Sequence record: PV159336
DNA length: 64,000 nucleotides
Origin: Escherichia phage W22
Direction: 5' to 3' (one strand)
The notes beneath the pieces are model-generated. The model was not told the origin of the DNA, did no database searches, and saw nothing but the letters and a program-made list of their open reading frames with translations. Of this stretch, positions 1-64,000 are shown in pieces; within the stretch, counting starts at the first letter, position 1, and each line of letters opens with the position of its first letter. The translations under genes and the position numbers were made by a program.

Positions 1-1
1 G

Positions 2-112
2 ATCACAGGCTGGGGTTTTGGTGATAAGAAAGAACTTCGTGGTGCTTGGTATTGGTCTGCTCCGCTACAATATTACATTAATGGTAGGTGGATAACAGTA
101 ACCAACGTTTAG
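2..112 (+). CDS. partial CDS (3' end; 5' part lies outside window), product unknown
   Basis: Frame open from window edge to TAG at 110-112 (...RWITVTNV*); RBS of next gene follows directly. Confidence 0.35.
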   Translation: MTGWGFGDKKELRGAWYWSAPLQYYINGRWITVTNV

Positions 113-124
113 TAAGGAGAACAC

Positions 125-676
125 ATGAAAAAAGATGTTATTTACACTGGCTTTGAACTATATCAACCAGAATTGACAGAAGAAAATGTCATGTATCTTT
201 CAATAGGTGCTGGTTTTCTTAAAGATAAAGATGGTAATGATTGGTACGAAATTCAGAAATATTTATCCAAAAATTACCCTGATGCCTATTTCTTAACTCT
301 AGATCACAACAATGTAGTTGTTGCAGTTACGAAAGATGTTTCTACATATTTTCCTGCTGGTCTTACTGTTCTTGTAACGTATAATGTTCCAGATAAAATA
401 GAAGAAGAAAGCAATCTAGGATCGTGGAAATATGATAATGGTAAGTTTATTTCTTATAATGGGTTTGCAATAGAAGATGCCAACCTTAAAATGGAAAAAG
501 AATTAACTTGGGCCACAAATCAAATATCTGCAATGCAAGATTTAGAGGAATTACAAGGTTTATCTGAAGAACAAAAAGATTGGTTAGGAAAAGTTAAACT
601 ATATCGTGCAACACTGATTCAAATTAACGTTGAAGATGCACCTAATATAACTTGGCCTACAAGACCTAAGAAATAG
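125..676 (+). CDS. hypothetical protein (183 aa), probably virion/tail-associated
   Basis: ATG preceded by TAAGGAGA at 113-120; no recognisable motif; sits in fibre gene block. Confidence 0.5.
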   Translation: MKKDVIYTGFELYQPELTEENVMYLSIGAGFLKDKDGNDWYEIQKYLSKNYPDAYFLTLDHNNVVVAVTKDVSTYFPAGLTVLVTYNVPDKIEEESNLGSWKYDNGKFISYNGFAIEDANLKMEKELTWATNQISAMQDLEELQGLSEEQKDWLGKVKLYRATLIQINVEDAPNITWPTRPKK

Positions 677-685
677 GGGTAATGT

Positions 686-1027
686 ATGGAGCTAACAGAA
701 GTATGGGATATCGCTAAAGAGGCGATTATCCCTCTTATTGGTGTAATCTGGGTGGTCTTCAAACAGAAGATAGATGATATGGCAAGTGATTTGGATAAAA
801 TGGAAGACAAATACCGTGAACTAGAAAAGAAGTTGGTGTTTGTTGAATCCACTTATGCTACCAAAGCAGAACTTGCTCAAATGCTTAACCAGATCAACTC
901 TACATTAATGGCAAATAATACTGCCTTAGAACAGAAGATTGAAAAAATAATGGATTTAAAAAATGCTCCTGTTCAATTAATGCTAGAGGAGATTACGAAG
1001 CGCACACAAAGTAAGGACAAAAATTAA
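686..1027 (+). CDS. hypothetical protein with N-terminal hydrophobic segment and coiled-coil
   Basis: AGGGG RBS; hydrophobic AIIPLIGVIWVVF then heptad-like charged region; stop overlaps next start (TAATG). Confidence 0.5.
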   Translation: MELTEVWDIAKEAIIPLIGVIWVVFKQKIDDMASDLDKMEDKYRELEKKLVFVESTYATKAELAQMLNQINSTLMANNTALEQKIEKIMDLKNAPVQLMLEEITKRTQSKDKN

Positions 1028-3441
1028 TGGCGAATTTTCCAACATATCCTGCTACGACACTAGAACAAGGTGTTGATCTGGTTATATTCTCGTCTAACCA
1101 GATGCATGATGTTATTAACGGGGATGCTACAGCAACTGTAGAAACCGAAACAGGTTTAATACCTACACTGCGTAAAGCACTTGTTGATAACTTCTTCTTT
1201 AAGAGTCCTGTTGCTTGGTCAGCAGGATCAACTGAAACTGTATTTAACCAGTTACGTTATTTTGAAAACGGTATCTTGAGTGGGTACTACTATGCCCCAT
1301 CTGCCACTACTGCGAACCCTGTACCTATGCAGGGTACACCTGTAGGAGACAGTAACTGGACTCTGTACGCTCTTAAAACTGAACAGTTAGCTTCAGATGT
1401 GTATCCTTGGTATTTTAAAGGTGCTACAGGATATGAAACAGAAATCAGTCCTCCTTATATCTTTGATAATGCTATTGTCACCATTAACGGTGTAATTCAG
1501 ATTCAAGGTGAAGCATTTACTATCAAAGATAGTAAAATTATTCTGGCAGAACCATTAGGTTTAGATCCGTCTACTGGGCTACCTAACAAATTGTTTGCTT
1601 TTATTGGTAAAACAACAGCCTCTACTTCTTACGTAGAGAAAAACCTTTTGTCATCTACCACTGGTGCAGCAATGGTTGGTCTTCCATCTGGAGGCAACCT
1701 GTTACAAGCTCAATACTTTGTAACGCCTGAACAGTTTGGTGCAATTGGTGATGGAGTTACCGATGATACTCAAGCAATTTTAAAAACCATTACTTTCGCT
1801 AACACGAATAACATTCAAGTACGTGCAGATAAGAATTATAGATTCACAAGCTCAATTGCTATGTCTGGTATTCGTTGGTATGGTGGTACATTCACTGGTA
1901 ACGGTGGAACAATGATTTCTACTGTGTCCTGTTGGATTGAAAACGTTCGCTTTGAAAAATGTTATGTTAAGATGTTAGGTGGGGATTGCCGATTCTATCG
2001 TAATATCTTCTCCAACGCAACATCTACAGCAGCATTCTTAATGCAAGCGATGACAAGTGAAGGTACGTTGGACTTCAGTTACAACGAAATGTATGGTTGT
2101 AAATATGCGATCCTGCAACAAGGTACTGGAGAAGTAATGACCTATGGGCGTTACTCTAACAACTACATTCACGATATCAAAGGTGATGCTATTGAACTTA
2201 ACGTAGTTCAAAAACACTACACTGAAGGTTTGATCATCGAGAATAACCACATTGCTAACGTAGATGCTTCTGGACAAGGGGCAAACTGGGGTATTGGTAT
2301 TGGTGTAGCAGGTAGTGGCCCATATGGTGTTGATGCTCCTGATTCACAATATGTACGTAACTTCAGTATCGTTGGGAATAGGGTTTACAATTGCCGTCAA
2401 TGTTTACACGTTGAAATGGGTAAAAACTTTACGATACGTGATAATGAAGTTTATCCTAACACAGCAGTTTCAACAGGTACAGGTTTAACTACTTGTGGTG
2501 TTGCATTATACGGATGCCAAGACTTTGAAGTTGATGGTTTAACTGGTTATCTGCTTAATGATCCGTCTGTTTCAACACGCATGGTCTTTATTGACTGGGG
2601 TGTTAACAGTGGAAGATATGCGGGGCCACCAATTAACTTTACAATTAAGAATTTGGATATTCCAGAATCTTCAATTGAAATTGCAACGGCTGGATCAGAT
2701 GCCTGGGAAAACTCTACAATTGTTAGTAACATCAATTGTAATGTTTTTAAATGGCGTGGACTACCATCTAGCTCTACCTTTAATAATATTCGTTGCCGTA
2801 GTATTGACTTTATTGGTCAACACGGAAGCGGAGAAGGAAGTGGTGGCGGTTTCTATACTCGCAGCCAATTCACTTATATGAAGTGGGTAGGATGTACAGC
2901 ACTTAGCGGAGATGAAACAACAGTTTCTTTTGCTAAAATCTACACGGATCGTTGCGATCAGGTTGGAAATAACTTTGGTGTTCCAACTGCTGTTGATGGT
3001 ACAGGTCATCGTGGGCCAGTCTTAACCACTATTTCTGAACAATATTTTACAGATTATGATGAATTCCCAGGTGGGCGTGACTTCCCTACTGGAACAGTTA
3101 TTCATTGTGCAAGCGGTAAAAAACACGTTGTTACAGTAGGTGGTGCTTTCTTTAGTAATAATGAGAAAATAAAAGCAACTGTTACAGGTCAAACCTATCT
3201 ACAGTCTAATGCTTTAAACTGGGCTAGTAATGGCTACGCTAAAGCGGCAGGTACTAAGATTGTTATTCCAGGTGCAGGAGCAAATGGTGGCGATCTTGTG
3301 ACAACTATAGCACGTGCTACGTATGTGACAAATAGTTTGTACACAATAGATATTGCAGATCCAATTGTAACACCTACAGCAGAGAATACACAAATTAAAG
3401 CTCTGAACCCTGTTACTTTTGTTACTGTCAATAATGCTTAA
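1027..3441 (+). CDS. tail fibre/tailspike protein with predicted right-handed beta-helix (depolymerase-like) domain
   Basis: 804 aa; repetitive Gly/Asn/Thr-rich beta-helix-like repeats (NNHIANVD, GNRVYNC, NFTIRDNEVY); fibre gene context; family assignment from pattern, not search. Confidence 0.55.
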   Translation: MANFPTYPATTLEQGVDLVIFSSNQMHDVINGDATATVETETGLIPTLRKALVDNFFFKSPVAWSAGSTETVFNQLRYFENGILSGYYYAPSATTANPVPMQGTPVGDSNWTLYALKTEQLASDVYPWYFKGATGYETEISPPYIFDNAIVTINGVIQIQGEAFTIKDSKIILAEPLGLDPSTGLPNKLFAFIGKTTASTSYVEKNLLSSTTGAAMVGLPSGGNLLQAQYFVTPEQFGAIGDGVTDDTQAILKTITFANTNNIQVRADKNYRFTSSIAMSGIRWYGGTFTGNGGTMISTVSCWIENVRFEKCYVKMLGGDCRFYRNIFSNATSTAAFLMQAMTSEGTLDFSYNEMYGCKYAILQQGTGEVMTYGRYSNNYIHDIKGDAIELNVVQKHYTEGLIIENNHIANVDASGQGANWGIGIGVAGSGPYGVDAPDSQYVRNFSIVGNRVYNCRQCLHVEMGKNFTIRDNEVYPNTAVSTGTGLTTCGVALYGCQDFEVDGLTGYLLNDPSVSTRMVFIDWGVNSGRYAGPPINFTIKNLDIPESSIEIATAGSDAWENSTIVSNINCNVFKWRGLPSSSTFNNIRCRSIDFIGQHGSGEGSGGGFYTRSQFTYMKWVGCTALSGDETTVSFAKIYTDRCDQVGNNFGVPTAVDGTGHRGPVLTTISEQYFTDYDEFPGGRDFPTGTVIHCASGKKHVVTVGGAFFSNNEKIKATVTGQTYLQSNALNWASNGYAKAAGTKIVIPGAGANGGDLVTTIARATYVTNSLYTIDIADPIVTPTAENTQIKALNPVTFVTVNNA

Positions 3442-3444
3442 TTA

Positions 3445-3468
3445 AAAGGGGCGAAAGCCCCTTTATAA
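3445..3468 (+). terminator. rho-independent terminator
   Basis: AAAGGGGC-GAAA-GCCCCTTT hairpin followed by TAT-rich tract, directly after stop at 3441. Confidence 0.6.
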
Positions 3469-3481
3469 AAGGAGTAGTAAA

Positions 3482-5443
3482 GTGATTTTAACACGTCCAA
3501 ATAGTGCCATTGCAGACATGGTAGAGTCTCGCTATAGAAAGCGTAGAAGTTTTGCAAGTGGTTTTACCTTAAGAGATGCTCGTGAAGCATTGCTCTTTGA
3601 AGCTGACGGTAACTACTATCAGTGGAAAGGCTCTCTACCTAAAGTTGTACCTGCTAACTCTACTCCTACATCTACTGGAGGGATTTCAGATACAGCTTGG
3701 AAAAATGTGGGTAATGCAGATGACATTGCTCAAATAGAATCAGAATTAGATGCTATTGAAGCTGAAATTGAAGATCTTAGAGAATCCATCCCAGAAGCTG
3801 GTAAATCAGCTTACCAGATTGCCGTAGACAATGGTTTCCAAGGTACTGAGACACAGTGGTTGGCTTCTTTAAAAGGTGATCCAGGTGCTCCATTAAAGCT
3901 ATTAGGGACACTATCTAATACCAACCAATTACCTACAAGTGGAAACAATGCAGGGGATGCATGGATTGTAGGCGAGAATATGTATGCTTGGGATGGTACT
4001 GCTTGGAGAAAAGTAAACTCACAGGGGCCAGAAGGTAAATCTGCTTATGAAGTATGGCTTGCAGCAGGAAATGAAGGTACAGAACTAGATTATCTTGCTT
4101 CAATTAAAGGTGATAAAGGGGAGCCTGGCCCAGAGGGGCCACAAGGTGTGCCAGGTAATAATGCTAATGGTTTTGATTACCAAGGCGCAGCTAATTCCGT
4201 TTCAGATCTTCCTTCTGCATCTCATGGAAACACATCTCAAGCATGGAGTGTTGGTACATATCTATACGTGTCAAACGGTGTAGAATGGATCAATATGGGT
4301 GCTATAGTGGGGCCAAAAGGAGATAAAGGCGACAAAGGTGATAAGGGTAACACTGGTGATTCAGCTTATCAAGTCTGGTTAAATGCTGGTAACGTTGGTA
4401 CTATTGATGAATATATTGCCTCTCTGAAAGGAGAAAAAGGTGATAAGGGAGACAAGGGTGATCAAGGTGCACAGGGTATACAAGGCTTGACGGGGCCAAC
4501 TGGTGCAGGGTTGACCATTATTGACATTCTTACTAGCACTTCTGAACTACCACAAACTGGAGAAGAGGGTGATGGTTATCTAATCAATAATGAACTTTGG
4601 GTCTGGTTGCAAGGAGCCACAGAGTGGACAAATGTTGGTCGTTTAGCTGGTACTCCAATCACTGCAAAAGGACACGTTGCGTCTGCAAGTGCACTTCCTC
4701 CTACAGCTAATTACGGTGATGCTTATCTGACGGAAGATACAGGTCATCTTTACATTTACACCTATGATGAACAAACTCAAACTGCTGAATATGTAGATAT
4801 GGGTAGTTTGAAAGGTGATAAGGGTGAAAAAGGTGACGCTGGTACTAACGGTACAGACGGTGCAACTTGGATTGTTAAAACAACAGATCCAATCTCTAGT
4901 GATGGTAAACAAGGTGATTATGCCTTTAATATCTCCACTGGCGAGGTGTTCTTAAAAACATCTGCAACTGTCTGGACTTCTCAAGGTACACTACCTAGTA
5001 TCACAGATGCACCTAGTGATGGTAAGACTTATGCTCGTAAAGATGGGGCATGGGAAGAACTCACTAATTCTGTAGATGGTCAAGATATAGTTCCAACAAA
5101 AGTAACAACTAATTTTATAGAGGTTACAGCATATACCAACAATTCTGTTACAGGCGACTGGACACCTCCAGGAACACATAACATGAATGTGTTGAATCTT
5201 ACTGGTAACTCTACTATAAAAGCATGGCCTGGTGTCGAAGATAGCACAAAACCTAAACCATTCTCTGCAATAGTTTATCTTATCCAAGATGCCACTGGAG
5301 GTCATACTGTTACTTTAGATCCATCTTACAAAGTAATTGGTTCTAGTGATATTAATACAGATCCTAACGGAGTAACAATACTACAACTAACATATTGTGG
5401 TGTTGGCGATTACGTGGATGCTATTGTTGCTAAACGCACATAA
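3482..5443 (+). CDS. collagen-like repeat tail fibre protein
   Basis: GTG start with AAGGAG RBS; multiple G-X-Y runs (KGDKGEPGPEGPQGVPG, GPKGDKGDKGDKGNTGD, KGEKGDKGDKGDQGAQGIQGLTGPTGAG). Confidence 0.7.
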   Translation: MILTRPNSAIADMVESRYRKRRSFASGFTLRDAREALLFEADGNYYQWKGSLPKVVPANSTPTSTGGISDTAWKNVGNADDIAQIESELDAIEAEIEDLRESIPEAGKSAYQIAVDNGFQGTETQWLASLKGDPGAPLKLLGTLSNTNQLPTSGNNAGDAWIVGENMYAWDGTAWRKVNSQGPEGKSAYEVWLAAGNEGTELDYLASIKGDKGEPGPEGPQGVPGNNANGFDYQGAANSVSDLPSASHGNTSQAWSVGTYLYVSNGVEWINMGAIVGPKGDKGDKGDKGNTGDSAYQVWLNAGNVGTIDEYIASLKGEKGDKGDKGDQGAQGIQGLTGPTGAGLTIIDILTSTSELPQTGEEGDGYLINNELWVWLQGATEWTNVGRLAGTPITAKGHVASASALPPTANYGDAYLTEDTGHLYIYTYDEQTQTAEYVDMGSLKGDKGEKGDAGTNGTDGATWIVKTTDPISSDGKQGDYAFNISTGEVFLKTSATVWTSQGTLPSITDAPSDGKTYARKDGAWEELTNSVDGQDIVPTKVTTNFIEVTAYTNNSVTGDWTPPGTHNMNVLNLTGNSTIKAWPGVEDSTKPKPFSAIVYLIQDATGGHTVTLDPSYKVIGSSDINTDPNGVTILQLTYCGVGDYVDAIVAKRT

Positions 5444-5445
5444 TC

Positions 5446-5471
5446 AAAGCCCCTTCGGGGGCTTATTATTT
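5446..5471 (+). terminator. rho-independent terminator
   Basis: AAGCCCC-TTCG-GGGGCTT hairpin then ATTATTT, 3 nt after stop. Confidence 0.65.
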
Positions 5472-5482
5472 AAGGAGATTAA

Positions 5483-8302
5483 ATGTATCCTATTCCTTTA
5501 TTTATGTCAACAACATCAGCTTCAGTAGTAACAGCTACATCTATAACCACTTCCTCTATTGGTATTGCAATAGTTGGTAGTAAAAAGCAACTGACATACA
5601 CAGTTTCACCGGAAGATGGTGCGTTATTTGATATAGCTTTTTCATCTTCAGATAATACCAAAATGGTTATAGATAATAACGGTATGATGGAGTTTGTTGC
5701 TGAAGGCGGTTTTGATGCAATAATGACAGCTAAAAATAATTTAGGTGCTGTCTTAACTGATCAGTCTGGTGGCTATGCTTCAGAATTAAGTGTGTACACT
5801 GAAAGTCTGTCTGCTATGGATGCAGGAACTACTCAACAATTGGTTGCTACAATCAGTCCAGAAGGTGCTAAAGACCTTCCAGACATGGTAATTACGTACA
5901 CCACAACAGATCCAGAAGTAGCTACTGTAAGCCCTACAGGATTAATAACTGCTCTTAAAGATGGCAGTTGCCGTATAGGTTGCACTGCAACTTATCAAGG
6001 AACAGTGGTGGCCTCTGATAGTTCTTATTTAGGTGTTAATGCTGTTCCTGTTATTTCTAATGTAACAGCCGTGGCAAACAGCTATGGAGACATTCGTGTT
6101 GCTTGGGATGTAGCTGATCCGCTAGATGGTGATACTTATACTGTAGAAGTATTAGATTTAAGTAATAACAGTGTCCAGTGGACTACAACAACCACGAATA
6201 CTTACGCCTACTTTGATATCTCTGACTCTATTCCTCTTTATGGGTTTGCTCCAACATACCTTAAAATTAGCGTTAAGAGCACCAAAGCAGCAGCCGTTAT
6301 CTTTAATAACTCAATAGCTACAGATGATTCATTCATTAAAGAAGTTATTGTCTTTGCTGGACAAGATAACGTAAATGCACACTTTACAGAACTATCTGGT
6401 GCAAATAAAGCAGCAATGAGTAGCACAACAGCCCGTAATGCATATGCTACGCAACGTGGTTTAGCAAATGCTGAAGTTCTCCCGTTAAATACAGCTTCTG
6501 GATCATCAGCAGCAGATAAATATGCAGATGATAAAGCCGGAACAGGTACACCAGACAACTACTGGTATGATCTGGATAACACAGCAGATGGGCCATGCTT
6601 AACTAACTTTATCACTAAAGTCACACCTTATGCAAGTAAGGTTAAAGCAATTATTTGGGGACAAGGTGAAAATGATGCTGTATCAGCATCTTCGACTGTT
6701 GCAGGAAGATACAGTAACACTACACGTTACCATGATGCTACGATAGCTATCTTTGATAAGATGCGTACAATAGTTCCTGCTTCTCAAGCAAAAATTGTTT
6801 GGCAGATCCTAGGACGTTCTTATCTGTATGGTGTAGAAGTTAATGGTGTGGATTGGCAGAAATACAGAAATGTACAAAGAACCATCTCTACAGCACGTGA
6901 CGATGTTATCATTGGTTCTTGGGTAGATGGTGCTGAACGTTACAGTGGTTATGTTTATGAAGAAGGTATTGATGGTCGTATCCATTATATTTCTTCTGTA
7001 TACCAGACAGCAGCTACAAAACTTGCTAAATCAGCAGCAGACGGTACAGACCTAACATCAACGTCACCTGTTTGGGTTGATATGGCTGTTCCAACTGGAG
7101 CAACAGCTACTTCCCAACCTAATCAAGATACAATCTTAGCATGGGATGCTCAAGGTTATAGTAAACACTACTTCCGTAATATTAACGTCTTAACAGCATC
7201 TGTATTAACTGAACAAACGCTTAATACGAACAGTTATACGTTTACCTATGCAGATCAAGTAGAACAATATGGTTTTGCAGCAGGTACTACGATATTTGAT
7301 GTTGCATATTATGACGAAGCAAATGATGTGTTATCTCCTTTAGTACGTTTTAATGTTAGCGTTACAGCAGGAAAAGTAGAAGATAAACCTGTCGTGATGG
7401 ACTATGATTTGACGCAAGAAACTCTCCCATCAGATGTTAAGGTTAATGGTGGAAACTCTTTTGCTCGTGCTTCTGGAGATACACTTGTAGCCACTAACAC
7501 CTTGGTTGCTCCGTTGGAGTATGTTGGCACTACCCCTGTAGGTAGACGTGTAACAGCTAACACAGCTACACAAATTTTTGTCAACAACGCCTTAACAAGC
7601 GCAAGCCCGTGGGTAAAGACCAACTTAACTGTTGCAGCTTCATCTGATAAATCTCCGGCTGGAACTACTGCTAATGTATTCAAATTAACTCCGACTACAA
7701 CCTCTGGTAGTCATATCTTAACTGCAACATATACTAACGCGTACAACATATCTGCCGGACGTAACTGGTCTGCCTCTGTTTTCTTGAAAGCGAACGGGAT
7801 TACTAAGGCCAAACTAAGATTAAAAGCAGGGACTGAAGTTAATGAAGGTACTTTTGATTTAGCAGCAGGTACATTCACAGGAAGTGAAGCTAATATTATA
7901 TCTATGGGCAACGGTTGGTATCGTGCTATTCTGCATAAAACAGGGATAGCCAAACAGTCCTCCATAAGTTTTGAAATAATTGCCTTGGATGCTACTGGTG
8001 CGGAGATTTTCGCTGGGGATGGTACTAGTAACCTTGCAGTTTGGTTGCCACAGCTTGAAGGTGCTTCTACAGGAGAAACATCAAAAGCTGGATCGCCTTA
8101 TGTCTGCACATATCCTGGAAATTTAGGAGGAGTATCCTTCACTATACCAAGGAACGGACATACTGGTGTGGATGTTTACTATTCCAACGGAGACGTTGTT
8201 CGTGACGTATTCTCTGGTACGGCATCTACTTGGACAATAAACTACTCCAGCTTGTACGATTGGGGATCAGTCTTTATTACAGGTTTGAAATATTACGACT
8301 AA
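5483..8302 (+). CDS. tail fibre protein with Ig-like (BIG2-type) repeats and SGNH/sialate-O-acetylesterase-like domain
   Basis: 939 aa; N-terminal Ig-like repeats; internal IIWGQGENDA resembles the W-x-QGESN esterase motif; AAGGAG RBS. Confidence 0.5.
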   Translation: MYPIPLFMSTTSASVVTATSITTSSIGIAIVGSKKQLTYTVSPEDGALFDIAFSSSDNTKMVIDNNGMMEFVAEGGFDAIMTAKNNLGAVLTDQSGGYASELSVYTESLSAMDAGTTQQLVATISPEGAKDLPDMVITYTTTDPEVATVSPTGLITALKDGSCRIGCTATYQGTVVASDSSYLGVNAVPVISNVTAVANSYGDIRVAWDVADPLDGDTYTVEVLDLSNNSVQWTTTTTNTYAYFDISDSIPLYGFAPTYLKISVKSTKAAAVIFNNSIATDDSFIKEVIVFAGQDNVNAHFTELSGANKAAMSSTTARNAYATQRGLANAEVLPLNTASGSSAADKYADDKAGTGTPDNYWYDLDNTADGPCLTNFITKVTPYASKVKAIIWGQGENDAVSASSTVAGRYSNTTRYHDATIAIFDKMRTIVPASQAKIVWQILGRSYLYGVEVNGVDWQKYRNVQRTISTARDDVIIGSWVDGAERYSGYVYEEGIDGRIHYISSVYQTAATKLAKSAADGTDLTSTSPVWVDMAVPTGATATSQPNQDTILAWDAQGYSKHYFRNINVLTASVLTEQTLNTNSYTFTYADQVEQYGFAAGTTIFDVAYYDEANDVLSPLVRFNVSVTAGKVEDKPVVMDYDLTQETLPSDVKVNGGNSFARASGDTLVATNTLVAPLEYVGTTPVGRRVTANTATQIFVNNALTSASPWVKTNLTVAASSDKSPAGTTANVFKLTPTTTSGSHILTATYTNAYNISAGRNWSASVFLKANGITKAKLRLKAGTEVNEGTFDLAAGTFTGSEANIISMGNGWYRAILHKTGIAKQSSISFEIIALDATGAEIFAGDGTSNLAVWLPQLEGASTGETSKAGSPYVCTYPGNLGGVSFTIPRNGHTGVDVYYSNGDVVRDVFSGTASTWTINYSSLYDWGSVFITGLKYYD

Positions 8303-8303
8303 T

Positions 8304-8335
8304 AAAAAAGGAGCCATTAGGCTCCTTTTCTTTTA
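8304..8335. terminator. bidirectional rho-independent terminator between convergent genes
   Basis: AAGGAGCC-ATTA-GGCTCCTT hairpin flanked by A-run upstream and T-run downstream; lies between + gene stop 8302 and - gene stop 8338. Confidence 0.65.
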
Positions 8336-8337
8336 TC

Positions 8338-8769
8338 TTAATCAGTGAAAATTACGCTCACATCTTCTTTAGAGAAGAGTTTATGATCTTCGCCTTTTGT
8401 CTCAAGAGTTTCATACAGGTTAAGAAGTTCTGAAACATCTTTCTCTACCAGTTTCTTCAATGTTGCAATTTTCTGTTTGCGACTCTTAATACGTTCAGCT
8501 ACAACCTTACGTTGGTATCCAGCAGTACGATAACCTGAGAAAGTTACACCAGTAAGACTTGCAGTTACAGGATCGTAGTGACGTTCAATCTGAAATTTAT
8601 TAAAAGGTACAGCGTCATCACGAATAATCTTACCGCCATTACTTACTTGACGAAGACCAGTAACTTGTTCCAGTCGTGCCATAGAAATCTTTGGAGACAG
8701 ACCAGAGTCCAAATTCATACCGTTGTTAATCAGTGCTTTCAGGGTGATTTTGCTGTTCATTGTACTCAT
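8338..8769 (-). CDS. hypothetical protein
   Basis: ORF of 143 aa; 5' end overlaps stop of upstream MTase gene so true start may be an internal Met. Confidence 0.4.
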   Translation of the reverse strand: MSTMNSKITLKALINNGMNLDSGLSPKISMARLEQVTGLRQVSNGGKIIRDDAVPFNKFQIERHYDPVTASLTGVTFSGYRTAGYQRKVVAERIKSRKQKIATLKKLVEKDVSELLNLYETLETKGEDHKLFSKEDVSVIFTD

Positions 8770-9457
8770 TTAGTCGTTCCTCCGCTTGCTTAAAAATATT
8801 TACATCGGCTTCACAGCCTAAGTATTCTCTACCTGTTAAAAGTGCCGCAACTTGTGTTGTTGCACTTCCAGAGAAGAAGTCTAAGACTACATCTCCTTCG
8901 TTGGTATGTATATTAATAAGGTCACAAAACAAAGTCAAGTGTTTTTGTGTTGGATGAAAACGATCTGCTCCTTGATAGATAGGATACTCAAACACACCCT
9001 TATGGTAGGAAGCATTGAAGGTTGGCTTCGAACCTTTAACACAAACAATAGCCATCTCTTTAGCGTTACTAAGGTAGTTAACACCACTGTTGATGGGTAC
9101 AGGGTTTGTTTTAATCCATTCAATAGTACGGAACATACGAAAACCAAGCGGTTCAAGGATTTCACGTAGCTCCTGGATCTTCCAGATATCATACCAAACT
9201 ATGCAAGTACCACCTTTTCTAAGCACCCTATAGGCTTCTTTGAATACTTCTTTAAAGTAAGGAATATCTACAACGTCCCAGTCACCAAAGTTGTAAGATA
9301 CACGGAATCTATCCGTATCTTTTCCAGTAGGCTCTCCAGATTGAAAATTTGTGTCACGAGAAATAGCATATGGTGGGTCAGTAAGAATCAAATCTACACT
9401 ATTGCTTTCGAGGGTTTGCAGGTAGTTTAATGCAGTGTTGTTTACAAATTCGCTCAT
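8726..9457 (-). CDS. DNA methyltransferase (N6-adenine/N4-cytosine class, motif IV before motif I)
   Basis: ILTDPPY catalytic motif near N-terminus and VLDFFSGSATT AdoMet-binding motif near C-terminus; GGAGAT RBS. Confidence 0.8.
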   Translation of the reverse strand: MSEFVNNTALNYLQTLESNSVDLILTDPPYAISRDTNFQSGEPTGKDTDRFRVSYNFGDWDVVDIPYFKEVFKEAYRVLRKGGTCIVWYDIWKIQELREILEPLGFRMFRTIEWIKTNPVPINSGVNYLSNAKEMAIVCVKGSKPTFNASYHKGVFEYPIYQGADRFHPTQKHLTLFCDLINIHTNEGDVVLDFFSGSATTQVAALLTGREYLGCEADVNIFKQAEERLNEYNEQQNHPESTD

Positions 9458-9475
9458 TATATCTCCTTCAAAGAA

Positions 9476-9495
9476 AAGGAGCCGTTAGGCTCCTT
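9476..9495 (-). terminator. hairpin terminator downstream of SSB-like gene
   Basis: AAGGAGCC-GTTA-GGCTCCTT hairpin, near-identical to the 8310-8325 hairpin; U-rich tract on - strand. Confidence 0.5.
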
Positions 9496-9517
9496 ATATT
9501 CACACAATATTTAACTA

Positions 9518-10465
9518 TTAGAAACAGTGCAGGAAGTTTCGACCATATTGCAAACCAATAGGAGCAAACGGGATATCATCATCGAAATCTTGAACAACAG
9601 GTTCTGGTTCTTTCGGTGCTGGCTCTTTCTTCTCTACTTTTTTAGTTTCTTTCTTAACATCTTGTACTGGAGTAGACATTCCACGGATAGCAGCAGCTAC
9701 TTTATCAGACAAAGCAAGAACTTCACGAGCAGCTTCAATAATCTCTTCTGCCGTTACAGTTTTACCTGTATGATCACGACAAGCGTTAAGAATTGCGTGT
9801 CCAACTGAAGCACCAAGATCATAGTCAGTCACATCAACACCACGATCTTTAGCAATTTCAGCTTTCAGAGTAACAGTTGCAGATTGTACCACACCAGCCA
9901 AATCGAAAGCATCACCTTTCACACCAGCACGTAGAAGCTCCAGAGCGCCGTTTACAGCGTGTCCTGTTTCAATCCCTACGGTATCACGTTTTTTGTAGTT
10001 AGGCTTGTTACCGTCATTATTAGATGGCTTATTTCCACCTTTTGAAGAGGATTGCGCTTGCTGAACACCTTCTGTTGAAAGAATAGTGATTTTACCTTTA
10101 GAGGAGTTGTAGTATGTTTTACCATTCCATTCGGAAGGTTTAACATCCATAGTTAGTTCTACGCCTTTTTCGATAGTAACCCACTTATCACCATCTTTAA
10201 CTTGCAGGTTTTCATGTTCTGGGTGCAGTTTAACTTCACCTAGGCTAACCCAAACACCTTTATCATCAGCACCAGCACCTTTCTCTTTAATAAGCAGAGA
10301 TGCTTTGTGAGTTGATTCAATTTTCTTATCTGGCTGACCTGCAACCTTAATATAAGAGACTTTCATTTCATCAAACTTATCTAGCTTGACATATTCGACA
10401 ATACCTTCAGCCCAGAATGCTTCTTTTTTAGTACGACGGTCGATTTCAGAATTAATTACTGGCAT
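9518..10465 (-). CDS. putative single-stranded DNA-binding protein
   Basis: AGAGGAG RBS; acidic DFDDDIPF motif typical of SSB C-terminal tails, here followed by 15 extra residues; low-complexity Gly/Ser/Asn linker. Confidence 0.45.
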   Translation of the reverse strand: MPVINSEIDRRTKKEAFWAEGIVEYVKLDKFDEMKVSYIKVAGQPDKKIESTHKASLLIKEKGAGADDKGVWVSLGEVKLHPEHENLQVKDGDKWVTIEKGVELTMDVKPSEWNGKTYYNSSKGKITILSTEGVQQAQSSSKGGNKPSNNDGNKPNYKKRDTVGIETGHAVNGALELLRAGVKGDAFDLAGVVQSATVTLKAEIAKDRGVDVTDYDLGASVGHAILNACRDHTGKTVTAEEIIEAAREVLALSDKVAAAIRGMSTPVQDVKKETKKVEKKEPAPKEPEPVVQDFDDDIPFAPIGLQYGRNFLHCF

Positions 10466-10481
10466 AAATTCTCCTCTATAA

Positions 10482-10880
10482 TTACATTACTTTAACACAA
10501 AACTCTCGTAAAAGAGTAGCGTCAGTTTCTTCCAACAGGTATTTACCAAGACCAATACCAAATCCTATTTCACCACTTTCAAAATGGAGAATTTGTATCT
10601 TTTCTCCACCAAGGTTAATTACTTTTGCTTTTCCAGGATTGTCCAAAACATCTCGTATTGTGTCCTGTAGTAGCATTAGTTCACGTTTTGTGATAGTGGT
10701 TTCAGATATCTCTTTGTCTTCTACCCGCACTGTTAAACGGTTGTATCCACCAAAGAGACATAGTATTTGAATAAAAAAGGTATTATCTTGAGGTTCAACA
10801 TCTTTTTTAGTTAGTTCAAGACGATTAGTTTCTCTACTGTAGAACGTCTCGACTAAGATTTTAGAACGATTGTCTGTCAT
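10482..10880 (-). CDS. hypothetical protein
   Basis: 132 aa ORF with GAGGA RBS. Confidence 0.45.
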   Translation of the reverse strand: MTDNRSKILVETFYSRETNRLELTKKDVEPQDNTFFIQILCLFGGYNRLTVRVEDKEISETTITKRELMLLQDTIRDVLDNPGKAKVINLGGEKIQILHFESGEIGFGIGLGKYLLEETDATLLREFCVKVM

Positions 10881-10923
10881 TCAAGTCCTCATAATAACAC
10901 ATAATTGTAAGGTTTGTCAACAC

Positions 10924-11517
10924 TTAAATCTTAAATTCTTCGTTGTTAAATGAATCCAGTGTACGTACTTCTGGTTCTTTGGGAATGAAAACGTCTTTTA
11001 CAAAGCGGAACATAGGGAAACGTTCTGCCATTTTACGGACGTGTGCTTCTTTACCTGTGTATCGGTGATTAATAGTGCAAATATTAGTTTTCAATGCAAA
11101 TTCAAAATCTGGATGATATACATAATTTTGACCATCCCAGTAACACAGGCAAATAGCTACGTCAAAGTTCCATACGATTTCACTGCGTACACCTTCTTCC
11201 ATGATCATAAAGTTAAACTTAAGGTCTTTATAGTATGCTTCAAATACCCATTTCAAATGTGGTAGTTCGGCATAAGTGTGTTCTGTTTGCTTAGTAAGTT
11301 GTTTAACATTACGTGCACCAACACCCAACATCAAAAATTTCTCTACTAGCACGAGTGTATTGTGGTTAGGCATACGCAAGTAAATGTCAATGTTTTGTGC
11401 AGGTTTCTCTAATCGCCAATCACGTACAGCGCCGCCAGCTACAATTGCAAACGGATCTACCAGTTGGCACATACGTAATACTTCTAAAGCGCGTACTTTT
11501 TGATCTTCAATATTCAT
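10924..11517 (-). CDS. nucleotidyltransferase, CCA-adding/poly(A) polymerase head-domain-like
   Basis: Start refined to ATG 11517 (AGGAGA RBS); IVAGGAVRDW motif plus NIDIY acidic pair resemble GGxVRD and DxD of class II CCA enzymes. Confidence 0.5.
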   Translation of the reverse strand: MNIEDQKVRALEVLRMCQLVDPFAIVAGGAVRDWRLEKPAQNIDIYLRMPNHNTLVLVEKFLMLGVGARNVKQLTKQTEHTYAELPHLKWVFEAYYKDLKFNFMIMEEGVRSEIVWNFDVAICLCYWDGQNYVYHPDFEFALKTNICTINHRYTGKEAHVRKMAERFPMFRFVKDVFIPKEPEVRTLDSFNNEEFKI

Positions 11518-11525
11518 ATTTTCTC

Positions 11526-12122
11526 CTATCGTGTCCACTCTTTATGTTGTTCTACATGCTCAAGCATTTCATTATACAGTGCTTTAAGATGTGGAACAAC
11601 TCTTTCATCTTCAGTTTCAAAGAATTTTGTAAGCTGTTCTGCTTTAGCTTTCAACCAGCAAAGATGCGCTTCAATTTCAGTATTAAAACGCCCCAGCGTT
11701 TTCATGCGACCGTCTACTTTTATATTGGCTTTGTATTTATTACGATCTTTTTCGTAACTACAGCCTACCATAGTTCCATGAGATCTTTTACTTACTCTAT
11801 AAGCTAAGAACTTATTAAGATCTCCTGTTACTAAAAGACAGGTATCGGGAGAGTAAACCCTCCCTCCTATAATATCTTTATCAAGTTCTAAGTTTTCCCA
11901 GTTTTCCCAAGTTTGCAACCAGGAGTAGAAATTTGAGAACAGTTTCCATTCTTCACAAACCGTCACCCCCTTATAACAAGGATCACGTTCTTGTTGGCAA
12001 GGGGAGTAACACCTCCCCAACATAGCCATCCATTTCATATAATGCGGCGTTAGTTTCTTACTACCAGGTAGTGTACTCTCGCCTTCCAAATCATTAATAC
12101 CTTCACCATATACGGTAAGCAT
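11526..12122 (-). CDS. putative AP2-like DNA-binding / homing-endonuclease-like protein
   Basis: C-terminal KYKANIKVDGRMKTLGRFNTEIEAHLCW resembles AP2 domain pattern; free-standing between replication genes; weak call. Confidence 0.3.
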   Translation of the reverse strand: MLTVYGEGINDLEGESTLPGSKKLTPHYMKWMAMLGRCYSPCQQERDPCYKGVTVCEEWKLFSNFYSWLQTWENWENLELDKDIIGGRVYSPDTCLLVTGDLNKFLAYRVSKRSHGTMVGCSYEKDRNKYKANIKVDGRMKTLGRFNTEIEAHLCWLKAKAEQLTKFFETEDERVVPHLKALYNEMLEHVEQHKEWTR

Positions 12123-12149
12123 AAAAACTCCTTTAAAATCAAAGAGATG

Positions 12150-14729
12150 TCAGTGACAAGTTGACCATGAACTACCAACATCGTAACCAGCAGTGAGAGG
12201 TACATTAAGATTGTAATACTCACCAGCTTTATTAACAGCGATAGATGCTAATTCTCCAGCACGACTGTAGGCTGTAAACCAACCACCTTTCGGAGATTCA
12301 TGTACGTTAGCCCAAATCTTGCCAGTACGTTTCTCTTCCTCTTCTTTCCAGGCGTTAACTTTATCCAAACATTCTTTATCAATTTTCTTTTGTTCTTCTG
12401 GATCATCAACTTGAGTCCAACCTAAAGATTCTTTAGAGAACCATTTAAAATGCACCAGATCACGAGTTACTTCAAGCTGTGCTTCATCGTGATATGCAAT
12501 CATTTGTTGAACGAATGACTTATTTTTCCAGTCATCAACAAAAAAGTCAACAGCTAATCCTTCTTCTTCGATAAGATCATCGTAGATAACCATTGCTCTT
12601 TTTGCACAAATAACACCACCACTCTGGAACAGAGAGTTAAGTATTGCGTGTGCAGATCGTGTAGGTACTTTCCTACCATCAATACCAAGAATGTATTTCT
12701 TACCTGTTTTAACCCAAAAATCATGCAGACGTTCTTTAAGAAGAGCAAGAGGCTTTGCAGCTTCCCAGAAAGCATCGTATACAAGCTGTCCTGTATACAT
12801 ATCACTACCAATAGTTTTTGCTACTTTTGCAGCTTGAGCACCATAAGTAATGCCATACTTAACAGATTTAGCAGGGCTTCGTTCAAACTTGCGACCAATA
12901 GTGTCAGAAATACGTCGAGCCATCATTGTATGAACATCATTAGGTTTTTCCAACAATAGAGCATTACAATATTCGTGTGGTTCCTGCTCGTACCGCCAAC
13001 AGTAGTGTGATTCTATTTTTGCCTCAAGAGAATCAAAATCATAACCAATTTGGAAGTATTTTGGAACTTCTACACCAAATAAGTTACGCATTTCATATCC
13101 GTACAGAGATGTTACACGTGGGATATTTGCTACTAGCCTATGCTTCATACGAGACGTAGCTGCATCACACGTTGCAGCAGGAGTTGGTATACGACCATCA
13201 GCCCTTACTGCCGCCAGATAACCTTTATCGTAATCCTCTTCATCTTCTTCCCAATCAGCGCCACCACCTAGAATAGAGTTTCTACGATGTTTATACGTAA
13301 GATACTGCACAATCTGCGTAGCATAAGGAAACTTTTCACCTAGTGCTTCCAAGTTAGGACAAATATCCTTCTCTTGCCCTTTTGTAAAGGAAGGGTTAGT
13401 AAGCACTTTAACACCACGACCTTTAGCTTTAGCAATACGATCTCTTAGTTTCCATTCCAAAGTTTCTGGTGTGCACTCCAGATGATCACATCTGTCCTGG
13501 CAGAAATTAGATGCTAATGTTTGATCAACATAGTCACGAATAGCCTTCTCCATTTGTGCTTCATCTTTCTTAATCTTAGTGCCAGATTTAAGAGTGATAT
13601 CTTTATCTTTATATTCAGATGGACTCCAACCTAAACCAACTAACCAATTTTTAATATGTGTAGTGTCGTCTAAAGTAGCAGGTACTGTAGGATCACAAAT
13701 AGGTTCTTCTGCTGGAATAGGTAGTTTAAACTCTTTACCTAATGCAAATAACCACCAACCATCTTCTTTTTGTACAAGTTCACCAGAATGTTTCTCTGCA
13801 AACTTTATCATGTTACTTGAAGGTTCACCATTCTTTTTAAACTGTAGTTTAGGTGGAATGAATGATTTCAAATAACCTTTAGTAGCAGGTTTAGGAGGTA
13901 GCACAGGTTCTGCCTCTAAACGACATGCTTCCATTCGAGCATCCAGATCACGAATATTATCTTCTGCTTGTTTCATATTGAAAGCAAAGCCACGGTGCTC
14001 TTGACGTGTAATAATATCAGCTACACGTTGTTCTAAGTTAAATGGTTCAGACCACTTGTTATAATCACCCCACTCTTCCATCAAATAACGGAACACTGCG
14101 GTGTTAGCTTTGTTATCGTAAATACAGTAATACAGCATATCTGCTGCAAATGTTCTAAATCTTTCAGTTTCAGGAATGTTTTTTCTAAAATCAATTTTAA
14201 CATCCCCTCCAGCTTTCTTAGATAACTCTGCCAGACTATGACCACCGAAGCGATCAGGGTTTAGTGTCTTACTTAAGATCATAGTATCACAAATTTCAAT
14301 GTTACTATTACCCCAAGTATTGTACTTAATACTGTAGTTGAGTTTAAAAAATAATTTAATTGCCAGTAAGTCGAAGTTAATGATGTTGTGTCCAACTACT
14401 TTGGTAATTTTATAGTTTGAATTACCTTTAAATTTACCTGTTCCATTTACAAAATCAGGAAAATCTTTAAGAGGGAAATGGGTATATTCTAAATGCTCAT
14501 ATTCCTCCAGTCGGTATTCATACTTTCCGTCAGTCTCAATATACGGACGACCATCGAAAAGATATTTATCACCATCATGGAAAGCAATAATCTCTCCAGT
14601 ATCATGACTTTCGCACACAATACAGTGCATTGCAAAACTATCTTTTAAACGATATGGACTTGCCAAGTAATCTACACTTTCGTCATTAAGCAAGTTGTTA
14701 CTTTCAATGTCGAAAGTAAAAGCTCCCAT
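12150..14729 (-). CDS. DNA polymerase, family A (T7 gp5-like) with 3'-5' exonuclease domain
   Basis: 859 aa; N-terminal FDIESNNLL (Exo I), motif B KSVKYGITYGAQAAK, motif C YHDEAQLE, T7-like C-terminus ...SWSTCH; GGAGGG RBS. Confidence 0.9.
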   Translation of the reverse strand: MGAFTFDIESNNLLNDESVDYLASPYRLKDSFAMHCIVCESHDTGEIIAFHDGDKYLFDGRPYIETDGKYEYRLEEYEHLEYTHFPLKDFPDFVNGTGKFKGNSNYKITKVVGHNIINFDLLAIKLFFKLNYSIKYNTWGNSNIEICDTMILSKTLNPDRFGGHSLAELSKKAGGDVKIDFRKNIPETERFRTFAADMLYYCIYDNKANTAVFRYLMEEWGDYNKWSEPFNLEQRVADIITRQEHRGFAFNMKQAEDNIRDLDARMEACRLEAEPVLPPKPATKGYLKSFIPPKLQFKKNGEPSSNMIKFAEKHSGELVQKEDGWWLFALGKEFKLPIPAEEPICDPTVPATLDDTTHIKNWLVGLGWSPSEYKDKDITLKSGTKIKKDEAQMEKAIRDYVDQTLASNFCQDRCDHLECTPETLEWKLRDRIAKAKGRGVKVLTNPSFTKGQEKDICPNLEALGEKFPYATQIVQYLTYKHRRNSILGGGADWEEDEEDYDKGYLAAVRADGRIPTPAATCDAATSRMKHRLVANIPRVTSLYGYEMRNLFGVEVPKYFQIGYDFDSLEAKIESHYCWRYEQEPHEYCNALLLEKPNDVHTMMARRISDTIGRKFERSPAKSVKYGITYGAQAAKVAKTIGSDMYTGQLVYDAFWEAAKPLALLKERLHDFWVKTGKKYILGIDGRKVPTRSAHAILNSLFQSGGVICAKRAMVIYDDLIEEEGLAVDFFVDDWKNKSFVQQMIAYHDEAQLEVTRDLVHFKWFSKESLGWTQVDDPEEQKKIDKECLDKVNAWKEEEEKRTGKIWANVHESPKGGWFTAYSRAGELASIAVNKAGEYYNLNVPLTAGYDVGSSWSTCH

Positions 14730-14797
14730 TCTCCCTCCTTAAAATATTTCTAAAGTCTTAATTTGTTAATACTGTACCATAAATTAATTGTTTTGTA

Positions 14798-14815
14798 AAG
14801 GGGCTTTCGCCCCTT
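14798..14815 (-). terminator. intergenic hairpin (possible terminator or attenuator) upstream of DNA polymerase gene
   Basis: AAGGGGC-TTTC-GCCCCTT hairpin between stop 14820 and pol start 14729; weak U-tract on - strand. Confidence 0.35.
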
Positions 14816-14819
14816 CTTG

Positions 14820-15215
14820 TTATTTATTGTCAGCACTTAATTGTACTTTAATAAGGCAATTAGGGACACCATTGGTATTTCTCAAGCCTACACGTTCAAT
14901 TTTAACTGTCCCTGTTAAGCCACTAAAAGTGGAAACAATGTTATTAATGTTTTCATCCTTACTAGCTATATCAAGAACAACCTTATCACTAACATTTTTC
15001 AGCATACGATCTACAAGCTCTCCCACAAAACCACTGGTAGTTTGAATGAGAAGGTATAGGCAACCATCCTCAAACCACAAATGTTCACCATAAGCATAAC
15101 CGTATGGTTCTAACTCCGATCCATCTTGAAATTTAAACTTAGCAACAGTTTTCGTATAATCATACCCTAACGCAGAAGGGGATACCCCATAAAGGATATT
15201 TTCGTTGTCTTTCAT
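14820..15215 (-). CDS. hypothetical protein (131 aa)
   Basis: Start refined from track 15344 to ATG 15215 with AAGGAGA RBS, just downstream of primase stop. Confidence 0.45.
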   Translation of the reverse strand: MKDNENILYGVSPSALGYDYTKTVAKFKFQDGSELEPYGYAYGEHLWFEDGCLYLLIQTTSGFVGELVDRMLKNVSDKVVLDIASKDENINNIVSTFSGLTGTVKIERVGLRNTNGVPNCLIKVQLSADNK

Positions 15216-15225
15216 ATTTCTCTCC

Positions 15226-16998
15226 TTAATAAGAACCATCAGGAATATTCTCTGGGTTACTTGTGTATTGATCGTAATCGTGAAGTGTAGCTGTTTTAAT
15301 CTCATAGAAGAAACTACCTGCTGCACCAGTTTCTGAGAACTCACGGTTCTTTAGAATGTAGCAATATGTGCGGTTACGTTCCATAGGATCTTCAGCTTGT
15401 TTATCACGCTCCAGCGCAATTGTGATACCAGCACCTTTAGCAAGGAAGCTACTACCCATTGCATCATCTTCTACAATATGTTCATTACTATTGTTAGAAG
15501 ACTTTTTAACGTGTGAAATTACAACAATGGTAATTGCGTACTCTTTCATAATGCGTTTGAGCCACGTCGCAAGTTCCTCTTGTTGTGACACGTCCATACC
15601 AGAAAGCAAGTCAGAATAAGGGTCGATAACAAGAATGGTTACTCCGAAATAAATAATCATTTCCAGAACCTTCTCTTTAATCACATCTACGTTAGCTCCA
15701 CGATCATCACAAACATAGAAACGTGGTGTTCCATCTTCTCGTTCGTAAAAATCACGAATCTTTTCTTCATTATCTTTTAAAATCTTTTCCTTCTCTTCTT
15801 TTGTTTTACGGTGAAGAGGGATGTGCAAGAATGAAGACAGTAAGTTACGAGAATACTTCTTATACGTTGCCTCCAAAGATAAAATACCAAGAGTATGTTC
15901 TGGGTGTGCAAGAATAATGTGCTTCGTAATCTCGTTAACCAACAGTGTTTTACCGATACTTGTTTTTGCAAGTATAACAGTAATTTCTTCTTCTACCAAG
16001 CCTCCACCTAACATATTAGAAGCAACACGCATGAATGGAGGAAGGGTGATCATTTTAGCTTCCAGGCATTCCAAGGCTGCTTCATACAGTACGTTAGAAG
16101 CATAAACACCAGCAGGTGTGTACAGTTTAGCTTTGAAAAAGCGATCAAGAAAGTGATCAATTTTTCCTTCTACTAGTGCCTGGTTAGGATCTTTAACATC
16201 CGTTAGTTCCATCACGTAAACTTTATTACGTGGTAAGATTTTAACACATTTCTCAACTGCTGCACGTCCAGCTTCATCATTATCCATACACAGAACAATC
16301 TTTTTAAATTGATCTAAGAATTTATAACGATGTTGAAGCTGCTTATGCAGAGATGTTTCGCCACAAGTACCAGATACTACAGCAGGAACAGGATATTTAC
16401 CGCCCTTGTTATAATCTTTTAGCATCTGTGTTGCAGCCAGCATATCGTGTTCACCACCAACAATTAGAATAGTACCGCTGTGGTTACGATATTTAAACTC
16501 ACCAAAAAGATCACAATCCTTTCCTGTTTCACCAATAGGATGCGAAAAATCTTTTGGATCGATACGTTGTTTATACCCAGCAATATTGTAATCTTTAGTT
16601 GTAGGGTATAATGTTGAAATTACTTCGCCAGTAGCTTCATCGTACATATAGCGTACACCGAAAGGTTTAGAGATATCTTCACGAATACCGCGATAACCTT
16701 TTGGATTAGTTCCAGTGCTGGCTTTTAGTTTATCATGTACTTCTGGATTAAACTCACTACCCAAGATATCCTCCTCTTCAATTTCTTCGCCGTGTGCATT
16801 TAACCATTTTTGATCAGGGATAGTAAAGCCACAAGAAAAACAATGTGCGCCTCGATGGTCTTCATCGGCATCTAAGCCATATACCATCAAATTGTTTTGT
16901 GATCGATCACGCCCTCCTTTCATACAACGAGGACACCCAGTATGTCCTTCTTGACTTAGATCAATGTTATACCCATATTTATTTACAACATAAGACAC
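15226..16998 (-). CDS. DNA primase/helicase (T7 gp4-like)
   Basis: GTG start with AGGAGA RBS; N-terminal Cys4 zinc ribbon (CPRC...CFSC); C-terminal DnaB-like helicase with P-loop AKTSIGKT. Confidence 0.85.
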   Translation of the reverse strand: MSYVVNKYGYNIDLSQEGHTGCPRCMKGGRDRSQNNLMVYGLDADEDHRGAHCFSCGFTIPDQKWLNAHGEEIEEEDILGSEFNPEVHDKLKASTGTNPKGYRGIREDISKPFGVRYMYDEATGEVISTLYPTTKDYNIAGYKQRIDPKDFSHPIGETGKDCDLFGEFKYRNHSGTILIVGGEHDMLAATQMLKDYNKGGKYPVPAVVSGTCGETSLHKQLQHRYKFLDQFKKIVLCMDNDEAGRAAVEKCVKILPRNKVYVMELTDVKDPNQALVEGKIDHFLDRFFKAKLYTPAGVYASNVLYEAALECLEAKMITLPPFMRVASNMLGGGLVEEEITVILAKTSIGKTLLVNEITKHIILAHPEHTLGILSLEATYKKYSRNLLSSFLHIPLHRKTKEEKEKILKDNEEKIRDFYEREDGTPRFYVCDDRGANVDVIKEKVLEMIIYFGVTILVIDPYSDLLSGMDVSQQEELATWLKRIMKEYAITIVVISHVKKSSNNSNEHIVEDDAMGSSFLAKGAGITIALERDKQAEDPMERNRTYCYILKNREFSETGAAGSFFYEIKTATLHDYDQYTSNPENIPDGSY

Positions 16999-17010
16999 AT
17001 GATTCTCCTA

Positions 17011-17280
17011 CTAAAATGATTCGTTTGTCTCCATAATATATTGCATTTCCAAATCTTCCATATGTTTCTTAAATTGGTAAACAATTTCCGATGGGGAAAT
17101 ATCTATATCAAAAAGTTCTTTTGTACCAGAATAAAACCTAATACCGTCAACAATAAGTCCACCATAATAATCCCAATCACTTTCTCGTGAGAAAGGATTA
17201 GGTTCTTCATAATAGTAATCTACTTCAACAATAATAGGTTCTTTATTATCTTGTTTATACTCAAAATCAAAAGTGTTCAT
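17011..17280 (-). CDS. hypothetical protein
   Basis: 89 aa ORF; stop/start packing with neighbours. Confidence 0.4.
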   Translation of the reverse strand: MNTFDFEYKQDNKEPIIVEVDYYYEEPNPFSRESDWDYYGGLIVDGIRFYSGTKELFDIDISPSEIVYQFKKHMEDLEMQYIMETNESF

Positions 17281-18224
17281 TATAAATCCTCGATAAGCAG
17301 TCTGCGGGTTTCATTTAAATCATCAATATTGTAGTTATCTCTTACATATTTAGCAAGAGCCAATCCTTTCTCAATACAAACATCAGGAGATTCGATTAAG
17401 TATTCTACAATATCTTTCCACTCTTTAACTGAATCAGCAAAGAAGATTAGATCTTTAAATTCTTCAGTATAGTAGTTCTCTCGTGGAGAACAAACGAGTG
17501 GCAAACCTTTAGCACCAGCCTCAAGAATTTTTAAATTACTTTTGGCATTATTAAAATGATTATTTACTAATGGAGCTATGGAGATTTGATGACCATCGTA
17601 TGCTTCCATATAACACTCATAAGGACGAATACCTTCATAAACACAATCTGGTTGAATCTCTTCTTTAATTTGCAACCATTGAGCACTACTTAACTCTTCG
17701 TGATCTCTACGAAATCCACATAAAGTTAAATCTTTACCAAAAGCAGGAAGAATTGCTAAATCATGTTTATGTGTTTCACTTCCCGCCCAAACCAGTGGGC
17801 TTTTAGAATAACGATCTTTAGTAAGAACAAACTGCCCTTCATCAAAAGGTAGTCCGTTAGGCACAATATGTACATTATCATTGTATTGGCTTAATTCAAC
17901 CTTTAATGCTGGAGTTGTTGTAGTTACAAGATCGCTTCTTTCAAGGAACCATTTTAGGTCATCTCGGATTTGACTTTCAAATAATCCTTCCAGCATATGC
18001 CCTTCAGGAATAATTAAAGAATCATCCAGATCCATTACCAATTTAAACCCAAGTTGTTTAAGAGCCAGGAAACCTGGCTTTCCACGAGTTGGTACTCCAT
18101 TGAATACAAAAATATTATGCTTAGGATTAATAGTCAGTTTGCGTTTATATGGCAAAATGATTCTATGAAAATCACATACACTATACCTTTCATGTCCACG
18201 TGTGTCAAGAATAATATTAGGCAT
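17280..18224 (-). CDS. glycosyltransferase (GT-B fold-like), paralogue A
   Basis: AAGGAG RBS; shares YDGH-IAPLV-N-FNN-KSNLKILEAGAKGLP block with adjacent paralogue. Confidence 0.5.
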   Translation of the reverse strand: MPNIILDTRGHERYSVCDFHRIILPYKRKLTINPKHNIFVFNGVPTRGKPGFLALKQLGFKLVMDLDDSLIIPEGHMLEGLFESQIRDDLKWFLERSDLVTTTTPALKVELSQYNDNVHIVPNGLPFDEGQFVLTKDRYSKSPLVWAGSETHKHDLAILPAFGKDLTLCGFRRDHEELSSAQWLQIKEEIQPDCVYEGIRPYECYMEAYDGHQISIAPLVNNHFNNAKSNLKILEAGAKGLPLVCSPRENYYTEEFKDLIFFADSVKEWKDIVEYLIESPDVCIEKGLALAKYVRDNYNIDDLNETRRLLIEDL

Positions 18225-18235
18225 ATGGCTCCTTG

Positions 18236-19210
18236 TTAAAGACTTTCAATAACTTGACGACGCAGTTCATTGGCATCTGCAAGATTATAATTAAGACGAA
18301 CGTGTTCTGCAAGCATCATACCACGATCTTCTGTGTATCTAGGGTTCCTCATTAGCTTGACAACTTCATAATGCCAAGATGCTTTAGAGTCTGCATAAAT
18401 AACAGCCTTTGCATCTACCGGATTGAAGTACGGCAGCACAGGAGAACAGATAATAGGAAGACCCTTTGCACCTGCTTCCAAAATCTTCAAATTGCTTTTA
18501 CAGTTGTTGAAGTCATTATCTACCAGAGGAGCAATTGCAATACTGTGACCGTCATACACAGACATATACTCACCTAAATTTTTAATAGCTGGTTTATACT
18601 GTGCATTTGGAATTTTACGTTTTACTTTAACCCACTCCGCAGTAGTTAGATACTGACTATTATTTCCAACAGGTGCAGAAGGATACACTTCATACCCTGC
18701 AATTGTCAATAGCGTATCATCAAATGTGTTAGCTACAAGAGATAAATCAGGTTCATGGCTTGCTCCTCCAGCCCAAACGATAGGCGTGTCAGAATAACGG
18801 TCTTTTGTCAAAGTAAATTGACCTTCATCGTAAGGTAGTGCGTTTCTAATAACGACAACATTACGATTTAAATGACGAATTTTGTAAGCTAGGTATTCTG
18901 TTGTTACAGTAACAACATCTGCTAACTTAACCATCTCTACAATAGTCTTTGAGTGATTAGTAAATACGCCAGCCATATAATGTTCAGGATTAAGCGAATA
19001 AAAGTCATCTAAATCAACAATAATCTTAACACCTTGTGCCTTCAGGCGTTTAACTTCGTCTGATCCACGAGAATACACTCTATTAAAAACTAAAACGTCT
19101 TTCTTAGGCTTAAACGTATTTCCCGCAAATGGCATTACAATACGATGGTAATCACAACCACTGCCTAACTTATTATCACACTTAAGTACAGGAGTATTAG
19201 GATTTACCAT
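18236..19210 (-). CDS. glycosyltransferase (GT-B fold-like), paralogue B
   Basis: Start refined to ATG 19210 (GAGGAGG RBS, overlaps stop of upstream gene); clear paralogue of 17280-18224. Confidence 0.5.
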   Translation of the reverse strand: MVNPNTPVLKCDNKLGSGCDYHRIVMPFAGNTFKPKKDVLVFNRVYSRGSDEVKRLKAQGVKIIVDLDDFYSLNPEHYMAGVFTNHSKTIVEMVKLADVVTVTTEYLAYKIRHLNRNVVVIRNALPYDEGQFTLTKDRYSDTPIVWAGGASHEPDLSLVANTFDDTLLTIAGYEVYPSAPVGNNSQYLTTAEWVKVKRKIPNAQYKPAIKNLGEYMSVYDGHSIAIAPLVDNDFNNCKSNLKILEAGAKGLPIICSPVLPYFNPVDAKAVIYADSKASWHYEVVKLMRNPRYTEDRGMMLAEHVRLNYNLADANELRRQVIESL

Positions 19211-19883
19211 ATTTTTGAGCCTCCTCATAAGAGATAAAAGTTTTACCATTGCGAAGATCCTCCAGTGATTGTTTATATTGTTCCCAGTTTACACCAATCC
19301 CCTGTTCTTTCTCTTCTTTTGACAGATTCGCAAAAGGTAAAGGGTTGTCTCCAAACACATCATCAGGATGGATAAACGCCATAATTCGAATAGGACATGG
19401 TACGCCCTGAATACCTCGGTTCAAACCTGCTAGTGGAACGCGCTGAATCCACTCTGCATCTTCATATCCATAACCGTGGGTGTATGAGCGGAAATAGCCA
19501 GCTTTCTCAATAACTGCACGGGAATACATACCAAACTGGCACATACCTAGTTCCCAAATAACCACTTCACCTTCAATACCTTTTACTTTATCTTTAAAGT
19601 ATTCAGGCATACCAAAGAAATCCCAGCCATTTTCCTTAGCTTGTTTTACAAAATATGTTTCCCAACCTGGCACAACCGGATAGCAATCATCATCAAAAAT
19701 AAACCAGTAATCATACCCTTCATCATAAAACTTTTTCATCAGTTCATTACGAGCATATGCAACACCTTTTCGTTCCCGATCATACTGTACAACAAAAGTA
19801 GCATTAGGATCAGTCACAAGATAATCTTTAAGAGGACGCTTACCTACAGTAATAACACCAACACCAATTTTTGTATTTTCCAA
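19197..19883 (-). CDS. glycosyltransferase (GT-A fold-like, DxD)
   Basis: TTG start with AAGGAG RBS; FIFDDDCYP acidic motif typical of nucleotide-sugar transferases. Confidence 0.45.
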   Translation of the reverse strand: MENTKIGVGVITVGKRPLKDYLVTDPNATFVVQYDRERKGVAYARNELMKKFYDEGYDYWFIFDDDCYPVVPGWETYFVKQAKENGWDFFGMPEYFKDKVKGIEGEVVIWELGMCQFGMYSRAVIEKAGYFRSYTHGYGYEDAEWIQRVPLAGLNRGIQGVPCPIRIMAFIHPDDVFGDNPLPFANLSKEEKEQGIGVNWEQYKQSLEDLRNGKTFISYEEAQKYGKS

Positions 19884-19892
19884 AATAACTCC

Positions 19893-20456
19893 TTAAATAA
19901 TTTTATTCATGTCTTGACAATGTAAAAGGTGTGAAACAGCTTTTCTAGGATCATCATTACCTAAACGGTATGTGTGAAATAAATATAACCCACGTAGTAA
20001 ACCTAGCCTTTTATTGTTAGCGTGTAATGCTTTAGAGAAAATTATATCAAACTGTATTGATCTTTCCTCAAAAGGGATTTCATTCCACAAACTCTTACGA
20101 AAGAGAAGAAAGAATCCTGCTAAGATAGCATCTGTAGGTACTTCCTCTATTGAGTTTCCCCATTCTAGATGTGCTCTTTTTGCAATCTCAATGTGGTGTA
20201 ATATATTTGGATCTTCACTTCTTTCATTATTAAATAATTGATATGTTGATCCCAGTCTATTACAAGATGCACCAAGAACATCAAAATCAGGATTTGAACG
20301 GACTATTGATTCCAACCAAGCAGGTTGTTCTGGAAGAAGAAACATTGTATCAATGTCTCTTAGGCAAATCCAACTATCTTCTGGTAAGACACTTATTGTG
20401 TCATTGATACCTTTTCCAATATCTCCAGAAAGATAGGGAGTTATGTGAAATATCAT
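19893..20456 (-). CDS. putative glycosyltransferase/nucleotide-sugar transferase
   Basis: GGAGGG RBS; CLRDIDTMF acidic motif; fourth member of the transferase cluster; weak call. Confidence 0.35.
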   Translation of the reverse strand: MIFHITPYLSGDIGKGINDTISVLPEDSWICLRDIDTMFLLPEQPAWLESIVRSNPDFDVLGASCNRLGSTYQLFNNERSEDPNILHHIEIAKRAHLEWGNSIEEVPTDAILAGFFLLFRKSLWNEIPFEERSIQFDIIFSKALHANNKRLGLLRGLYLFHTYRLGNDDPRKAVSHLLHCQDMNKII

Positions 20457-20513
20457 ACTCCCTCCGTATTATTACTTTAGCATTTTTAGACTAAAAAGTC
20501 CAAATGGTTTTAC

Positions 20514-20708
20514 CTATTGATTACGTTTTGCGAGTTCCATTTGGATAGCTAAACTGTGATCTCGTGCTTCCATATACTCTTTATATGTTTCATTAAGATG
20601 ATCACGACAAACATCACGCAGTTTAATCAGTTTATCTGTAGGGATACCACTAAGATCATCCCAAGACTTTACAACTTCACCAGTATCATTGATCCCAATG
20701 GTTTTCAT
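20514..20708 (-). CDS. hypothetical protein
   Basis: 64 aa ORF. Confidence 0.35.
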   Translation of the reverse strand: MKTIGINDTGEVVKSWDDLSGIPTDKLIKLRDVCRDHLNETYKEYMEARDHSLAIQMELAKRNQ

Positions 20709-20916
20709 CTACAACCTCCTTAATTGCTACAGCACAGTTTTTGCAGATACACTGCCCTTTACCTTTAGAAATCTGGATGTAAGGTTCATTTTCATTTTCG
20801 CCCTTACGTGAGTCATATATTACAGAATTGAAGCACACAACGCAAATATTTTTTAAGATTGTATACTTATCAACTTTCTTTTTTGTTTTAAAGTTAACTT
20901 CAATAACATCAGCCAT
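20686..20916 (-). CDS. small zinc-ribbon protein
   Basis: Start refined to ATG 20916 (TGATG overlap with upstream stop); two CxxC pairs (CVVC...CICKNC). Confidence 0.4.
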   Translation of the reverse strand: MADVIEVNFKTKKKVDKYTILKNICVVCFNSVIYDSRKGENENEPYIQISKGKGQCICKNCAVAIKEVVDENHWDQ

Positions 20917-21194
20917 CAGTGTAACACTCCCAGTATGTTGTTTTGTGACATAACCATAGAACATTCAACATTATCGTGACTACGTGAAAAACGTTCCCAA
21001 ACATCTTCATCGACTCGTAAAGCTATACAAGGATAGACGTTATCATTGATCATTTCAATTGAATAAACATCCACATTGTCTTCGTCCTCGATGAACATCA
21101 TTGCAAACTGTTCTAAATGTTTCCTAATGTAATGTACATCCTCTTCTGTAAGACCAATAACAAGATAACTTGCAACGATAACGCCATCTTTCAT
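20916..21194 (-). CDS. hypothetical protein
   Basis: 92 aa ORF, translationally coupled to downstream gene. Confidence 0.4.
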   Translation of the reverse strand: MKDGVIVASYLVIGLTEEDVHYIRKHLEQFAMMFIEDEDNVDVYSIEMINDNVYPCIALRVDEDVWERFSRSHDNVECSMVMSQNNILGVLH

Positions 21195-21204
21195 CTATAT
21201 CTCC

Positions 21205-21714
21205 TTAGCGATAGAATTGATGTTCTTTGTAGCGGTACACCAGAACCATATCTTTTTCCCAGTGTGCTCTTATTGTAGATTTTTTAAAGTATAATGCTCC
21301 TTTTGTAATATCTAATGCAATTCGTAATTCTGGAAAATGGTTATCGAGATAAAGTAGACGTTCTGCTATAGCTTTAGCGTCTTTCCACTTATCGTGTTCC
21401 ATAACGTTGAATGTCTTCGTGTAAGAGAATTGTCCTTTCTGAAACAAAACTTCTTTTATAGTATCAGGGAAATATGAATCTCTAGCCCTATTCAATACTA
21501 CATTACCAACAGCAGACATACCGCGCTTTCCTTGATTACGACTTTCTGCATAGATTGCACAAGCTAATAGATTTTCTTTACTATCACGCTTTGTACACTT
21601 GTGAACTACTTTAGCAGTTTTTACGTTTGCAGCTTCGGCTTGCGCCACAACAGGTGTAAATGTAAAAGCAGTTAAGGATAGTAACGCAATTGCGACAAAG
21701 GTTTTTATTGACAA
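21205..21714 (-). CDS. secreted cell-wall hydrolase (SleB/CwlJ-type), candidate endolysin
   Basis: TTG start with AGGAGG RBS; signal peptide MSIKTFVAIALLSLTAFTFTPVVAQA; CAIYAESRNQ...AVGNVVLNRA...FPDTIKEVLFQKGQFS block. Confidence 0.65.
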   Translation of the reverse strand: MSIKTFVAIALLSLTAFTFTPVVAQAEAANVKTAKVVHKCTKRDSKENLLACAIYAESRNQGKRGMSAVGNVVLNRARDSYFPDTIKEVLFQKGQFSYTKTFNVMEHDKWKDAKAIAERLLYLDNHFPELRIALDITKGALYFKKSTIRAHWEKDMVLVYRYKEHQFYR

Positions 21715-21745
21715 ACTTGCCTCCTATTTTGTTAAACGAACTTTT

Positions 21746-21774
21746 ATTGTAACACAGAAGAGGCTATTTTGCAA
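21746..21774 (-). promoter_or_regulatory. sigma70-like promoter for cell-wall hydrolase gene
   Basis: On - strand TTGCAA (21769-74), 17 nt, TACAAT (21746-51), about 30 nt upstream of start. Confidence 0.5.
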
Positions 21775-21806
21775 GTGGAGGGGGACTATCCCCCTCTTAC
21801 ACTCTG

Positions 21807-22409
21807 TTAGATATTGTAAACCTTTGTATGAGTTACTACACCATCTTCTACAAAATCAATACGTTCTTGATCCGTGACTAGTGCAGACAACACTTTAAAT
21901 TTAATTTTTACACGTTCAAAAGCTGGTTGACCATCTTTAAGATAATTATGTTCGGTTGTCACTGTCTTGTTTACAAAATCAACTTTCGCTTTACCGTTTT
22001 CGCGTAGGTGGAATGTTTTTCCTGCTTTGTACACAATTTCAACATTACCTTCGAGAGTAATTCCTTCAAAAAGTTCACCCTCTTCTTCATTTTCTTCACT
22101 TTTGAACAGACGACGAAACTCTTCCATATCAAGATAAACAACATCTTCAGAAGAACTATCAGTAAGATATGTCTTACCCTCCATCAACCCGAAATATTGC
22201 CAGATTGCCGAATAAACATCACTAGATGATCCAAGGGTTTCTCTGAGTTTAGTTCCACGGATTACTTCATAAACTTCAAAATTGAAACCAGACTGCAAAG
22301 CATCAAACAGCACATCACTAACTTCTAAAGCATAATCTTCATCGCTGTCAATATCTACAAGAAAATTGCCGCTACGAATAAGTTTTTGACCTTCTAAAGT
22401 AATACCCAT
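21807..22409 (-). CDS. hypothetical acidic protein
   Basis: 200 aa ORF with AGAGGAG RBS. Confidence 0.45.
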   Translation of the reverse strand: MGITLEGQKLIRSGNFLVDIDSDEDYALEVSDVLFDALQSGFNFEVYEVIRGTKLRETLGSSSDVYSAIWQYFGLMEGKTYLTDSSSEDVVYLDMEEFRRLFKSEENEEEGELFEGITLEGNVEIVYKAGKTFHLRENGKAKVDFVNKTVTTEHNYLKDGQPAFERVKIKFKVLSALVTDQERIDFVEDGVVTHTKVYNI

Positions 22410-22436
22410 TGTTTTCTCCTCTTTTATTTCAAATAT

Positions 22437-22452
22437 GCGCCCCGAAGGGCGC
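22437..22452 (-). terminator. hairpin terminator downstream of TerD-like gene
   Basis: GCGCCC-CGAA-GGGCGC hairpin followed by AT-rich tract on - strand. Confidence 0.4.
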
Positions 22453-22473
22453 TATGATTTATTACTTGACGTC

Positions 22474-23070
22474 TTACTCGAACCAATCGTCGCCAGCGCC
22501 AAACGCTTTAACTACATCGTAAATGTCAAGCCCAGCTTTACCTACACCATATGCTTTCAGTTTCCATTCGCTATCTTCTCGCACCAGGGAGGCAACGTGG
22601 CAAATGGTGTTACCTGCAAGTTCTGGAGCCAAGAAGTCAAAGTCCAGCAGTTCAACATTACGTTCATCATCGAAGATTTTAAGGAAACCTTCGGTAGCGT
22701 GACCAAGGCGTTTCTTACCCGTTTCGTCATCAATAGTAATTACGAATGCAATTTCCTGTGCTTCAGCAGAGATATTATCCAGTGTAACATCAATCTGCTC
22801 CATCTGTCCTACACCATCACGAACATCTTCACCTGCAAAAGTAGAACGTTCAGGATCAAATTTCTGCGCGTAGCACACCAGGTGACGAGGAGACAACAGT
22901 TCCGGCAGACCAGATGCATTGTGTCGGCAAATCAGAGCACTAACATCCAGATCCAGTTTTTCGTTAGATTTCCAAGAGAATTCCAGACGAATGCGTTTCA
23001 GTGCTGGTGCGATCTTTTTCAGAGAAACTTTTTCGCTAGAACCTTTTTTCAGGGAAATTTTCTGAGTCAT
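22474..23070 (-). CDS. TerD-family protein
   Basis: AAGGAGA RBS; ISLKKGSSEKVSLKK, LDLDVSAL, acidic GEDVRDGVG, EIAFVITIDD and EWKLKAYGVG blocks match TerD pattern. Confidence 0.8.
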   Translation of the reverse strand: MTQKISLKKGSSEKVSLKKIAPALKRIRLEFSWKSNEKLDLDVSALICRHNASGLPELLSPRHLVCYAQKFDPERSTFAGEDVRDGVGQMEQIDVTLDNISAEAQEIAFVITIDDETGKKRLGHATEGFLKIFDDERNVELLDFDFLAPELAGNTICHVASLVREDSEWKLKAYGVGKAGLDIYDVVKAFGAGDDWFE

Positions 23071-23142
23071 AATTTATTATCTCCTTTGTTGTTAATTTAC
23101 GTTGTCTATTTTACTAATCTTTTCTACAAAGTCAAGCGTTTT

Positions 23143-23937
23143 TTACGCTTTTGCTCCGAATTTTTTAACCCACTCACCAAACTCTTCGGATAACAGTTTA
23201 TCGTAAAGTTCTTCATCAGACAAGGACAAATCTGCAATACCGATAAAATCAACATTATCGTACTCTTTTGCCAAGTCTTTCAGGAATTTAAAGTTTGCAT
23301 TACCTACACCAACCATAAACCAGTAAACAGGCGTATTGCGGTGTTTGTTCAGTAAGCTACGTACTGCTGAAGTATCCATGTTTTCCCCGTCAGTTTGGAA
23401 GAAAATCATTGCAGGAGTACGATCAACTTGTGCATCAGTATCTACAACCTGTTCTACAACAGTACGTGTTACTTCTACAAGTTCTTTTTTACCAGTTAGT
23501 TTAGCAAGGAAACCCTTAGCCGGGACTTCTTCATACTCAACGACTTCACGTGTAATATTTTTCATAGGTACACTACCGAAGTATGTATCATAGATCTCTT
23601 GCATTACTGGAGCATAAGCAGTACCACCGTTGATGCAAACATTAGACATGCAAGAGCCGACATAATCATCATACACATCAGCCGTTGCAGGAGGCAGTTC
23701 AAAAGAAGAACTATTGAAAGCCCACATGTCAATCTGTGCATTATCATCAAACTTCATACCAAACGGCAGCAGTTTACCTACAAAATCACTAACAGTGCCA
23801 TCACGATACAGCTCACACATACTACCCGAAATATCTAAGGCGCTACCGACACGAAGAACAACATCGTTAATCTTTTTCTTACGCAGAGATACAGTAAGAG
23901 TTTCTTGACGTTTTTTAAGACTGATTTTATTGGACAT
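23143..23937 (-). CDS. von Willebrand factor A (vWA) domain protein
   Basis: AAAGGAGA RBS; MIDAS-like DISGSM and downstream GGTAY; N-terminus ISLKK...VSLRK resembles TerD N-terminus. Confidence 0.5.
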   Translation of the reverse strand: MSNKISLKKRQETLTVSLRKKKINDVVLRVGSALDISGSMCELYRDGTVSDFVGKLLPFGMKFDDNAQIDMWAFNSSSFELPPATADVYDDYVGSCMSNVCINGGTAYAPVMQEIYDTYFGSVPMKNITREVVEYEEVPAKGFLAKLTGKKELVEVTRTVVEQVVDTDAQVDRTPAMIFFQTDGENMDTSAVRSLLNKHRNTPVYWFMVGVGNANFKFLKDLAKEYDNVDFIGIADLSLSDEELYDKLLSEEFGEWVKKFGAKA

Positions 23938-23938
23938 A

Positions 23939-24208
23939 TTATTTCTCCTTTCTGAGTGTAATGTTAGTAACTTCTAAATCCACTTCTACCACTTCTGTAT
24001 CATATAAAATACAGTTAAGTTGACCTCTTTGTGAACCGTTCAGACACATTGCTTGGTTTGTATTAACTTTAATAAACACTAAGTTTCTGAACGTATCTAA
24101 ACCAGAATCTTGATACGCAACATAATATACGAATGTATCACCTGCGTCAAGTTCTCCAAAACATTTAGGTTCATCTGATTTATCGTCTTTGATATTAAAT
24201 TTAAGCAC
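23939..24208 (-). CDS. hypothetical protein
   Basis: 89 aa ORF tightly packed. Confidence 0.4.
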   Translation of the reverse strand: MLKFNIKDDKSDEPKCFGELDAGDTFVYYVAYQDSGLDTFRNLVFIKVNTNQAMCLNGSQRGQLNCILYDTEVVEVDLEVTNITLRKEK

Positions 24209-24764
24209 TGTCTTCTCCTTTACCTGCCATCCAGCCTAAATAGAAAGCCTCTCTGGTGATCTTTTGCAACTCGTTTAAAGAGATAGTTACAACTAAATCA
24301 TCTTCAATTTCTAGCTTTGAGTCTTCTTCTGTCTCAATGCAAGTATTATGCACTTTGTGGTAAGGATTGTCAACACGTTTAAATTTATTATTTTCAGTGC
24401 TGAAGAAGCAATCTGGATCTTCTTCTCCATCACCCCAACCCTGGTTAGGGTCTTCTTCAGATCTTTCTGTTGGGATCTCACCTGTAAAGTGCTCTTCTAA
24501 TACCATAGCGATACCATCTCCAAGATCGGAAGAGAACATCAAATTACAAACTTCTTCCCAAGGCATAGACCACTTAAATCTTTTACGATTGCCATGTTTA
24601 TCTTCTTCGTTAGAGAAAACACTACCATAGCTATCATAATTGCCATACATCTCTTCAACAACTTTACCACCTTTCAAAAGAAATAGGTAGCAAGGAGAAC
24701 CATCGAAAGAGGTAGAAAGAGCAGCATTACCAGACTCTTTGCACAAGAAACTAAAACACCCCAT
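24201..24764 (-). CDS. hypothetical acidic protein
   Basis: 187 aa ORF. Confidence 0.4.
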   Translation of the reverse strand: MGCFSFLCKESGNAALSTSFDGSPCYLFLLKGGKVVEEMYGNYDSYGSVFSNEEDKHGNRKRFKWSMPWEEVCNLMFSSDLGDGIAMVLEEHFTGEIPTERSEEDPNQGWGDGEEDPDCFFSTENNKFKRVDNPYHKVHNTCIETEEDSKLEIEDDLVVTISLNELQKITREAFYLGWMAGKGEDSA

Positions 24765-24964
24765 TATACACCAGCCTTAAGATCAATTAAAGCCAAAGTT
24801 GTTTCAGAATGTGTTTGCTCGTCTACAGGTGCAGTCATATGATAATACAAAAAGTCTTCGGCATCATACCAATCTGACTCTTGACCTTGTTTCCAACCAT
24901 CAATGAAAGCATCTTCCATAATGGTTTGTAATTCTTCACGAGTTAAGTGAATATCTTTATTCAT
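24764..24964 (-). CDS. hypothetical protein
   Basis: 66 aa ORF, start/stop coupled. Confidence 0.35.
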   Translation of the reverse strand: MNKDIHLTREELQTIMEDAFIDGWKQGQESDWYDAEDFLYYHMTAPVDEQTHSETTLALIDLKAGV

Positions 24965-25197
24965 TACACATTCTCCTCTTTTACCAATTCCATCGTTGAA
25001 CTATCAAAACCATCTTTAGAAGAATAGGTATAGACAGAACGTAGTTCTCGCAGGACAGTAAATACATTAGGATCATCTAACCAAGCATCCTGGAGGAGAA
25101 CATAACGATCTTCATTGTCGTACTGGACAGCGATCATAGAACCAGACAGTTTGTAAATTTTAATATTCATAATATATTGCTCCTTAAAGTAGACCAC
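24964..25197 (-). CDS. hypothetical protein
   Basis: 77 aa ORF. Confidence 0.35.
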   Translation of the reverse strand: MVYFKEQYIMNIKIYKLSGSMIAVQYDNEDRYVLLQDAWLDDPNVFTVLRELRSVYTYSSKDGFDSSTMELVKEENV

Positions 25198-26287
25198 GTT
25201 TAACAGTTTGAATCATACCATCTTCAAGAGATTGCACTTCTTGAATATAATCAATACGAGCAGCACGGGCTTCAGTGTTGATTCGGTTAGTTTCTTCCAA
25301 CATTTTAACTAAGTTTTCTTGATCGCGACGTAATGTTTCAATATCCAATACTTGACGATTAGCAAGTTGCGTAGCTTCAATTTGGTTTTGTGAAGCCAGA
25401 TCACTACCCATTGCAATAGCAGCATTAAATTCATTCAGTACATTGTTCTGTGTATCGGCTGCTTTCTTCTGGCGTAGACTTTCAATATACATAGAAAAGT
25501 TTGCAGAGTAAGCAGGGATAACATTATTCACAATGTTACGTGCTGATCGCATCAAACTTGCAGATACTTTCTGCATACTTTGTACACGTGGCCCCATCTG
25601 AACACACAGTAAACGCAAGGCTTTCAGGTCTGCAATACGAATTTCAAGCAGATCCATAGTATCACGAGTACGTTGACGCTCTTCTACTTCATTTTCAGGT
25701 AGTGTATTAAGGCGAACTTCTTCTTTTTCATAAGTAGCTGTTAGAAGCTCTATATCCCTGTTTAAGCTAAGAGCATATTTTGCAATAGCCTCTTCTAAAC
25801 GTTGCAGATATCGTAAAGAATCTTCTTCTTTTTTCAAGTCTGTTTGGAGTGTCTTTACCAAACCTTCAATACGATTATTGATGGTGTCAAATTCACCAAA
25901 CAAATCTTCTTTCATACCTAATACTTTCTTAACTAGTTTACCTAAGCCTTTAGATTGTTTAATAGAGTTAGGATCAAGTTGCTTTGCTTGCTTAATAAGT
26001 GCAGTTAAACGTTCACTCATTTCATCTCCCTGAGATGAACGCTGGTGTTTAAGCACTTCAGCATTAAGGTTACGAAGAGTAAGTCCTGCATCAGCACCAA
26101 CTTGTTCAATCTCTTCACGAGACATTGGAGGCAGCATTTGTACAGGTCGTGCAACAGCAGGGGCATATACAGGGCTTGCATCCATAGCACTTGGAGCAAA
26201 CAAAGACTTACTTTTTTCTGTTGTTGCCGTGAATACACTCATTTCAGACGGTTTGCTTTTTACGGCACTGATAAAAGGACTGGACAT
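25184..26287 (-). CDS. TelA-like (toxic anion resistance family) helical protein
   Basis: GGAGGA RBS; 367 aa, alpha-helical, coiled-coil-rich; similarity judged by pattern and by context with TerD/TerC; unverified. Confidence 0.4.
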   Translation of the reverse strand: MSSPFISAVKSKPSEMSVFTATTEKSKSLFAPSAMDASPVYAPAVARPVQMLPPMSREEIEQVGADAGLTLRNLNAEVLKHQRSSQGDEMSERLTALIKQAKQLDPNSIKQSKGLGKLVKKVLGMKEDLFGEFDTINNRIEGLVKTLQTDLKKEEDSLRYLQRLEEAIAKYALSLNRDIELLTATYEKEEVRLNTLPENEVEERQRTRDTMDLLEIRIADLKALRLLCVQMGPRVQSMQKVSASLMRSARNIVNNVIPAYSANFSMYIESLRQKKAADTQNNVLNEFNAAIAMGSDLASQNQIEATQLANRQVLDIETLRRDQENLVKMLEETNRINTEARAARIDYIQEVQSLEDGMIQTVKRGLL

Positions 26288-26355
26288 TCAATTTCCTCCA
26301 TATTCTTTAGTAGATGGTGATACCTCTGTACCACCATCATAACACAAATTAAGTA

Positions 26356-27207
26356 TTAAACAAACATATCTAAATAATTTGTAGTAATAAATGCTCCATC
26401 TGCTTCCAGATTAACATAACCAGTAGCATTAGTGGTTAAGAAATCCAGATCGAAGGATTCTTTAACACCCCGTACCTCAACACGAGAGATATCGAATACA
26501 GGTAGTGTAACAGCCTCTTCGTGCAATACCGTACCTTTGTAGGTTGCCTTAATGATAAACTTGATATTACCCGTTCCCGCATCATACAAAACACTTTCAA
26601 ACCCTTTGAGAGTATACTTATCACCAGAAGTGAAGTGCAAAGTGGCTTTGTTTACAGTACGTTTTTTACGAGGAGTTCCTTTCACACGTTTATGATCACT
26701 ACGTTTTTTGTATTTAGGAGTGAATACAAACGATACACTCTCAAGAAAGGTATCAACATCAAGGATTTCAATATCCTCTGTTGCAGCAAATTTTGAAGTC
26801 GTTGCATCAAAATGCTTTCCCCTGCGATCATACATAAAGATATCAAACCGATCTTCTACATCAAACAAATTATGTATCTTAATTTCAGAATGCTTGCACA
26901 TTGCAGCAACCTTAAACTCTTCAAAACGTGGGTGTTCTACAAGCTCTTCAAGTTTTACACCAAAGACAGTATATTGTTTCGAAGTTTTTTCTGGCGTTGG
27001 CATTACAGAAGCATAATCACCGATTGCGCTTTTAAAGCAAAATTGTTCTTGACCTGTATTTTTACCAACGAATTTACAGTATTCGTCATCGTGCATACTT
27101 TCTTTGGTAGTACCAACAAACTCAAAACCATCTTTATTCTTCTCAAGAATTTCTTGATTAAAGATCCAACCTTCCAGGCGATACACTTTACCAACTTCTA
27201 GTTTCAT
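26356..27207 (-). CDS. hypothetical protein
   Basis: 283 aa ORF. Confidence 0.45.
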   Translation of the reverse strand: MKLEVGKVYRLEGWIFNQEILEKNKDGFEFVGTTKESMHDDEYCKFVGKNTGQEQFCFKSAIGDYASVMPTPEKTSKQYTVFGVKLEELVEHPRFEEFKVAAMCKHSEIKIHNLFDVEDRFDIFMYDRRGKHFDATTSKFAATEDIEILDVDTFLESVSFVFTPKYKKRSDHKRVKGTPRKKRTVNKATLHFTSGDKYTLKGFESVLYDAGTGNIKFIIKATYKGTVLHEEAVTLPVFDISRVEVRGVKESFDLDFLTTNATGYVNLEADGAFITTNYLDMFV

Positions 27208-27242
27208 CTGTTTCTCCTTCTTATTTAATCTGTATTAAATTA

Positions 27243-27833
27243 TTAACGACGACGTGAGCTACTAAAACTACGTTTCGACGAAGAATAACTTTTCGAAGAC
27301 TTACTATAAGAGCTAATAGGGCTTGAGTAAGACTTACGAGCAGAGTAATTACTATTCACTTTTGTTGTTGATGGGCGTGAATACGTTTGTACACTTTGCT
27401 GCTTAATTGTGTTTTGTTTAGTGGTTGTATATGTATTCCCTTGTTTATCATAAAAACTATGCTTTTGTGTTGTATATGCTTTACTGTTAGTTGTAGGAGC
27501 AGCGTTGTTATTAATAATTGTTGTATTGCTACCGCCATCTCTATAACCACCACCGCCACTATTACCACTCAACATATGACCAAGAAGCATACCTGTAGCA
27601 AACTCACCTACACCAGAAGAACCACTGCCGCCTCCTTGCACAACAACTGTTGAAGGTTGTGCAGGTGCTGCTTGAACAACTTGAGGTGCAGGTTGATTTA
27701 CATATTGTTCATCTACCATCTGATTTGGTGTTTGTTGGTAACGTTGGTTTTGTACATTTTCAGAATCATCACAACCTACCAGCAATGCACTGCCTAAAAC
27801 AACTGCAACAATAAAAGATTTAATGTTTTTCAT
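27243..27833 (-). CDS. lipoprotein with glycine-zipper-like segment and Ser/Tyr/Lys-rich tail
   Basis: Start taken at MKNIKSF; signal peptide with lipobox LLVGC; GMLLGHMLSGNSGGGG. Confidence 0.5.
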   Translation of the reverse strand: MKNIKSFIVAVVLGSALLVGCDDSENVQNQRYQQTPNQMVDEQYVNQPAPQVVQAAPAQPSTVVVQGGGSGSSGVGEFATGMLLGHMLSGNSGGGGYRDGGSNTTIINNNAAPTTNSKAYTTQKHSFYDKQGNTYTTTKQNTIKQQSVQTYSRPSTTKVNSNYSARKSYSSPISSYSKSSKSYSSSKRSFSSSRRR

Positions 27834-28026
27834 TTGTAACCCTCTCATTTAAAGTCTCAACACAATTTTTAAAATCTCTAGAGAAACAATACATCTGTTC
27901 TCCGTTCCTGTTGATAGTAATTGTATGGTTATCAATATATGTTGTCAATATAAAAATCAAACAAAATAGCCCTAAAGCAAAACAAATATTTTCAAACAGA
28001 ATCCAAAGAACACGTAAAACCACCAT
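27820..28026 (-). CDS. small hydrophobic protein
   Basis: 68 aa ORF with hydrophobic core. Confidence 0.3.
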   Translation of the reverse strand: MVVLRVLWILFENICFALGLFCLIFILTTYIDNHTITINRNGEQMYCFSRDFKNCVETLNERVTNEKH

Positions 28027-28029
28027 CAG

Positions 28030-28060
28030 ATCACCTCAACAAAGCCCCCGAAGGGGCTTA
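28030..28060 (-). terminator. rho-independent terminator after TerC-like gene
   Basis: AAGCCCC-CGAA-GGGGCTT hairpin then UUUGUUG on - strand. Confidence 0.55.
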
Positions 28061-28065
28061 ATGAA

Positions 28066-29043
28066 TTAAGCAACAGCCTGGTCTTCTTTTTCAGGGAAGA
28101 TTAAACTTGCAATAACACCCAGCCCCAGAGTACCTAACACAATATACATACTGATCGTCGGATCAATGTGTGCTGGCAGGAAACTCACTTTTGCGTGCAG
28201 AGTTTCTGCAAACGGGTGATACATCAGTTTTACACCCACAAATACCAGGACTACGATAACTGCTTTCTCCAGATGAACCAAATATTTCAGTGCAACACTA
28301 AGGACAAAGAACAGAGCACGTAGACCTAAAATTGCACACAGCATTGAAGAAAATACAAGCAGAGGTTCTTGTGTCACTGCAATTACTGCTGGAACAGAGT
28401 CTACTGCAAAGATTACGTCAACCATTTCCATTACAAACACACAAACCAATGCAGGAGTTGCTACACGAACACCATTTTTGATTGTGAAGAACTTCTCACC
28501 ATCCATCTGATCAGATACAGGGAACAGCTTACGAACAATGCGAGTAGCCCAGTGTTTAGAGTAATCAACTTCTGCGTCATTATCTCCAGCGAATACCATT
28601 TTAGCTGCACAGAAAAGGATGACCGCACCGAAGAAGATATTAACATACCAGCCCAAACTCAACAAGTAAGTACCTACTGCTACAAACACACCTCGGAAGA
28701 CAATCGCACCTGCAATACCCCAAAGTAGAATCTTGTGTTGCAAGTGTGTACTTTTAATACCAAAACTTGCGAATACTGCCACAAATACTACTAAGTTATC
28801 TACAGAAAGAGATTTCTCCAACACATACCCACTCAAGAACAAGCTCGCAAAATCAGCACCGTGTTGGAAGTATACAAAACCATAGTAGGCTAATGATACC
28901 CCAATCCAGAAAATTGACCAGCCAATTGCAGATTTAAATGAAATTTCTTTGTTTTCCCTGTGTCCAAAGAAATCAATACAAATCGACAAGACTAAAATAC
29001 CCACTAAAACAACCACATCAATAATTGGGAAACCCAGTTGCAT
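28066..29043 (-). CDS. TerC-family integral membrane protein
   Basis: AGAGGAG RBS; multi-TM; signature LEKSLSVDNLVVF. Confidence 0.8.
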   Translation of the reverse strand: MQLGFPIIDVVVLVGILVLSICIDFFGHRENKEISFKSAIGWSIFWIGVSLAYYGFVYFQHGADFASLFLSGYVLEKSLSVDNLVVFVAVFASFGIKSTHLQHKILLWGIAGAIVFRGVFVAVGTYLLSLGWYVNIFFGAVILFCAAKMVFAGDNDAEVDYSKHWATRIVRKLFPVSDQMDGEKFFTIKNGVRVATPALVCVFVMEMVDVIFAVDSVPAVIAVTQEPLLVFSSMLCAILGLRALFFVLSVALKYLVHLEKAVIVVLVFVGVKLMYHPFAETLHAKVSFLPAHIDPTISMYIVLGTLGLGVIASLIFPEKEDQAVA

Positions 29044-29120
29044 TCTTTTCTCCTCTTTAATGCGGAGGACAATCCTCCGCTCTATGTCGTATACTATAAA
29101 CTGTTTTTAAAGAAAGTCAA

Positions 29121-29369
29121 CTAGTTCAGTTCTGTAATTTTAAGTTTATCTTCTTTGTTAATGATAGGGAAAGCTACAGCATCACCTACATCATCAATAA
29201 AGCAAACAGCAAGACCACCTTCCACTTTGCTAACCTGGCCATTAAAGGCGTGATACGGGGCAGGAACAATATCTCCATCTTCAAGGAGAATAGCCTCATA
29301 AACCTTACCAACAGTACAATCACGAGTGTTTATAAATTTTTCAAGCACTTCAACATTTACTTTACGCAT
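29121..29369 (-). CDS. hypothetical protein
   Basis: 82 aa ORF. Confidence 0.4.
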   Translation of the reverse strand: MRKVNVEVLEKFINTRDCTVGKVYEAILLEDGDIVPAPYHAFNGQVSKVEGGLAVCFIDDVGDAVAFPIINKEDKLKITELN

Positions 29370-29383
29370 ATAAAAATCCTCTC

Positions 29384-29590
29384 TTATTTGTTAGATTGAA
29401 AGATACCACGAAGTACCGCAAGAATGAACGTCACACAGACTACACTCCAAAACGTTACAGGAACATGATGCCAGTCTAAACCGATAATGTCAATCATATA
29501 GTTGTATGCTAAAAGCAGTAGCCAACTAGGGATTAACACAATCAAGAATACAACAATAAAACAACCTAATACTGCTAAAACACCTGCCAT
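29384..29590 (-). CDS. small membrane protein
   Basis: 68 aa, two hydrophobic segments. Confidence 0.4.
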   Translation of the reverse strand: MAGVLAVLGCFIVVFLIVLIPSWLLLLAYNYMIDIIGLDWHHVPVTFWSVVCVTFILAVLRGIFQSNK

Positions 29591-29599
29591 ACTTTCTCC

Positions 29600-30316
29600 T
29601 TATTTCAGTTTGTAAACAATTACATTTAAACCTTTGTTTACTAGAGTTTCTTCGATCATAAGTTTTACAATATTCCAAGAACCTCCAGCCAAACCACAAC
29701 CAAGCATTGGTAAACCTACAATTTTACCGCCTGAAGATACAACATCGTCTCCCATACTATCTAACGCATTGTAGATAGCTTCATAATTCAGGTCACGCTT
29801 ACCTTCCTCACGACGACTATAACCATATTGTCCATATAAATTATAAATTGTCAAATTGTTTTCTGTATACTTAGTAAACGTACCTAATTTTTTATAATCA
29901 CCACGTTTAGTGGCACAATCTGCTTTAAACGCACCAGGCCACTTGCTTTTAATTTTTGGTGCAATACCACTACCCATAGTGCAAAAACAGTTACAGCAGT
30001 GTGCTATAGCGTCTATATCGCCTCTCTCGGCTGCTGCTAAAAGATCACCGTATACCTCAATGATACCTGCTGGATAACTTGTTACAATTTCATCTTCCCA
30101 GTACATTTGCTCTACACCACCGATCAGTGCAAAGTTTTGTGTAATGCGATCATCAATATAATTAAGACCTGAAACATACACAGCATATTCATCCTGTGCT
30201 GTAATGCCTTGTACACGAATTCTTAAGACACCATCTTTATCTGTTGCTACACGCCCAAAATCTTTTTCTGTAATATTGGTGATAGGATCTCCGAAAGTCG
30301 TCACTTTATTAGACAT
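29600..30316 (-). CDS. Macro-domain protein (ADP-ribose binding/processing)
   Basis: Start refined to ATG 30316 (overlaps PRTase stop as ATGTCTAA); DAIAHCCN...MGSGIA and KIVGLPMLGCGLAGGSW fit macro-domain glycine-rich blocks. Confidence 0.45.
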   Translation of the reverse strand: MSNKVTTFGDPITNITEKDFGRVATDKDGVLRIRVQGITAQDEYAVYVSGLNYIDDRITQNFALIGGVEQMYWEDEIVTSYPAGIIEVYGDLLAAAERGDIDAIAHCCNCFCTMGSGIAPKIKSKWPGAFKADCATKRGDYKKLGTFTKYTENNLTIYNLYGQYGYSRREEGKRDLNYEAIYNALDSMGDDVVSSGGKIVGLPMLGCGLAGGSWNIVKLMIEETLVNKGLNVIVYKLK

Positions 30317-31166
30317 AATAATCCCCTTTAACATTAGATTTGTTGATAATGTTGCTTTCAAAAAATTGACGCAGGAAATCAAAGTTCTCTTTGTATTTTT
30401 CAATATTATTGTAACCTTCTGCAAGGCAACCAAAGAACAGTTGTTCTACATAATACAAAGGAAGTTGTGAAAGTGCAATTTTAAAATCAACTTCGCTTTG
30501 ACTCATTAGATACTTAATAGGACGAACCAAACATTTAGCATCAGTTTCTTGCTTAATCATTTTAATAAAAGCTGCCAGGTTATTGATATAGTTGAAGTTA
30601 AGTGCAGCTTCGGTGTTGGCTTCTGTACCTTCATACTTTGCAAAGTACAGGAAAAACGTATCGTTTTCAACACCTTCTTTGTCTAAAATTTCAATAAGTT
30701 TTTCTTCGTGTGTTCCTGTAATATTAACATCATCAATGAAAATCAGAGTTTTATTACCCCAGAAATCACGATTGATAGAGAAAGTGTCACCATCGATCAA
30801 AGCCTTACGATCTTCTTTGCTAAGAAATCCATAATCATTGATATAACTCACTTTACGATGAACGATATCCCACTCTACTGCTTTACCTCCTTTGATAGAG
30901 ATTAGGTAGTTGAGGTGATCTACAAAATGTTCAGATAACACTGTAGCTGCATTTTTCACATAGTTATATGGAGATGGAATAACAACAAAACTTTCATTTA
31001 CTAGTCGTTCTTCATATTTAGAAAAGAAACTTTCAGCCAGAATGCGTCCCATTCTTTTTGCTGCCTGGTTACTACCAAACTTTAGTTTGGAATAATCTGC
31101 AATGTTAAATTTTGCTTCCTTCAGGTTAGTAAAAGTATTAGCAAAATGTTGAATTTGATTACGCAT
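30309..31166 (-). CDS. phosphoribosyltransferase (type I PRTase-like)
   Basis: AGAGGA RBS; PRPP-binding-like KTLIFIDDVNITGTHEEK. Confidence 0.5.
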   Translation of the reverse strand: MRNQIQHFANTFTNLKEAKFNIADYSKLKFGSNQAAKRMGRILAESFFSKYEERLVNESFVVIPSPYNYVKNAATVLSEHFVDHLNYLISIKGGKAVEWDIVHRKVSYINDYGFLSKEDRKALIDGDTFSINRDFWGNKTLIFIDDVNITGTHEEKLIEILDKEGVENDTFFLYFAKYEGTEANTEAALNFNYINNLAAFIKMIKQETDAKCLVRPIKYLMSQSEVDFKIALSQLPLYYVEQLFFGCLAEGYNNIEKYKENFDFLRQFFESNIINKSNVKGDYYV

Positions 31167-31815
31167 TAATAAGTTCCTCTTTTTTAAGTTTAGCCAACAA
31201 GTCTTCTGGATTAATAATATGACAGAACTTCATCCCTATGTCAACAGCTTTTCCATCATAAATCAAACTATCTCCAACGTGTAAAATCTCCTCTGGTGCG
31301 AGATCAAACGTTACCATTTCATCAAAAGAGAGTTTAAAAAACCTAGGATCTGGTTTACACAAGCAAAACTCATCAGAAAAATGCATAAAGTCAAATGGTA
31401 ATTTTGTTAAGCCAGAATATACAGCTAAGAAACTACCTGGTACAAAATTAGTATTGCTCTTAATACTCAAAGAATAGATTGAACTTAGCTCTTCCAACTT
31501 CTTGCAAAGCTCAGGGTTCAATATTGGAGGATGTTTTATAAACATTGCTAAACAGTCTCTTTTTAACCCATCTACTTTATCAAGATCAATGTTCAAACGA
31601 GTAGAAAGTGTTTCCCAAGCATTCCTAGACGTTCCACAAATGCCTTTTTCTGCTTTTAAATCCAGGAGAGTTTTTACCTCTTTATATACAGTAGCTGCTT
31701 CTGCCTCAGAACAAGAGGCATACTCGGCAATAACCTTGTTGCGTTCTTCTGCATACAAAGGATTAGCAGTAATAAGAGTATTCCATACATCAAAAGAAAT
31801 ATGCTTAACAGTCAT
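31159..31815 (-). CDS. HAD-superfamily hydrolase
   Basis: Start refined to ATG 31815 (GGAGGA RBS); motif I ISFDVWNTL (second Asp replaced), motif III CKPDP, motif IV VGDSLIYDG. Confidence 0.55.
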   Translation of the reverse strand: MTVKHISFDVWNTLITANPLYAEERNKVIAEYASCSEAEAATVYKEVKTLLDLKAEKGICGTSRNAWETLSTRLNIDLDKVDGLKRDCLAMFIKHPPILNPELCKKLEELSSIYSLSIKSNTNFVPGSFLAVYSGLTKLPFDFMHFSDEFCLCKPDPRFFKLSFDEMVTFDLAPEEILHVGDSLIYDGKAVDIGMKFCHIINPEDLLAKLKKEELINA

Positions 31816-31984
31816 TTTTAATCCTCCGTCCAAAAGAATATCATCTGCTTAATTTTATTGATCTCTTGATGTAGTAACTTTCCAGCATGTGATTGATCTT
31901 TAATATTGATAGCAAGAATTTCAAGCTCCGTTAGTTTTTCTTGGATAGCTTTATATTCATCATCTGTAAGCATTTTCTTCCCCT

Positions 31985-32188
31985 TTAGAATGGTAATCTT
32001 TGTATGTCACTTATCCCCACACCCAGAAGTCTAGCAATATCCTTATCTAAAAGCAACTCTTTTTGTTCTAAAATGTTAATCAAATCTCCTAATACTTCTT
32101 TAATGTCACGATCATTTTTAGCAACGTGACCACCTGCGGTATCAACTTTATCTTTAAAAACAAAATAATGATCCATAATACCCTCCAT
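31985..32188 (-). CDS. hypothetical protein
   Basis: 67 aa ORF. Confidence 0.35.
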   Translation of the reverse strand: MEGIMDHYFVFKDKVDTAGGHVAKNDRDIKEVLGDLINILEQKELLLDKDIARLLGVGISDIQRLPF

Positions 32189-32195
32189 ATAAATA

Positions 32196-32215
32196 AAGGA
32201 GGCTTTCGCCTCCTT
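32196..32215 (-). terminator. hairpin terminator after ATPase gene
   Basis: AAGGAGGC-TTTC-GCCTCCTT hairpin with flanking A/T runs. Confidence 0.5.
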
Positions 32216-32222
32216 TTATCAC

Positions 32223-33383
32223 TTAGTAAGAACGACCACCAAACACATACTCTGTGTAGTTTTTACGTTCTTTGTTTTTAATAACAACTTCAATGTTGTT
32301 ACCTTTATCATCGGTGAACATAAAGTGATAACCGTCACCACCCATTGTACGAATGTGTTTTTCATCATACGTTAGCAAGATACGGTCTACACCCCAGTAG
32401 TAGTCACCTTCTTCATCTTTATCTTCTACGGTAACAATCCCTTCCATTTCAGGAAGATGCTCTTCTCCTGACTTATGATCTACAGCTACAACATAACGAT
32501 TACCGCTAAACAAACCTTGTGCTGTCATACCGTCAATATCGGTATCTGACGAAACATCTGCTGTACGATCTACACCGTTAACTTTCAGAAGTTTAACTTC
32601 TTTTGCAGCATAGCGGTGTTCAGTAATACTGATACCCATTAATGCAAGTGCATCAGAGAATTTGTCATTAGGATAACGGTTAAGTTCTTCTACTAATGAC
32701 TGAACAATATCAAAGTTCAAATCCACGGAGAGATTATAAAGCGTTTCAAAATCTGGTAAGAAGGCTTTGTTCTCCAGATTTTTAGCCAGATAATCATCCA
32801 TAGTAGCTTTAGGTAGTTTCTTATAACTAAAACTGTAGAAAATACGGCTAGGACGATTACGCAAAAATTCTGATACATAACCATCATTTTTAGTCAATAC
32901 AAACAGCTTGTCATAACCACCAACACCATCCAGCAGGGTAAGCAAACCGTCTTGTGCATCTTTTTCAGCATACAGTTTATCAAATTCATCGATCATAATC
33001 ATCACAGGTTGTGTGATTTTAGACATAAAATTGATAAAGCCTTCACCATTAAAAGCACTACCGATAGAAATAGTAGGAATACCCATTTCACGAAGAGCAG
33101 AAGACAGCATTTTAGCTTGCAAAGTTTTACCGCTACCTTTCGTACCCTCAAGGAGAACACCTGTGTTTTTACCTTTGCGGCTAAGGAACGTCTTGATAAT
33201 ACGTTCTGATTTATCATCAGTATCACCGTATGTTACTGAAGGGACTTCCATATCGTTTTTAGGATACAGGAAGAACTCGCCACTTTGAGTAACACCTACA
33301 CCAAAAGTTCCTGCTGGAATTTCTTCAATATCTGTACCAGACTTCTGACGCAGGAAGATTTGATTGCCGAATACTGTAAACAT
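32223..33383 (-). CDS. P-loop NTPase (AAA-type ATPase), paralogue 1
   Basis: AGAGGAG RBS; Walker A GTKGSGKT, Walker B IMIDEFDK; paralogous to 49186-50313. Confidence 0.6.
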   Translation of the reverse strand: MFTVFGNQIFLRQKSGTDIEEIPAGTFGVGVTQSGEFFLYPKNDMEVPSVTYGDTDDKSERIIKTFLSRKGKNTGVLLEGTKGSGKTLQAKMLSSALREMGIPTISIGSAFNGEGFINFMSKITQPVMIMIDEFDKLYAEKDAQDGLLTLLDGVGGYDKLFVLTKNDGYVSEFLRNRPSRIFYSFSYKKLPKATMDDYLAKNLENKAFLPDFETLYNLSVDLNFDIVQSLVEELNRYPNDKFSDALALMGISITEHRYAAKEVKLLKVNGVDRTADVSSDTDIDGMTAQGLFSGNRYVVAVDHKSGEEHLPEMEGIVTVEDKDEEGDYYWGVDRILLTYDEKHIRTMGGDGYHFMFTDDKGNNIEVVIKNKERKNYTEYVFGGRSY

Positions 33384-33403
33384 AGTTTTCTCCTCTATTT
33401 AAT

Positions 33404-33874
33404 TTAGTCAGATTCCCAAATGTTGTCTTTCTTAACCCACATTCGTTGATTATCTGAACCTCTATAACGTTTCGTTGTTGGTTGATTCATATCATACTTA
33501 CCATCTATCACTATGTCAACCAGTTTTTTAATTTTCTCTGGAATTTCTTCAAAAAGATATCCTGTATATAAGACAATATCTTTTTTGTTTCCAAAACAAT
33601 CTCTTACCTTCTCAAGAACATACTCTACAGTGTCAATGTTCTCTTTGTCAAGAGGTTCACCACCTAAAACTGTTAATCCTTTAATGAAAGGTCGAGATAA
33701 ATCTTCCAAGATAAGATCTAATGTTTCAGCAGTGAACTCTTGTCCGTAATTATACGACCAGGCTTTCTGGTTAAAGCAGCCACGGCAACCGTGGCTACAA
33801 CCGCTCACCCACAAAGAGCATCTTACACCGTCACCGTTGAGCATGTCAACAGGTTCATATCCGGCGTAATTCAA
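33404..33874 (-). CDS. nrdG: anaerobic ribonucleotide reductase activating protein (radical SAM)
   Basis: CSHGCRGCFN Cys cluster; ATGA overlap with nrdD stop. Confidence 0.85.
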   Translation of the reverse strand: MNYAGYEPVDMLNGDGVRCSLWVSGCSHGCRGCFNQKAWSYNYGQEFTAETLDLILEDLSRPFIKGLTVLGGEPLDKENIDTVEYVLEKVRDCFGNKKDIVLYTGYLFEEIPEKIKKLVDIVIDGKYDMNQPTTKRYRGSDNQRMWVKKDNIWESD

Positions 33875-35670
33875 AAATGTTTCTCCCTTTCTAGTACCTC
33901 TTGCATTTTACCTTTGTTATAAGGGCGAGAGTTAGGGGCAGAAAGGTATCCTGACACTCTTCTGATCACAGATATGGATTCTTCTTCATGATTACCACAA
34001 CTTGGACACTCGAAGCCTTTAGCTGTTGCCTTAAATTCACCATGAAAACCACATTTGAAACACTGATCTACAGGTTGGTTCACGCCAAAATAAGGAATTT
34101 TATTGTAGGCATAATCTACAAGAGTTTCCAGTGCTTGCAAGTTATTTTTAAGGTTTGGTGTTTCTACATAACCTATGTTCCCACCATTACTAATTTGTGC
34201 AAAACCTTCCTCATAATCCCACTTTTGGAACGGGGTAGTGTGCATCCATACAGGTTGATGGAAAGAGTTTGTCAAGTAGTCACGATCAATAGAGCCAGGA
34301 TAGCGATCATTTAACGCTTTGGCAAATTTATAGCACAAGGATTCTGCTGGTGTTCCATACAAACTAAAAGCTAAACCAGAACGTTCTTTAAATGTGCAAC
34401 AGATATCCTTCATATATTGAAGGATGTTTTTACCCATTGCTTTTGGATTGGTGTTATTTGGGTATAAAATCTCCATAGCTTCTGCTAAACCTACATAACC
34501 GATACTAATAGAGGCATAACCACCTTCAAATAGTTTACCAATCTCTTCATTAGCTTCTAGTCGAGCTAAAGCACCTTCCATAAACAATGTAGGGTTTTGA
34601 GATGCTTTGGTATGTCTAATACGGTTAACACGTAGCATATGTGCCTTATACGCCATCTCCATATGTTGTTCCAACAGTTCAGTAAATAAGATGCCCTTTT
34701 CACGGGACTCTGCTGCAATGATAGGTAAGTTTAAAGAAACTACGCCTAAGTTGAAACGACCATCATATTTTTCACCTTGCTCTGTTGCATAGTATGACAA
34801 GAAACTACGGCAACCCATGCTTGTGACGCGACCATCTGAAGATCCTGTAACTTCTTTGTTTAAAGGTACAGAGATAAAATCAGGATAAATGCGTTCAGCA
34901 CAACACTCCATTGCCAGTTGCTTCAAATCATAGTTTGGATCGCCAGCTTTCATGTTAACACCATCTTCCAAGAAGAAGATAACTTTAGGAAACACAGGAG
35001 TTACCCTATCTTTTCCTAATCCTTGTTTGTGCACCATTAGGTAGTTTTTAGTGATCATTCTACCAAAAGCAGAGGTATCCAAACCTAAACTAATTGTTAT
35101 AAAAGGTGACTGACCATTTACACTCATTAGAGTGTTCACCTGGTAGATTAAAGTTTGCATTGCATCATAGACCTGTTTATCTACCATACGCATAGCAATA
35201 TCATAATCGCCAACATCGGCATATATTTTATTAAAACTTGCTTTAACGTATTGACTAAGCCCAGTATCAACATGTGCACAAGTTTGTCCACCATATTGGC
35301 TAGAGGCTACTGCTTGAATAATTTGAGTTAGGACAGTAGTCGCTACACCGATAGATTTTGGTTTTTCAATATGTGCATTACCAATACGGAAACCGTTCTC
35401 AAGCATATCTTGGTAATTTACCAGGCAACAATTAGTTAAAGGTGAGAGTAAATAATCTAAATCGTGAATGTGACCATACCCACTTTTATGCCATTCTGCT
35501 AAATCTTCAGGTAAAATATGGGTCATTGCCATGTGCTTGCTTAGGATACCTGCTAGTAAATCTCGGTGAGTATTAACAATCATTGCAGGTTTGTTTGCAT
35601 TTTCACGAGTAAATTCTTCGGATGTTTGTTCGAGGAATCCGATTACATCCTCATATAGTTTTTGGGTCAT
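33871..35670 (-). CDS. nrdD: anaerobic ribonucleoside-triphosphate reductase
   Basis: 599 aa; C-terminal zinc ribbon CFKCGF...CPSCG and glycyl-radical-type RRVSGYLS; CGGAGG RBS. Confidence 0.9.
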   Translation of the reverse strand: MTQKLYEDVIGFLEQTSEEFTRENANKPAMIVNTHRDLLAGILSKHMAMTHILPEDLAEWHKSGYGHIHDLDYLLSPLTNCCLVNYQDMLENGFRIGNAHIEKPKSIGVATTVLTQIIQAVASSQYGGQTCAHVDTGLSQYVKASFNKIYADVGDYDIAMRMVDKQVYDAMQTLIYQVNTLMSVNGQSPFITISLGLDTSAFGRMITKNYLMVHKQGLGKDRVTPVFPKVIFFLEDGVNMKAGDPNYDLKQLAMECCAERIYPDFISVPLNKEVTGSSDGRVTSMGCRSFLSYYATEQGEKYDGRFNLGVVSLNLPIIAAESREKGILFTELLEQHMEMAYKAHMLRVNRIRHTKASQNPTLFMEGALARLEANEEIGKLFEGGYASISIGYVGLAEAMEILYPNNTNPKAMGKNILQYMKDICCTFKERSGLAFSLYGTPAESLCYKFAKALNDRYPGSIDRDYLTNSFHQPVWMHTTPFQKWDYEEGFAQISNGGNIGYVETPNLKNNLQALETLVDYAYNKIPYFGVNQPVDQCFKCGFHGEFKATAKGFECPSCGNHEEESISVIRRVSGYLSAPNSRPYNKGKMQEVLEREKHF

Positions 35671-35681
35671 TAATCCTCCGT

Positions 35682-35712
35682 GGAAAATAAAAGCCAGCTT
35701 AATGCTGGCTTT
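35682..35712 (-). terminator. rho-independent terminator upstream of nrdD
   Basis: AAAGCCAGC-TTAAT-GCTGGCTTT hairpin with U-rich tract on - strand. Confidence 0.55.
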
Positions 35713-35759
35713 AGGGTGGATCTTTATTTTAAATCTTTTTCGTAAGATTGTCCTTGATC

Positions 35760-36710
35760 TTAGTCAAGGTTTTTGGTAATACGTGTACAACCGTCAGAAG
35801 TCAAACCGTCAACTTGAGTTTCCCAAGTGCCATGAATATTTCGGAACAATGTTGTTACACCTTTTGGTTCATTAATAATGATTGCCATAACAAGTTTAGG
35901 ATCGATAACAGACATAATCTTTTCCTCAATACCCTCTGTAATAACATTATTGCGCACAATATTAATTGCATCTTCTTGTACAGTAAGAGCACTTACGTTC
36001 TTAAGAGTATATACCTGCTGTGTAGTGTAAATGATACGAACATAACTTACAGAACGAGTAGGCACAGGTTTACGCGGTCGGCGAAAACGTGATTTTGGTG
36101 AAGATTCAGTCTTACTTTCATGTTTTGAATAATACTCCTCAAACAGTTTAGTAAATGTTTTTACATCAACTACAAACCGATCTTTCCGGTATGGAGAATT
36201 CTTATGTGCACCATTAATACCACTGTTTTCATCGAAGAAAGTAATGTTTTCTTCAGTTGAATACATTAGATAATGATCTGCATTTTTCCAATGTGGTTGT
36301 GGACAACGAGAATTACAAACGGAAAGCAGATAATTAATATTTTCTTCCGTGGCCTCAGTATCCAGGAAACACGTATTATGCACAGTCAGTTGTACTTTTT
36401 CAGCCATATCTTTTTCTTTATCCTCTTTAGCAAGATATTCAGTACGAATAATCTCCAGAAAACCTTCAGGTGTTACTTCCATAAATGTATATTCAGGATG
36501 AAGTTCCATATATTCAAATCCACAACCATCTAATTGCTGTAGAAAGTTAGGGTAGAAGAACAAATCATTAACACTGTGAATCAGATCATTGATTTCTGCT
36601 TCAGTTGTGTAACCAAAACTCTTGTGAATTGCTTCGTTAAGAACATGCAGGATACCCATCTCTTCTGCTGCTTTTTTAACTTCCAGTTTATTAGCGTAAA
36701 ATGCAATCAT
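35760..36710 (-). CDS. hypothetical protein
   Basis: 316 aa ORF. Confidence 0.45.
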   Translation of the reverse strand: MIAFYANKLEVKKAAEEMGILHVLNEAIHKSFGYTTEAEINDLIHSVNDLFFYPNFLQQLDGCGFEYMELHPEYTFMEVTPEGFLEIIRTEYLAKEDKEKDMAEKVQLTVHNTCFLDTEATEENINYLLSVCNSRCPQPHWKNADHYLMYSTEENITFFDENSGINGAHKNSPYRKDRFVVDVKTFTKLFEEYYSKHESKTESSPKSRFRRPRKPVPTRSVSYVRIIYTTQQVYTLKNVSALTVQEDAINIVRNNVITEGIEEKIMSVIDPKLVMAIIINEPKGVTTLFRNIHGTWETQVDGLTSDGCTRITKNLD

Positions 36711-36727
36711 TATGTTTTCCTTCTAAA

Positions 36728-37162
36728 TTAGTTTAAAATTTCTTTTGCAATGGTAGAAGCAAGTTTTCCATCGTATTGATTCGGATACTCTGCTTTAAGG
36801 TGTTTCATCATATCTGGCATTTTCTTGCCTGTCAAGGCAAATTCTTCAGCAATAGCTCGAAGATCATCTTCAGATAGCATTTCTGGCAAATATTTTTCCA
36901 GAGTGGTGATATCACGCATAGCTCGCTCACATTTGCTAATGGAGGCATTAACTTTCTTAAGCGAGTCTAGTTCCTCTTTAGCGTGTGCAATACCAATCTT
37001 AACAATGTTAATCATAATATCGTCTTCTGATTTGTTTAGATTTGCCTTTTGAGTACGAGCAAGGTCAAACTCACCAATAATATTAGTTAACAAAGCAAAA
37101 GCACCCTTATCGGTTGTACGTGCTAAGATACGATCTGCTTTCATTTGTGTCACAATAGACAT
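36728..37162 (-). CDS. GatB/YqeY-domain protein
   Basis: LEKYLPEMLSEDDLRAIAEEFA...GKKMPDMMKHLKAEYPNQYDGKLASTIAKEILN resembles YqeY pattern. Confidence 0.45.
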   Translation of the reverse strand: MSIVTQMKADRILARTTDKGAFALLTNIIGEFDLARTQKANLNKSEDDIMINIVKIGIAHAKEELDSLKKVNASISKCERAMRDITTLEKYLPEMLSEDDLRAIAEEFALTGKKMPDMMKHLKAEYPNQYDGKLASTIAKEILN

Positions 37163-37174
37163 TCTATTCTCCTC

Positions 37175-37747
37175 TTATTTGCTAATGCTTTGAATGTTAT
37201 TTACAACACGGTTTATTGCCAGTGAAGCCCTAGGCTCCGCAATACCTGTTGCATAGATATAAGGATGACCTTTTGGAGACTCCCTCATACCGAATGAACC
37301 TAATTCTAAACCATATTCATCCTCTACGTCAACCCCAATATTAGTGGGTACTAAATATGTTTTAACTCCATAATAAGTAGAGAAGAAACAGCGCATAGCG
37401 TTAGCATACTCTTCAATTGTAGCATCAGGGTAGAACTCAATCAACTCCAATTTCAAGAAAATATTAAAATGGGTATCATCTAAATTTTCTTCTGTACGGT
37501 AACATGGCGTTAGTGCCATATACGGATTACCTGCTGCAAATTCAAAACCATCCTTCTCCATTTGCAGGAAAGATTGTTCTGCACTAGCTACATAGTATTT
37601 ACCGTTAGGATGCCCTAATGGGCGATCCTCTTTATTTTCTGGTAGTGTGTACGCCAGTATATCAGCATCCACGAGATATGGAACTTCCAACATTTGTGCA
37701 AACCGACCATAGTAATCAATAGCTTGAGCTATTACTGCAACATTCAT
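37175..37747 (-). CDS. hypothetical protein
   Basis: 190 aa ORF; no confident motif. Confidence 0.45.
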   Translation of the reverse strand: MNVAVIAQAIDYYGRFAQMLEVPYLVDADILAYTLPENKEDRPLGHPNGKYYVASAEQSFLQMEKDGFEFAAGNPYMALTPCYRTEENLDDTHFNIFLKLELIEFYPDATIEEYANAMRCFFSTYYGVKTYLVPTNIGVDVEDEYGLELGSFGMRESPKGHPYIYATGIAEPRASLAINRVVNNIQSISK

Positions 37748-37995
37748 GATCGACCTCCATTGCGGAATGCACGTTTAGTAATGTTTGACATAGTGATCAA
37801 ATCTTGAAGCGTCATATCAGGAAAATGCTGTTCAAGAACACCTTCAACAGCGCCTACAATATCTGATAACTCAATAAGTTGCATCAGCTTGCAATCTTGA
37901 TCAATAGCATCTTGAAGTTCATAAAGCTCTTCTTGAATCTTAGCAACAGAACCATATTCCTCTTTGCTAATCTCCTTCAAATGATACCCTGCCAC
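37744..37995 (-). CDS. MazG-like nucleotide pyrophosphohydrolase (small)
   Basis: GTG start with AGGGGG RBS; KIQEELYELQDAI...LIELSDIVGAV resembles MazG EExxE/D core; weak. Confidence 0.35.
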   Translation of the reverse strand: MAGYHLKEISKEEYGSVAKIQEELYELQDAIDQDCKLMQLIELSDIVGAVEGVLEQHFPDMTLQDLITMSNITKRAFRNGGRS

Positions 37996-38005
37996 TTTAA
38001 CCCCC

Positions 38006-40780
38006 TTAGTTTACCAGTTTATTTATGTCTGGTAAAAGATTTATTTCACCTAAGAAATCACCTTCACCTTCCTCTAGCCAACTCTCATATGCTTGTGCAT
38101 GATTATAGTTACCATCAAAAGAATCTGCAACAAATTTTTCTACAGTTTTTCGAGATGTGCCAGCGCCAAATACACCAAGTTTAATACCATTGATCGGTAA
38201 AGTAGGGCTTGTTGGTACTTTCTCTGTTGCAACACGGTTGATATCTATAATCTCCTGTACGGTTGTATTCCATTGTAAGCATTTAACACAACGGGTGTGC
38301 GCTACATACAGTAGGTTTCGCTCTGCCTCTTCTAGTCCTACCCATTCACCAGTCTTTTTATCATAGTTGGAAGGAAAATCATTAGCAACAATAACCTGAT
38401 CCCACTCCAAACCTTTAGACTTATGTGCTGTAGTCAGTGTGACTTTTGCTGTAGGAGAATTTCTATGCGTTCTAAGTGTATGTGCTATAGTGTTTGCCTT
38501 ACCAGAAACTACAATGTTTAACAAGCGTTTAGCATCTGGATCAGCCTCTGCACACTCAACAAATTCATTCCAGTCTGCGTAAGGTAATACAGTTTCATGT
38601 TTTACTTTCTCAATATCTCCTCTCCGAAGAGCATTAACACTATCTACCATAGAGATAAAATCCCTGGTATCTACGTTAATAATAATTTCTTCCCCATCTG
38701 CAATACGATCCATTGCCTCCATAAGCAAGGTTAAATTCTTGCGAAAGATGATAGTGTAAGGTTTTGTATAGTCTACAACATCTGATTTGTAGCTACCTAC
38801 TACAGTATCAAAGCCTTTACCAACCAAAGGATGACGCAAAGGTTCTTTATCACTTAAAATCATATTCGCAATGTTTGCCACTTTGGGGCCAAAACGGAAG
38901 CAAGCAGTTAATGGAAGCTCTGCCCCATACTTAGCTGTTTCAATCATCATATTAGAGCTACCTCTAAATTGATAAATGCAGTTATGGCTAAGAATTTCAT
39001 TGCCAAAGAAGTTAGCAGTATCCTCTACTTCAATATCATAATAGATACCATCACTATCTACAATGTCCACAATTTCTTCTGCCGTTACAGTATCACCATC
39101 TTTTACTAACACAGACATGCCTTTAAACAAACCCGCTGCCGGAATTAAATTATATTTGGCAGTGTTCACAGAGGACATGCATTCTTTTAAAGATGCAAAC
39201 GGAACTATTTCAAGGATCTTTTGTGCAAAACTCAATGCTTCACGATAAGAATTGAAATATTTACGTACACGGTAACGACCTTCCAATTTAGCAACACTTA
39301 CGCTTACACCTGCTTCAATGAGTGAGGCATAGATTGGCATTTCACTTTCTGTCCACTCAAAGCTAACTTGTGTTCCTTTACAACCTTGTGCTCGCAAAGT
39401 CACTGTTAACATTTTTCTTGCATCTACTGTACAATTGATGCTGTGCCAATGTGGATAAGCAAAATGATAATCTTTATCCTCTAAAAGTTTAAAACCATTT
39501 TGTCCGAATTGTTCAAAGATATTGTTGATCCTTTCTTGATTAATACCGCGTGAACTTGCCTCAAATACACAAGTAGGAATGCCATATTGTAAACTGTATG
39601 CCATTTCTTTTTCCATAGCAGCTTCACGGTTTTCAACAATATCCAACACCCACAACTTCTGTGCTTTTTCAGAACGTGTACGTTGCCCCAGTTTAGAAAA
39701 ACCTTCTTTATCATCGAATTTGTTAGTGATCCCTACTCGGAAACCTAAATCTTTTCTCCACATTAGGTATACCACCATCTGATCATCTTTCAGAACATAA
39801 GGTGAAGCCCAAATACGATGGTTATGTGTCATATCTAAAGTCTTACCTTTAGCAGTAATAATATTCCTACCTTTTGTACGTGTAGATAAAGTTTTATTTG
39901 TTACTTTTCTAAATGTAACTTTACCGTTAGAATAAGACTCTACCTTATCACCGATTTGCAGGTCTTTCATTGTAACCTGACCATTTTCGGTATTAAGTAC
40001 CGTGTTTTCTGACACACATTGGAATTCATCACCAACTACCACAATTTGTTTGGCAGATTTAGCATTCCGCAGAATAGACAAGAATGCAGGGTTAACATCC
40101 TGGAATTCATCCCCAAAAATAATGTCATAACCAAGATCAGCACCAGACAATTCAAACAATTTTACATAGGTGTCATGCGTCATCAAAGTATCTGTGTTAG
40201 GGTCAATGCGCTCTCGCCACAATTGTTTTGCATACTTAACTACTTCTGTAATTAGTTTGTGTTCGTTAATACCTTTTCTTTTAATATCTGCAAGATGTAC
40301 ACTAGGAAAATGTTTACGGCTGATAAAAGGATCATCCGAAAATTCAAACTTACCTACGGTTTGCTTGATCATTAAACCAATCATAGCACGAGTTAAAAGT
40401 GTTTTCCCTCGTTTATCAATAAGATTATTAATCTTAAATTTCTTTGCTATCTCACTACCTGTACCTGCAACGTTAACATACTGTCCTTCTGGTCGTGACA
40501 GTTTTGCACGTAAACGATGATCCAGGAATTGATAGCAAATGGAATGCAATGTACGGCATTCTACATTTGGTGGCATCTTACGCCGTGCTTCTTCTGCCAT
40601 GCTTTTATTGAAAGCTAAGTAAAGAATGCGATCTTCTGTACTGTTAGCCAGCAAATAAAGTGTTGACGTTTTTCCTGATCCAGATTTAGCTTGGATAGTT
40701 AAAAACCGATGATCTGGAAAAGCCTCCTTAATAGCTGTTTGCTCTTCTGTTGGAGTAAAACTCAACTCTTTCTTAGCCAT
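38006..40780 (-). CDS. SF1 DNA helicase (UvrD/Dda-like) interrupted by an intein
   Basis: Start taken at MAKKEL; Walker A AKSGSGKT, motif II GDEFQD, motif III split as VVGDEFQ / CIYQFRGS by a 346-aa insert. Confidence 0.8.
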   Translation of the reverse strand: MAKKELSFTPTEEQTAIKEAFPDHRFLTIQAKSGSGKTSTLYLLANSTEDRILYLAFNKSMAEEARRKMPPNVECRTLHSICYQFLDHRLRAKLSRPEGQYVNVAGTGSEIAKKFKINNLIDKRGKTLLTRAMIGLMIKQTVGKFEFSDDPFISRKHFPSVHLADIKRKGINEHKLITEVVKYAKQLWRERIDPNTDTLMTHDTYVKLFELSGADLGYDIIFGDEFQDVNPAFLSILRNAKSAKQIVVVGDEFQCVSENTVLNTENGQVTMKDLQIGDKVESYSNGKVTFRKVTNKTLSTRTKGRNIITAKGKTLDMTHNHRIWASPYVLKDDQMVVYLMWRKDLGFRVGITNKFDDKEGFSKLGQRTRSEKAQKLWVLDIVENREAAMEKEMAYSLQYGIPTCVFEASSRGINQERINNIFEQFGQNGFKLLEDKDYHFAYPHWHSINCTVDARKMLTVTLRAQGCKGTQVSFEWTESEMPIYASLIEAGVSVSVAKLEGRYRVRKYFNSYREALSFAQKILEIVPFASLKECMSSVNTAKYNLIPAAGLFKGMSVLVKDGDTVTAEEIVDIVDSDGIYYDIEVEDTANFFGNEILSHNCIYQFRGSSNMMIETAKYGAELPLTACFRFGPKVANIANMILSDKEPLRHPLVGKGFDTVVGSYKSDVVDYTKPYTIIFRKNLTLLMEAMDRIADGEEIIINVDTRDFISMVDSVNALRRGDIEKVKHETVLPYADWNEFVECAEADPDAKRLLNIVVSGKANTIAHTLRTHRNSPTAKVTLTTAHKSKGLEWDQVIVANDFPSNYDKKTGEWVGLEEAERNLLYVAHTRCVKCLQWNTTVQEIIDINRVATEKVPTSPTLPINGIKLGVFGAGTSRKTVEKFVADSFDGNYNHAQAYESWLEEGEGDFLGEINLLPDINKLVN
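38981..40018 (-). other. intein (346 aa) within helicase motif III
   Basis: Starts CVSENTVLNT (block A), TxxH at MTHNH (block B), ends YDIEVEDTANFFGNEILSHN followed by +1 Cys; flanks rejoin as GDEFQ-CIYQFRGS. Confidence 0.7.
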
Positions 40781-40781
40781 T

Positions 40782-41258
40782 TCAACCTCTCTTAATTTGT
40801 TTAACAAGCATAGGAACAAAATCTCGTTTTAAAATTTGTTCAATAATATGATCAGGTAGCTGTTGGAAATTATAATTAAACGCTACTGTTTCACCTTTAG
40901 GTGTTTCTACCCGCACATATAACATGTTGCGAAGTTTATCCACTTGTGCTGTATATTCTAAACCACGTAATTGATGCATTGCAAACATCAAATCATCAGT
41001 TTCAGTTTGGAATCTATCCCTTGTCTGCATCAAGGATAAGGCAAAAGGTAGATTTTCCCTAAGAGCCACCTTCTTAGGCACTAGTGAAGGGAAATACTCC
41101 CCAATAACTTCCTGTGTAAGCTGAATACACTCTTTTTCAAGCTGGTTTTGTTCCTTGAGTTCACAAACACTTTTTTGTAAAGTGTTAACCTCTTTTTGCA
41201 AAGCTGCTAGTTGAGCACTTAACTTTCTTTTTTGATTACGACCGAAACGTTTAGACAT
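40782..41258 (-). CDS. hypothetical coiled-coil protein
   Basis: 158 aa ORF. Confidence 0.45.
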   Translation of the reverse strand: MSKRFGRNQKRKLSAQLAALQKEVNTLQKSVCELKEQNQLEKECIQLTQEVIGEYFPSLVPKKVALRENLPFALSLMQTRDRFQTETDDLMFAMHQLRGLEYTAQVDKLRNMLYVRVETPKGETVAFNYNFQQLPDHIIEQILKRDFVPMLVKQIKRG

Positions 41259-41266
41259 ATTTCCCC

Positions 41267-41782
41267 CTAGTAAAACCCCTTAACAATTTGTATTAACTCG
41301 GCACAACGGTTGACCAACTTTTCATCGTACAATACACGTTGTGGCATATGTTGTATAATATACTCCATTTGCTCATGCCATGTCCACTTTTCTTTTTTGT
41401 CTGGGATAACATCACTAGCACGAGAATTATCTTTTAATGTTTGTATAATCCAATTACTTGGAAAGTGCTCTCCACCTTTCTTAAATGGTTTATAGTGGCC
41501 TAGAGTGAATTGAGAATCCCCTGTTAGAGCACCCAATTTATTTAGATGGATAATCAAACTACGAAACACATAATATTCATAGATGTTATCCACCGTATAG
41601 CAAGCATAATATTTCAAGATACCCTTATCTCGCGGATACTTACCAACATCCAGATTACACCAGTTGACATTTTCTGGATCATAGTGGTGTTCCTTAAGCC
41701 ATATTTCTCTTTCATCAAAGTCTGGATATATTACCGCCCTACTTACAGAGTCAACAAGTGGAGATTGAGCATCAAAAAACAT
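41267..41782 (-). CDS. hypothetical protein
   Basis: 171 aa ORF. Confidence 0.45.
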   Translation of the reverse strand: MFFDAQSPLVDSVSRAVIYPDFDEREIWLKEHHYDPENVNWCNLDVGKYPRDKGILKYYACYTVDNIYEYYVFRSLIIHLNKLGALTGDSQFTLGHYKPFKKGGEHFPSNWIIQTLKDNSRASDVIPDKKEKWTWHEQMEYIIQHMPQRVLYDEKLVNRCAELIQIVKGFY

Positions 41783-41804
41783 TATATTTTTCCTTATTGG
41801 TTTA

Positions 41805-42170
41805 TTAAACGTTTTCTAAATCTTTTAAGGCATTACCCAACGTTAGAACAATAACATCGTTTGCTGCCTCTTCCCCATTGATATTGGTGAAATTTGGTGT
41901 GACAAAAGTAACCATATAAAACTCGTCCACCTGGAAGACAGCAATAACACCGTCCATCTTAACATCTTGACGAAAGGAAAAACCAATCATCTTCTCTTGC
42001 AAAGGCATATCCCCTTCCTTCATTACTGCCAGGGAGTTTTCAGGAATGTTATATTTATCTGCTCCGATGTAGATGTACGTAATGTTATCTTTATCGTGAT
42101 GATACAGGGTTGCTTTTTCCATATCTAAACCTGACAGATCAAATACGTTAATTTCTTGTGTAGTCTTCAT
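41805..42170 (-). CDS. hypothetical protein
   Basis: Start refined to ATG 42170 with GGGAGG RBS. Confidence 0.45.
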   Translation of the reverse strand: MKTTQEINVFDLSGLDMEKATLYHHDKDNITYIYIGADKYNIPENSLAVMKEGDMPLQEKMIGFSFRQDVKMDGVIAVFQVDEFYMVTFVTPNFTNINGEEAANDVIVLTLGNALKDLENV

Positions 42171-42534
42171 AAATATCCTCCCAAATCCAATAATCATCTG
42201 TGTAAGTAGGATGCCTTTTATCCCACTCTGTTCTAGCCCAAGCAACCGCTGCTACCAATACATCACCATGACAAGGTTGAGGTGAGCAGAAGCAAACTAA
42301 GTCTTTCCCTTCTAATTCTAACAAATCCTCAAGAGTGATTTTACCACAACGAATTTGTTCCCACAACCACTCTTTATATCTTTGTATAGTTGATCCTCGT
42401 GGTTCATCATCCTTTAACTTAAAAGGATTTGCAAACTTTGAGGCTTTTAACCCCATATGAGGCATAGCTCTGCCAATGTACACTGCACCTTCAGGTATTA
42501 CTTTACCTAAATGGTAGAAATTTAATACTTTCAT
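42148..42534 (-). CDS. DUF4326-like protein
   Basis: Start refined to ATG 42534; YIGR...NPF...Y.EWL...CFC...CH pattern. Confidence 0.45.
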   Translation of the reverse strand: MKVLNFYHLGKVIPEGAVYIGRAMPHMGLKASKFANPFKLKDDEPRGSTIQRYKEWLWEQIRCGKITLEDLLELEGKDLVCFCSPQPCHGDVLVAAVAWARTEWDKRHPTYTDDYWIWEDIYEDYTRN

Positions 42535-42535
42535 A

Positions 42536-42886
42536 TTAACCCAAACACATCTGTGCAATCAAGCCCTGTATAAATTTATTAGCTTCTTTACTGTCGTAAT
42601 CAGTTTCTTCTGGATATCCATCTTCATCGTACACAACTGTACCTTCAATATACCCTGCCTCAATTAAGGCACGGATCATATCAAATTGCCAGCATGAGTT
42701 ACCAAATGGACGTTTACCATTAAAACACTCTTCTTCTCTCCATAACGTAGAGAGTAGTTGTCGGAAATATTCCCGTACAGTGACAGTACCAAGATCTGAA
42801 TCCTCAAACATAACATCCAGGGCATCAGGATTGCTTTTCTCTACATAAGGAATATATTTAACACCATTAATAGTTACATCAAGCAT
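42536..42886 (-). CDS. hypothetical protein
   Basis: 116 aa ORF. Confidence 0.45.
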   Translation of the reverse strand: MLDVTINGVKYIPYVEKSNPDALDVMFEDSDLGTVTVREYFRQLLSTLWREEECFNGKRPFGNSCWQFDMIRALIEAGYIEGTVVYDEDGYPEETDYDSKEANKFIQGLIAQMCLG

Positions 42887-43249
42887 TTATTTCTCCTTAT
42901 CATCATATTCTAGGAACATATCTGCACGATATGCTTTACGCTCTTCAAACTTAGCAGGATCTACAACAATAAGCAATACAAGGTTAACATCTAAATACTT
43001 CTTAACAAATAGAAATAAATCTTTTCCACAGTTAAAACCTACACCAGTATAGGCATCCCCATATTGATCTACTGATTTAATCTTCTTACTAACCGTACAT
43101 TCTATGCTATTCTTTTCTTCTTGGTATAAGGCTTTCCCACCCCAATATGTAAAGAATTTAGTACCGTCAGCACCAAGTTTAAAACCTTCTGTTGCATGCA
43201 CAGCAAATGAAAGTAAACATAACCAAGTGATCATCAGGTACTTTAGCAT
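42887..43249 (-). CDS. secreted hypothetical protein
   Basis: Start refined to ATG 43249; signal peptide MLKYLMITWLCLLSFAVHA. Confidence 0.45.
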   Translation of the reverse strand: MLKYLMITWLCLLSFAVHATEGFKLGADGTKFFTYWGGKALYQEEKNSIECTVSKKIKSVDQYGDAYTGVGFNCGKDLFLFVKKYLDVNLVLLIVVDPAKFEERKAYRADMFLEYDDKEK

Positions 43250-43250
43250 T

Positions 43251-43733
43251 TTAACCACCCAATTGCAAATGTTTAGAAAGAACAATATCCCACTGATCAC
43301 CACAACCGTTATCTATGCGGAACATAATGTACGTATCATCTTCTTCTACAACATATAACACCTCATAGGAATTACAACAGCCTTCCCAATTTTTAACAGC
43401 CTCTGGTGTATCATGTGTAAAAATTTCATTACCATCATATGACCAAAACAAAGGGGTGAGGTTTTCGAACGTCAGTGAAGTAGGGTTCACTTCATCTTTA
43501 ACTGCTTCCTCATACTCCTTATGCGTTTGTACTGCTTTAGTTAGTGTACTCATGTCTATCTCCTTTTCTCCTTCTTGACTATGGAGGATAGCGAACTCTC
43601 TAAACTCCACTTCACGCCATGTTTTTAGGTAGTGCTTTATAATTTTATCAACATCTGCCTGTTCGACATTACTTTTCAAGCAATAGTAATCATGGTCTTC
43701 GCCCATTCTACCCCATATGCTGTACATTGTCAT
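43251..43733 (-). CDS. hypothetical protein
   Basis: 160 aa ORF. Confidence 0.45.
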   Translation of the reverse strand: MTMYSIWGRMGEDHDYYCLKSNVEQADVDKIIKHYLKTWREVEFREFAILHSQEGEKEIDMSTLTKAVQTHKEYEEAVKDEVNPTSLTFENLTPLFWSYDGNEIFTHDTPEAVKNWEGCCNSYEVLYVVEEDDTYIMFRIDNGCGDQWDIVLSKHLQLGG

Positions 43734-44001
43734 CTGATTGATCCTTTACATTGCTCTTGGTATACACAGGAATAACATCGTGTTGATCTTTATTACTTTC
43801 ATCTGTTAAAGCCCAAAACAACTTACCTGCTGGATGTTTAAAGATGTAGGCAATAGGTTCCTCTTCCTGTGCTTCTTTGCTACGGATACCATCCCGCCAG
43901 GCAAGCCAAGTGTAGATCATCACTTCTTGACGTTCTTCTTCGTTAGGCCACATATGTGGTGGGAAGGTTTTATCAAACCATTGCTTAAATTCTTCAGTCA
44001 T
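43708..44001 (-). CDS. hypothetical protein
   Basis: 97 aa ORF with AAGGAG RBS. Confidence 0.45.
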   Translation of the reverse strand: MTEEFKQWFDKTFPPHMWPNEEERQEVMIYTWLAWRDGIRSKEAQEEEPIAYIFKHPAGKLFWALTDESNKDQHDVIPVYTKSNVKDQSDDNVQHMG

Positions 44002-44011
44002 AATCTACTCC

Positions 44012-44176
44012 TTAGCGTACAAAGTTAACTTCTGCTTCTTTCAGCTTCGACACTTCTACATAACCACCATGATCATCTTTAATCCATTCTTTTCCTTTAC
44101 GGATGATAACAGGATATATAGAGTGAGTAAGTTTAGGCACAGATCTTTTTGTTTTAGTGATAGAAATGTTTTGCAT
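44012..44176 (-). CDS. small basic protein (54 aa), absent from ORF track
   Basis: ATG 44176 with AAGGAG RBS 6 nt upstream; ends TAA at 44012-14 just before next gene RBS. Confidence 0.4.
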   Translation of the reverse strand: MQNISITKTKRSVPKLTHSIYPVIIRKGKEWIKDDHGGYVEVSKLKEAEVNFVR

Positions 44177-44236
44177 AGTAGTCTCCTTAGTAAATTTTAC
44201 ATAGAGTCTAGATTATTTAGTAGATAGAGTCAATAA

Positions 44237-44503
44237 CTAATTACTGTTAGATCTGTACTCTGTCTTCCATTCACAATGGTAAACTTCAACAGGTTCTAAC
44301 TTCCAGTGTTCAGGAACTAATTCAGGGCAATATCTACAAAAGAGAAATAGATAGATAATTAAGACAGGTATTAAATAGTAAAATGGTATACGATCATAAC
44401 CATACTTACGAGATAACATGTAGACATAGAGATAGGGTATAACAATTAATCCTATAACTATAAGTAAGAAGAGAAGTATAAACCTTAGTGTAGTAACATC
44501 CAT
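44237..44503 (-). CDS. small membrane protein
   Basis: 88 aa with two hydrophobic helices. Confidence 0.4.
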   Translation of the reverse strand: MDVTTLRFILLFLLIVIGLIVIPYLYVYMLSRKYGYDRIPFYYLIPVLIIYLFLFCRYCPELVPEHWKLEPVEVYHCEWKTEYRSNSN

Positions 44504-44667
44504 AGTATTCTCCTATACAGTAATATACTCTGTTCCTGCCCCTCCATGAGTGACAGGAACAATATCTATAGAGAATACTAACTCGCTTCGCTCGTCACCT
44601 TTCAGGTTTAGGGTAGCATGTTTTTCTGAAAAAGTCAATACTCTCCACAAAACTTTACAAAATACTT

Positions 44668-44940
44668 TTACATAGGTACAACAGAGTCTGTTTTGAAGTC
44701 GTACATATGATTTACACCTGTGATTTTTGACATAGAGATTGCACGTTTAACACCTGCAATTACCTGGTCTGTCTTCTTAATCTCTTCACGGAACTTACGT
44801 ACAGTTAGAGAGAAGAAACGATGATCCATCCATTGACGATTCACACGATCACGTTTGAAGTGACGGAAATCTTCAATCTGTCTATTACGCAATCGGCGCA
44901 GTACATACAGTAATTCATAGTAAGGGTGTTTATTTTTCAT
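44668..44940 (-). CDS. hypothetical basic protein
   Basis: 90 aa ORF. Confidence 0.4.
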   Translation of the reverse strand: MKNKHPYYELLYVLRRLRNRQIEDFRHFKRDRVNRQWMDHRFFSLTVRKFREEIKKTDQVIAGVKRAISMSKITGVNHMYDFKTDSVVPM

Positions 44941-44943
44941 AAT

Positions 44944-45372
44944 TTATTCTCCAAATCGAAAATCGTCAATATCATCAAACCATACACAATGGCGAGTCCT
45001 TTCTTTTTCTGTTGCAGACATTGTTTCAACAGCTTTAGGACTAAGCACAACAGGAATGTAACGAATAGGTCGTTCATAATAGTAGCCATACTTTTCTGTA
45101 TTAGCTGCCTCAAAGACTTTACGGCGTTCTTCAAGATCTTCTATGGTGAATCCTACCATATAGCCATCATATTTGCTACCCCATCCTTCCTCGCTTTCAA
45201 CAACCGGGATATAAAAGCCGTTACGCGTCCCTGACGCTGGTTTTTCTTGAGCCTGAAGGCAAGCCTCCCATCCTGCTTTAAAGACGTTATAGAGCGATTT
45301 ACGCACGTTATGAGTGCCGCTTTCGCTTGCTGGATAGAGTTCATTAAATTTATCTTGGATTTGTTGTGTCAT
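44944..45372 (-). CDS. hypothetical protein
   Basis: 142 aa ORF. Confidence 0.45.
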   Translation of the reverse strand: MTQQIQDKFNELYPASESGTHNVRKSLYNVFKAGWEACLQAQEKPASGTRNGFYIPVVESEEGWGSKYDGYMVGFTIEDLEERRKVFEAANTEKYGYYYERPIRYIPVVLSPKAVETMSATEKERTRHCVWFDDIDDFRFGE

Positions 45373-45515
45373 ACTCGCCCCTTAGTGATTATTTGACCAG
45401 CTAAACAAATAGCTTGTAGTACAATAAAGAAGTAGCCTAATTTTACACTACCCAATACCCAGAATGCAATGTTTGCAAACAAACAAAAAGCAATATTAAG
45501 TCTAAAGAATAACAT
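45369..45515 (-). CDS. small hydrophobic membrane peptide (48 aa), absent from ORF track
   Basis: TAAATG coupling to upstream stop and ATGA overlap with downstream start; GAAGGGG RBS. Confidence 0.4.
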   Translation of the reverse strand: MLFFRLNIAFCLFANIAFWVLGSVKLGYFFIVLQAICLAGQIITKGRV

Positions 45516-45716
45516 TTAATCCCCTTCATATTTAGGTAAAGGCATATATGCCACAATAGGAGGGTAATCAAAGTGAAAATGATGGTTCACCACAATAATC
45601 TTACCAGACATACTTTTATGCACTTCACAATACCCTTTTTCACCATCTTCCATTACCACCACATACTCACCTAGTGGGATATCGTATGGATCTTCTACTT
45701 TTACCCATTCTGTCAT
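45516..45716 (-). CDS. hypothetical protein
   Basis: 66 aa ORF. Confidence 0.4.
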   Translation of the reverse strand: MTEWVKVEDPYDIPLGEYVVVMEDGEKGYCEVHKSMSGKIIVVNHHFHFDYPPIVAYMPLPKYEGD

Positions 45717-45748
45717 TTTGGAAATACCTCTTGTCCATCTTCATGCAT

Positions 45749-45982
45749 TTATAGTAAAGTTTCACAGATTTCATACACATCTTGGTATGTTACAACTGAG
45801 AGATCAGATTCTTGATCTTCGACAAGCATAGCACAAAGAGCTTTAATGTCAATACCTTTACAATGTTCCGTAGCTACACGGTACATTTCACCATCCTCCC
45901 AAACAATTGGTTGCGGGAGCAAAACATCTGTACCATCTTCACAAGTTACAATGTAGTCTGCAATATTATCACGAATTTTCAT
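45749..45982 (-). CDS. hypothetical protein
   Basis: 77 aa ORF. Confidence 0.4.
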   Translation of the reverse strand: MKIRDNIADYIVTCEDGTDVLLPQPIVWEDGEMYRVATEHCKGIDIKALCAMLVEDQESDLSVVTYQDVYEICETLL

Positions 45983-46236
45983 TGTACTACCCCCTTAAAT
46001 CCAGATGTACTGCCAGTTTTAACTTTTGCTTTAAGATGTTCCAACTCTACCATAGGTGTTGCTACTTGTATAGGATTTTCCTCAACCTCATAAATATAAT
46101 ATTCATAATAAGCATACTTACCAATAGAGTGCAGATACTTAATTGCATGTTCAGGCGAATCTGCTTCAACATACCCTAAATCTTTTGTGGTACGACCTTC
46201 GCAATCACCTTCGGTAGTTACATGATAAAGTGTCAT
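45979..46236 (-). CDS. hypothetical protein
   Basis: 85 aa ORF; last gene of - strand block before divergent region. Confidence 0.4.
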   Translation of the reverse strand: MTLYHVTTEGDCEGRTTKDLGYVEADSPEHAIKYLHSIGKYAYYEYYIYEVEENPIQVATPMVELEHLKAKVKTGSTSGFKGVVQ

Positions 46237-46366
46237 AAAACCTCCTCATAGTAAGGTAAAGCCTTGATCAGTTGTTCTGAAGTGCCATTTTGCACCCACG
46301 TAACACCATTGTCAACAGAAACATACCCTTTTTTTGTCAATAAATTTACGCAGACAACCAGTGAAC

Positions 46367-46546
46367 TTATTTTTGTAGATCATTTCTTCTTTCCTTTTTG
46401 ATTACAGCCCCGTCACTTCCTTGCCAAACTTCCGCTCTGAATTCCATCTCAAACCACTCACCACCGCAAAAACGGTTATGTTCAACACGTCTATCTTCCT
46501 TCATTGCTTCTTTAGCTTCGATAGAAGTTAGTTCGATGTTTTGCAT
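46367..46546 (-). CDS. possible small protein (59 aa) in divergent intergenic region
   Basis: ATG 46546 with AAGGAG RBS; longer track ORF 46367-46720 lacks RBS at its start. Confidence 0.3.
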   Translation of the reverse strand: MQNIELTSIEAKEAMKEDRRVEHNRFCGGEWFEMEFRAEVWQGSDGAVIKKERRNDLQK

Positions 46547-46664
46547 TTGTTTTTCTCCTTTCATTTGGTATGCGCTAATCTTAACAAAATAAAAATGTAT
46601 GTCAATACTTGATTTGAAATTAGTTTCTGGTACTCTGTGTGTATCGTAACAAAAGAGGTTAGAT

Positions 46665-46955
46665 ATGAACATCACACTAGCAACTAAGAATATTACAGAA
46701 ACTTTTGATGGTTTTGGCATTATTATTGCTGTTCATGGGCATAACGAAAAATGGTTAGCCTCTTTTGAAGAGGACAAAGAACGCAATGTACGTTTGAATG
46801 CACCAATCAAAGTTTTACACCAGGTAGGTGAGAATAAGAAACAATGGAGATCATATAAAGAGTGGAACATTACAAACGAGTTAATACACAAACTTGACAA
46901 AGTGATAAACATGTTCGACAATGCACCAAGCAGTGCAAAACGTGTCTTAATGTGA
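46665..46955 (+). CDS. hypothetical early protein
   Basis: 96 aa ORF with AGAGG RBS; first + strand early gene. Confidence 0.45.
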   Translation: MNITLATKNITETFDGFGIIIAVHGHNEKWLASFEEDKERNVRLNAPIKVLHQVGENKKQWRSYKEWNITNELIHKLDKVINMFDNAPSSAKRVLM

Positions 46956-46967
46956 GAGGAGAACCAA

Positions 46968-47255
46968 ATGTATTATTCACAAAATGAAGTAGCAAACATT
47001 AAACTGGCAGTGGGCGATCTTATTGTGTCACCTAACTACTATTGGGATAACACAGATTTGGTTGAAGTAGTAACCTATGTTGGAGTTGAAGGTATTGTGC
47101 TCTACACACTAGGTGGAGGTGTTGTTGGGGAAATGGAACGTTATACGACAACGAAGAAACTGGTAAGCTCTTATCGCATGTTTTTACACCAAGGTTCGGA
47201 AGAGTATACAGCTTTCTTGTTGAAATTAGATGCAGATCGGGAGAAGGCACGATGA
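46968..47255 (+). CDS. hypothetical early protein
   Basis: 95 aa ORF with GAGGAG RBS. Confidence 0.45.
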   Translation: MYYSQNEVANIKLAVGDLIVSPNYYWDNTDLVEVVTYVGVEGIVLYTLGGGVVGEMERYTTTKKLVSSYRMFLHQGSEEYTAFLLKLDADREKAR

Positions 47256-47605
47256 AAATTGTACACGATGAAATTCAATTTGAAGAGAGTGATCTTCTTG
47301 ATCTGGATGTGACACTAAGTAAACTGATCTACAACGCACTTTCTGCATATCGTGCAAAAGTGATAGCCACAAACAATGTTAAAATTCCTAGCGTGTTACT
47401 TCGTCGGATGTACCCACACGCTAAAGGTGACTATCTACCTTATATGGAAGAACGAGCAGCAGAACACTGGTTAGAAATTCTTGAAAAAATGGAGTCCTCT
47501 TTTAAAGATTCAACTCCACCGGAAGAAGTTAATGAAAAACAACGGCAAGAGCGTTTAGAAGGTCGTATTTTGTTTGCTAAGTATTTCCATAATTTGTGGA
47601 GCTAA
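47252..47605 (+). CDS. hypothetical early protein
   Basis: 117 aa ORF, ATGA overlap with upstream stop. Confidence 0.45.
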   Translation: MKIVHDEIQFEESDLLDLDVTLSKLIYNALSAYRAKVIATNNVKIPSVLLRRMYPHAKGDYLPYMEERAAEHWLEILEKMESSFKDSTPPEEVNEKQRQERLEGRILFAKYFHNLWS

Positions 47606-47685
47606 ACATATCTGGTAAAATCACTTATATGTTCTTAGTATACTTGTGTAAAGAAGTTATCGGTCTAATTAATTAAGGGGAAGAT

Positions 47686-47937
47686 ATGATTCAGTTTCAA
47701 AAAGGTCAAAAGATGACAGTTCACGATGCAGAGGAAATGGAGTTTGCACTTAAACTTCTCGAAAATGCTGGGTTTGTGTGGATCAACGGTGGAGAGAAGC
47801 CTACAGCTTGGCTTCCGCATGAGAAAATAGCCAACCACACCTTCCCTGATAGTATCAATTGGCATTCTGATGGTAAGATTTGCCGTGGAAGTTACCCAAC
47901 AGGTGTTGAGTGGACTATTAAATTAGGAGGGCTTTAA
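47686..47937 (+). CDS. hypothetical early protein
   Basis: 83 aa ORF with GGGGAAG RBS. Confidence 0.45.
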   Translation: MIQFQKGQKMTVHDAEEMEFALKLLENAGFVWINGGEKPTAWLPHEKIANHTFPDSINWHSDGKICRGSYPTGVEWTIKLGGL

Positions 47938-47938
47938 T

Positions 47939-48277
47939 ATGTTTAGTAAAGAAATGAGAGAAGTAATCGCCACTTTGGTAGTTGATCATGGTGTTGAAGT
48001 TGAGCGTCACGTTTGGAACGATGAACCTCCTTTCTTCGATTTGGCATCACGAGCTAAAAGTCATATGCACCTGCTGGAAGACGGTAATGAGTTTGTTCTC
48101 CGTATGCGTTATGATCGAGAGTTTCGAATTCCGCTTGACACTGAACCAGATGGTGTAGTAATGTGGTTGGCAGAACATTTCGCATACGATGCACTACATG
48201 GAAGAAGTTTTGGTAATGAGCGTTGGGATGCCATTTGTCGTAAGCATAATATTGAACCAGAGTACGGAGTTTTATAA
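47939..48277 (+). CDS. hypothetical early protein
   Basis: 112 aa ORF. Confidence 0.45.
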   Translation: MFSKEMREVIATLVVDHGVEVERHVWNDEPPFFDLASRAKSHMHLLEDGNEFVLRMRYDREFRIPLDTEPDGVVMWLAEHFAYDALHGRSFGNERWDAICRKHNIEPEYGVL

Positions 48278-48528
48278 TGTTAAGTATCAAACCTAAAATG
48301 ATAACAGCAGATGAAGCAGACTTTATTTTCAAATGTGGACGTGTATGGAGAGAATTCACAAAAGGGAATGAAGTGGTGGTTGTTGTCGAACACAAGATAT
48401 CTATCCAGGATCTGTTTGGACAATATGTTGATGTTATTAAATTAGGTATTGACAAGGGTTTAGTTGAGGTGTTAACATTAGATCAAGTTGAAGCAGAGCA
48501 CCTCGATAAAGTGGTGGTTGAATTTTAA
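48277..48528 (+). CDS. hypothetical early protein
   Basis: 83 aa ORF, overlapping start/stop. Confidence 0.45.
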   Translation: MLSIKPKMITADEADFIFKCGRVWREFTKGNEVVVVVEHKISIQDLFGQYVDVIKLGIDKGLVEVLTLDQVEAEHLDKVVVEF

Positions 48529-48548
48529 AATACAGACGGGAGAAAGGT

Positions 48549-48722
48549 ATGAGTTTCTTTGTTACAGTATTTATGGCTATCTGGATTGTAGTCTCACTCG
48601 TTCTTTTCCTGGTGGGTTGTCTGGAAGAGATTAAGAAAGCGGTTATTTGCGGTTTCTTTGGCTTTATTATCTCTCCTGCCTGGATGTGGTTCTTCATTAT
48701 GATTGGTTTCCTTAAAAGGTAA
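48549..48722 (+). CDS. small membrane protein (57 aa), absent from ORF track
   Basis: ATG 48549 with GGGAGAAAGG RBS; two hydrophobic segments. Confidence 0.4.
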   Translation: MSFFVTVFMAIWIVVSLVLFLVGCLEEIKKAVICGFFGFIISPAWMWFFIMIGFLKR

Positions 48723-48736
48723 GTGAGGAATAAAGA

Positions 48737-49174
48737 ATGAGTAAAACAAACGCAATCGCAGATAAAGCAACGGATGTACTTCTGAACATGGTTAACGTCA
48801 CTATTCAAACAATGAGTGATGTTGTAGAGTTTGGAAAACAACAAATTCCAGAAGTAATCCATCAATTATTAGTGTGGAAAGCAGTATCCGCAGGTTTATG
48901 GCAACTTTTTAGTATTTGCTTTATGTTTATTACTTTTATTGCTGTGCGGAACCTCGTAAAAGCAATTAAAGATAAAGAATGCCTGTGGTCACGAGATCGC
49001 TATGGTGAAGTATCTGCTTTACCTATTGTTGGTCTTGTTGTCTGTGCTTTCTTTTTCTTTTTAGGATTTGTTATTTTCTTTTCGAATTTTGATTGGCTAA
49101 AAATCATTATTGCACCAAAAGTGTATCTGATTGAATTTGCTGCTGATTTAATTCGTTCATCTCAACAAAAATAA
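48737..49174 (+). CDS. membrane protein
   Basis: 145 aa; GAGGAA RBS; multiple hydrophobic helices. Confidence 0.45.
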   Translation: MSKTNAIADKATDVLLNMVNVTIQTMSDVVEFGKQQIPEVIHQLLVWKAVSAGLWQLFSICFMFITFIAVRNLVKAIKDKECLWSRDRYGEVSALPIVGLVVCAFFFFLGFVIFFSNFDWLKIIIAPKVYLIEFAADLIRSSQQK

Positions 49175-49185
49175 AAGGGGTTAAA

Positions 49186-50313
49186 ATGAAATACACGATT
49201 TATGGTGATATTGTAAGTGTAAATAAAGATATGGGTGTGGAATCTAATTATCTTCCACCTGGATTCTATACTGTTAGTCGTGATCCCCTTGGCAATTATT
49301 TTTTAAGCCGTGGTAATCTAACAGGTGTACCGGATGTTCTGTATGGTGAAACAGAAAAACGAGCAAATCACGTTATCCGTACATTCCATCGCCGGAGTGC
49401 ACAAGGTAAAAATACAGGTTTGCTTCTGACAGGAACTAAGGGCAGTGGTAAAACTATGTTAGCCAAGCTCATTAGTCGTGACCTTGTAGAAGAAGGTATT
49501 CCAACTATTATGGTTACTCAAGCCTACAGTGATGCTAATTTCATTGAACTTATTAGCAAGATCACCGACAAAGCAGTGATTATTTTTGACGAGTTTGATA
49601 AAGTATATGAGAAGAAACAAGATCAAGAAGCACTTCTCACTTTGTTAGATGGTACTGGCAGTGGTAATAAACTGTTTATTCTAACTAAAAACAGTGGCTT
49701 TATCTCTGAATTCTTTCTAAATCGTCCTAGTCGTGTGTTTTATAATTTTAATTATGATAAAATCTCACTAGAAACTATGATTGACTATTTAGATAAAAAC
49801 CTGGATAACAAAGCACACTTTGATAATTTCCAAAGACTTTGGGATGTAAGTTTAGAGTTGTCCTTTGATGTGATCCAAGGTATAGTAGAAGAACTTAATT
49901 TCTACCCTGATTTATCCTTTAAAGAATGCATCTCTATGATGGGCGTTTCTTTGGGTGGTGGTAATAAATGGGATATCAGCAGTGTTGTTATTAATGGAAA
50001 ACTTCAGAAAGTTAGCTGGGTATCTAGTTGGCATAACTTCACACCTGCAATCTTTTTAGGTGGTTCGTGCACACTAGACGTGTACTTGTCATCTCCAAGT
50101 GATGCAGATTCTAAAGAAGCCCTTGCTAATAGCTCTTACGTGGTTTTTGATGATGAAGGCGATGCTCGAATTCCATTGAATGCGACAAAAATGAAAGCAG
50201 ATCTTATTACAGGCGGTAAAATCGTTGTGTTTAGTGATGATCCAGAAGATTCTTTCCGTATTGTTCTGGAACCAACTATCACCAATGGTGCAACTTTGGC
50301 AAGTGTGTTTTAA
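49186..50313 (+). CDS. P-loop NTPase (AAA-type ATPase), paralogue 2
   Basis: Walker A GTKGSGKT, Walker B IIFDEFDK; co-linear similarity to 32223-33383 (LLTLLDG, LFILTKN, NRPSRVFYNF). Confidence 0.6.
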   Translation: MKYTIYGDIVSVNKDMGVESNYLPPGFYTVSRDPLGNYFLSRGNLTGVPDVLYGETEKRANHVIRTFHRRSAQGKNTGLLLTGTKGSGKTMLAKLISRDLVEEGIPTIMVTQAYSDANFIELISKITDKAVIIFDEFDKVYEKKQDQEALLTLLDGTGSGNKLFILTKNSGFISEFFLNRPSRVFYNFNYDKISLETMIDYLDKNLDNKAHFDNFQRLWDVSLELSFDVIQGIVEELNFYPDLSFKECISMMGVSLGGGNKWDISSVVINGKLQKVSWVSSWHNFTPAIFLGGSCTLDVYLSSPSDADSKEALANSSYVVFDDEGDARIPLNATKMKADLITGGKIVVFSDDPEDSFRIVLEPTITNGATLASVF

Positions 50314-50327
50314 GTAAGCCAGTAAAT

Positions 50328-50354
50328 AAAAACCCGCTTCGGCGGGTTTTCTTG
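50328..50354 (+). terminator. rho-independent terminator
   Basis: AAAACCCGC-TTCG-GCGGGTTTT hairpin then CTTG. Confidence 0.7.
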
Positions 50355-50387
50355 TATTGATGCCAGATTTAATAAAAGGAGTAGTAG

Positions 50388-51365
50388 ATGGTAGCACCAA
50401 AATCATGGGAACAATATAAAGAAGAGTGTCAACCAATAGCAGAGAGTAAGCAAATCCAAATCTTAGGATGGACGGGACAATGGAAAGGGGGCCACACAAA
50501 ACTTGATTTGTTGTGCCATTGTGGTTATAAATGGGATACTACAAGTATTAACAGTTTTAAATGTGGTAGCGGTTGTCCACAATGTAAGAGGGAGAAACAA
50601 ACAATGTCCGACGATCAACATATTGCAGGTTTCTTTTCTACAGGGAAATTTAAGGAAGGCACTATCTTCACTAACACAGGAACACGGGGTAAAGGATGTA
50701 GGCATATTACCTGGATGGTTGAATGTCCTGTTTGCTCTCATGATGAATATGTTCAAGCAGGTGTTTGTGATGGTAAATTTTACTCTAAAGGACATCGCCT
50801 TAAACAAGGGTATATTCCGTGTCGTTGTGGGAACTATCAGTATACAGAAGACCAGATCACCTATAGGGTAAAAAAGGAAGTAGAAGGGAAAGGGTATGTC
50901 TGGGTAGATTGGATTACCAAACCCTCTTCTATAGGTAAGTTTAAATATCTTTGTCTTGTGCATGGTGAGCAGATAGGGAGTGCTCGTAATTTATTAAGCC
51001 TCGGTCAAGGTTGTCCACAGTGTGCTGGTCATAATCAACAGCAATTATATATTAATATTGTTAAAGATAATGATATTATAGTTGCTCTTAAGTTTGGTAT
51101 ATCTAAAGATAGTGATAGACGATTAAACGGTCAAAATAGCCGTAATCTGTTTTTTATGGAGCGTATTTGTTTATATGATTTTAGCACAGTGAAACAATGT
51201 AAGGCTGCTGAAAGAGCTATAAAGAAAAAATTAAAAACTGGTATTTTAACGGAAAGAGAGTTGAAAGACGGTTATACAGAAACAGTAAGTGTTTCTGATT
51301 TGGAAAATCTTCAAAAAATTATTACACAATATGGTGGCAAATTAGTATACAGTAAGGAGATGTAA
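50388..51365 (+). CDS. zinc-ribbon-rich protein with C-terminal T5orf172 (GIY-YIG-like) domain
   Basis: AAAGGAG RBS; repeated CxxC modules (CGSGCPQC, CPVCSH, CRCGNYQY, GCPQCAGH); C-terminal LKFGISKDSDRRLNGQNSRN. Confidence 0.4.
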   Translation: MVAPKSWEQYKEECQPIAESKQIQILGWTGQWKGGHTKLDLLCHCGYKWDTTSINSFKCGSGCPQCKREKQTMSDDQHIAGFFSTGKFKEGTIFTNTGTRGKGCRHITWMVECPVCSHDEYVQAGVCDGKFYSKGHRLKQGYIPCRCGNYQYTEDQITYRVKKEVEGKGYVWVDWITKPSSIGKFKYLCLVHGEQIGSARNLLSLGQGCPQCAGHNQQQLYINIVKDNDIIVALKFGISKDSDRRLNGQNSRNLFFMERICLYDFSTVKQCKAAERAIKKKLKTGILTERELKDGYTETVSVSDLENLQKIITQYGGKLVYSKEM

Positions 51366-51917
51366 ATGCGGATTACTGATAAGTATGTGTTCTTCTTCTC
51401 GGCAAAAGATGAATTTAGCAACTGGTATCTATCATCTTTTATTGAACCTTTAGCTCCCAAGTATAATAATTCTATTACAAGTTCTGTTGAATTTACTTGT
51501 GTGGAACAATATATGATGTGGAGAAAAGCATGTTTGTTTTATGATTACAGTATTGCATCTTCTATTTTAACCGGAGATCTAAGATATACAGGAGAAAAAG
51601 AACAAGCATATTATAAACGACTAGGCAGACTAGTTAAAGATTATGATGAAGATACCTGGACTTCTTTACGGGAGAAGATTGTCAAACGTGGTTTGTATCT
51701 TAAATACACACAAAATGAAGATCTCAAAAATAAACTTATAGCCTACGCAGATAAGGAGTTCGTAGAGGCAAGCCCTTATGATTCTATTTATGGTATCAAA
51801 ATGGGGATGTGGGATCGTGATGTGGAAAATAAGGACTGTTGGAAAGGACAAAATCTTTTAGGAAAATGGCATACAGACCTTGCTGTTTATCTAAAAGCAC
51901 AATCTGATATTTCCTGA
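51366..51917 (+). CDS. NADAR-domain protein (YbiA-like N-glycosidase / ADP-ribosyl-processing family)
   Basis: AGGAGA RBS; VFFFSAKDEFSNWY, CVEQYMMWRKACLF, EFVEASPYDSIYGIKMG, GQNLLGKW blocks. Confidence 0.7.
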   Translation: MRITDKYVFFFSAKDEFSNWYLSSFIEPLAPKYNNSITSSVEFTCVEQYMMWRKACLFYDYSIASSILTGDLRYTGEKEQAYYKRLGRLVKDYDEDTWTSLREKIVKRGLYLKYTQNEDLKNKLIAYADKEFVEASPYDSIYGIKMGMWDRDVENKDCWKGQNLLGKWHTDLAVYLKAQSDIS

Positions 51918-52132
51918 TATTTTGAAAATTTTTATTTTTATAAAAAGGGGTGTGGGTTTCATGTACAGAAATTCACCCTCTGCACAGTATATCCAGAGTA
52001 AATATTATTCTGTACTCTGTTAATAAAGTATTTAATTTGTTTGTTGGATTATGGTATCTGATCTTTAAAAGGCATACTATCTCTTAACTACTACTTATAA
52101 CAGAACAGTAAAATCATTTTTATAAAAAGGAC

Positions 52133-52340
52133 AAAATTATTTAAAGTTTTTACAGATTTTTGGGTACAAATTTTGAAAATGAAAAGTTCAAGTTTGGTCA
52201 AAATTATTTAAAGTTTTTGTACGTATTTCTATCCAGATTTTGAAAATGAAAACTTCAATTTTTTAAAAATTCCCCAGTTTATTTAAAGTTTTTTTGCCTT
52301 TTTCCGTAGAAAAATCAAAAATGAAAAGTTCAATTTCGTG
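52133..52340. repeat. three tandem AT-rich direct repeats (about 67-77 bp units)
   Basis: Each unit has ATTTAAAGTTTTT (52139, 52206, 52281) and TGAAAATGAAAA(G/C)TTCAA (52174, 52241, 52316). Confidence 0.7.
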
Positions 52341-52359
52341 TTTTTATGGGTATGCGTAT

Positions 52360-52470
52360 GATAATCATTCTCATTTGTAAATGAGAATCATTATCATTTA
52401 ATTATGTAAATGATAAGCATTCTCACTAAGAGAATGAGAATCATTAGCAAATGAGAATTTTTCTCATTTA
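52360..52470. promoter_or_regulatory. palindromic operator-like array built on TGAGAAT/ATTCTCA
   Basis: Three inverted repeats: 52360-52395 (17-bp arms), 52418-52436, 52449-52469; at least 7 copies of the 7-mer in 110 bp. Confidence 0.6.
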
Positions 52471-52730
52471 CAGAATAACGCGCAGGGGCGGTGTTTGTCT
52501 CGCGCTCCCGTGTCCCCTCGCCATACAATAAGAATAGCATAACCAACAACAAAAGCAAGCGATTATTTTTATCTTTACATTTCTTTACAAATTTATTTTG
52601 GACGAGCTACCGGCGATCAACCTTCCAACCAGTGCCCCCTGGTATGTTAGCCCCGCCTTTACGCCGTGGGGGTGGCGTTTCCTCTTCTGTATGTAAAACA
52701 GTATAAGCCCGATCCCTGGGCTTGTCAAGA

Positions 52731-52997
52731 TTATTTTTTGTTTTCTTGCCAGGATAGGACACCTAACCAAAAATACATGTCGCCCCGCGCCCCTGGCGGG
52801 ATCTTGCTTTCCCCGCCGCCACTGCAAGCCCATAAATAACCATCAGCGAACGGATCAAAGTGATCTATCTCTTCCACCTTATGATCGCCCAGGTTGAGAA
52901 CGGTTTCAACCTTTAAGCCCGTTGCGCTTGCTACCTGGTGCACCGTGCCGCCTTGCCAGCCCAATGAGTGCATGAGATGTAAAGGAGTATTTGTCAT
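52731..52997 (-). CDS. hypothetical protein encoded in GC-rich island
   Basis: 88 aa ORF with AAGGG RBS; local GC content far above surrounding phage DNA. Confidence 0.3.
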   Translation of the reverse strand: MTNTPLHLMHSLGWQGGTVHQVASATGLKVETVLNLGDHKVEEIDHFDPFADGYLWACSGGGESKIPPGARGDMYFWLGVLSWQENKK

Positions 52998-53108
52998 GGT
53001 ATCGCCCTTTCTTTGATGTGCGCCCTGGTTGGCGCGGTAGAAAGATAATAGCCGTTTCCTTTATAGATAGCAAGCAAAAAAGAAATGAAAAAAAGATTAA
53101 AAAAATGG

Positions 53109-53170
53109 TTGACGTTCCTCACCTGGTAGCGTAGTATTCATCTTGTCGAGGGGCGGCAATAGTGCCGCTC
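53109..53170 (+). promoter_or_regulatory. sigma70-like promoter plus 5'-UTR hairpin cassette
   Basis: TTGACG 53109-14, 17 nt, TAGTAT 53132-37; hairpin GCGGCA-ATAG-TGCCGC 53153-68. Confidence 0.6.
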
Positions 53171-53192
53171 ATAACAGAAGAGAGAAATAATC

Positions 53193-53465
53193 ATGGCATC
53201 ATATAGCGCATCAATGATCGTAAAGGGTATCACTGGTAAACCTATGCGCGGTGGCGGATCTTTCGCTAACATCAATATTGATGGACGTTTATCCCTGGAC
53301 GCAGCGATCACAGTGGCACGGGAAACGTTTAAAAAAGAATGTAATTTCAATAAACAAGATTATCTCGGTTTCGCTATTGAAAAAACCGCGCGATTTGTGG
53401 ATTATAAAAGCCCGAAAATGATCGACACTACACTAAAAGCGCAAGATGTAGCGTTTTTGCTTTAA
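53193..53465 (+). CDS. hypothetical early protein
   Basis: 90 aa ORF downstream of promoter-hairpin cassette. Confidence 0.5.
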   Translation: MASYSASMIVKGITGKPMRGGGSFANINIDGRLSLDAAITVARETFKKECNFNKQDYLGFAIEKTARFVDYKSPKMIDTTLKAQDVAFLL

Positions 53466-53468
53466 GTC

Positions 53469-53528
53469 TTGACACTGAAAAATAATTTGGTAATATATAC
53501 TCCATAAGGCGGGAAATGGTTTCCCGCC
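53469..53528 (+). promoter_or_regulatory. sigma70-like promoter plus 5'-UTR hairpin cassette
   Basis: TTGACA 53469-74, TAATAT about 53491-96; hairpin GGCGGGAAA-TGG-TTTCCCGCC 53508-28. Confidence 0.65.
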
Positions 53529-53550
53529 AAAACAAAGAAAGGGTAACACA

Positions 53551-53913
53551 ATGAGCAAGCAAATCAATACTATCATGTTAAACCTGGTATCTTTCCGCGA
53601 TGACGTGAAAAACCTTTCGCGTGATGCAGTGGATGCACGGATCGAAAGCTATCGCACACAGATCGCAACGTTACCGCTGAAACGTGATCAACATGCCGCT
53701 AATATGATGCTTGATGCTATGATTAAAAAGATGATTCAATGTGATCTTACCCTGGCTTATGAATATGCTGGCGATCTCTTTGTAACATATAGCAAGCCCG
53801 TTCCAGGTATGAGCACCACGGAAGAATTGCATGCCTTAAATCTGCGACAAGATGCATGGGATAACATGCGCCGTGTTATGGTATGGGTAGAAAGCGGTAA
53901 AATTTACGAATAA
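53551..53913 (+). CDS. hypothetical early protein
   Basis: 120 aa ORF after cassette. Confidence 0.5.
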   Translation: MSKQINTIMLNLVSFRDDVKNLSRDAVDARIESYRTQIATLPLKRDQHAANMMLDAMIKKMIQCDLTLAYEYAGDLFVTYSKPVPGMSTTEELHALNLRQDAWDNMRRVMVWVESGKIYE

Positions 53914-53919
53914 AAACGG

Positions 53920-53973
53920 TTGACATTGCACTAAAACCTGATAAGCTATCTTAAAGCGGGAATAGTTCCCGCT
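53920..53973 (+). promoter_or_regulatory. promoter-like -35 plus 5'-UTR hairpin cassette
   Basis: TTGACA 53920-25 with weak -10; hairpin AGCGGGAA-TAG-TTCCCGCT 53955-73. Confidence 0.5.
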
Positions 53974-53991
53974 TACATAGGATAAAACTTT

Positions 53992-54138
53992 ATGAAACAA
54001 TATGTAATGAGTATTCATACCAAAAACGGCGCTACTGTTACGACTCCGGCACGGTTTGCACTTGTAAACCGTTGCAAGAGACTAAAACGAGAGCTAAAAA
54101 ATAACCGTGCAACGGGCTTTAAACGCTGGGGAGGATAA
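53992..54138 (+). CDS. small basic protein (48 aa), absent from ORF track
   Basis: ATG 53992 after hairpin; K/R-rich; stop TAA 54136-38. Confidence 0.4.
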   Translation: MKQYVMSIHTKNGATVTTPARFALVNRCKRLKRELKNNRATGFKRWGG

Positions 54139-54140
54139 TC

Positions 54141-54401
54141 TTGTTTTTTCTAAAAGTTTTTGATAATGTGATCGCTTTTGAACATGCTACAACGTTCGAC
54201 CTGGCGAGATACGCTATCAGGTTTAAAGATAATGTTTATCCCCGTGCTGGCGGCGGTTACACTATTTTTAATCATCGCAACGCGCAACTGACTGATGTAA
54301 CTAATCCAGATCCTGGAGTGTATCGGATAGGCTGGCTACCGTCAAAAGACGCTGCAAGCATGTTTAAGGTATGTAAACTACTAACAGAAGAGGCGAACTA
54401 G
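54141..54401 (+). CDS. hypothetical early protein
   Basis: TTG start with GGGAGG RBS (GTG alternative at 54168); 86 aa. Confidence 0.4.
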   Translation: MFFLKVFDNVIAFEHATTFDLARYAIRFKDNVYPRAGGGYTIFNHRNAQLTDVTNPDPGVYRIGWLPSKDAASMFKVCKLLTEEAN

Positions 54402-54402
54402 C

Positions 54403-54957
54403 ATGGGGCGTGAATATGTGATCCAGTCCTGGGTAAAGCATGACGCAAATGATCCGCGCATAATACCAGATGACATGATCGATCACATGGTAGGGTATAG
54501 CGGGGAGCAGATAGGAAATCGAGCGGCAAAGAGCAACGGCAACACCAGGACGAGATCCGTTCGCCCTGGATGGCTGGCGAATGGTAACGCTGACATTGCA
54601 AGCGCCGCAGATCCAAGCGATGACGCTAAAAATAATCCCTTATACAGCATTGATCCGGCTTTTAAGGTGTTGGAAGAGTATCCCGCTAAATTAGCCGCAC
54701 TAGACAAGGCATACGAAGAAAAGCGCATGGCCTGGACTGTATACAACACCGCTAAAATGGTGCTAGATGCAAAACTAATTAAAGCCCAGGAGAAGATCAA
54801 TAAACTTGTTACCATAGCACAAGAGGAAGACCAGGGCGACCAGGAGGAAGAGGAAGAAATCATGCCTACCTTGGAAGAGGAAGAGATCCAGCCATACATG
54901 CCGACGGAAGAGGAAAAAAGACAAGCCTTAAAAAATTATGAAAATTGCATTGTGTAA
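54403..54957 (+). CDS. hypothetical early protein with acidic C-terminal tail
   Basis: 184 aa; start overlaps upstream stop (TAGCATG); C-terminus EEDQGDQEEEEE. Confidence 0.5.
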   Translation: MGREYVIQSWVKHDANDPRIIPDDMIDHMVGYSGEQIGNRAAKSNGNTRTRSVRPGWLANGNADIASAADPSDDAKNNPLYSIDPAFKVLEEYPAKLAALDKAYEEKRMAWTVYNTAKMVLDAKLIKAQEKINKLVTIAQEEDQGDQEEEEEIMPTLEEEEIQPYMPTEEEKRQALKNYENCIV

Positions 54958-54960
54958 GGC

Positions 54961-55016
54961 TTGACATATGCAAACAAGCACCGTAATATATACCACATAG
55001 AACGGGGCAACGCCCC
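54961..55016 (+). promoter_or_regulatory. sigma70-like promoter plus 5'-UTR hairpin cassette
   Basis: TTGACA 54961-66, 17 nt, TAATAT 54984-89; hairpin GGGGC-AAC-GCCCC 55004-16. Confidence 0.6.
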
Positions 55017-55038
55017 ATAAAGTGAAATAAAAAATCAC

Positions 55039-55066
55039 TTGACACCTGAAATCAGTAAGCTATAAT
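55039..55066 (+). promoter_or_regulatory. sigma70-like promoter (tandem, no hairpin)
   Basis: TTGACA 55039-44, 16 nt, TATAAT 55061-66. Confidence 0.65.
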
Positions 55067-55103
55067 GCTTATATAAATTAAAGCGTTACTAAGGAATAAA
55101 ATC

Positions 55104-55469
55104 ATGGCTAAAAATATCAATGTTTCTGCTTATGCTACCCTGGCTAACACTGCTAAAATTGAACTGTCCAGCATTGAAGCGGTACATATTAGCGCCCGTC
55201 GCTGGTTTCAAAAGTCTTATGGTAATACTTATTTCTCTTTGATGGTTGACGTTGAGATCGGCGGTAAACTGATTGAAGTCGTTAACGTTCCGTTTCAATA
55301 TGGCTATGGGGATCATTTTGATACCGTTGCCCTAGAAGAGTTTAGCAAGGTTATCAACCTGGAAGGTAAAGAGTTTTCAAATTATGCTTACCTTTCCCGT
55401 TTTTGCCGTGACAATGGGATCGCTGTATACAGTCATGCAAGCGATGTAAAACGTAAAAAAGATTTATAA
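55104..55469 (+). CDS. hypothetical early protein
   Basis: 121 aa ORF with AAGGAA RBS. Confidence 0.5.
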   Translation: MAKNINVSAYATLANTAKIELSSIEAVHISARRWFQKSYGNTYFSLMVDVEIGGKLIEVVNVPFQYGYGDHFDTVALEEFSKVINLEGKEFSNYAYLSRFCRDNGIAVYSHASDVKRKKDL

Positions 55470-55475
55470 AAAGCA

Positions 55476-55533
55476 TTGACAGCACGAATAAAAAGCATAT
55501 AATACTTATATCGAGAGCGGGAATAGTTCCCGC
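55476..55533 (+). promoter_or_regulatory. sigma70-like promoter plus 5'-UTR hairpin cassette
   Basis: TTGACA 55476-81, 16 nt, TATAAT 55498-55503; hairpin GCGGGAA-TAG-TTCCCGC 55517-33. Confidence 0.7.
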
Positions 55534-55557
55534 CTCACTGAAAAAGAGATTAACATC

Positions 55558-55797
55558 ATGGCTAAATCTAAAATGTACAACGGTCACAAAAATAAAACTC
55601 ATTGGAATGTAAGCCTTTGGATTAATAACGATCCAGGTTTTTATAATATGGCAAAAGAATTTATAGCCGTGAACAACAATAAAGATAACGCCGCGCGTGA
55701 AATGATGTCACTACTTAACGAAATGGGCCAAAATACTACGCCAGATGGCTATAAATTCAGTAAAACCAGTATCCGCGCCGCTATGGTAGGAATGTAA
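55558..55797 (+). CDS. hypothetical early protein
   Basis: 79 aa ORF. Confidence 0.5.
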   Translation: MAKSKMYNGHKNKTHWNVSLWINNDPGFYNMAKEFIAVNNNKDNAAREMMSLLNEMGQNTTPDGYKFSKTSIRAAMVGM

Positions 55798-55806
55798 TAA
55801 AAGCAG

Positions 55807-55866
55807 TTGACAACGTTTTTTAATCTGGTATAGTTTATCACATAGGGCGGGAAATGGTTTCCCGCC
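55807..55866 (+). promoter_or_regulatory. sigma70-like promoter plus 5'-UTR hairpin cassette
   Basis: TTGACA 55807-12, 16 nt, TATAGT 55829-34; hairpin GGCGGGAAA-TGG-TTTCCCGCC 55846-66. Confidence 0.65.
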
Positions 55867-55888
55867 AAATGAAAGAAAGGTTATCATT

Positions 55889-56116
55889 ATGGCTATCGTT
55901 ATTGTTCGCGTATCCGGCACGGTTGGAATCTCCCAGGTAGTAGCAGTTATCACCGAGAAGAAAGGGGATGATCTTCACTCCTCCTTGAATAGCTGGGCGG
56001 TCGCTAACTTTGGGCAATGGTCGAGCGTTGAGTACATCGAATCCTACCAGGTGCCAACGATTAGCCTGACCGATCTCAATGTTGATCGTCTGTTATGCCT
56101 GGATGAATTAATCTGA
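55889..56116 (+). CDS. hypothetical early protein
   Basis: 75 aa ORF. Confidence 0.5.
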   Translation: MAIVIVRVSGTVGISQVVAVITEKKGDDLHSSLNSWAVANFGQWSSVEYIESYQVPTISLTDLNVDRLLCLDELI

Positions 56117-56125
56117 AAAAGATTG

Positions 56126-56181
56126 TTGACACGGGAAAGAAAAAGAGTAAACTGTATTACGTAGGGCGGCAATAGTGCCGC
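56126..56181 (+). promoter_or_regulatory. sigma70-like promoter plus 5'-UTR hairpin cassette
   Basis: TTGACA 56126-31, 16 nt, TAAACT 56148-53; hairpin GCGGCA-ATAG-TGCCGC 56166-81. Confidence 0.55.
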
Positions 56182-56206
56182 TCATAACAGAAGAGAGATT
56201 ATCACG

Positions 56207-56422
56207 ATGGTTAATATCCGCACACTGTTAAAAAATGCAAGTCAAGTTTTATTTTCAGATGACGAGTATTTCAACAAAGACATTACAGGCGTGAAAAATT
56301 TAAAAGACGTGAAGGATGTTATCGGTATCCGTGGATCTTTACGTAAAGGTGACATATACGGTAACAAGGTGCAATATAAACTGTCAAAAGATTATGATTT
56401 TACTTTGACAATTATTTCATAA
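56207..56422 (+). CDS. hypothetical early protein
   Basis: 71 aa ORF. Confidence 0.5.
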   Translation: MVNIRTLLKNASQVLFSDDEYFNKDITGVKNLKDVKDVIGIRGSLRKGDIYGNKVQYKLSKDYDFTLTIIS

Positions 56423-56428
56423 AACTAC

Positions 56429-56489
56429 TTGCAAACCTGGTAAAATAAAGTAAACTATATTCATTAAGGCGGTGGAATAGCCCACCGCC
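56429..56489 (+). promoter_or_regulatory. sigma70-like promoter plus 5'-UTR hairpin cassette
   Basis: TTGCAA 56429-34, 16 nt, TAAACT 56451-56; hairpin GGCGGTGG-AATAGC-CCACCGCC 56468-89. Confidence 0.5.
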
Positions 56490-56512
56490 TAACAAAGAGA
56501 AGAGGAAACATC

Positions 56513-56683
56513 ATGATCACTTTCGCTACCCGTGAAGCCGCTCGCAACGTTGCACGTAAAGTTAATGCCGCCAACCTGGGCGCTACGCTTAAAGCCCCGG
56601 TTAAAGATGAATCAGGAAAATGGATCTTCCCTGGTCTGCGTCACGCTGATAAGCTGGGAACATTAACGTTAAAAAATAAATAA
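56513..56683 (+). CDS. small protein (56 aa), absent from ORF track
   Basis: ATG 56513 after hairpin; GAGGAAA RBS. Confidence 0.4.
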   Translation: MITFATREAARNVARKVNAANLGATLKAPVKDESGKWIFPGLRHADKLGTLTLKNK

Positions 56684-56690
56684 TATTCGC

Positions 56691-56749
56691 TTGACAGTAG
56701 CATCATTTATAAGTAAAGTAACAACAACGGCGGGAAATGGTTTCCCGCC
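56691..56749 (+). promoter_or_regulatory. sigma70-like promoter plus 5'-UTR hairpin cassette
   Basis: TTGACA 56691-96, 17 nt, TAAAGT 56714-19; hairpin GGCGGGAAA-TGG-TTTCCCGCC 56729-49. Confidence 0.6.
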
Positions 56750-56769
56750 ATCAATAAAGAGATAAGATT

Positions 56770-57129
56770 ATGAAATCAGTAAAAGCAATTAAAACTTACA
56801 TTGTGTCGGCTATTTCTTTTGATGGTACTACAACCGAAAAAGAAAAGATCACCGAACTGATGCGCCGTTTTAACTCTGAATACTGGTATCAATCTAATCG
56901 TGATCGTTATAATAACAATATGGTACAAGGTGTCAAAAGCTGGTTACAAGGTTTACCGTCAGATATCAATATCGCTTTTAATTATAACGAGATCGATCAA
57001 TTATTAATTGAATGGAAGTACATAAAAGAAACAAGCAAAGAAACAACCGTTACCCGTGAGCGGGAAAATTATTGGTTATATATTGCAAGCATGATCGTAA
57101 CTTTGGCAAAATATCATAACGTAGCGTAA
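56770..57129 (+). CDS. hypothetical early protein
   Basis: 119 aa ORF. Confidence 0.5.
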   Translation: MKSVKAIKTYIVSAISFDGTTTEKEKITELMRRFNSEYWYQSNRDRYNNNMVQGVKSWLQGLPSDINIAFNYNEIDQLLIEWKYIKETSKETTVTRERENYWLYIASMIVTLAKYHNVA

Positions 57130-57143
57130 TCGAGAGGAAAAAC

Positions 57144-57281
57144 ATGAACGCATCACAGCAGATCGAAAAATTCAACCGCAATAAAGCGCGTAAAGATTGG
57201 AACGAAGAGATCACCAAGAAAGGCGACAAGCGGAACAAAACAAAAAGAGATCGCAGCAGCAAAAGATACTGGAACGAATAA
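57144..57281 (+). CDS. small highly basic protein (45 aa), absent from ORF track
   Basis: ATG 57144 with GAGAGGAAA RBS; K/R-rich; followed by terminator. Confidence 0.4.
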   Translation: MNASQQIEKFNRNKARKDWNEEITKKGDKRNKTKRDRSSKRYWNE

Positions 57282-57283
57282 CA

Positions 57284-57308
57284 AAAAGGGCGCAATAAGC
57301 GCCCTTTT
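57284..57308 (+). terminator. rho-independent terminator
   Basis: AAAAGGGCGC-AATAA-GCGCCCTTTT. Confidence 0.7.
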
Positions 57309-57398
57309 AGCTTATATAGAGGCTTGTTGCTTATAGGCAAGGGTAACGCCAGGATAAGCCTATAAACCACGTTAGACGGCTTTACAGGAGCTTTAAAA

Positions 57399-57581
57399 AT
57401 GAAATTAGAGGAAATAAGCAAGGCACTAGCCCAGGGGCAAAGGTTATGCGCCCGATATCGTGATCAATATGGTTTCATAACTAGCGGCGTGATCCTGGGG
57501 ATTGAAGACAATAAGATTTTTATTGACACGTTGAAAAACGTTGTATATAGTGACAATATAATCTCAATAAAACATATATGA
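57399..57581 (+). CDS. hypothetical early protein
   Basis: 60 aa ORF with CAGGAG RBS. Confidence 0.4.
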   Translation: MKLEEISKALAQGQRLCARYRDQYGFITSGVILGIEDNKIFIDTLKNVVYSDNIISIKHI

Positions 57582-57589
57582 GGCAAGAA

Positions 57590-57991
57590 ATGAAAAAATT
57601 ATTGATAGCTGGTTTAATCTCTTTTGGCATGGTTGGAACATCTAGCGCGGCGATATCCTCCACAGTAGCAGAATTAAGCGCCGTTGATGCAATGGAAAAC
57701 GTCATGATCATTAATAATGCGATCCCCGATGAAATCATGGAGGATTCACACATGATCGCTTATGGTGCTGTTACACAATTAACGGCAAAAATAGATAAAT
57801 CTATTGTTAATGGCTTAAATGAAGATGTACCATGTGAAATTATTACCAGTGTGCTAACGACTCAAAATTTTACGCCGTGGTTAAAAAGTATTCAAAAAGT
57901 ACACAGTACAGCCGCAGATCGTAGCAATGAAAAACTAGTGTCAGCACTTGCAACGTATACCCTAGCAAAATGCACCGAAATAAAAGATTGA
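57590..57991 (+). CDS. secreted early protein
   Basis: Start taken at MKKLLIAGL (GAGG RBS); signal peptide ending SSAAIS. Confidence 0.5.
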   Translation: MKKLLIAGLISFGMVGTSSAAISSTVAELSAVDAMENVMIINNAIPDEIMEDSHMIAYGAVTQLTAKIDKSIVNGLNEDVPCEIITSVLTTQNFTPWLKSIQKVHSTAADRSNEKLVSALATYTLAKCTEIKD

Positions 57992-58016
57992 CAACATAGA
58001 AAGCACGTTATAAGAT
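57988..58016 (+). promoter_or_regulatory. sigma70-like promoter (no hairpin)
   Basis: TTGACA 57988-93, 17 nt, TAAGAT 58011-16. Confidence 0.5.
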
Positions 58017-58038
58017 ACACACAACAAAGGAGAACTAC

Positions 58039-58341
58039 ATGAACGGCATAGCTAAAACGTTTTTTCTTTTTTCTGGTGTAAATGACCCATCAATAAAAGT
58101 CGATAGCGTAAAAGAAAACAATACTATCACCGCTAAATTATTTCAAGATGAAACAAATAACGTGCTAATCATTAATCTTAAAGAAATAACAAAAGGTTAT
58201 TATACTATTGCTTACCATGCGATCTATAATGCTGATACTAGTGAGGAAGTGCAAACAAGCAACAACGAAAGCGCGGCGCTACCTGGTGATCTGGTGCTGG
58301 GCGTTATCAGTTTAATTGTCAATGATTTTTTTAAGGAGTAA
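58039..58341 (+). CDS. hypothetical early protein
   Basis: 100 aa ORF with AAGGAG RBS. Confidence 0.5.
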   Translation: MNGIAKTFFLFSGVNDPSIKVDSVKENNTITAKLFQDETNNVLIINLKEITKGYYTIAYHAIYNADTSEEVQTSNNESAALPGDLVLGVISLIVNDFFKE

Positions 58342-58345
58342 AACC

Positions 58346-58441
58346 ATGCCCTATTTACATTTATTTTTCGGGATCTTATTGACAGGATCTTTTTTCTTCT
58401 GTATGCTTGTTTCTATTGTAAACCACGTTTTAAAACATTAA
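58346..58441 (+). CDS. hydrophobic micro-protein (31 aa), absent from ORF track
   Basis: ATG 58346 with TAAGGAG RBS; single predicted TM helix. Confidence 0.35.
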   Translation: MPYLHLFFGILLTGSFFFCMLVSIVNHVLKH

Positions 58442-58599
58442 GGAAACAGCATGAAAATTATTCCCGTACAGTATAGCGTAATAAATCCAGCATATGAGGA
58501 AGGAAGGAAAACAAGCATGGCTTTATGTTGTATTGCTACTATAGCCATGTTATTATACACTGTGTTTTAATAGGTTTTATAGTTGTACGCTTTAAAGGC

Positions 58600-58627
58600 T
58601 TGACAATTTTTTGTTATGCTTTAAAAT
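58600..58627 (+). promoter_or_regulatory. sigma70-like promoter (no hairpin)
   Basis: TTGACA 58600-05, 16 nt, TAAAAT 58622-27. Confidence 0.45.
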
Positions 58628-58670
58628 ATATCTTGAAAACGGCAAAGGCCGCAAACAAAAGGGTAAAATT

Positions 58671-58994
58671 ATGAAATCTGTGATCGGTGTTTATTTGGAT
58701 AACTCTGATTTTTTCTATCATCGTGCGCGTTTACTTGATGCGATTGAAATGATAGAATCAGGCTTTAAAGAGTATCGCCTTGCACATGATGACCTGGAAG
58801 CATTACAGGGCAATAGTGTTTTTACATTGCAAGCTAAAGCACTATGTAAAAGCCGGATCGACATTGCAAGCAAAAAGATAGAACGCGGCATGTCCTGGTT
58901 GCGCACCGCAGAAATCAACATGGGGCAATGGTACGGCGAAAACTTAGAAAATAAACTCACTTTTGTAAATGTAGAAAATATTAAAGATTATTGA
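58671..58994 (+). CDS. hypothetical early protein
   Basis: Start taken at MKSVIGV, downstream of promoter; 107 aa. Confidence 0.45.
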   Translation: MKSVIGVYLDNSDFFYHRARLLDAIEMIESGFKEYRLAHDDLEALQGNSVFTLQAKALCKSRIDIASKKIERGMSWLRTAEINMGQWYGENLENKLTFVNVENIKDY

Positions 58995-59056
58995 TTGACA
59001 GCACACCTGATAAGTAATATATTGTATCTCATAGAGCGGGGAAATGGTTTCCCCGC
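58995..59056 (+). promoter_or_regulatory. sigma70-like promoter plus 5'-UTR hairpin cassette
   Basis: TTGACA 58995-59000, -10 TATATT about 59018-23; hairpin GCGGGGAAA-TGG-TTTCCCCGC 59036-56. Confidence 0.6.
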
Positions 59057-59076
59057 CTTAACAGAAGAGATAAGAT

Positions 59077-59361
59077 ATGAAGATCACAAAAGCACTTTCC
59101 AACTATGCAGCACGTCGCGGCTTATGCTTAACCGTTGAAAACTTAGGGAAAGAAGATTTTTTGTGCTTTTGGGAGCTTGAGAATGATAATGAGTGGATCT
59201 TCTCTTATTCTATCTGCAAAGATCAAAATGGTTGCTTGTTAACCTGGCGCGGTAATATCTATTTGCCGGAAGAAATAAAACAAGAATTACCAGGCACGAT
59301 CATGACTGAGAAACAGCTTAAGGAAGTGATCAATTTTGTAGGGCAAAACATTAAAAAATAA
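59077..59361 (+). CDS. hypothetical early protein
   Basis: 94 aa ORF. Confidence 0.5.
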   Translation: MKITKALSNYAARRGLCLTVENLGKEDFLCFWELENDNEWIFSYSICKDQNGCLLTWRGNIYLPEEIKQELPGTIMTEKQLKEVINFVGQNIKK

Positions 59362-59362
59362 T

Positions 59363-59423
59363 TTGACAGTAGGCAAACAACGTAGTAAAGTTTATCACAT
59401 AGGGCGGGAAATGGTTTCCCGCT
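59363..59423 (+). promoter_or_regulatory. sigma70-like promoter plus 5'-UTR hairpin cassette
   Basis: TTGACA 59363-68, 17 nt, TAAAGT 59386-91; hairpin GGCGGGAAA-TGG-TTTCCCGCT 59403-23. Confidence 0.6.
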
Positions 59424-59445
59424 CACAGCAGAAGAGAAACAAATC

Positions 59446-59616
59446 ATGATCCCAACTATGTTTTACGTATCGCGCAAAGGTCACAATATTTTTTGGTCTG
59501 AAGATTTAAATGAAGCCATGACGTTTGCCCGTGATCGTGTTGCTATCGGTGGCGTTAATATTACCGTAACCGATGAAAACGGCATTGAATACTATAACGG
59601 CGACGATGAAGAGTAA
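59446..59616 (+). CDS. small protein (56 aa), absent from ORF track
   Basis: ATG 59446 after hairpin; acidic C-terminus. Confidence 0.4.
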   Translation: MIPTMFYVSRKGHNIFWSEDLNEAMTFARDRVAIGGVNITVTDENGIEYYNGDDEE

Positions 59617-59623
59617 TTAATAA

Positions 59624-59644
59624 GGCGGGGGAGTATTCCCCGCC
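59624..59644 (+). promoter_or_regulatory. stand-alone 5' hairpin (no recognisable promoter)
   Basis: GGCGGGG-GAGTATT-CCCCGCC between two ORFs; may terminate upstream or mark a processed 5' end. Confidence 0.45.
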
Positions 59645-59663
59645 ATCAATAAAGAGATAAATC

Positions 59664-59933
59664 ATGAAAATATCATTGGACGTTGCAATCAAGGCCATCG
59701 AATCCGGTTACACCCTGGTAAAAGATGATAAGGCTAAAATAGTGCATCATGTTAGCAAGGAAACAGGCGAAAGCATGATCACATATAAAGCCGCCTACTT
59801 TCTCCAATCAGTAGCAGATCCGCGCGTACAGCGCCAGGTCACGGCGGCTATTGCTAAAAAATTATGTGCTTTACAGGGCACAAGTTTTAACGAGATCCCG
59901 CCGTGTTTTGACTGGTCGAGCTTGAAAAAATAG
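59664..59933 (+). CDS. hypothetical early protein
   Basis: 89 aa ORF. Confidence 0.5.
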   Translation: MKISLDVAIKAIESGYTLVKDDKAKIVHHVSKETGESMITYKAAYFLQSVADPRVQRQVTAAIAKKLCALQGTSFNEIPPCFDWSSLKK

Positions 59934-59934
59934 T

Positions 59935-59990
59935 TTGACAATAATTATAAATAGGGTAGAATGTATTGCGTAGGGCGGCAATAGTGCCGC
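59935..59990 (+). promoter_or_regulatory. sigma70-like promoter plus 5'-UTR hairpin cassette
   Basis: TTGACA 59935-40, 16 nt, TAGAAT 59957-62; hairpin GCGGCA-ATAG-TGCCGC 59975-90. Confidence 0.65.
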
Positions 59991-60013
59991 TCACAACTAA
60001 AAGAGAAATCATC

Positions 60014-60208
60014 ATGGCGCTTAAAAAACTAACAAGCAATACTCGTTGGGATGAAATTGACGGGGAAGTATACATTTTCGCCCGTAAACCAGGTGATCAA
60101 AAATGGTCAAAGGCTTTTACTTGTCACCCTGCAACAATAGATCTAATAAAAAGTAAAGGTTTTCGTGAAGCAGTAGCGAGAAGTTTACTGATCCCTTGTA
60201 AAAAATAG
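60014..60208 (+). CDS. hypothetical early protein
   Basis: Start taken at MALKKL (track ORF runs through the hairpin); 64 aa. Confidence 0.45.
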   Translation: MALKKLTSNTRWDEIDGEVYIFARKPGDQKWSKAFTCHPATIDLIKSKGFREAVARSLLIPCKK

Positions 60209-60209
60209 T

Positions 60210-60269
60210 TTGACAATATGCGGTTATCTGGTAAAGTGTACCACGTAGGGCGGGAAATGGTTTCCCGCC
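60210..60269 (+). promoter_or_regulatory. sigma70-like promoter plus 5'-UTR hairpin cassette
   Basis: TTGACA 60210-15, 16 nt, TAAAGT 60232-37; hairpin GGCGGGAAA-TGG-TTTCCCGCC 60249-69. Confidence 0.6.
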
Positions 60270-60287
60270 AGAATAGAGAGAACTAAA

Positions 60288-60392
60288 ATGATTATTCTTA
60301 CCATGATGTGCGCGGCGGTTATTATTCCTTTGATAACGCTTATTGTTTCTGAGATCGATGATCTTCTCTTTGAAAGAAGTTTAAAAAAGTAA
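60288..60392 (+). CDS. hydrophobic micro-protein (34 aa), absent from ORF track
   Basis: ATG 60288 after hairpin; single TM helix. Confidence 0.35.
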   Translation: MIILTMMCAAVIIPLITLIVSEIDDLLFERSLKK

Positions 60393-60455
60393 TTGACAAC
60401 GGCTAATAAGCTGATAATATGTATCACATAGGGCGGGGCAATAAGGCAACGCCCA
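60393..60455 (+). promoter_or_regulatory. sigma70-like promoter plus degenerate hairpin
   Basis: TTGACA 60393-98, 16 nt, TAATAT 60415-20; imperfect hairpin GGGCG...CGCCC 60431-55. Confidence 0.5.
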
Positions 60456-60472
60456 CTAATGAGGGTAGCATC

Positions 60473-60577
60473 ATGTTAGAGAAAATTTTCACGGTTGTAA
60501 TAGTGGGCCTGGCGTTATCGGTTGGAGTGATTGCAACTATGGCTAACATGATCCTATCTTCCCACGGTATTGGATAA
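60473..60577 (+). CDS. hydrophobic micro-protein (34 aa), absent from ORF track
   Basis: ATG 60473; single TM helix. Confidence 0.35.
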   Translation: MLEKIFTVVIVGLALSVGVIATMANMILSSHGIG

Positions 60578-60587
60578 GGTGAAACAA

Positions 60588-60803
60588 ATGATCACGAATA
60601 AGACAGGTAAAACGGAATTTTTACGCGGCTTGCAAATAGGTAAACCTGAGATCTGGTATTGCACTAAAACACCACGTGACGAAATGAAAGACTTTACCGC
60701 CACGCTGAAGCGGGTAAAGATATCTATTACGCAGAAAAAAGCCTTGATAGTAGTAGAAAACGAGATCCCGCAAACCATTATTATTGTTGAGCGTACAGCA
60801 TGA
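60588..60803 (+). CDS. hypothetical early protein
   Basis: Start taken at MITNKTGK with AAGGTGAAA RBS; 71 aa. Confidence 0.45.
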   Translation: MITNKTGKTEFLRGLQIGKPEIWYCTKTPRDEMKDFTATLKRVKISITQKKALIVVENEIPQTIIIVERTA

Positions 60804-61186
60804 AAACAGAAATCATTAACGAAATGATCAACGGCTATAAAGAAGCCTTTATTTTTGCTGAACCAGCGACGGATCACAATGGGGAATATATTGAGAATCT
60901 AGACGATTATGATTTTTCTTCTAGCGCCCTGAAACGTATTACCAGCGATGTGACCGCCTTTTGTAATGCCAATGTTGCCGCTATCTCTGAGGCAATGAGC
61001 GACGGCGCTACAGCAAACCAGATCGGGAATGATTTACATTTTACCCGTAACGGTCACGGCGTAGGCTTTTGGGATCGCCCTGAAATATACACCACTAACA
61101 CGGCGAACCGCCTAACAAATGCCGCTAAATTAATGCCATCGGTGCATGCTTACATTGGTGAAGATAATTTGATTTATATTGAATAA
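60800..61186 (+). CDS. hypothetical early protein
   Basis: 128 aa; ATGA overlap with upstream stop. Confidence 0.5.
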   Translation: MKTEIINEMINGYKEAFIFAEPATDHNGEYIENLDDYDFSSSALKRITSDVTAFCNANVAAISEAMSDGATANQIGNDLHFTRNGHGVGFWDRPEIYTTNTANRLTNAAKLMPSVHAYIGEDNLIYIE

Positions 61187-61192
61187 AAAGTA

Positions 61193-61251
61193 TTGACACC
61201 GATCCCCAGTATGGTATTATTTACCACGTAGGCGGGAAATGGTTTCCCGCC
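61193..61251 (+). promoter_or_regulatory. sigma70-like promoter plus 5'-UTR hairpin cassette
   Basis: TTGACA 61193-98, 16 nt, TATTAT 61215-20; hairpin GGCGGGAAA-TGG-TTTCCCGCC 61231-51. Confidence 0.65.
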
Positions 61252-61274
61252 AGGTAATCAAAAAGGTAAATACT

Positions 61275-61664
61275 ATGCGCAACCTGGTTTCTGTTTCTAA
61301 CGTTGAAAAATTCCAATCCTTGCAGGGTATCGTTAACAACGTAGCGCCTTTTTTAGTCAATGGCTTGATTGCAAAGATGAAAAATAAACATCATGCCGCA
61401 TGGTCTGCTTACTGCTTTGACAATGATGAAAAAGCGGCTGAAATGATGTTAAATATGCTGTTAGACAGTGTAGAATCATCTTTACCGGAAAACATCGCAG
61501 AAGAGATCACCTATCGTTATAATATGGCGATCACTTACCAGGAGGTTGCGCAATTTAATATGATGGACGATGACGAACAACAGGATCAGGAAATTTTCTG
61601 GGAGTATGCTGATCGTCAATCGGCTTTTGATGAAAAGTTAGCGATGTATTATAATGAATATTAA
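61275..61664 (+). CDS. hypothetical early protein
   Basis: Start taken at MRNLVSV after the hairpin; 129 aa. Confidence 0.5.
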   Translation: MRNLVSVSNVEKFQSLQGIVNNVAPFLVNGLIAKMKNKHHAAWSAYCFDNDEKAAEMMLNMLLDSVESSLPENIAEEITYRYNMAITYQEVAQFNMMDDDEQQDQEIFWEYADRQSAFDEKLAMYYNEY

Positions 61665-61676
61665 TACACGGTAAAA

Positions 61677-61705
61677 GAAAGGGGCGCACTAAGCGCCCTT
61701 TTTTG
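61677..61705 (+). terminator. rho-independent terminator
   Basis: GGGGCGC-ACTAA-GCGCCC then TTTTTTG. Confidence 0.7.
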
Positions 61706-61978
61706 TATTCTTTTTTCACGATGGAAACAACACGTAAAGAATAGGCGTAAAGGTGGCGTAAAACAGCCTAAAACCGATTATAACCGCTTAAACAAGGTAG
61801 GGATGATTAATCACCTTACCAGGATGAAAAAGCCGTTATAAAGCTATCTAGAGCGTTTAAAGCACATAGGGAATAATTTGCTTTTTATCTTGCCTTTTAT
61901 TCTGCTTTTGATTATTATTATGGAACGGGCGGCACCTGGGGACAGGGGAAGATAATCACCGGACGACCCCGCTATATA

Positions 61979-61999
61979 TTGATAGCTAACATCTATCAA
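61979..61999. promoter_or_regulatory. inverted repeat, candidate operator
   Basis: TTGATAG-CTAACAT-CTATCAA, 50 bp upstream of promoter at 62049. Confidence 0.35.
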
Positions 62000-62048
62000 A
62001 CAACAAAACATCAAAGAAATAAACTATCAAATCTTTACAATCTCATCT

Positions 62049-62077
62049 ATTGACCGATAAATCATAGCAGTTTAATA
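62049..62077 (+). promoter_or_regulatory. sigma70-like promoter (no hairpin)
   Basis: TTGACC 62049-54, 17 nt, TAATAT 62072-77. Confidence 0.55.
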
Positions 62078-62126
62078 TTGTTTTTAGAGGGTAGAACATA
62101 CCCAAAACGAAAACAGGAAAAAGAAA

Positions 62127-62363
62127 ATGAAAGAAGTCATGATCCTCAAAAAATCACCTATTTTACGTGGTGGCTTTATCGCTTACTCTGATGATCTGTT
62201 AATTGCAACGGTTGCAAAAATACTAAAATCAGAAGAGGATAGTAAAAACGGCGTTTATCGTATCTGTTTCACCCGTGGGAAATTGCAAGGCAAGATCGCC
62301 TATGCTTTTGATTTACAAGATGTAAATGATAAAATCTGCGCTGTTATTGATTATGCAAAATAA
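62127..62363 (+). CDS. hypothetical early protein
   Basis: 78 aa ORF with AGGAAAAAGAAA RBS. Confidence 0.5.
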   Translation: MKEVMILKKSPILRGGFIAYSDDLLIATVAKILKSEEDSKNGVYRICFTRGKLQGKIAYAFDLQDVNDKICAVIDYAK

Positions 62364-62375
62364 TGAACTTTCTTA

Positions 62376-62404
62376 TTGACACCGGATCACGCTTACATTA
62401 TTAT
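62376..62404 (+). promoter_or_regulatory. sigma70-like promoter with lost hairpin
   Basis: TTGACA 62376-81, 17 nt, TATTAT 62399-62404; conserved CACGTAGGGC start motif present but stem absent. Confidence 0.5.
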
Positions 62405-62450
62405 TTATCACGTAGGGCAAATCATTTTAAACGGTAAACGAGGAAACACC

Positions 62451-62834
62451 ATGAGCAATATCATCAACCTGGCAGCGACTGTAAACGGTAAAGACTTTAA
62501 CGGCGCTGTAGACCGTGATCCTATGTGGTGCTTATCAGTGTTTAAAGGCGACCTGGTTGAAGTTAGAACAACCGAAGGGTATAGCGATGATTATAAATGC
62601 GAGATCCATTTACATAACTGGTACACGGGTAAAACTTATGCGCTGAATCACGCGTTTATCGGGAAAATTGAATATCGCGAAATGATCGACGAAGAAACGG
62701 GGCAAGATTTTAGCGATTATGTTTATATTCGTTCCGAAACATTAGCCGAACGGTTGATCGAGAAAATGAAAGCAAAAAATAAAATTAATTTATCTCATTG
62801 GATTGATATAACAAACGATCCAGCTTATCAGTAA
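62451..62834 (+). CDS. hypothetical early protein
   Basis: Start taken at MSNIINL; 127 aa. Confidence 0.5.
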   Translation: MSNIINLAATVNGKDFNGAVDRDPMWCLSVFKGDLVEVRTTEGYSDDYKCEIHLHNWYTGKTYALNHAFIGKIEYREMIDEETGQDFSDYVYIRSETLAERLIEKMKAKNKINLSHWIDITNDPAYQ

Positions 62835-62848
62835 ATAACATTCCATAC

Positions 62849-62876
62849 AAGGGCGCAATAAGCGCCCTTTCTTTTT
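62849..62876 (+). terminator. rho-independent terminator
   Basis: GGGCGC-AATAA-GCGCCC then TTTCTTTTT; same hairpin as 57288-57304. Confidence 0.7.
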
Positions 62877-63169
62877 ACCTCAATAAAGATGATAGCTTTT
62901 ACCTATCAAAAACGTTCACCGAAAAAAGTGAATAGATCGCGGTATCGAGCTAATCAAGGAGCAGATGAATAACCATACCATGAAGATCATAAGGCGCTTA
63001 CAACGTGTTTTAGACCGCTTATTTTTAATTTCTCCATGTAACTATCTGGCAAAAACAGCCTTTTTCTTATCTTTCCTCTTAAATAATAATCATTCTCATT
63101 TATAGCTGATTATTTATGCAATAAACTGAATAATGCAATAATGATAATCATTCTTAACTTAAGACCATC

Positions 63170-63480
63170 TAACCTATAAAATAATAAGTTATCTAACTAA
63201 ATTAAAACTAATTATCTTACTTTTATTTATAACTTACTGTTACTATCTCATTGATAACCTTATATTAAACAACAATAACTAATATAAATCATTACTAAGC
63301 TAAATATAATCTATCTAACCTTTAAAACTATAACTATAATCTATTTAATTATTGCACAAAGTAACTATTAAATCGTTAGTAACATTACTAAATAATTAAT
63401 ATCCTATCTATTTATGATCTAATCTTTACCTTACTATCTATTACCTAAATAATCATTTCATACCGTAATCATTTCATACA
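63170..63480. repeat. G-depleted, extremely AT-rich low-complexity tract
   Basis: About 10 G in 300 nt on + strand; built from CTAA/TTAT/ATCT-type words; no ORF. Confidence 0.7.
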
Positions 63481-63523
63481 ATAATTATAACAAGAAATAT
63501 AATTCGCAAGCGTATCATTAGCA

Positions 63524-63692
63524 GCCTATGCCGGACACATAGGCGGCTAATAATAACGCAACTACACACCTCACATAATAACTATCACCGATAGTTATTA
63601 TCTGTGCTTATGTAGCTTGCAACAATTGCAAGCGCAACAATATACACGGTATATTGTATTCCCTTACATTGTTGCGGTGCGTTATTATTAGC
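63524..63692. repeat. cluster of nested inverted repeats (cruciform/structured-RNA candidate)
   Basis: GCTAATAATAACGC 63546-59 pairs with 63679-92; inner IRs at 63524-44, 63576-63600 (11-bp arms), 63615-33, 63633-76. Confidence 0.65.
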
Positions 63693-63900
63693 TAATGTTT
63701 AGAACATTGGCTATAATATAAGCTATCCAATAATAAACATAGTGAATAATGACCCTGATGATCATAATGCGCCACCTTCCAGGGGGCGCTATGTGAACAC
63801 AAAGAAATCTTTCTTGTCAAGAAAAATATTACCATTATTGCGCAAAATTATTTACATCTGAATAGATGGTTTTTCATACTATTGGCCCAATGTAACTTGT

Positions 63901-64000
63901 CATTTGTTGAGCATAGTTATAGCCTATTTGTTGCAATGTATCTTCCTATTTGTTGCCCTAACTATTGCTATTTGTTGGGTACAACTATTCCTATTTGTTG
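63901..64000. repeat. iteron-like array: five copies of C(T/A)ATTTGTTG at 22-23 bp spacing, running off window edge
   Basis: Copies at 63901, 63924, 63946, 63968, 63991. Confidence 0.7.

Follow-up and report, generated by a model that had tools for sequence, protein, structure and literature searches.

A conserved bottom-strand fold beside an AT-rich, G-poor tract in the non-coding right end of phi92-like phage genomes

We analyzed a 64,000-nucleotide stretch of Escherichia phage W22 (PV159336), referred to here as the window. By its sequence matches, the window is part of a phi92-like myovirus of the genus Justusliebigvirus, subfamily Stephanstirmvirinae: a Megablast search with positions 62800-64000 as the query matched 70 phage records, including phi92, alia, VEcB, Paula, BME3 and their relatives (genomes of ~146 kb), and 55 of the 70 span most of the query at 90-99% identity. 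In annotated relatives, a gap without credible genes extends from the phi92 gp248 homologue (window positions 62451-62834) to the first genes, gp001/gp002, and the genes neighbouring the region are small hypothetical proteins by annotation. An intrinsic terminator on the top strand (62849-62869; an 8-bp stem with six G-C pairs, then a T-run) follows the gp248 (Gp30.8-like) homologue, corresponds to a terminator annotated in the phage Paula record, and is the left border of the non-coding right-end region. Beyond it lies a small conserved open reading frame (ORF) of 46 amino acids (62965-63105, top strand), which is preceded by AAGGAG and is probably the true final top-strand gene; 11% of its columns vary among 10 relatives, the changes being mostly synonymous as judged by eye, and it has no intrinsic terminator. 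The features described here are the core of a non-coding right-end stretch of ~1.1 kb, running from the last gene to the right copy of a short direct terminal repeat (DTR). A sequence-only reading of the same DNA, made from its letters and a list of its ORFs, had supported no ORF in 63170-63692, and we agree: no credible ORF is present there, and substitutions there follow paired stems rather than codons. Several GenBank records annotate short "hypothetical proteins" over the folded element.

Published DTR lengths are 328 bp for Schickermooser (PMC6563267) and, as derived with PhageTerm, 342 bp for BME3 (PMC12210895) and 317 bp for FKP3 (PMC11663894). In the records of phi92 and UAB_1, each genome end is annotated with a 343-bp DTR; several GenBank records carry mis-joined terminal repeats. 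In relatives, the left boundary of the DTR reads ...CCTATTTGTTG|AGCCTACTTT, so that the repeat starts immediately after the last of a series of iterons, its first base lying directly 3' of that copy (TTGTTG|AGCCTAC). The window contains five of these iterons (YTATTTGTTG, top strand, 63899-64000), four of them exact copies of CTATTTGTTG spaced 22-23 bp apart and one degenerate; because the window end, 64000, falls on an iteron, the right DTR begins at or just past it. The motif GTTR|AGC is common to both DTR boundaries (left TTGTTG|AGCC, right CGTTA|AGCA), and TGTTGAGC is repeated two to three times upstream. A short DTR with defined ends (343 bp in phi92 and UAB_1, 317 bp in FKP3), short repeats beside it and a motif common to both cut sites are all as expected of a T7-type concatemer junction.

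The iterons had been taken as part of a region resembling an origin, a packaging region or a structured RNA. They are indeed present. An iteron-type theta origin would call for an initiator-repeat array of fixed copy number; CTATTTGTTG is regularly spaced but occurs in one to at least five copies among close relatives (>90% identical here) and abuts the DTR, and there are ATTAGC and AATCATT arrays as well. Because of this variation, we assign the iterons to the repeat boundary or cleavage site, which they fit better than an origin. Comparison with related genome ends, proposed earlier as a check, placed the folded element 170-470 bp inside the right DTR, with the iterons abutting the boundary, and yielded the covariation-supported fold described below. 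In phi92, the outer inverted repeat stops ~250 bp short of the DTR; in the Klebsiella-phage lineage (KP13-26/FKP3), the element lies ~470 bp to its left, with the 317-bp repeat of FKP3 mapped onto KP13-26; and in Phapecoctavirus, a homologous boundary motif, GCTCAACA, stands ~195 bp from the element. In the window, element and iterons are separated by a genus-conserved spacer (63693-63885; 13% variable columns), in which degenerate ATTAGC-type motifs occur along with a G+C hairpin (63769-89) and the palindrome TTTCTTGTCAAGAAA (63809-63823).

Left of the element, on its 3' side when the bottom strand is read, lies a ~350-bp AT-rich tract that is nearly free of G on the top strand (63156-63505) and that begins ~50 nt past the stop of ORF 62965-63105. 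The sequence-only reading had singled out its core (63170-63480) as G-depleted, and this core proved to be an extreme of the window: its 311 nt comprise 128 A, 51 C, 10 G and 122 T, giving 3.2% G and 80.4% A+T against window averages of 17.9% and 62.2%. No other 311-nt stretch on either strand of the 64 kb has a lower G fraction, the minimum C fraction anywhere in the window is 9%, and no other region exceeds 78% A+T. As the top strand is nearly without G, the bottom strand is nearly without C. YC dinucleotides number 28 on the plus strand of the tract and 4 on the minus strand; C shows a weak periodicity of ~5 nt, and no 10-11-bp A-tract periodicity, the signal of helical phasing or curvature, was found in the tract. 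The tract is unalignable outside the genus and, within it, about as variable as its neighbours (14.5% variable columns versus 9.5% in the folded element). An excess of C over G in the 300 nt left of the element was found in 14 of 14 lineages (skew +0.17 to +0.66, at 66-81% A+T).

This composition bears on both DNA melting and transcription. With 80% A+T over 311-350 bp, unique in the window, the tract has what is expected of the AT-rich DNA unwinding element of an iteron-type theta origin. Its top-strand RNA would have a C/G ratio of 5.1 and be without capacity for G-C pairing. The rut sites of Rho-dependent terminators are C-rich, G-poor, unstructured RNA after a stop codon. The tract resembles them in its C/G ratio, in its 28 YC dinucleotides, in its untranslated position, starting ~50 nt after the last top-strand ORF stop, and in the presence of the skew in all 14 lineages; typical rut sites are much shorter and less extreme than this tract with its 3% G over 311 nt, and the comparison covers the tract only, not the folded element. 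The skew would most economically be explained as a one-way transcription gate, in which rightward RNA is a Rho substrate and leftward RNA, without C, escapes Rho. Minus-sense RNA over the tract is 55% purine with no G runs, and U/G-rich in Phapecoctavirus; it is thus not the G-rich or purine-rich RNA that a persistent hybrid at an R-loop origin would call for.

Positions 63524-63692, together with a conserved flank that starts at 63494, make up an element of ~180-200 nt that occurs as a single copy. Its bottom strand forms a hairpin, P1, and after it a four-way junction. P1 pairs 63524-30 with 63538-44. The outer stem, P2, is a perfect 15-bp inverted repeat (63546-63560/63678-63692) that closes P3 (63562-66/63611-15, with an inner stem 63578-86/63590-98), P4 (63616-22/63626-32) and P5 (63633-41/63668-76, with its own inner hairpin). 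The linkers at the junction are only 0-1 nt, so P2, P3, P4 and P5 form a compact four-way junction (63546-63692). The earlier description of an outer inverted repeat enclosing at least four palindromes holds in most respects: the repeat is present and perfect, at 15 rather than 14 bp, and the palindromes lie where they had been placed, with three hairpins (P3, P4 and P5) enclosed and P1 just outside. The fold prediction that had been suggested alongside it revealed structure far beyond chance. For a 201-nt segment, the z-scores are -8.9 (DNA parameters), -7.0 (RNA, plus strand) and -7.8 (RNA, minus strand), and none of 200 shuffles folds as well. Such stable, strand-specific hairpins in single-stranded DNA are also what a G4-type or ssi signal would present.

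Within the fold, the unpaired segments GUGUAGUUG, GUGUAAGCG and GUGUCCGG are strongly conserved, and the P1-loop GTGTC becomes GTTTC in the Klebsiella-phage lineage. The base of P5 is kept (CGCAAC...GTTGCG versus CGTAAT...ATTACG) and carries lineage-specific inserts, including palindromic insertions, and close relatives differ by an inversion of the P3b loop (ACC versus GGT). Comparing the loops by eye, we found no covariation between the P3b and P4 loops and no covarying loop-loop complementarity. The outer inverted repeat is preceded by UAGC, which prompted a comparison with retron-like msr/msd; no reverse transcriptase was found in the portions of the phi92 annotation covered, including neighbouring loci.

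Copies of the element were gathered from annotated records, IMG/VR and metagenome contigs by an invariant-pattern scan, and a covariance model extracted 33 copies, 32 of them distinct. The element is present in every Stephanstirmvirinae lineage sampled. Conservation among close relatives, on which the sequence-only reading had made its proposal depend, was found: a 231-nt segment spanning the repeats has 95-99% identity among members of the genus. In 76 further records from other genera, the match is confined to this 231-nt segment (73-80% identity), and the AT tract and everything rightward are unalignable; the matching genera comprise Phapecoctavirus, the phiWec179/181/188 group, Citrobacter phage Tr1 and Klebsiella phages. 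RNAalifold, applied to a 25-sequence alignment, predicted P1, P2, P3b and P4 on the plus strand, with 13 of 39 pairs changed on both sides (-50.7 kcal/mol); for the reverse complement it predicted 47 pairs, of which 14 had double changes and none had a broken cell (-57.9 kcal/mol). When the structure was scored explicitly, 98.2% of cells pair, versus 20-45% with the partners slid by one to three columns, and the covariation score of 0.189 (0.057 for shuffles) was reached by 0 of 500 shuffles. Three of the seven P1 pairs carry compensatory double changes (GC/CG swaps at two adjacent pairs, and UA to CG), with 100% of cells paired. The long-range stem P2 shows CG to GC, GC to CG or AU, and AU to CG changes, as well as an AU to UA swap in arall, whose genome is only ~5% diverged. 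As judged from these alignments, the pairing of the fold is kept by compensatory changes across all subfamily genera sampled.

The same alignments point to the strand. The 47 pairs in 32 sequences make 1504 cells, of which, on the minus strand, 1419 are Watson-Crick, 85 are G·U and none is a mismatch; the same 85 are A·C on the plus strand. In the plus-strand alignment, likewise, every non-Watson-Crick cell is A·C or C·A and there is no G·U. The ten wobble positions all fall on the same strand, for which p is roughly 0.002 if the strands are equally likely; the alignment used for this count was fitted to the minus-strand model, and independent MAFFT alignments agree. Read on the minus strand, the non-Watson-Crick cells are G·U; read on the plus strand, they are A·C. 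The folded strand is therefore the bottom one and not the strand from which the sequence-only reading worked. The minus strand is also the more stable in 32 of 32 sequences, both with RNA parameters (-78.7 versus -61.2 kcal/mol, a difference of 17.5) and with DNA parameters (-45.8 versus -40.6 kcal/mol, a difference of 5.2). With every wobble cell on one strand, we rejected a symmetric duplex, cruciform or operator as the selected form, and the cruciform extrusion for which probing had been suggested is disfavoured. The folded bottom strand would act as RNA, the likelier form, or as unwound DNA; the wobble pattern does not separate the two, because G·T is also the best-tolerated DNA mismatch.

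Repeated motifs surround the element. At the left border of the AT tract are two Fur-box-like or AATGAGAATCATTCTCATT-like operator motifs (63082-96 and 63137-55). The Fur consensus has four matches in the window versus 0.05 expected, and a further occurrence of the operator motif, at 52358-52371, is the sole similarity of 63100-64000 to the rest of the window in a short-word comparison. The right part of the tract contains a 16-bp tandem repeat, TAATCATTTCATACM (63450-63481, top strand), present in one to four copies among relatives; AATCATT occurs in 15-16-bp tandem units just left of the element (one to four units), and pairs at such spacing occur in other genera too. The conserved flank of the element (63494-63523, bottom strand) consists of AAT[AC]ATT followed by ATCATTAGC. 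Three copies of TAT[CT]ATTAGC are present (63513-22, 63546-55 in inverted orientation, and 63683-92), as a consequence of which P1 can be extended at the cost of the outer part of P2: the ATTAGC of the flank can pair with 63546-51, lengthening P1 in competition with outer P2 (18-nt arms, 89% complementary). In the element and to its right, the Klebsiella-phage lineage has a cluster of ten WATTAGC copies, versus 2.1 expected. The ATTAGC and AATCATT motifs look like protein-binding sites in duplex DNA, and this resemblance pulls the interpretation towards a cis-acting DNA region.

Searches for other copies and for known families were largely negative. With the covariance model, the 64-kb window yielded a single copy, while 100 kb of phi92 and PQ226818 yielded no copy, and four distant gp248-bearing loci, among five fetched via the gp248 protein, have neither the AT tract nor the element. 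Three metagenome loci were dropped as chance matches to the P4 palindrome. The pattern scan did not find the element in bacterial genomes, its four matches there being chance matches to GCTAATAATA-NNN-CAACTACAC (a P2 arm and the adjacent segment), which were also dropped. At the gathering threshold, Rfam 15 has no match in the whole window; the best sub-threshold match, BsrG (21 bits versus a threshold of 55, E = 0.013), was treated as spurious, and RF00044 (phi29 pRNA) was not matched in sequence or structure. ARAGORN detected no tRNA or tmRNA gene in 50000-64000. We found no DnaA box (TTWTNCACA) and no IHF site (WATCAANNNNTTR) in 62835-64000, apart from one relaxed DnaA-like match. Sigma-70 promoter-like sites are not enriched (13 versus 9.7 expected); a lineage-by-lineage scan gave no conserved minus-strand promoter, and none that was convincing in Justusliebigvirus. 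In only 4-5 of 11 lineages is there a TAnAAT hexamer next to the 5' arm of P2, and RNA initiated from it would start inside P2. The terminator scan returned only the terminator after gp248 and none after P1, and the T4-type late promoter TATAAATA is neither enriched nor suitably placed. The literature searched contained no description of the element and no transcript or replication data for the phi92-like group. The element is thus, as far as these alignments and searches reach, conserved, strand-specific, without a match to any described RNA family, and undescribed.

The sequence-only reading had named an origin, a packaging region and a structured non-coding RNA as candidates. A structured single-stranded element within a genome-end control region is borne out, and the function is not narrowed to one of the three. 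We tentatively favour, at somewhat less than even confidence, a model in which element and tract together form a module for initiating or priming replication at the genome end. The element would act as a single strand of bottom-strand polarity, most likely a leftward transcript and less likely unwound bottom-strand DNA, and would work in cis with the adjoining, easily melted tract. The folded domain would serve for recognition or positioning, proteins would bind the repeated ATTAGC and AATCATT motifs, and unwinding would take place in the tract. Rho would act readily on rightward read-through RNA from the top strand but would not see leftward RNA, the tract serving as a one-way transcription gate that shields the terminal cis-elements; the boundary iterons would be part of the terminase cleavage site and not of an origin. 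This model draws on the tract being the most AT-rich 300 bp of the 64 kb, on the short direct-repeat arrays flanking the element, and on the lineage-wide C>G skew with its 28-to-4 YC bias. However, a Rho-dependent terminator after the last top-strand ORF would be a simpler cause of that skew, Justusliebigvirus has no convincing minus-strand sigma-70 promoter, no terminator follows P1, the region has neither DnaA boxes nor IHF sites, and its neighbouring genes are annotated as small hypothetical proteins and not as an initiator. An R-loop primer would be thermodynamically unattractive in Phapecoctavirus, where the leftward tract RNA is U/G-rich, so base composition in other genera weakens this form of priming.

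Alternatively, the element could be a bottom-strand gene for a stable, protein-binding non-coding RNA acting in trans (in host takeover, anti-defence or as a regulatory sRNA), with the tract an unrelated Rho-dependent terminator or spacer. Functional RNAs classically show covariation combined with G·U pairs on one strand, the conserved unpaired segments are expected for protein or RNA contacts, cross-genus conservation begins exactly at the first base of P2, which a -10-like TAnAAT adjoins in several lineages, and the element is single-copy and gene-like. Yet a clear promoter in Justusliebigvirus, a terminator and an Rfam relative are all lacking, the element is embedded in DNA-repeat arrays typical of cis-acting DNA sites, and it always lies between the AT tract and the terminal repeat; we consider such a gene possible, if on the whole unlikely. 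A further reading is a packaging or concatemer-processing signal, in which terminase or a helper would recognize the right end, package leftwards and cut or duplicate the DTR in a T7/T3-like manner, the folded strand being a processing intermediate. In every lineage the element is found 170-470 bp inward of the right terminal repeat, ATTAGC arrays lie between it and the repeat, short repeats flank the DTR boundary, and GTTR|AGC is common to both boundaries. Early-looking genes at the left end would imply, by analogy with T7, that the left end is probably ejected first and the right end packaged first. Terminase small subunits, however, bind double-stranded repeats, which can do without intramolecular pairing over long distances, and the strict confinement of G·U pairs to one strand speaks against a target that is a duplex or cruciform. 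Neither the distance from element to repeat nor the intervening sequence is conserved between genera. We hold a packaging role to be unlikely.

The absent promoter poses no problem if the bottom strand is not transcribed and instead serves, when exposed by tract melting or fork passage, as a single-strand DNA priming signal of the G4/RSF1010 ssi type, a sub-variant that we list apart from the replication-initiation model because the molecule differs. The fold is strand-specific, with the minus strand favoured in 32 of 32 sequences under DNA parameters too; it adjoins the most AT-rich tract, and the P3b loop inversion and palindromic P5 insertions are typical of hairpin-mediated template switching in DNA. 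Synthesis would, however, run rightwards and meet the end of the linear genome after ~0.6 kb, the conserved G·U pairs at helix ends are more RNA-like, and no primase recognition motif is conserved, the P1-loop GTGTC being GTTTC in the Klebsiella-phage lineage; we regard such a signal as quite unlikely. A bolder reading, likewise quite unlikely in our view, is a new class of phage RNA of ~180 nt with a four-way junction, acting at the end of a large myovirus genome with terminal repeats. It would serve as a primer or organizer for replication initiation near the end or as a pRNA-like cofactor of packaging or concatemer processing, and its C-free, "Rho-proof" leader would let the untranslated transcript survive. 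To a spacer without specific function we give practically no credence. AT-rich DNA easily yields short inverted repeats, and many two-copy repeats here are at chance level; but the fold z-scores reach -8.9, there are 14 covarying pairs with 0 mismatches over 32 sequences from several genera, and the element is conserved within and across genera whereas its flanks are unalignable across genera. The excess of covariation over shuffles and the absence of mismatches refute chance palindromes.

Several known systems combine some of these features. The T7/T3 concatemer junction reportedly has a right-end pac, SRL/SRR repeat arrays flanking a 160-bp DTR, a secondary origin (phiOR) and a proposed hairpin intermediate. 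The W22 region is similar in its short DTR, its boundary repeat arrays, its dyad-symmetric non-coding region inside the right end and the early genes at the left end. It differs in belonging to a 146-kb myovirus without a phage RNA polymerase, as far as annotated, and in having, in place of a simple palindrome, a 180-nt multi-branch fold with one-strand covariation and no sequence similarity. In T5, the injection-stop region of first-step transfer is said to be a non-coding stretch of ~1.7 kb of the terminal repeat with repeats, palindromes and DnaA boxes. A large non-coding stretch near the genome end with dense direct and inverted repeats is common to both; the T5 region, though, sits inside a 10-kb terminal repeat at the first-entering end, the W22 region has no DnaA boxes, and its one-strand covariation, unlike the T5 arrangement, argues for a single-stranded form.

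Transcript-primed (R-loop) origins include ColE1 RNA II, T4 ori(uvsY) and ori(34), and the T7 primary origin. In these origins, as in the W22 region if its fold acts as RNA, a folded RNA domain leads into an AT-rich unwinding element, and the strands are asymmetric beyond the fold. Here, unlike in those origins, no promoter is demonstrated and there is no G-rich hybrid-forming run, and the U/G-rich RNA of Phapecoctavirus disfavours a stable hybrid. Single-strand initiation signals, such as phage G4 ori-c, the M13 minus-strand origin, F Frpo and RSF1010 ssiA/ssiB (the last beside iterons and an AT-rich segment), likewise group DNA hairpins on one strand, over ~100-150 nt, next to short repeats and an AT-rich region. 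They serve genomes or plasmids with a single-stranded stage or strand displacement, whereas here no cognate primase or initiator is identified, and the W22 element is larger and has a closed four-way junction. The phi29 pRNA (RF00044) resembles the predicted RNA form of the W22 element in its length (~170 nt), in its structure with a multi-helix junction and in being encoded at the non-coding end of a linear phage genome; the W22 element, unlike the pRNA, has no Rfam match and no covarying loop-loop complementarity. The phi29-like phages are small and protein-primed and do without terminal-repeat cleavage.

The element may bear on how large virulent phages with short DTRs (phi92, phAPEC8 and relatives) start replication and process concatemers. 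Phages of the phi92/phAPEC8 type are widely used in therapy collections, for example BASEL and the Intesti cocktails. Three experimental handles are gained: the structure is single-copy and has 14 covarying pairs, the functional strand is known, and the position by the repeat boundary is defined. Stem-disrupting and compensatory mutants and strand-specific probes can therefore be designed directly. Should the element act as RNA, it would be a new structured RNA family lacking in Rfam; should it act as DNA, it would be a rare covariation-supported single-strand signal in a double-stranded DNA phage. In either case, the result aids the annotation of records with spurious short ORFs over the element or with mis-joined DTRs.

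Two changes within the hairpins of the structured element (63524-63692), whose bottom strand folds into hairpin P1 and a four-way junction of P2 to P5, are of the kind that typifies template switching mediated by hairpins in DNA. In the 3-nt loop (63587-63589) of P3b, the inner stem of P3, some genomes read ACC and close relatives read its complement, GGT, while P5 has acquired palindromic inserts (63642-63667 in W22) independently in Justusliebigvirus and in KP2025. Several records, including PQ226818.1, PP925843.1 and PQ438393.1, carry "hypothetical proteins" of 25 to 47 amino acids called on both strands across the element (63474-63835); the pattern of covariation in the element shows them to be over-calls. 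A plus-strand ORF of 46 amino acids at 62965-63105 is probably a real small gene. It has an AAGGAG ribosome-binding site and a hydrophobic C-terminal half, and its conservation is high: most of the differences between relatives are synonymous. It is annotated in a single record.

To the right of the element, the YTATTTGTTG iterons (63899-64000 in the window) vary from one copy to at least five across close relatives. Both boundaries of the terminal repeat, the right copy of which begins at or just past the window end, read GTTR|AGC, a candidate terminase cleavage motif; in the Klebsiella-phage lineage, two or three copies of TGTTGAGC lie upstream of the boundary. Within the repeat and just past the window end, a segment of ~104 bp (5301-5404 of L003, a locus taken from PQ226818) has the opposite orientation in the closest relative to that seen in BME3, Paula and phi92. 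Inverted repeats resembling GGCACTATT / AATAGTGCC flank the segment, and since the annotation of phi92 gives gp053 as a DNA invertase of the resolvase family, the segment may constitute an invertible switch within the terminal repeat.

Candidate regulatory motifs recur both inside and beyond this region. The motif AAAGGGG(G)TGTG is found repeatedly at the starts of transcription units (51945 in the window; 5595-5610 and 5673-5690 in L003) and may be a phage-specific promoter element. The two L003 copies come right after the terminal repeat, and each is followed at 12-13 nt by GGTATA; the minus strand of the element contains a similar sequence, GGGGTGTGTAG. Motifs that resemble either the E. 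coli Fur box (GATAATGATAATCATTATC) or the palindrome AATGAGAATCATTCTCATT occur four times in the window, compared with 0.05 expected, at 39460, 52377, 52430 and 63137 (also 63082-96), and in the terminal repeat at L003 5261 and ~5447; they could be sites for host Fur or a phage repressor. Another large region that is non-coding or regulatory lies at 51920-53190. It contains three tandem units of ~67 bp (AAAATTATTTAAAGTTTTT...TGAAAATGAAAAGTTCAA), five clustered operator-like palindromes (52355-52470), a strong sigma-70-like promoter near 53110-53140 and, on the minus strand, a possible regulator ORF (52731-52997).

Extra, mis-joined copies of the terminal-repeat region are present in two GenBank records, BME3 (PP239276.1; loci L005 and L007) and FKP3 (PP895363.1; L040 and L041). 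In BME3, positions 1-788 appear again near the end of the record and the "DTR-L" feature lies 73 bp away from where it should be; FKP3 holds three copies of the 317-bp repeat. The phiWec187 record (LC739536.1; L004 and L006), which lacks the homologue of gp248, has a 148-bp terminal overlap located ~3.2 kb upstream of the element and not at the phi92-type repeat; the overlap probably stems from the assembly and not from the physical end. Five records named "Campylobacter phage" with C. jejuni as host (MG065639, MG065645, MG065656, MG065689 and MG065650) share ~96% identity with these coliphages in the right-end region, and their host assignment looks doubtful.

Follow-up and report, generated by a model that had tools for sequence, protein, structure and literature searches.

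The repeat array and its surroundings

The stretch of DNA analyzed here (the window) comprises 64,000 nucleotides of Escherichia phage W22 (record PV159336) and carries genes for tailspikes, a family A DNA polymerase, a T7 gp4-like primase-helicase, NrdD and a UvrD-type helicase. Matches to its last 3 kb are found in 130 phage records; Escherichia phage EC.P2 ranks first with 98.4% identity over 2.9 kb, and all close matches belong to Justusliebigvirus (Stephanstirmvirinae), i.e., they are phi92-like myoviruses with genomes of about 148 kb. Four records of about 146.4 kb that are labelled 'Campylobacter phage' (MG065639, MG065645, MG065656 and MG065689; phages A150, A145, C3 and A110a, respectively) are about 94-95% identical to the window region, and their host label looks doubtful. 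The UvrD/Rep-type helicase ORF (937 aa, 38006-40819, minus strand) is split by an intein (Pfam Intein_splicing and Hint, residues ~267-613). ARAGORN found neither a tRNA nor a tmRNA in the whole window.

The last right-end gene is closed by an intrinsic terminator, and about 1.1 kb of non-coding DNA separates this terminator from an array of short direct repeats with which the window ends. The features of this region are the following (DTR, direct terminal repeat; a slash marks a repeat boundary or a junction resembling one):

62849-62869, plus strand: intrinsic terminator closing the last right-end gene, a Gp30.8-like ORF (62376-62834)
~63000-63500, plus strand: G-depleted, AT-rich non-coding stretch (GC 17-24%, GC skew down to -0.77)
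63515-63695, minus strand favoured: conserved multi-hairpin element of ~170 nt with a 14-bp closing stem, three internal helices and a 3' hairpin
63871-63884, plus strand: conserved left anchor TTTTCATACTATTG, which precedes the array and is present in all 14 sequences compared, window included
63885-64000, plus strand: whole variable array of five units, each made up of a 12-15 nt spacer and a 10-nt core
63900-63909, plus strand: core copy 1, variant TCATTTGTTG
63906-63912, plus strand: internal GTTG/AGC, formed where core 1 joins the AGCATAG spacer; the same 7-nt motif as at both DTR boundaries
63924-63933, plus strand: core copy 2, CTATTTGTTG
63946-63955, plus strand: core copy 3, CTATTTGTTG
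63968-63977, plus strand: core copy 4, CTATTTGTTG
63991-64000, plus strand: core copy 5, CTATTTGTTG, the final base of which is the final base of the window

Five cores, one TCATTTGTTG and four exact CTATTTGTTG, thus lie within the last ~100 nt of the 64-kb window (63900-64000). A previous sequence-only reading had described them as five copies of C(T/A)ATTTGTTG spaced 22-23 bp apart and separated by ACTATT-containing spacers. Four copies fit this description, whereas the first, TCATTTGTTG, deviates. The start-to-start distances are 24, 22, 22 and 23 bp, such that only the first falls outside the range given, and ACTATT occurs in two of the four spacers (CCCTAACTATTG and GGTACAACTATTC) but not in the other two (AGCATAGTTATAGC and CAATGTATCTTC). 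Tandem Repeats Finder (TRF) reports the array with a period of 23 and a score of 72. The exact 10-mer CTATTTGTTG is absent from the remainder of the window on both strands, with about 0.1 copies per strand predicted from composition. The array is also the sole site in the window at which any 10-mer is present in three or more exact copies inside 100 bp, and none of 200 block shuffles gave such a cluster. We can thus state with confidence that the repeat array is real and far beyond chance, and the claim of short phased repeats at the window edge was correct in this respect. An IHF site was also considered; WATCAANNNNTTR was not matched by eye on either strand.

Other tandem repeats in the window are found at 52132-52262 (67-nt period, 2 copies, score 178) and at 52364-52425 (29-nt period, 2.1 copies, score 80). 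At the right edge of the G-poor stretch resides a 16-nt tandem repeat, AATAATCATTTCATAC (63448-63485, 2.4 copies, TRF score 62), which is also present in EC.P2 and KKE7M. A GC-rich hairpin, GCGCCACCTTCCAGGGGGCGC, at 63769-63789 has no U-run on either strand and occurs at the same position in EC.P2 and UAB_1. At the place equivalent to the G-poor stretch, phage Schickermooser of the sister genus Phapecoctavirus carries a non-homologous stretch that is likewise G-poor and rich in A and C (L019, ~240-560).

Correspondence of the array to the terminal repeat boundary

The alignments of the window to its closest relatives stop where the array starts. The array was compared in 13 relatives, namely EC.P2, KKE7M, UAB_1, ECGD1, AMO3598, BME3, phiWec187, KKP_3264, alia, phi92, PD114, VEcB and one IMG/VR contig. 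In all 13 it sits between the left anchor TTTTCATACTATTG and a right anchor, AGCCTACTTTCTTAAAAGCG (also given as AGCCTACTTTCTTAAAAGCGCAATAAA), and in all 13 the last core is directly followed by AGCCTAC. This heptamer begins at nucleotide 1 of the phi92 DTR, the two copies of which (left, 1-343; right, 148270-148612) are annotated in GenBank and are identical. A DTR of 343 bp that also starts with AGCCTAC is annotated in GenBank for UAB_1, and the paper on this phage also gives a short DTR (PMC11350853). For BME3, packaging was determined with PhageTerm and a 342-bp DTR was reported (PMC12210895); its record has exactly 342 bases between the AGCCTAC start and the record end. The records for PD114 and VEcB end with ...CTATTTGTTG (...TTTGTTG) and have AGCCTAC at position 1. 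According to a 2025 paper, Stephanstirmvirinae genomes terminate in direct repeats (PMC12695924). A terminal repeat of 328 bp has been published for Schickermooser (PMC6563267), and it measures 329 bp in the record of this phage.

The left anchor and the array of the window are homologous to the DTR boundary of phi92, UAB_1 and BME3, and the right edge of the array, which is the window edge, matches the left DTR boundary of the relatives. On these grounds, the array very probably marks the left DTR boundary. Judged by homology, core copy 5 is the upstream half of the predicted cut junction TTGTTG^AGCCTAC. It had been proposed that the array continues past the window. This is probably wrong, because the window ends on a core as do the PD114 and VEcB records, and the arrays of the relatives stop on a core and pass into the terminal repeat, AGCCTAC, at once. 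The simplest reading is that the window would represent the tail of a record laid out like that of phi92 minus the second DTR copy, with the array ending there. Two of the options put forward from the sequence alone, a terminase recognition site and a repeat near a genome end, agree well with an array that abuts the left boundary of an annotated 342/343-bp DTR in the relatives.

Searches of environmental sequences added one relative. Neither IMG/VR nor the JGI metagenomes contained an exact match to the last 44 nt of the window. Scanning metagenomes and IMG/VR for a 17-mer of the junction gave 25 loci, without exception chance matches in unrelated contexts, and a 27-mer junction scan yielded one genuine match, an IMG/VR contig.

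The two ends of the repeat share a motif. The left DTR boundary reads ...TTTGTTG/AGCCTAC and the right one ...AAAATCGCGTTA/AGCACCTC (...CGCGTTA/AGCACC), i.e., both conform to GTTR^AGC on the same strand. The motif is also present in other genera of the Stephanstirmvirinae:

Schickermooser and ZCKP1: left boundary GAATGTTG/AGCAAG
Schickermooser: right repeat boundary CGCGTTA/AGCACT; ZCKP1 carries the same motif
phAPEC8 and ukendt: GCGATATGTTG/AGCACC
phiWec179: GGAATGTTG/AGCACG
Klebsiella phages KP2025 and FKP3: two and three upstream units, respectively, of hairpin-[AT]T[GT]GTTG/AGC
Citrobacter phage Tr1: two upstream units of hairpin-[AT]T[GT]GTTG/AGC

The upstream half-site of the predicted left cut is thus reiterated in several lineages of the subfamily, and the compact 22-bp array is the Justusliebigvirus version. 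The internal GTTG/AGC within the array of the window (63906-63912) may be a pseudo or alternative cut site.

Further peculiarities of this region were noted in individual records. In FKP3 (PP895363.1), the three hairpin+TGTTG/AGC units are located at about 1695-1860, and ~314 bp of the DTR region occur twice, at 1871-2184 and at 2371-2684, with the second copy near the record end; this second copy probably arose during assembly because of the terminal repeat. In AMO3598 (PQ226818.1), a segment of ~100 bp within the DTR (~1385-1500) has the opposite orientation to that in all other relatives. It is bordered by the inverted repeats GGCACTATT and AATAGTGCC, and EC.P2 has the same repeats with the segment uninverted. 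To the right of the DTR and before the first left-end gene (~9340-9440), EC.P2 furthermore contains two copies of AAGGGG(G)TGTGT[CT][GA]AAA(A)TAAT about 80 bp apart, which may be phage promoter or regulatory motifs.

Variation of the array and possible functions

Copy number differs widely among the genomes compared:

one core: UAB_1
two cores: phi92, EC.P2, KKE7M, VEcB and the IMG/VR contig
three cores: alia, phiWec187 and KKP_3264
four cores: ECGD1 and BME3
five cores: the window, PD114 and AMO3598

EC.P2 has two copies and the window five, despite 98.4% identity over the preceding 2.9 kb. The order of the units is shuffled among genomes as well (A-B versus B-A and A-D versus D-A when unit types are lettered). 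In the window, the order of the CAATGTA and AGYATAG units is the opposite of that seen in alia and AMO3598, and those with CAATGTA and GATAAAA trade places between phiWec187 and BME3. The spacer repertoire comprises CAATGTATCTTC, AG[CT]ATAGTTATAGC, CCCTAACTATTG, GATAAAATTATCC, CA[AG]TATAAACTA and GGTACAACTATTC, to which a spacer-less unit, TTATTTGTTG, has to be added. While the spacer adjacent to the DTR may be of any type, the core adjacent to the DTR is constant. Most copies of the core CTATTTGTTG in the 14 genomes are exact, whereas at least six spacer types occur, in changing order. The array is a fast-evolving series of cassettes with a conserved core. When pooled across genomes, the core spacings are 22 bp (14 times), 23 bp (6 times), 24 bp (4 times), 10 bp (4 times) and 11 bp (once), and a phasing by two helical turns, as had been suggested for the window, holds only roughly.

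Two trivial explanations were rejected. Over the last 120 nt of the window, two frames of the plus strand are open, yet the reading frame is not conserved, and a coding role of the array was dismissed because units of 10, 22, 23 and 24 bp occur, most of these lengths not being divisible by 3, and copy number differs between genomes. An assembly artefact was likewise dismissed, since many records (EC.P2, KKE7M, ECGD1, AMO3598 and alia) have the array in their interior and its units are non-identical.

We propose that the packaging terminase recognizes the cores, which would be reiterated half-sites of its cut and recognition junction, and assign to this reading a probability of roughly 0.55. 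It is put forward because the core represents half of the left cut junction, is invariant beside the cut and is reiterated upstream of it, and because the cut motif occurs at both boundaries across genera. As would be expected of a terminase element, the last core is found beside the DTR boundary in 13 of 13 relatives, and the motif is conserved while its surroundings vary. In concatemers of phages with a DTR, there is one repeat per junction. The terminase has to recognize this junction and cut both repeat boundaries, and the repeat needs to be duplicated. In replicating concatemers, the array would lie directly upstream of the left-end cut, ...CTATTTGTTG^AGCCTAC..., while in virion DNA it would be located just inside the right-hand DTR copy. 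The cores would be bound by the terminase, most likely by its small subunit (TerS), and would place the cut at the left DTR boundary or reinforce it or, equivalently, flag the right end of the unique sequence for initiation or termination of packaging. A single core would be enough, as in UAB_1, and extra copies would be gained, lost and shuffled via slippage or unequal recombination between identical cores. PHROG and Pfam scans of the seven flanking ORFs detected no terminase small subunit and returned only PHROGs of unknown function and Pfam Gp30.8.

Several observations speak against the terminase reading. UAB_1 is viable with one core, hence the array as such is dispensable and the extra copies are possibly neutral. 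The spacing is not strictly helical, with distances of 10, 11, 22, 23 and 24 bp. In addition, the two GTTR^AGC motifs are direct and not inverted, an orientation that would not be sufficient to explain how the two strands are nicked in a staggered fashion.

The first of these points leads to a different explanation, in which only the core abutting the DTR is functional and the upstream copies are neutral duplications of the junction half-site that drift in number and order, having arisen through slippage, unequal crossing-over or imprecise processing of concatemer junctions. Such a neutral by-product is possible, albeit on balance rather unlikely. It would readily account for the single copy in UAB_1, for the range from one to five copies among genomes that are ~95-98% identical in the flanks, for the shuffled unit order and for the presence of 10-bp mini-units (TTATTTGTTG). 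Moreover, junction duplication is suggested by the similarity between the end of the B-type unit, AGCCTATTTGTTG, and the start of the DTR, AGCCTACTTTCTT. On the other hand, the core is exact in nearly every copy while the spacers diverge, and this implies either selection on each core or very recent homogenization. It is also at odds with neutrality that KP2025, FKP3 and Tr1 keep two to three upstream boundary-like copies in a different architecture.

Besides packaging, transcription has to be considered. A promoter-like sequence, TTGATT-17-TATAGA, was seen by eye 35-70 bp inside the DTR, and TTGATT...TATAGA/TAATAA is found at the same DTR position in Justusliebigvirus and Phapecoctavirus. In circularized or concatemeric DNA the array lies 40-150 bp upstream of this promoter-like element. 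The cores could then be sites at which a phage or host transcription factor controls a sigma-70-like promoter in the DTR, or leftward transcription into the right-end non-coding region. We regard this as very unlikely. The left-end DTR copy in the virion has no array upstream, and if it is this end that enters first, the promoter must work array-free. A range of one to five copies, combined with a variable distance to the promoter, would be unusual for an array bound by an activator or repressor, and the core is absent elsewhere in the 64 kb. Note also that matches in a sigma-70 promoter scan are no more common in the region than in shuffled sequence.

The sequence-only reading had further named iterons of a replication origin, bound by an initiator protein. 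The array has the right form for this, with short direct repeats about two helical turns apart, and an AT-rich, strand-asymmetric stretch is located 400-900 bp upstream. Nevertheless, this option found no support and is judged very improbable. One copy suffices in UAB_1, and the number and order of the units are unconstrained instead of forming a conserved arrangement. The seven flanking ORFs, i.e., the immediate neighbours within the genome, gave no initiator-like match in PHROG and Pfam. The replisome is T7-like (PolA and gp4-like primase-helicase), and replication of T7 starts from transcription and not from iterons. Finally, the position of the array coincides with the DTR boundary to the base.

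The multi-hairpin element listed above resides ~200-380 bp upstream of the DTR boundary, and homologues are present in 132 phage records. It was aligned for 14 sequences from five lineages (Justusliebigvirus, two Phapecoctavirus groups, the Klebsiella KP2025/FKP3 group and Citrobacter Tr1), and the minus-strand consensus fold of this alignment has 51 pairs, 13 of them with compensatory changes and none broken. When 14 sequences from the two E. coli genera are aligned, 99.7% of the cells pair, compared with 25-54% when the partners are slid, and the covariation score was not reached by any of 500 shuffles. The minus strand folds with -80.1 kcal/mol (z -9.1) as opposed to -67.0 kcal/mol (z -7.5) for the plus strand, and several G-U pairs of the minus strand, whether invariant or variable, would become A-C mismatches on the plus strand. 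Rfam, searched in E-value mode with the equivalent 2-kb stretch of EC.P2, gave no match. The element could be a leftward-transcribed non-coding RNA or a single-stranded DNA structure acting in end replication or processing, and it may be part of the same end-processing region as the array or an independent non-coding RNA. In its most far-reaching form, the idea of a shared end-processing region would turn the ~1.1-kb right end into a single end-processing module, in which the half-site array sets the DTR boundary and the multi-hairpin element serves as a packaging or replication RNA or as a single-stranded DNA fold-back that duplicates the terminal repeat. The fold-back idea is modelled on the hairpin intermediate that has been proposed for T7 concatemer processing. 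We consider this combined module unlikely and present it as speculation.

Phages similar to phi92 and phAPEC8 are popular therapy candidates, and their short terminal repeats are routinely annotated. While the DTR of these phages is known, we found neither the boundary array, its hypervariability and the shared GTTR^AGC motif nor the multi-hairpin element described in the searchable literature, nor did we find an account there of what defines the genome ends, and none of the papers searched included the junction sequence. The comparison places the predicted cut junction to the base, with TTGTTG^AGC on the left and CGTTA^AGC on the right. This yields a simple rule for orienting and trimming assemblies from the subfamily, a candidate pac element with which transducing particles or synthetic genomes could be engineered, and a natural copy-number series (1 to 5) for studying repeated recognition sites in terminase cutting. 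The advance is a modest one, as a known principle is extended to another phage group and no new mechanism is introduced.

Comparison with known packaging and replication sites

With iteron origins, such as the O-protein repeats of the lambda ori and the origins of plasmids and P1 (oriR), the array shares direct repeats of ~20 bp with roughly helical spacing. However, such origins depend on an initiator gene of their own, on a fixed minimum of iterons and on an unwinding element next to them. We found none of the three here, and one copy suffices.

The array has no sequence in common with the packaging sites of T7, lambda, P1 or SPP1. Among these sites, the hexamer repeats of P1 pac and the pacL and pacR boxes of SPP1 are recognition elements around a terminase cleavage site, and the array resembles them in consisting of repeated short motifs around such a putative site. 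P1 and SPP1 are headful (pac) phages with a single initiating cut and permuted genomes, whereas both ends are fixed in the phages studied here. The P1 pac hexamers are moreover regulated by Dam methylation, while the core described here is devoid of GATC. In lambda, the R1-R3 sites of cosB are several short sites for TerS (gpNu1) beside the nick site cosN. A repeated short motif beside the terminase cut is the feature in common, the binding of TerS being lambda's part of the comparison. The two systems differ in that lambda has 12-nt cohesive ends as opposed to the duplicated 343-bp repeat, and in that its three R sites have an invariable number and orientation and act together with an IHF bend, while no IHF consensus is evident by eye in the array.

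The closest parallel is offered by T7 and T3, which have in common with the phages studied here a short direct terminal repeat and the processing of concatemers at fixed sites. The 160-bp terminal repeat of T7 has short-motif arrays (SRL and SRR) beside it, and a motif array abuts the DTR here, too. To our knowledge, the function of the SRL and SRR arrays is not settled. In the T7 genome (NC_001604), (A/C)CTAAAG is repeated every 13 nt at nt 175-341, and a second, looser array lies immediately to the left of the right-hand repeat. The core and the T7 motif are unrelated (CTATTTGTTG versus CCTAAAG) and so are the periods (22-24 versus 13 bp), such that the arrangement alone is alike. In contrast to T7, the array described here touches the repeat boundary, its core is half of the predicted cut junction, it is seen on one side of the repeat only and its copy number varies among close relatives; moreover, its carrier is a 148-kb myovirus and not a podovirus. 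At the T7 concatemer junction, TerS (gp18) recognizes pacB and TerL (gp19) cuts pacC (PMC9860248). The phage from which the window derives resembles T7 also in its genes for a T7-type PolA and primase-helicase, and these replisome genes fit a T7-like lifestyle with processing of concatemers.
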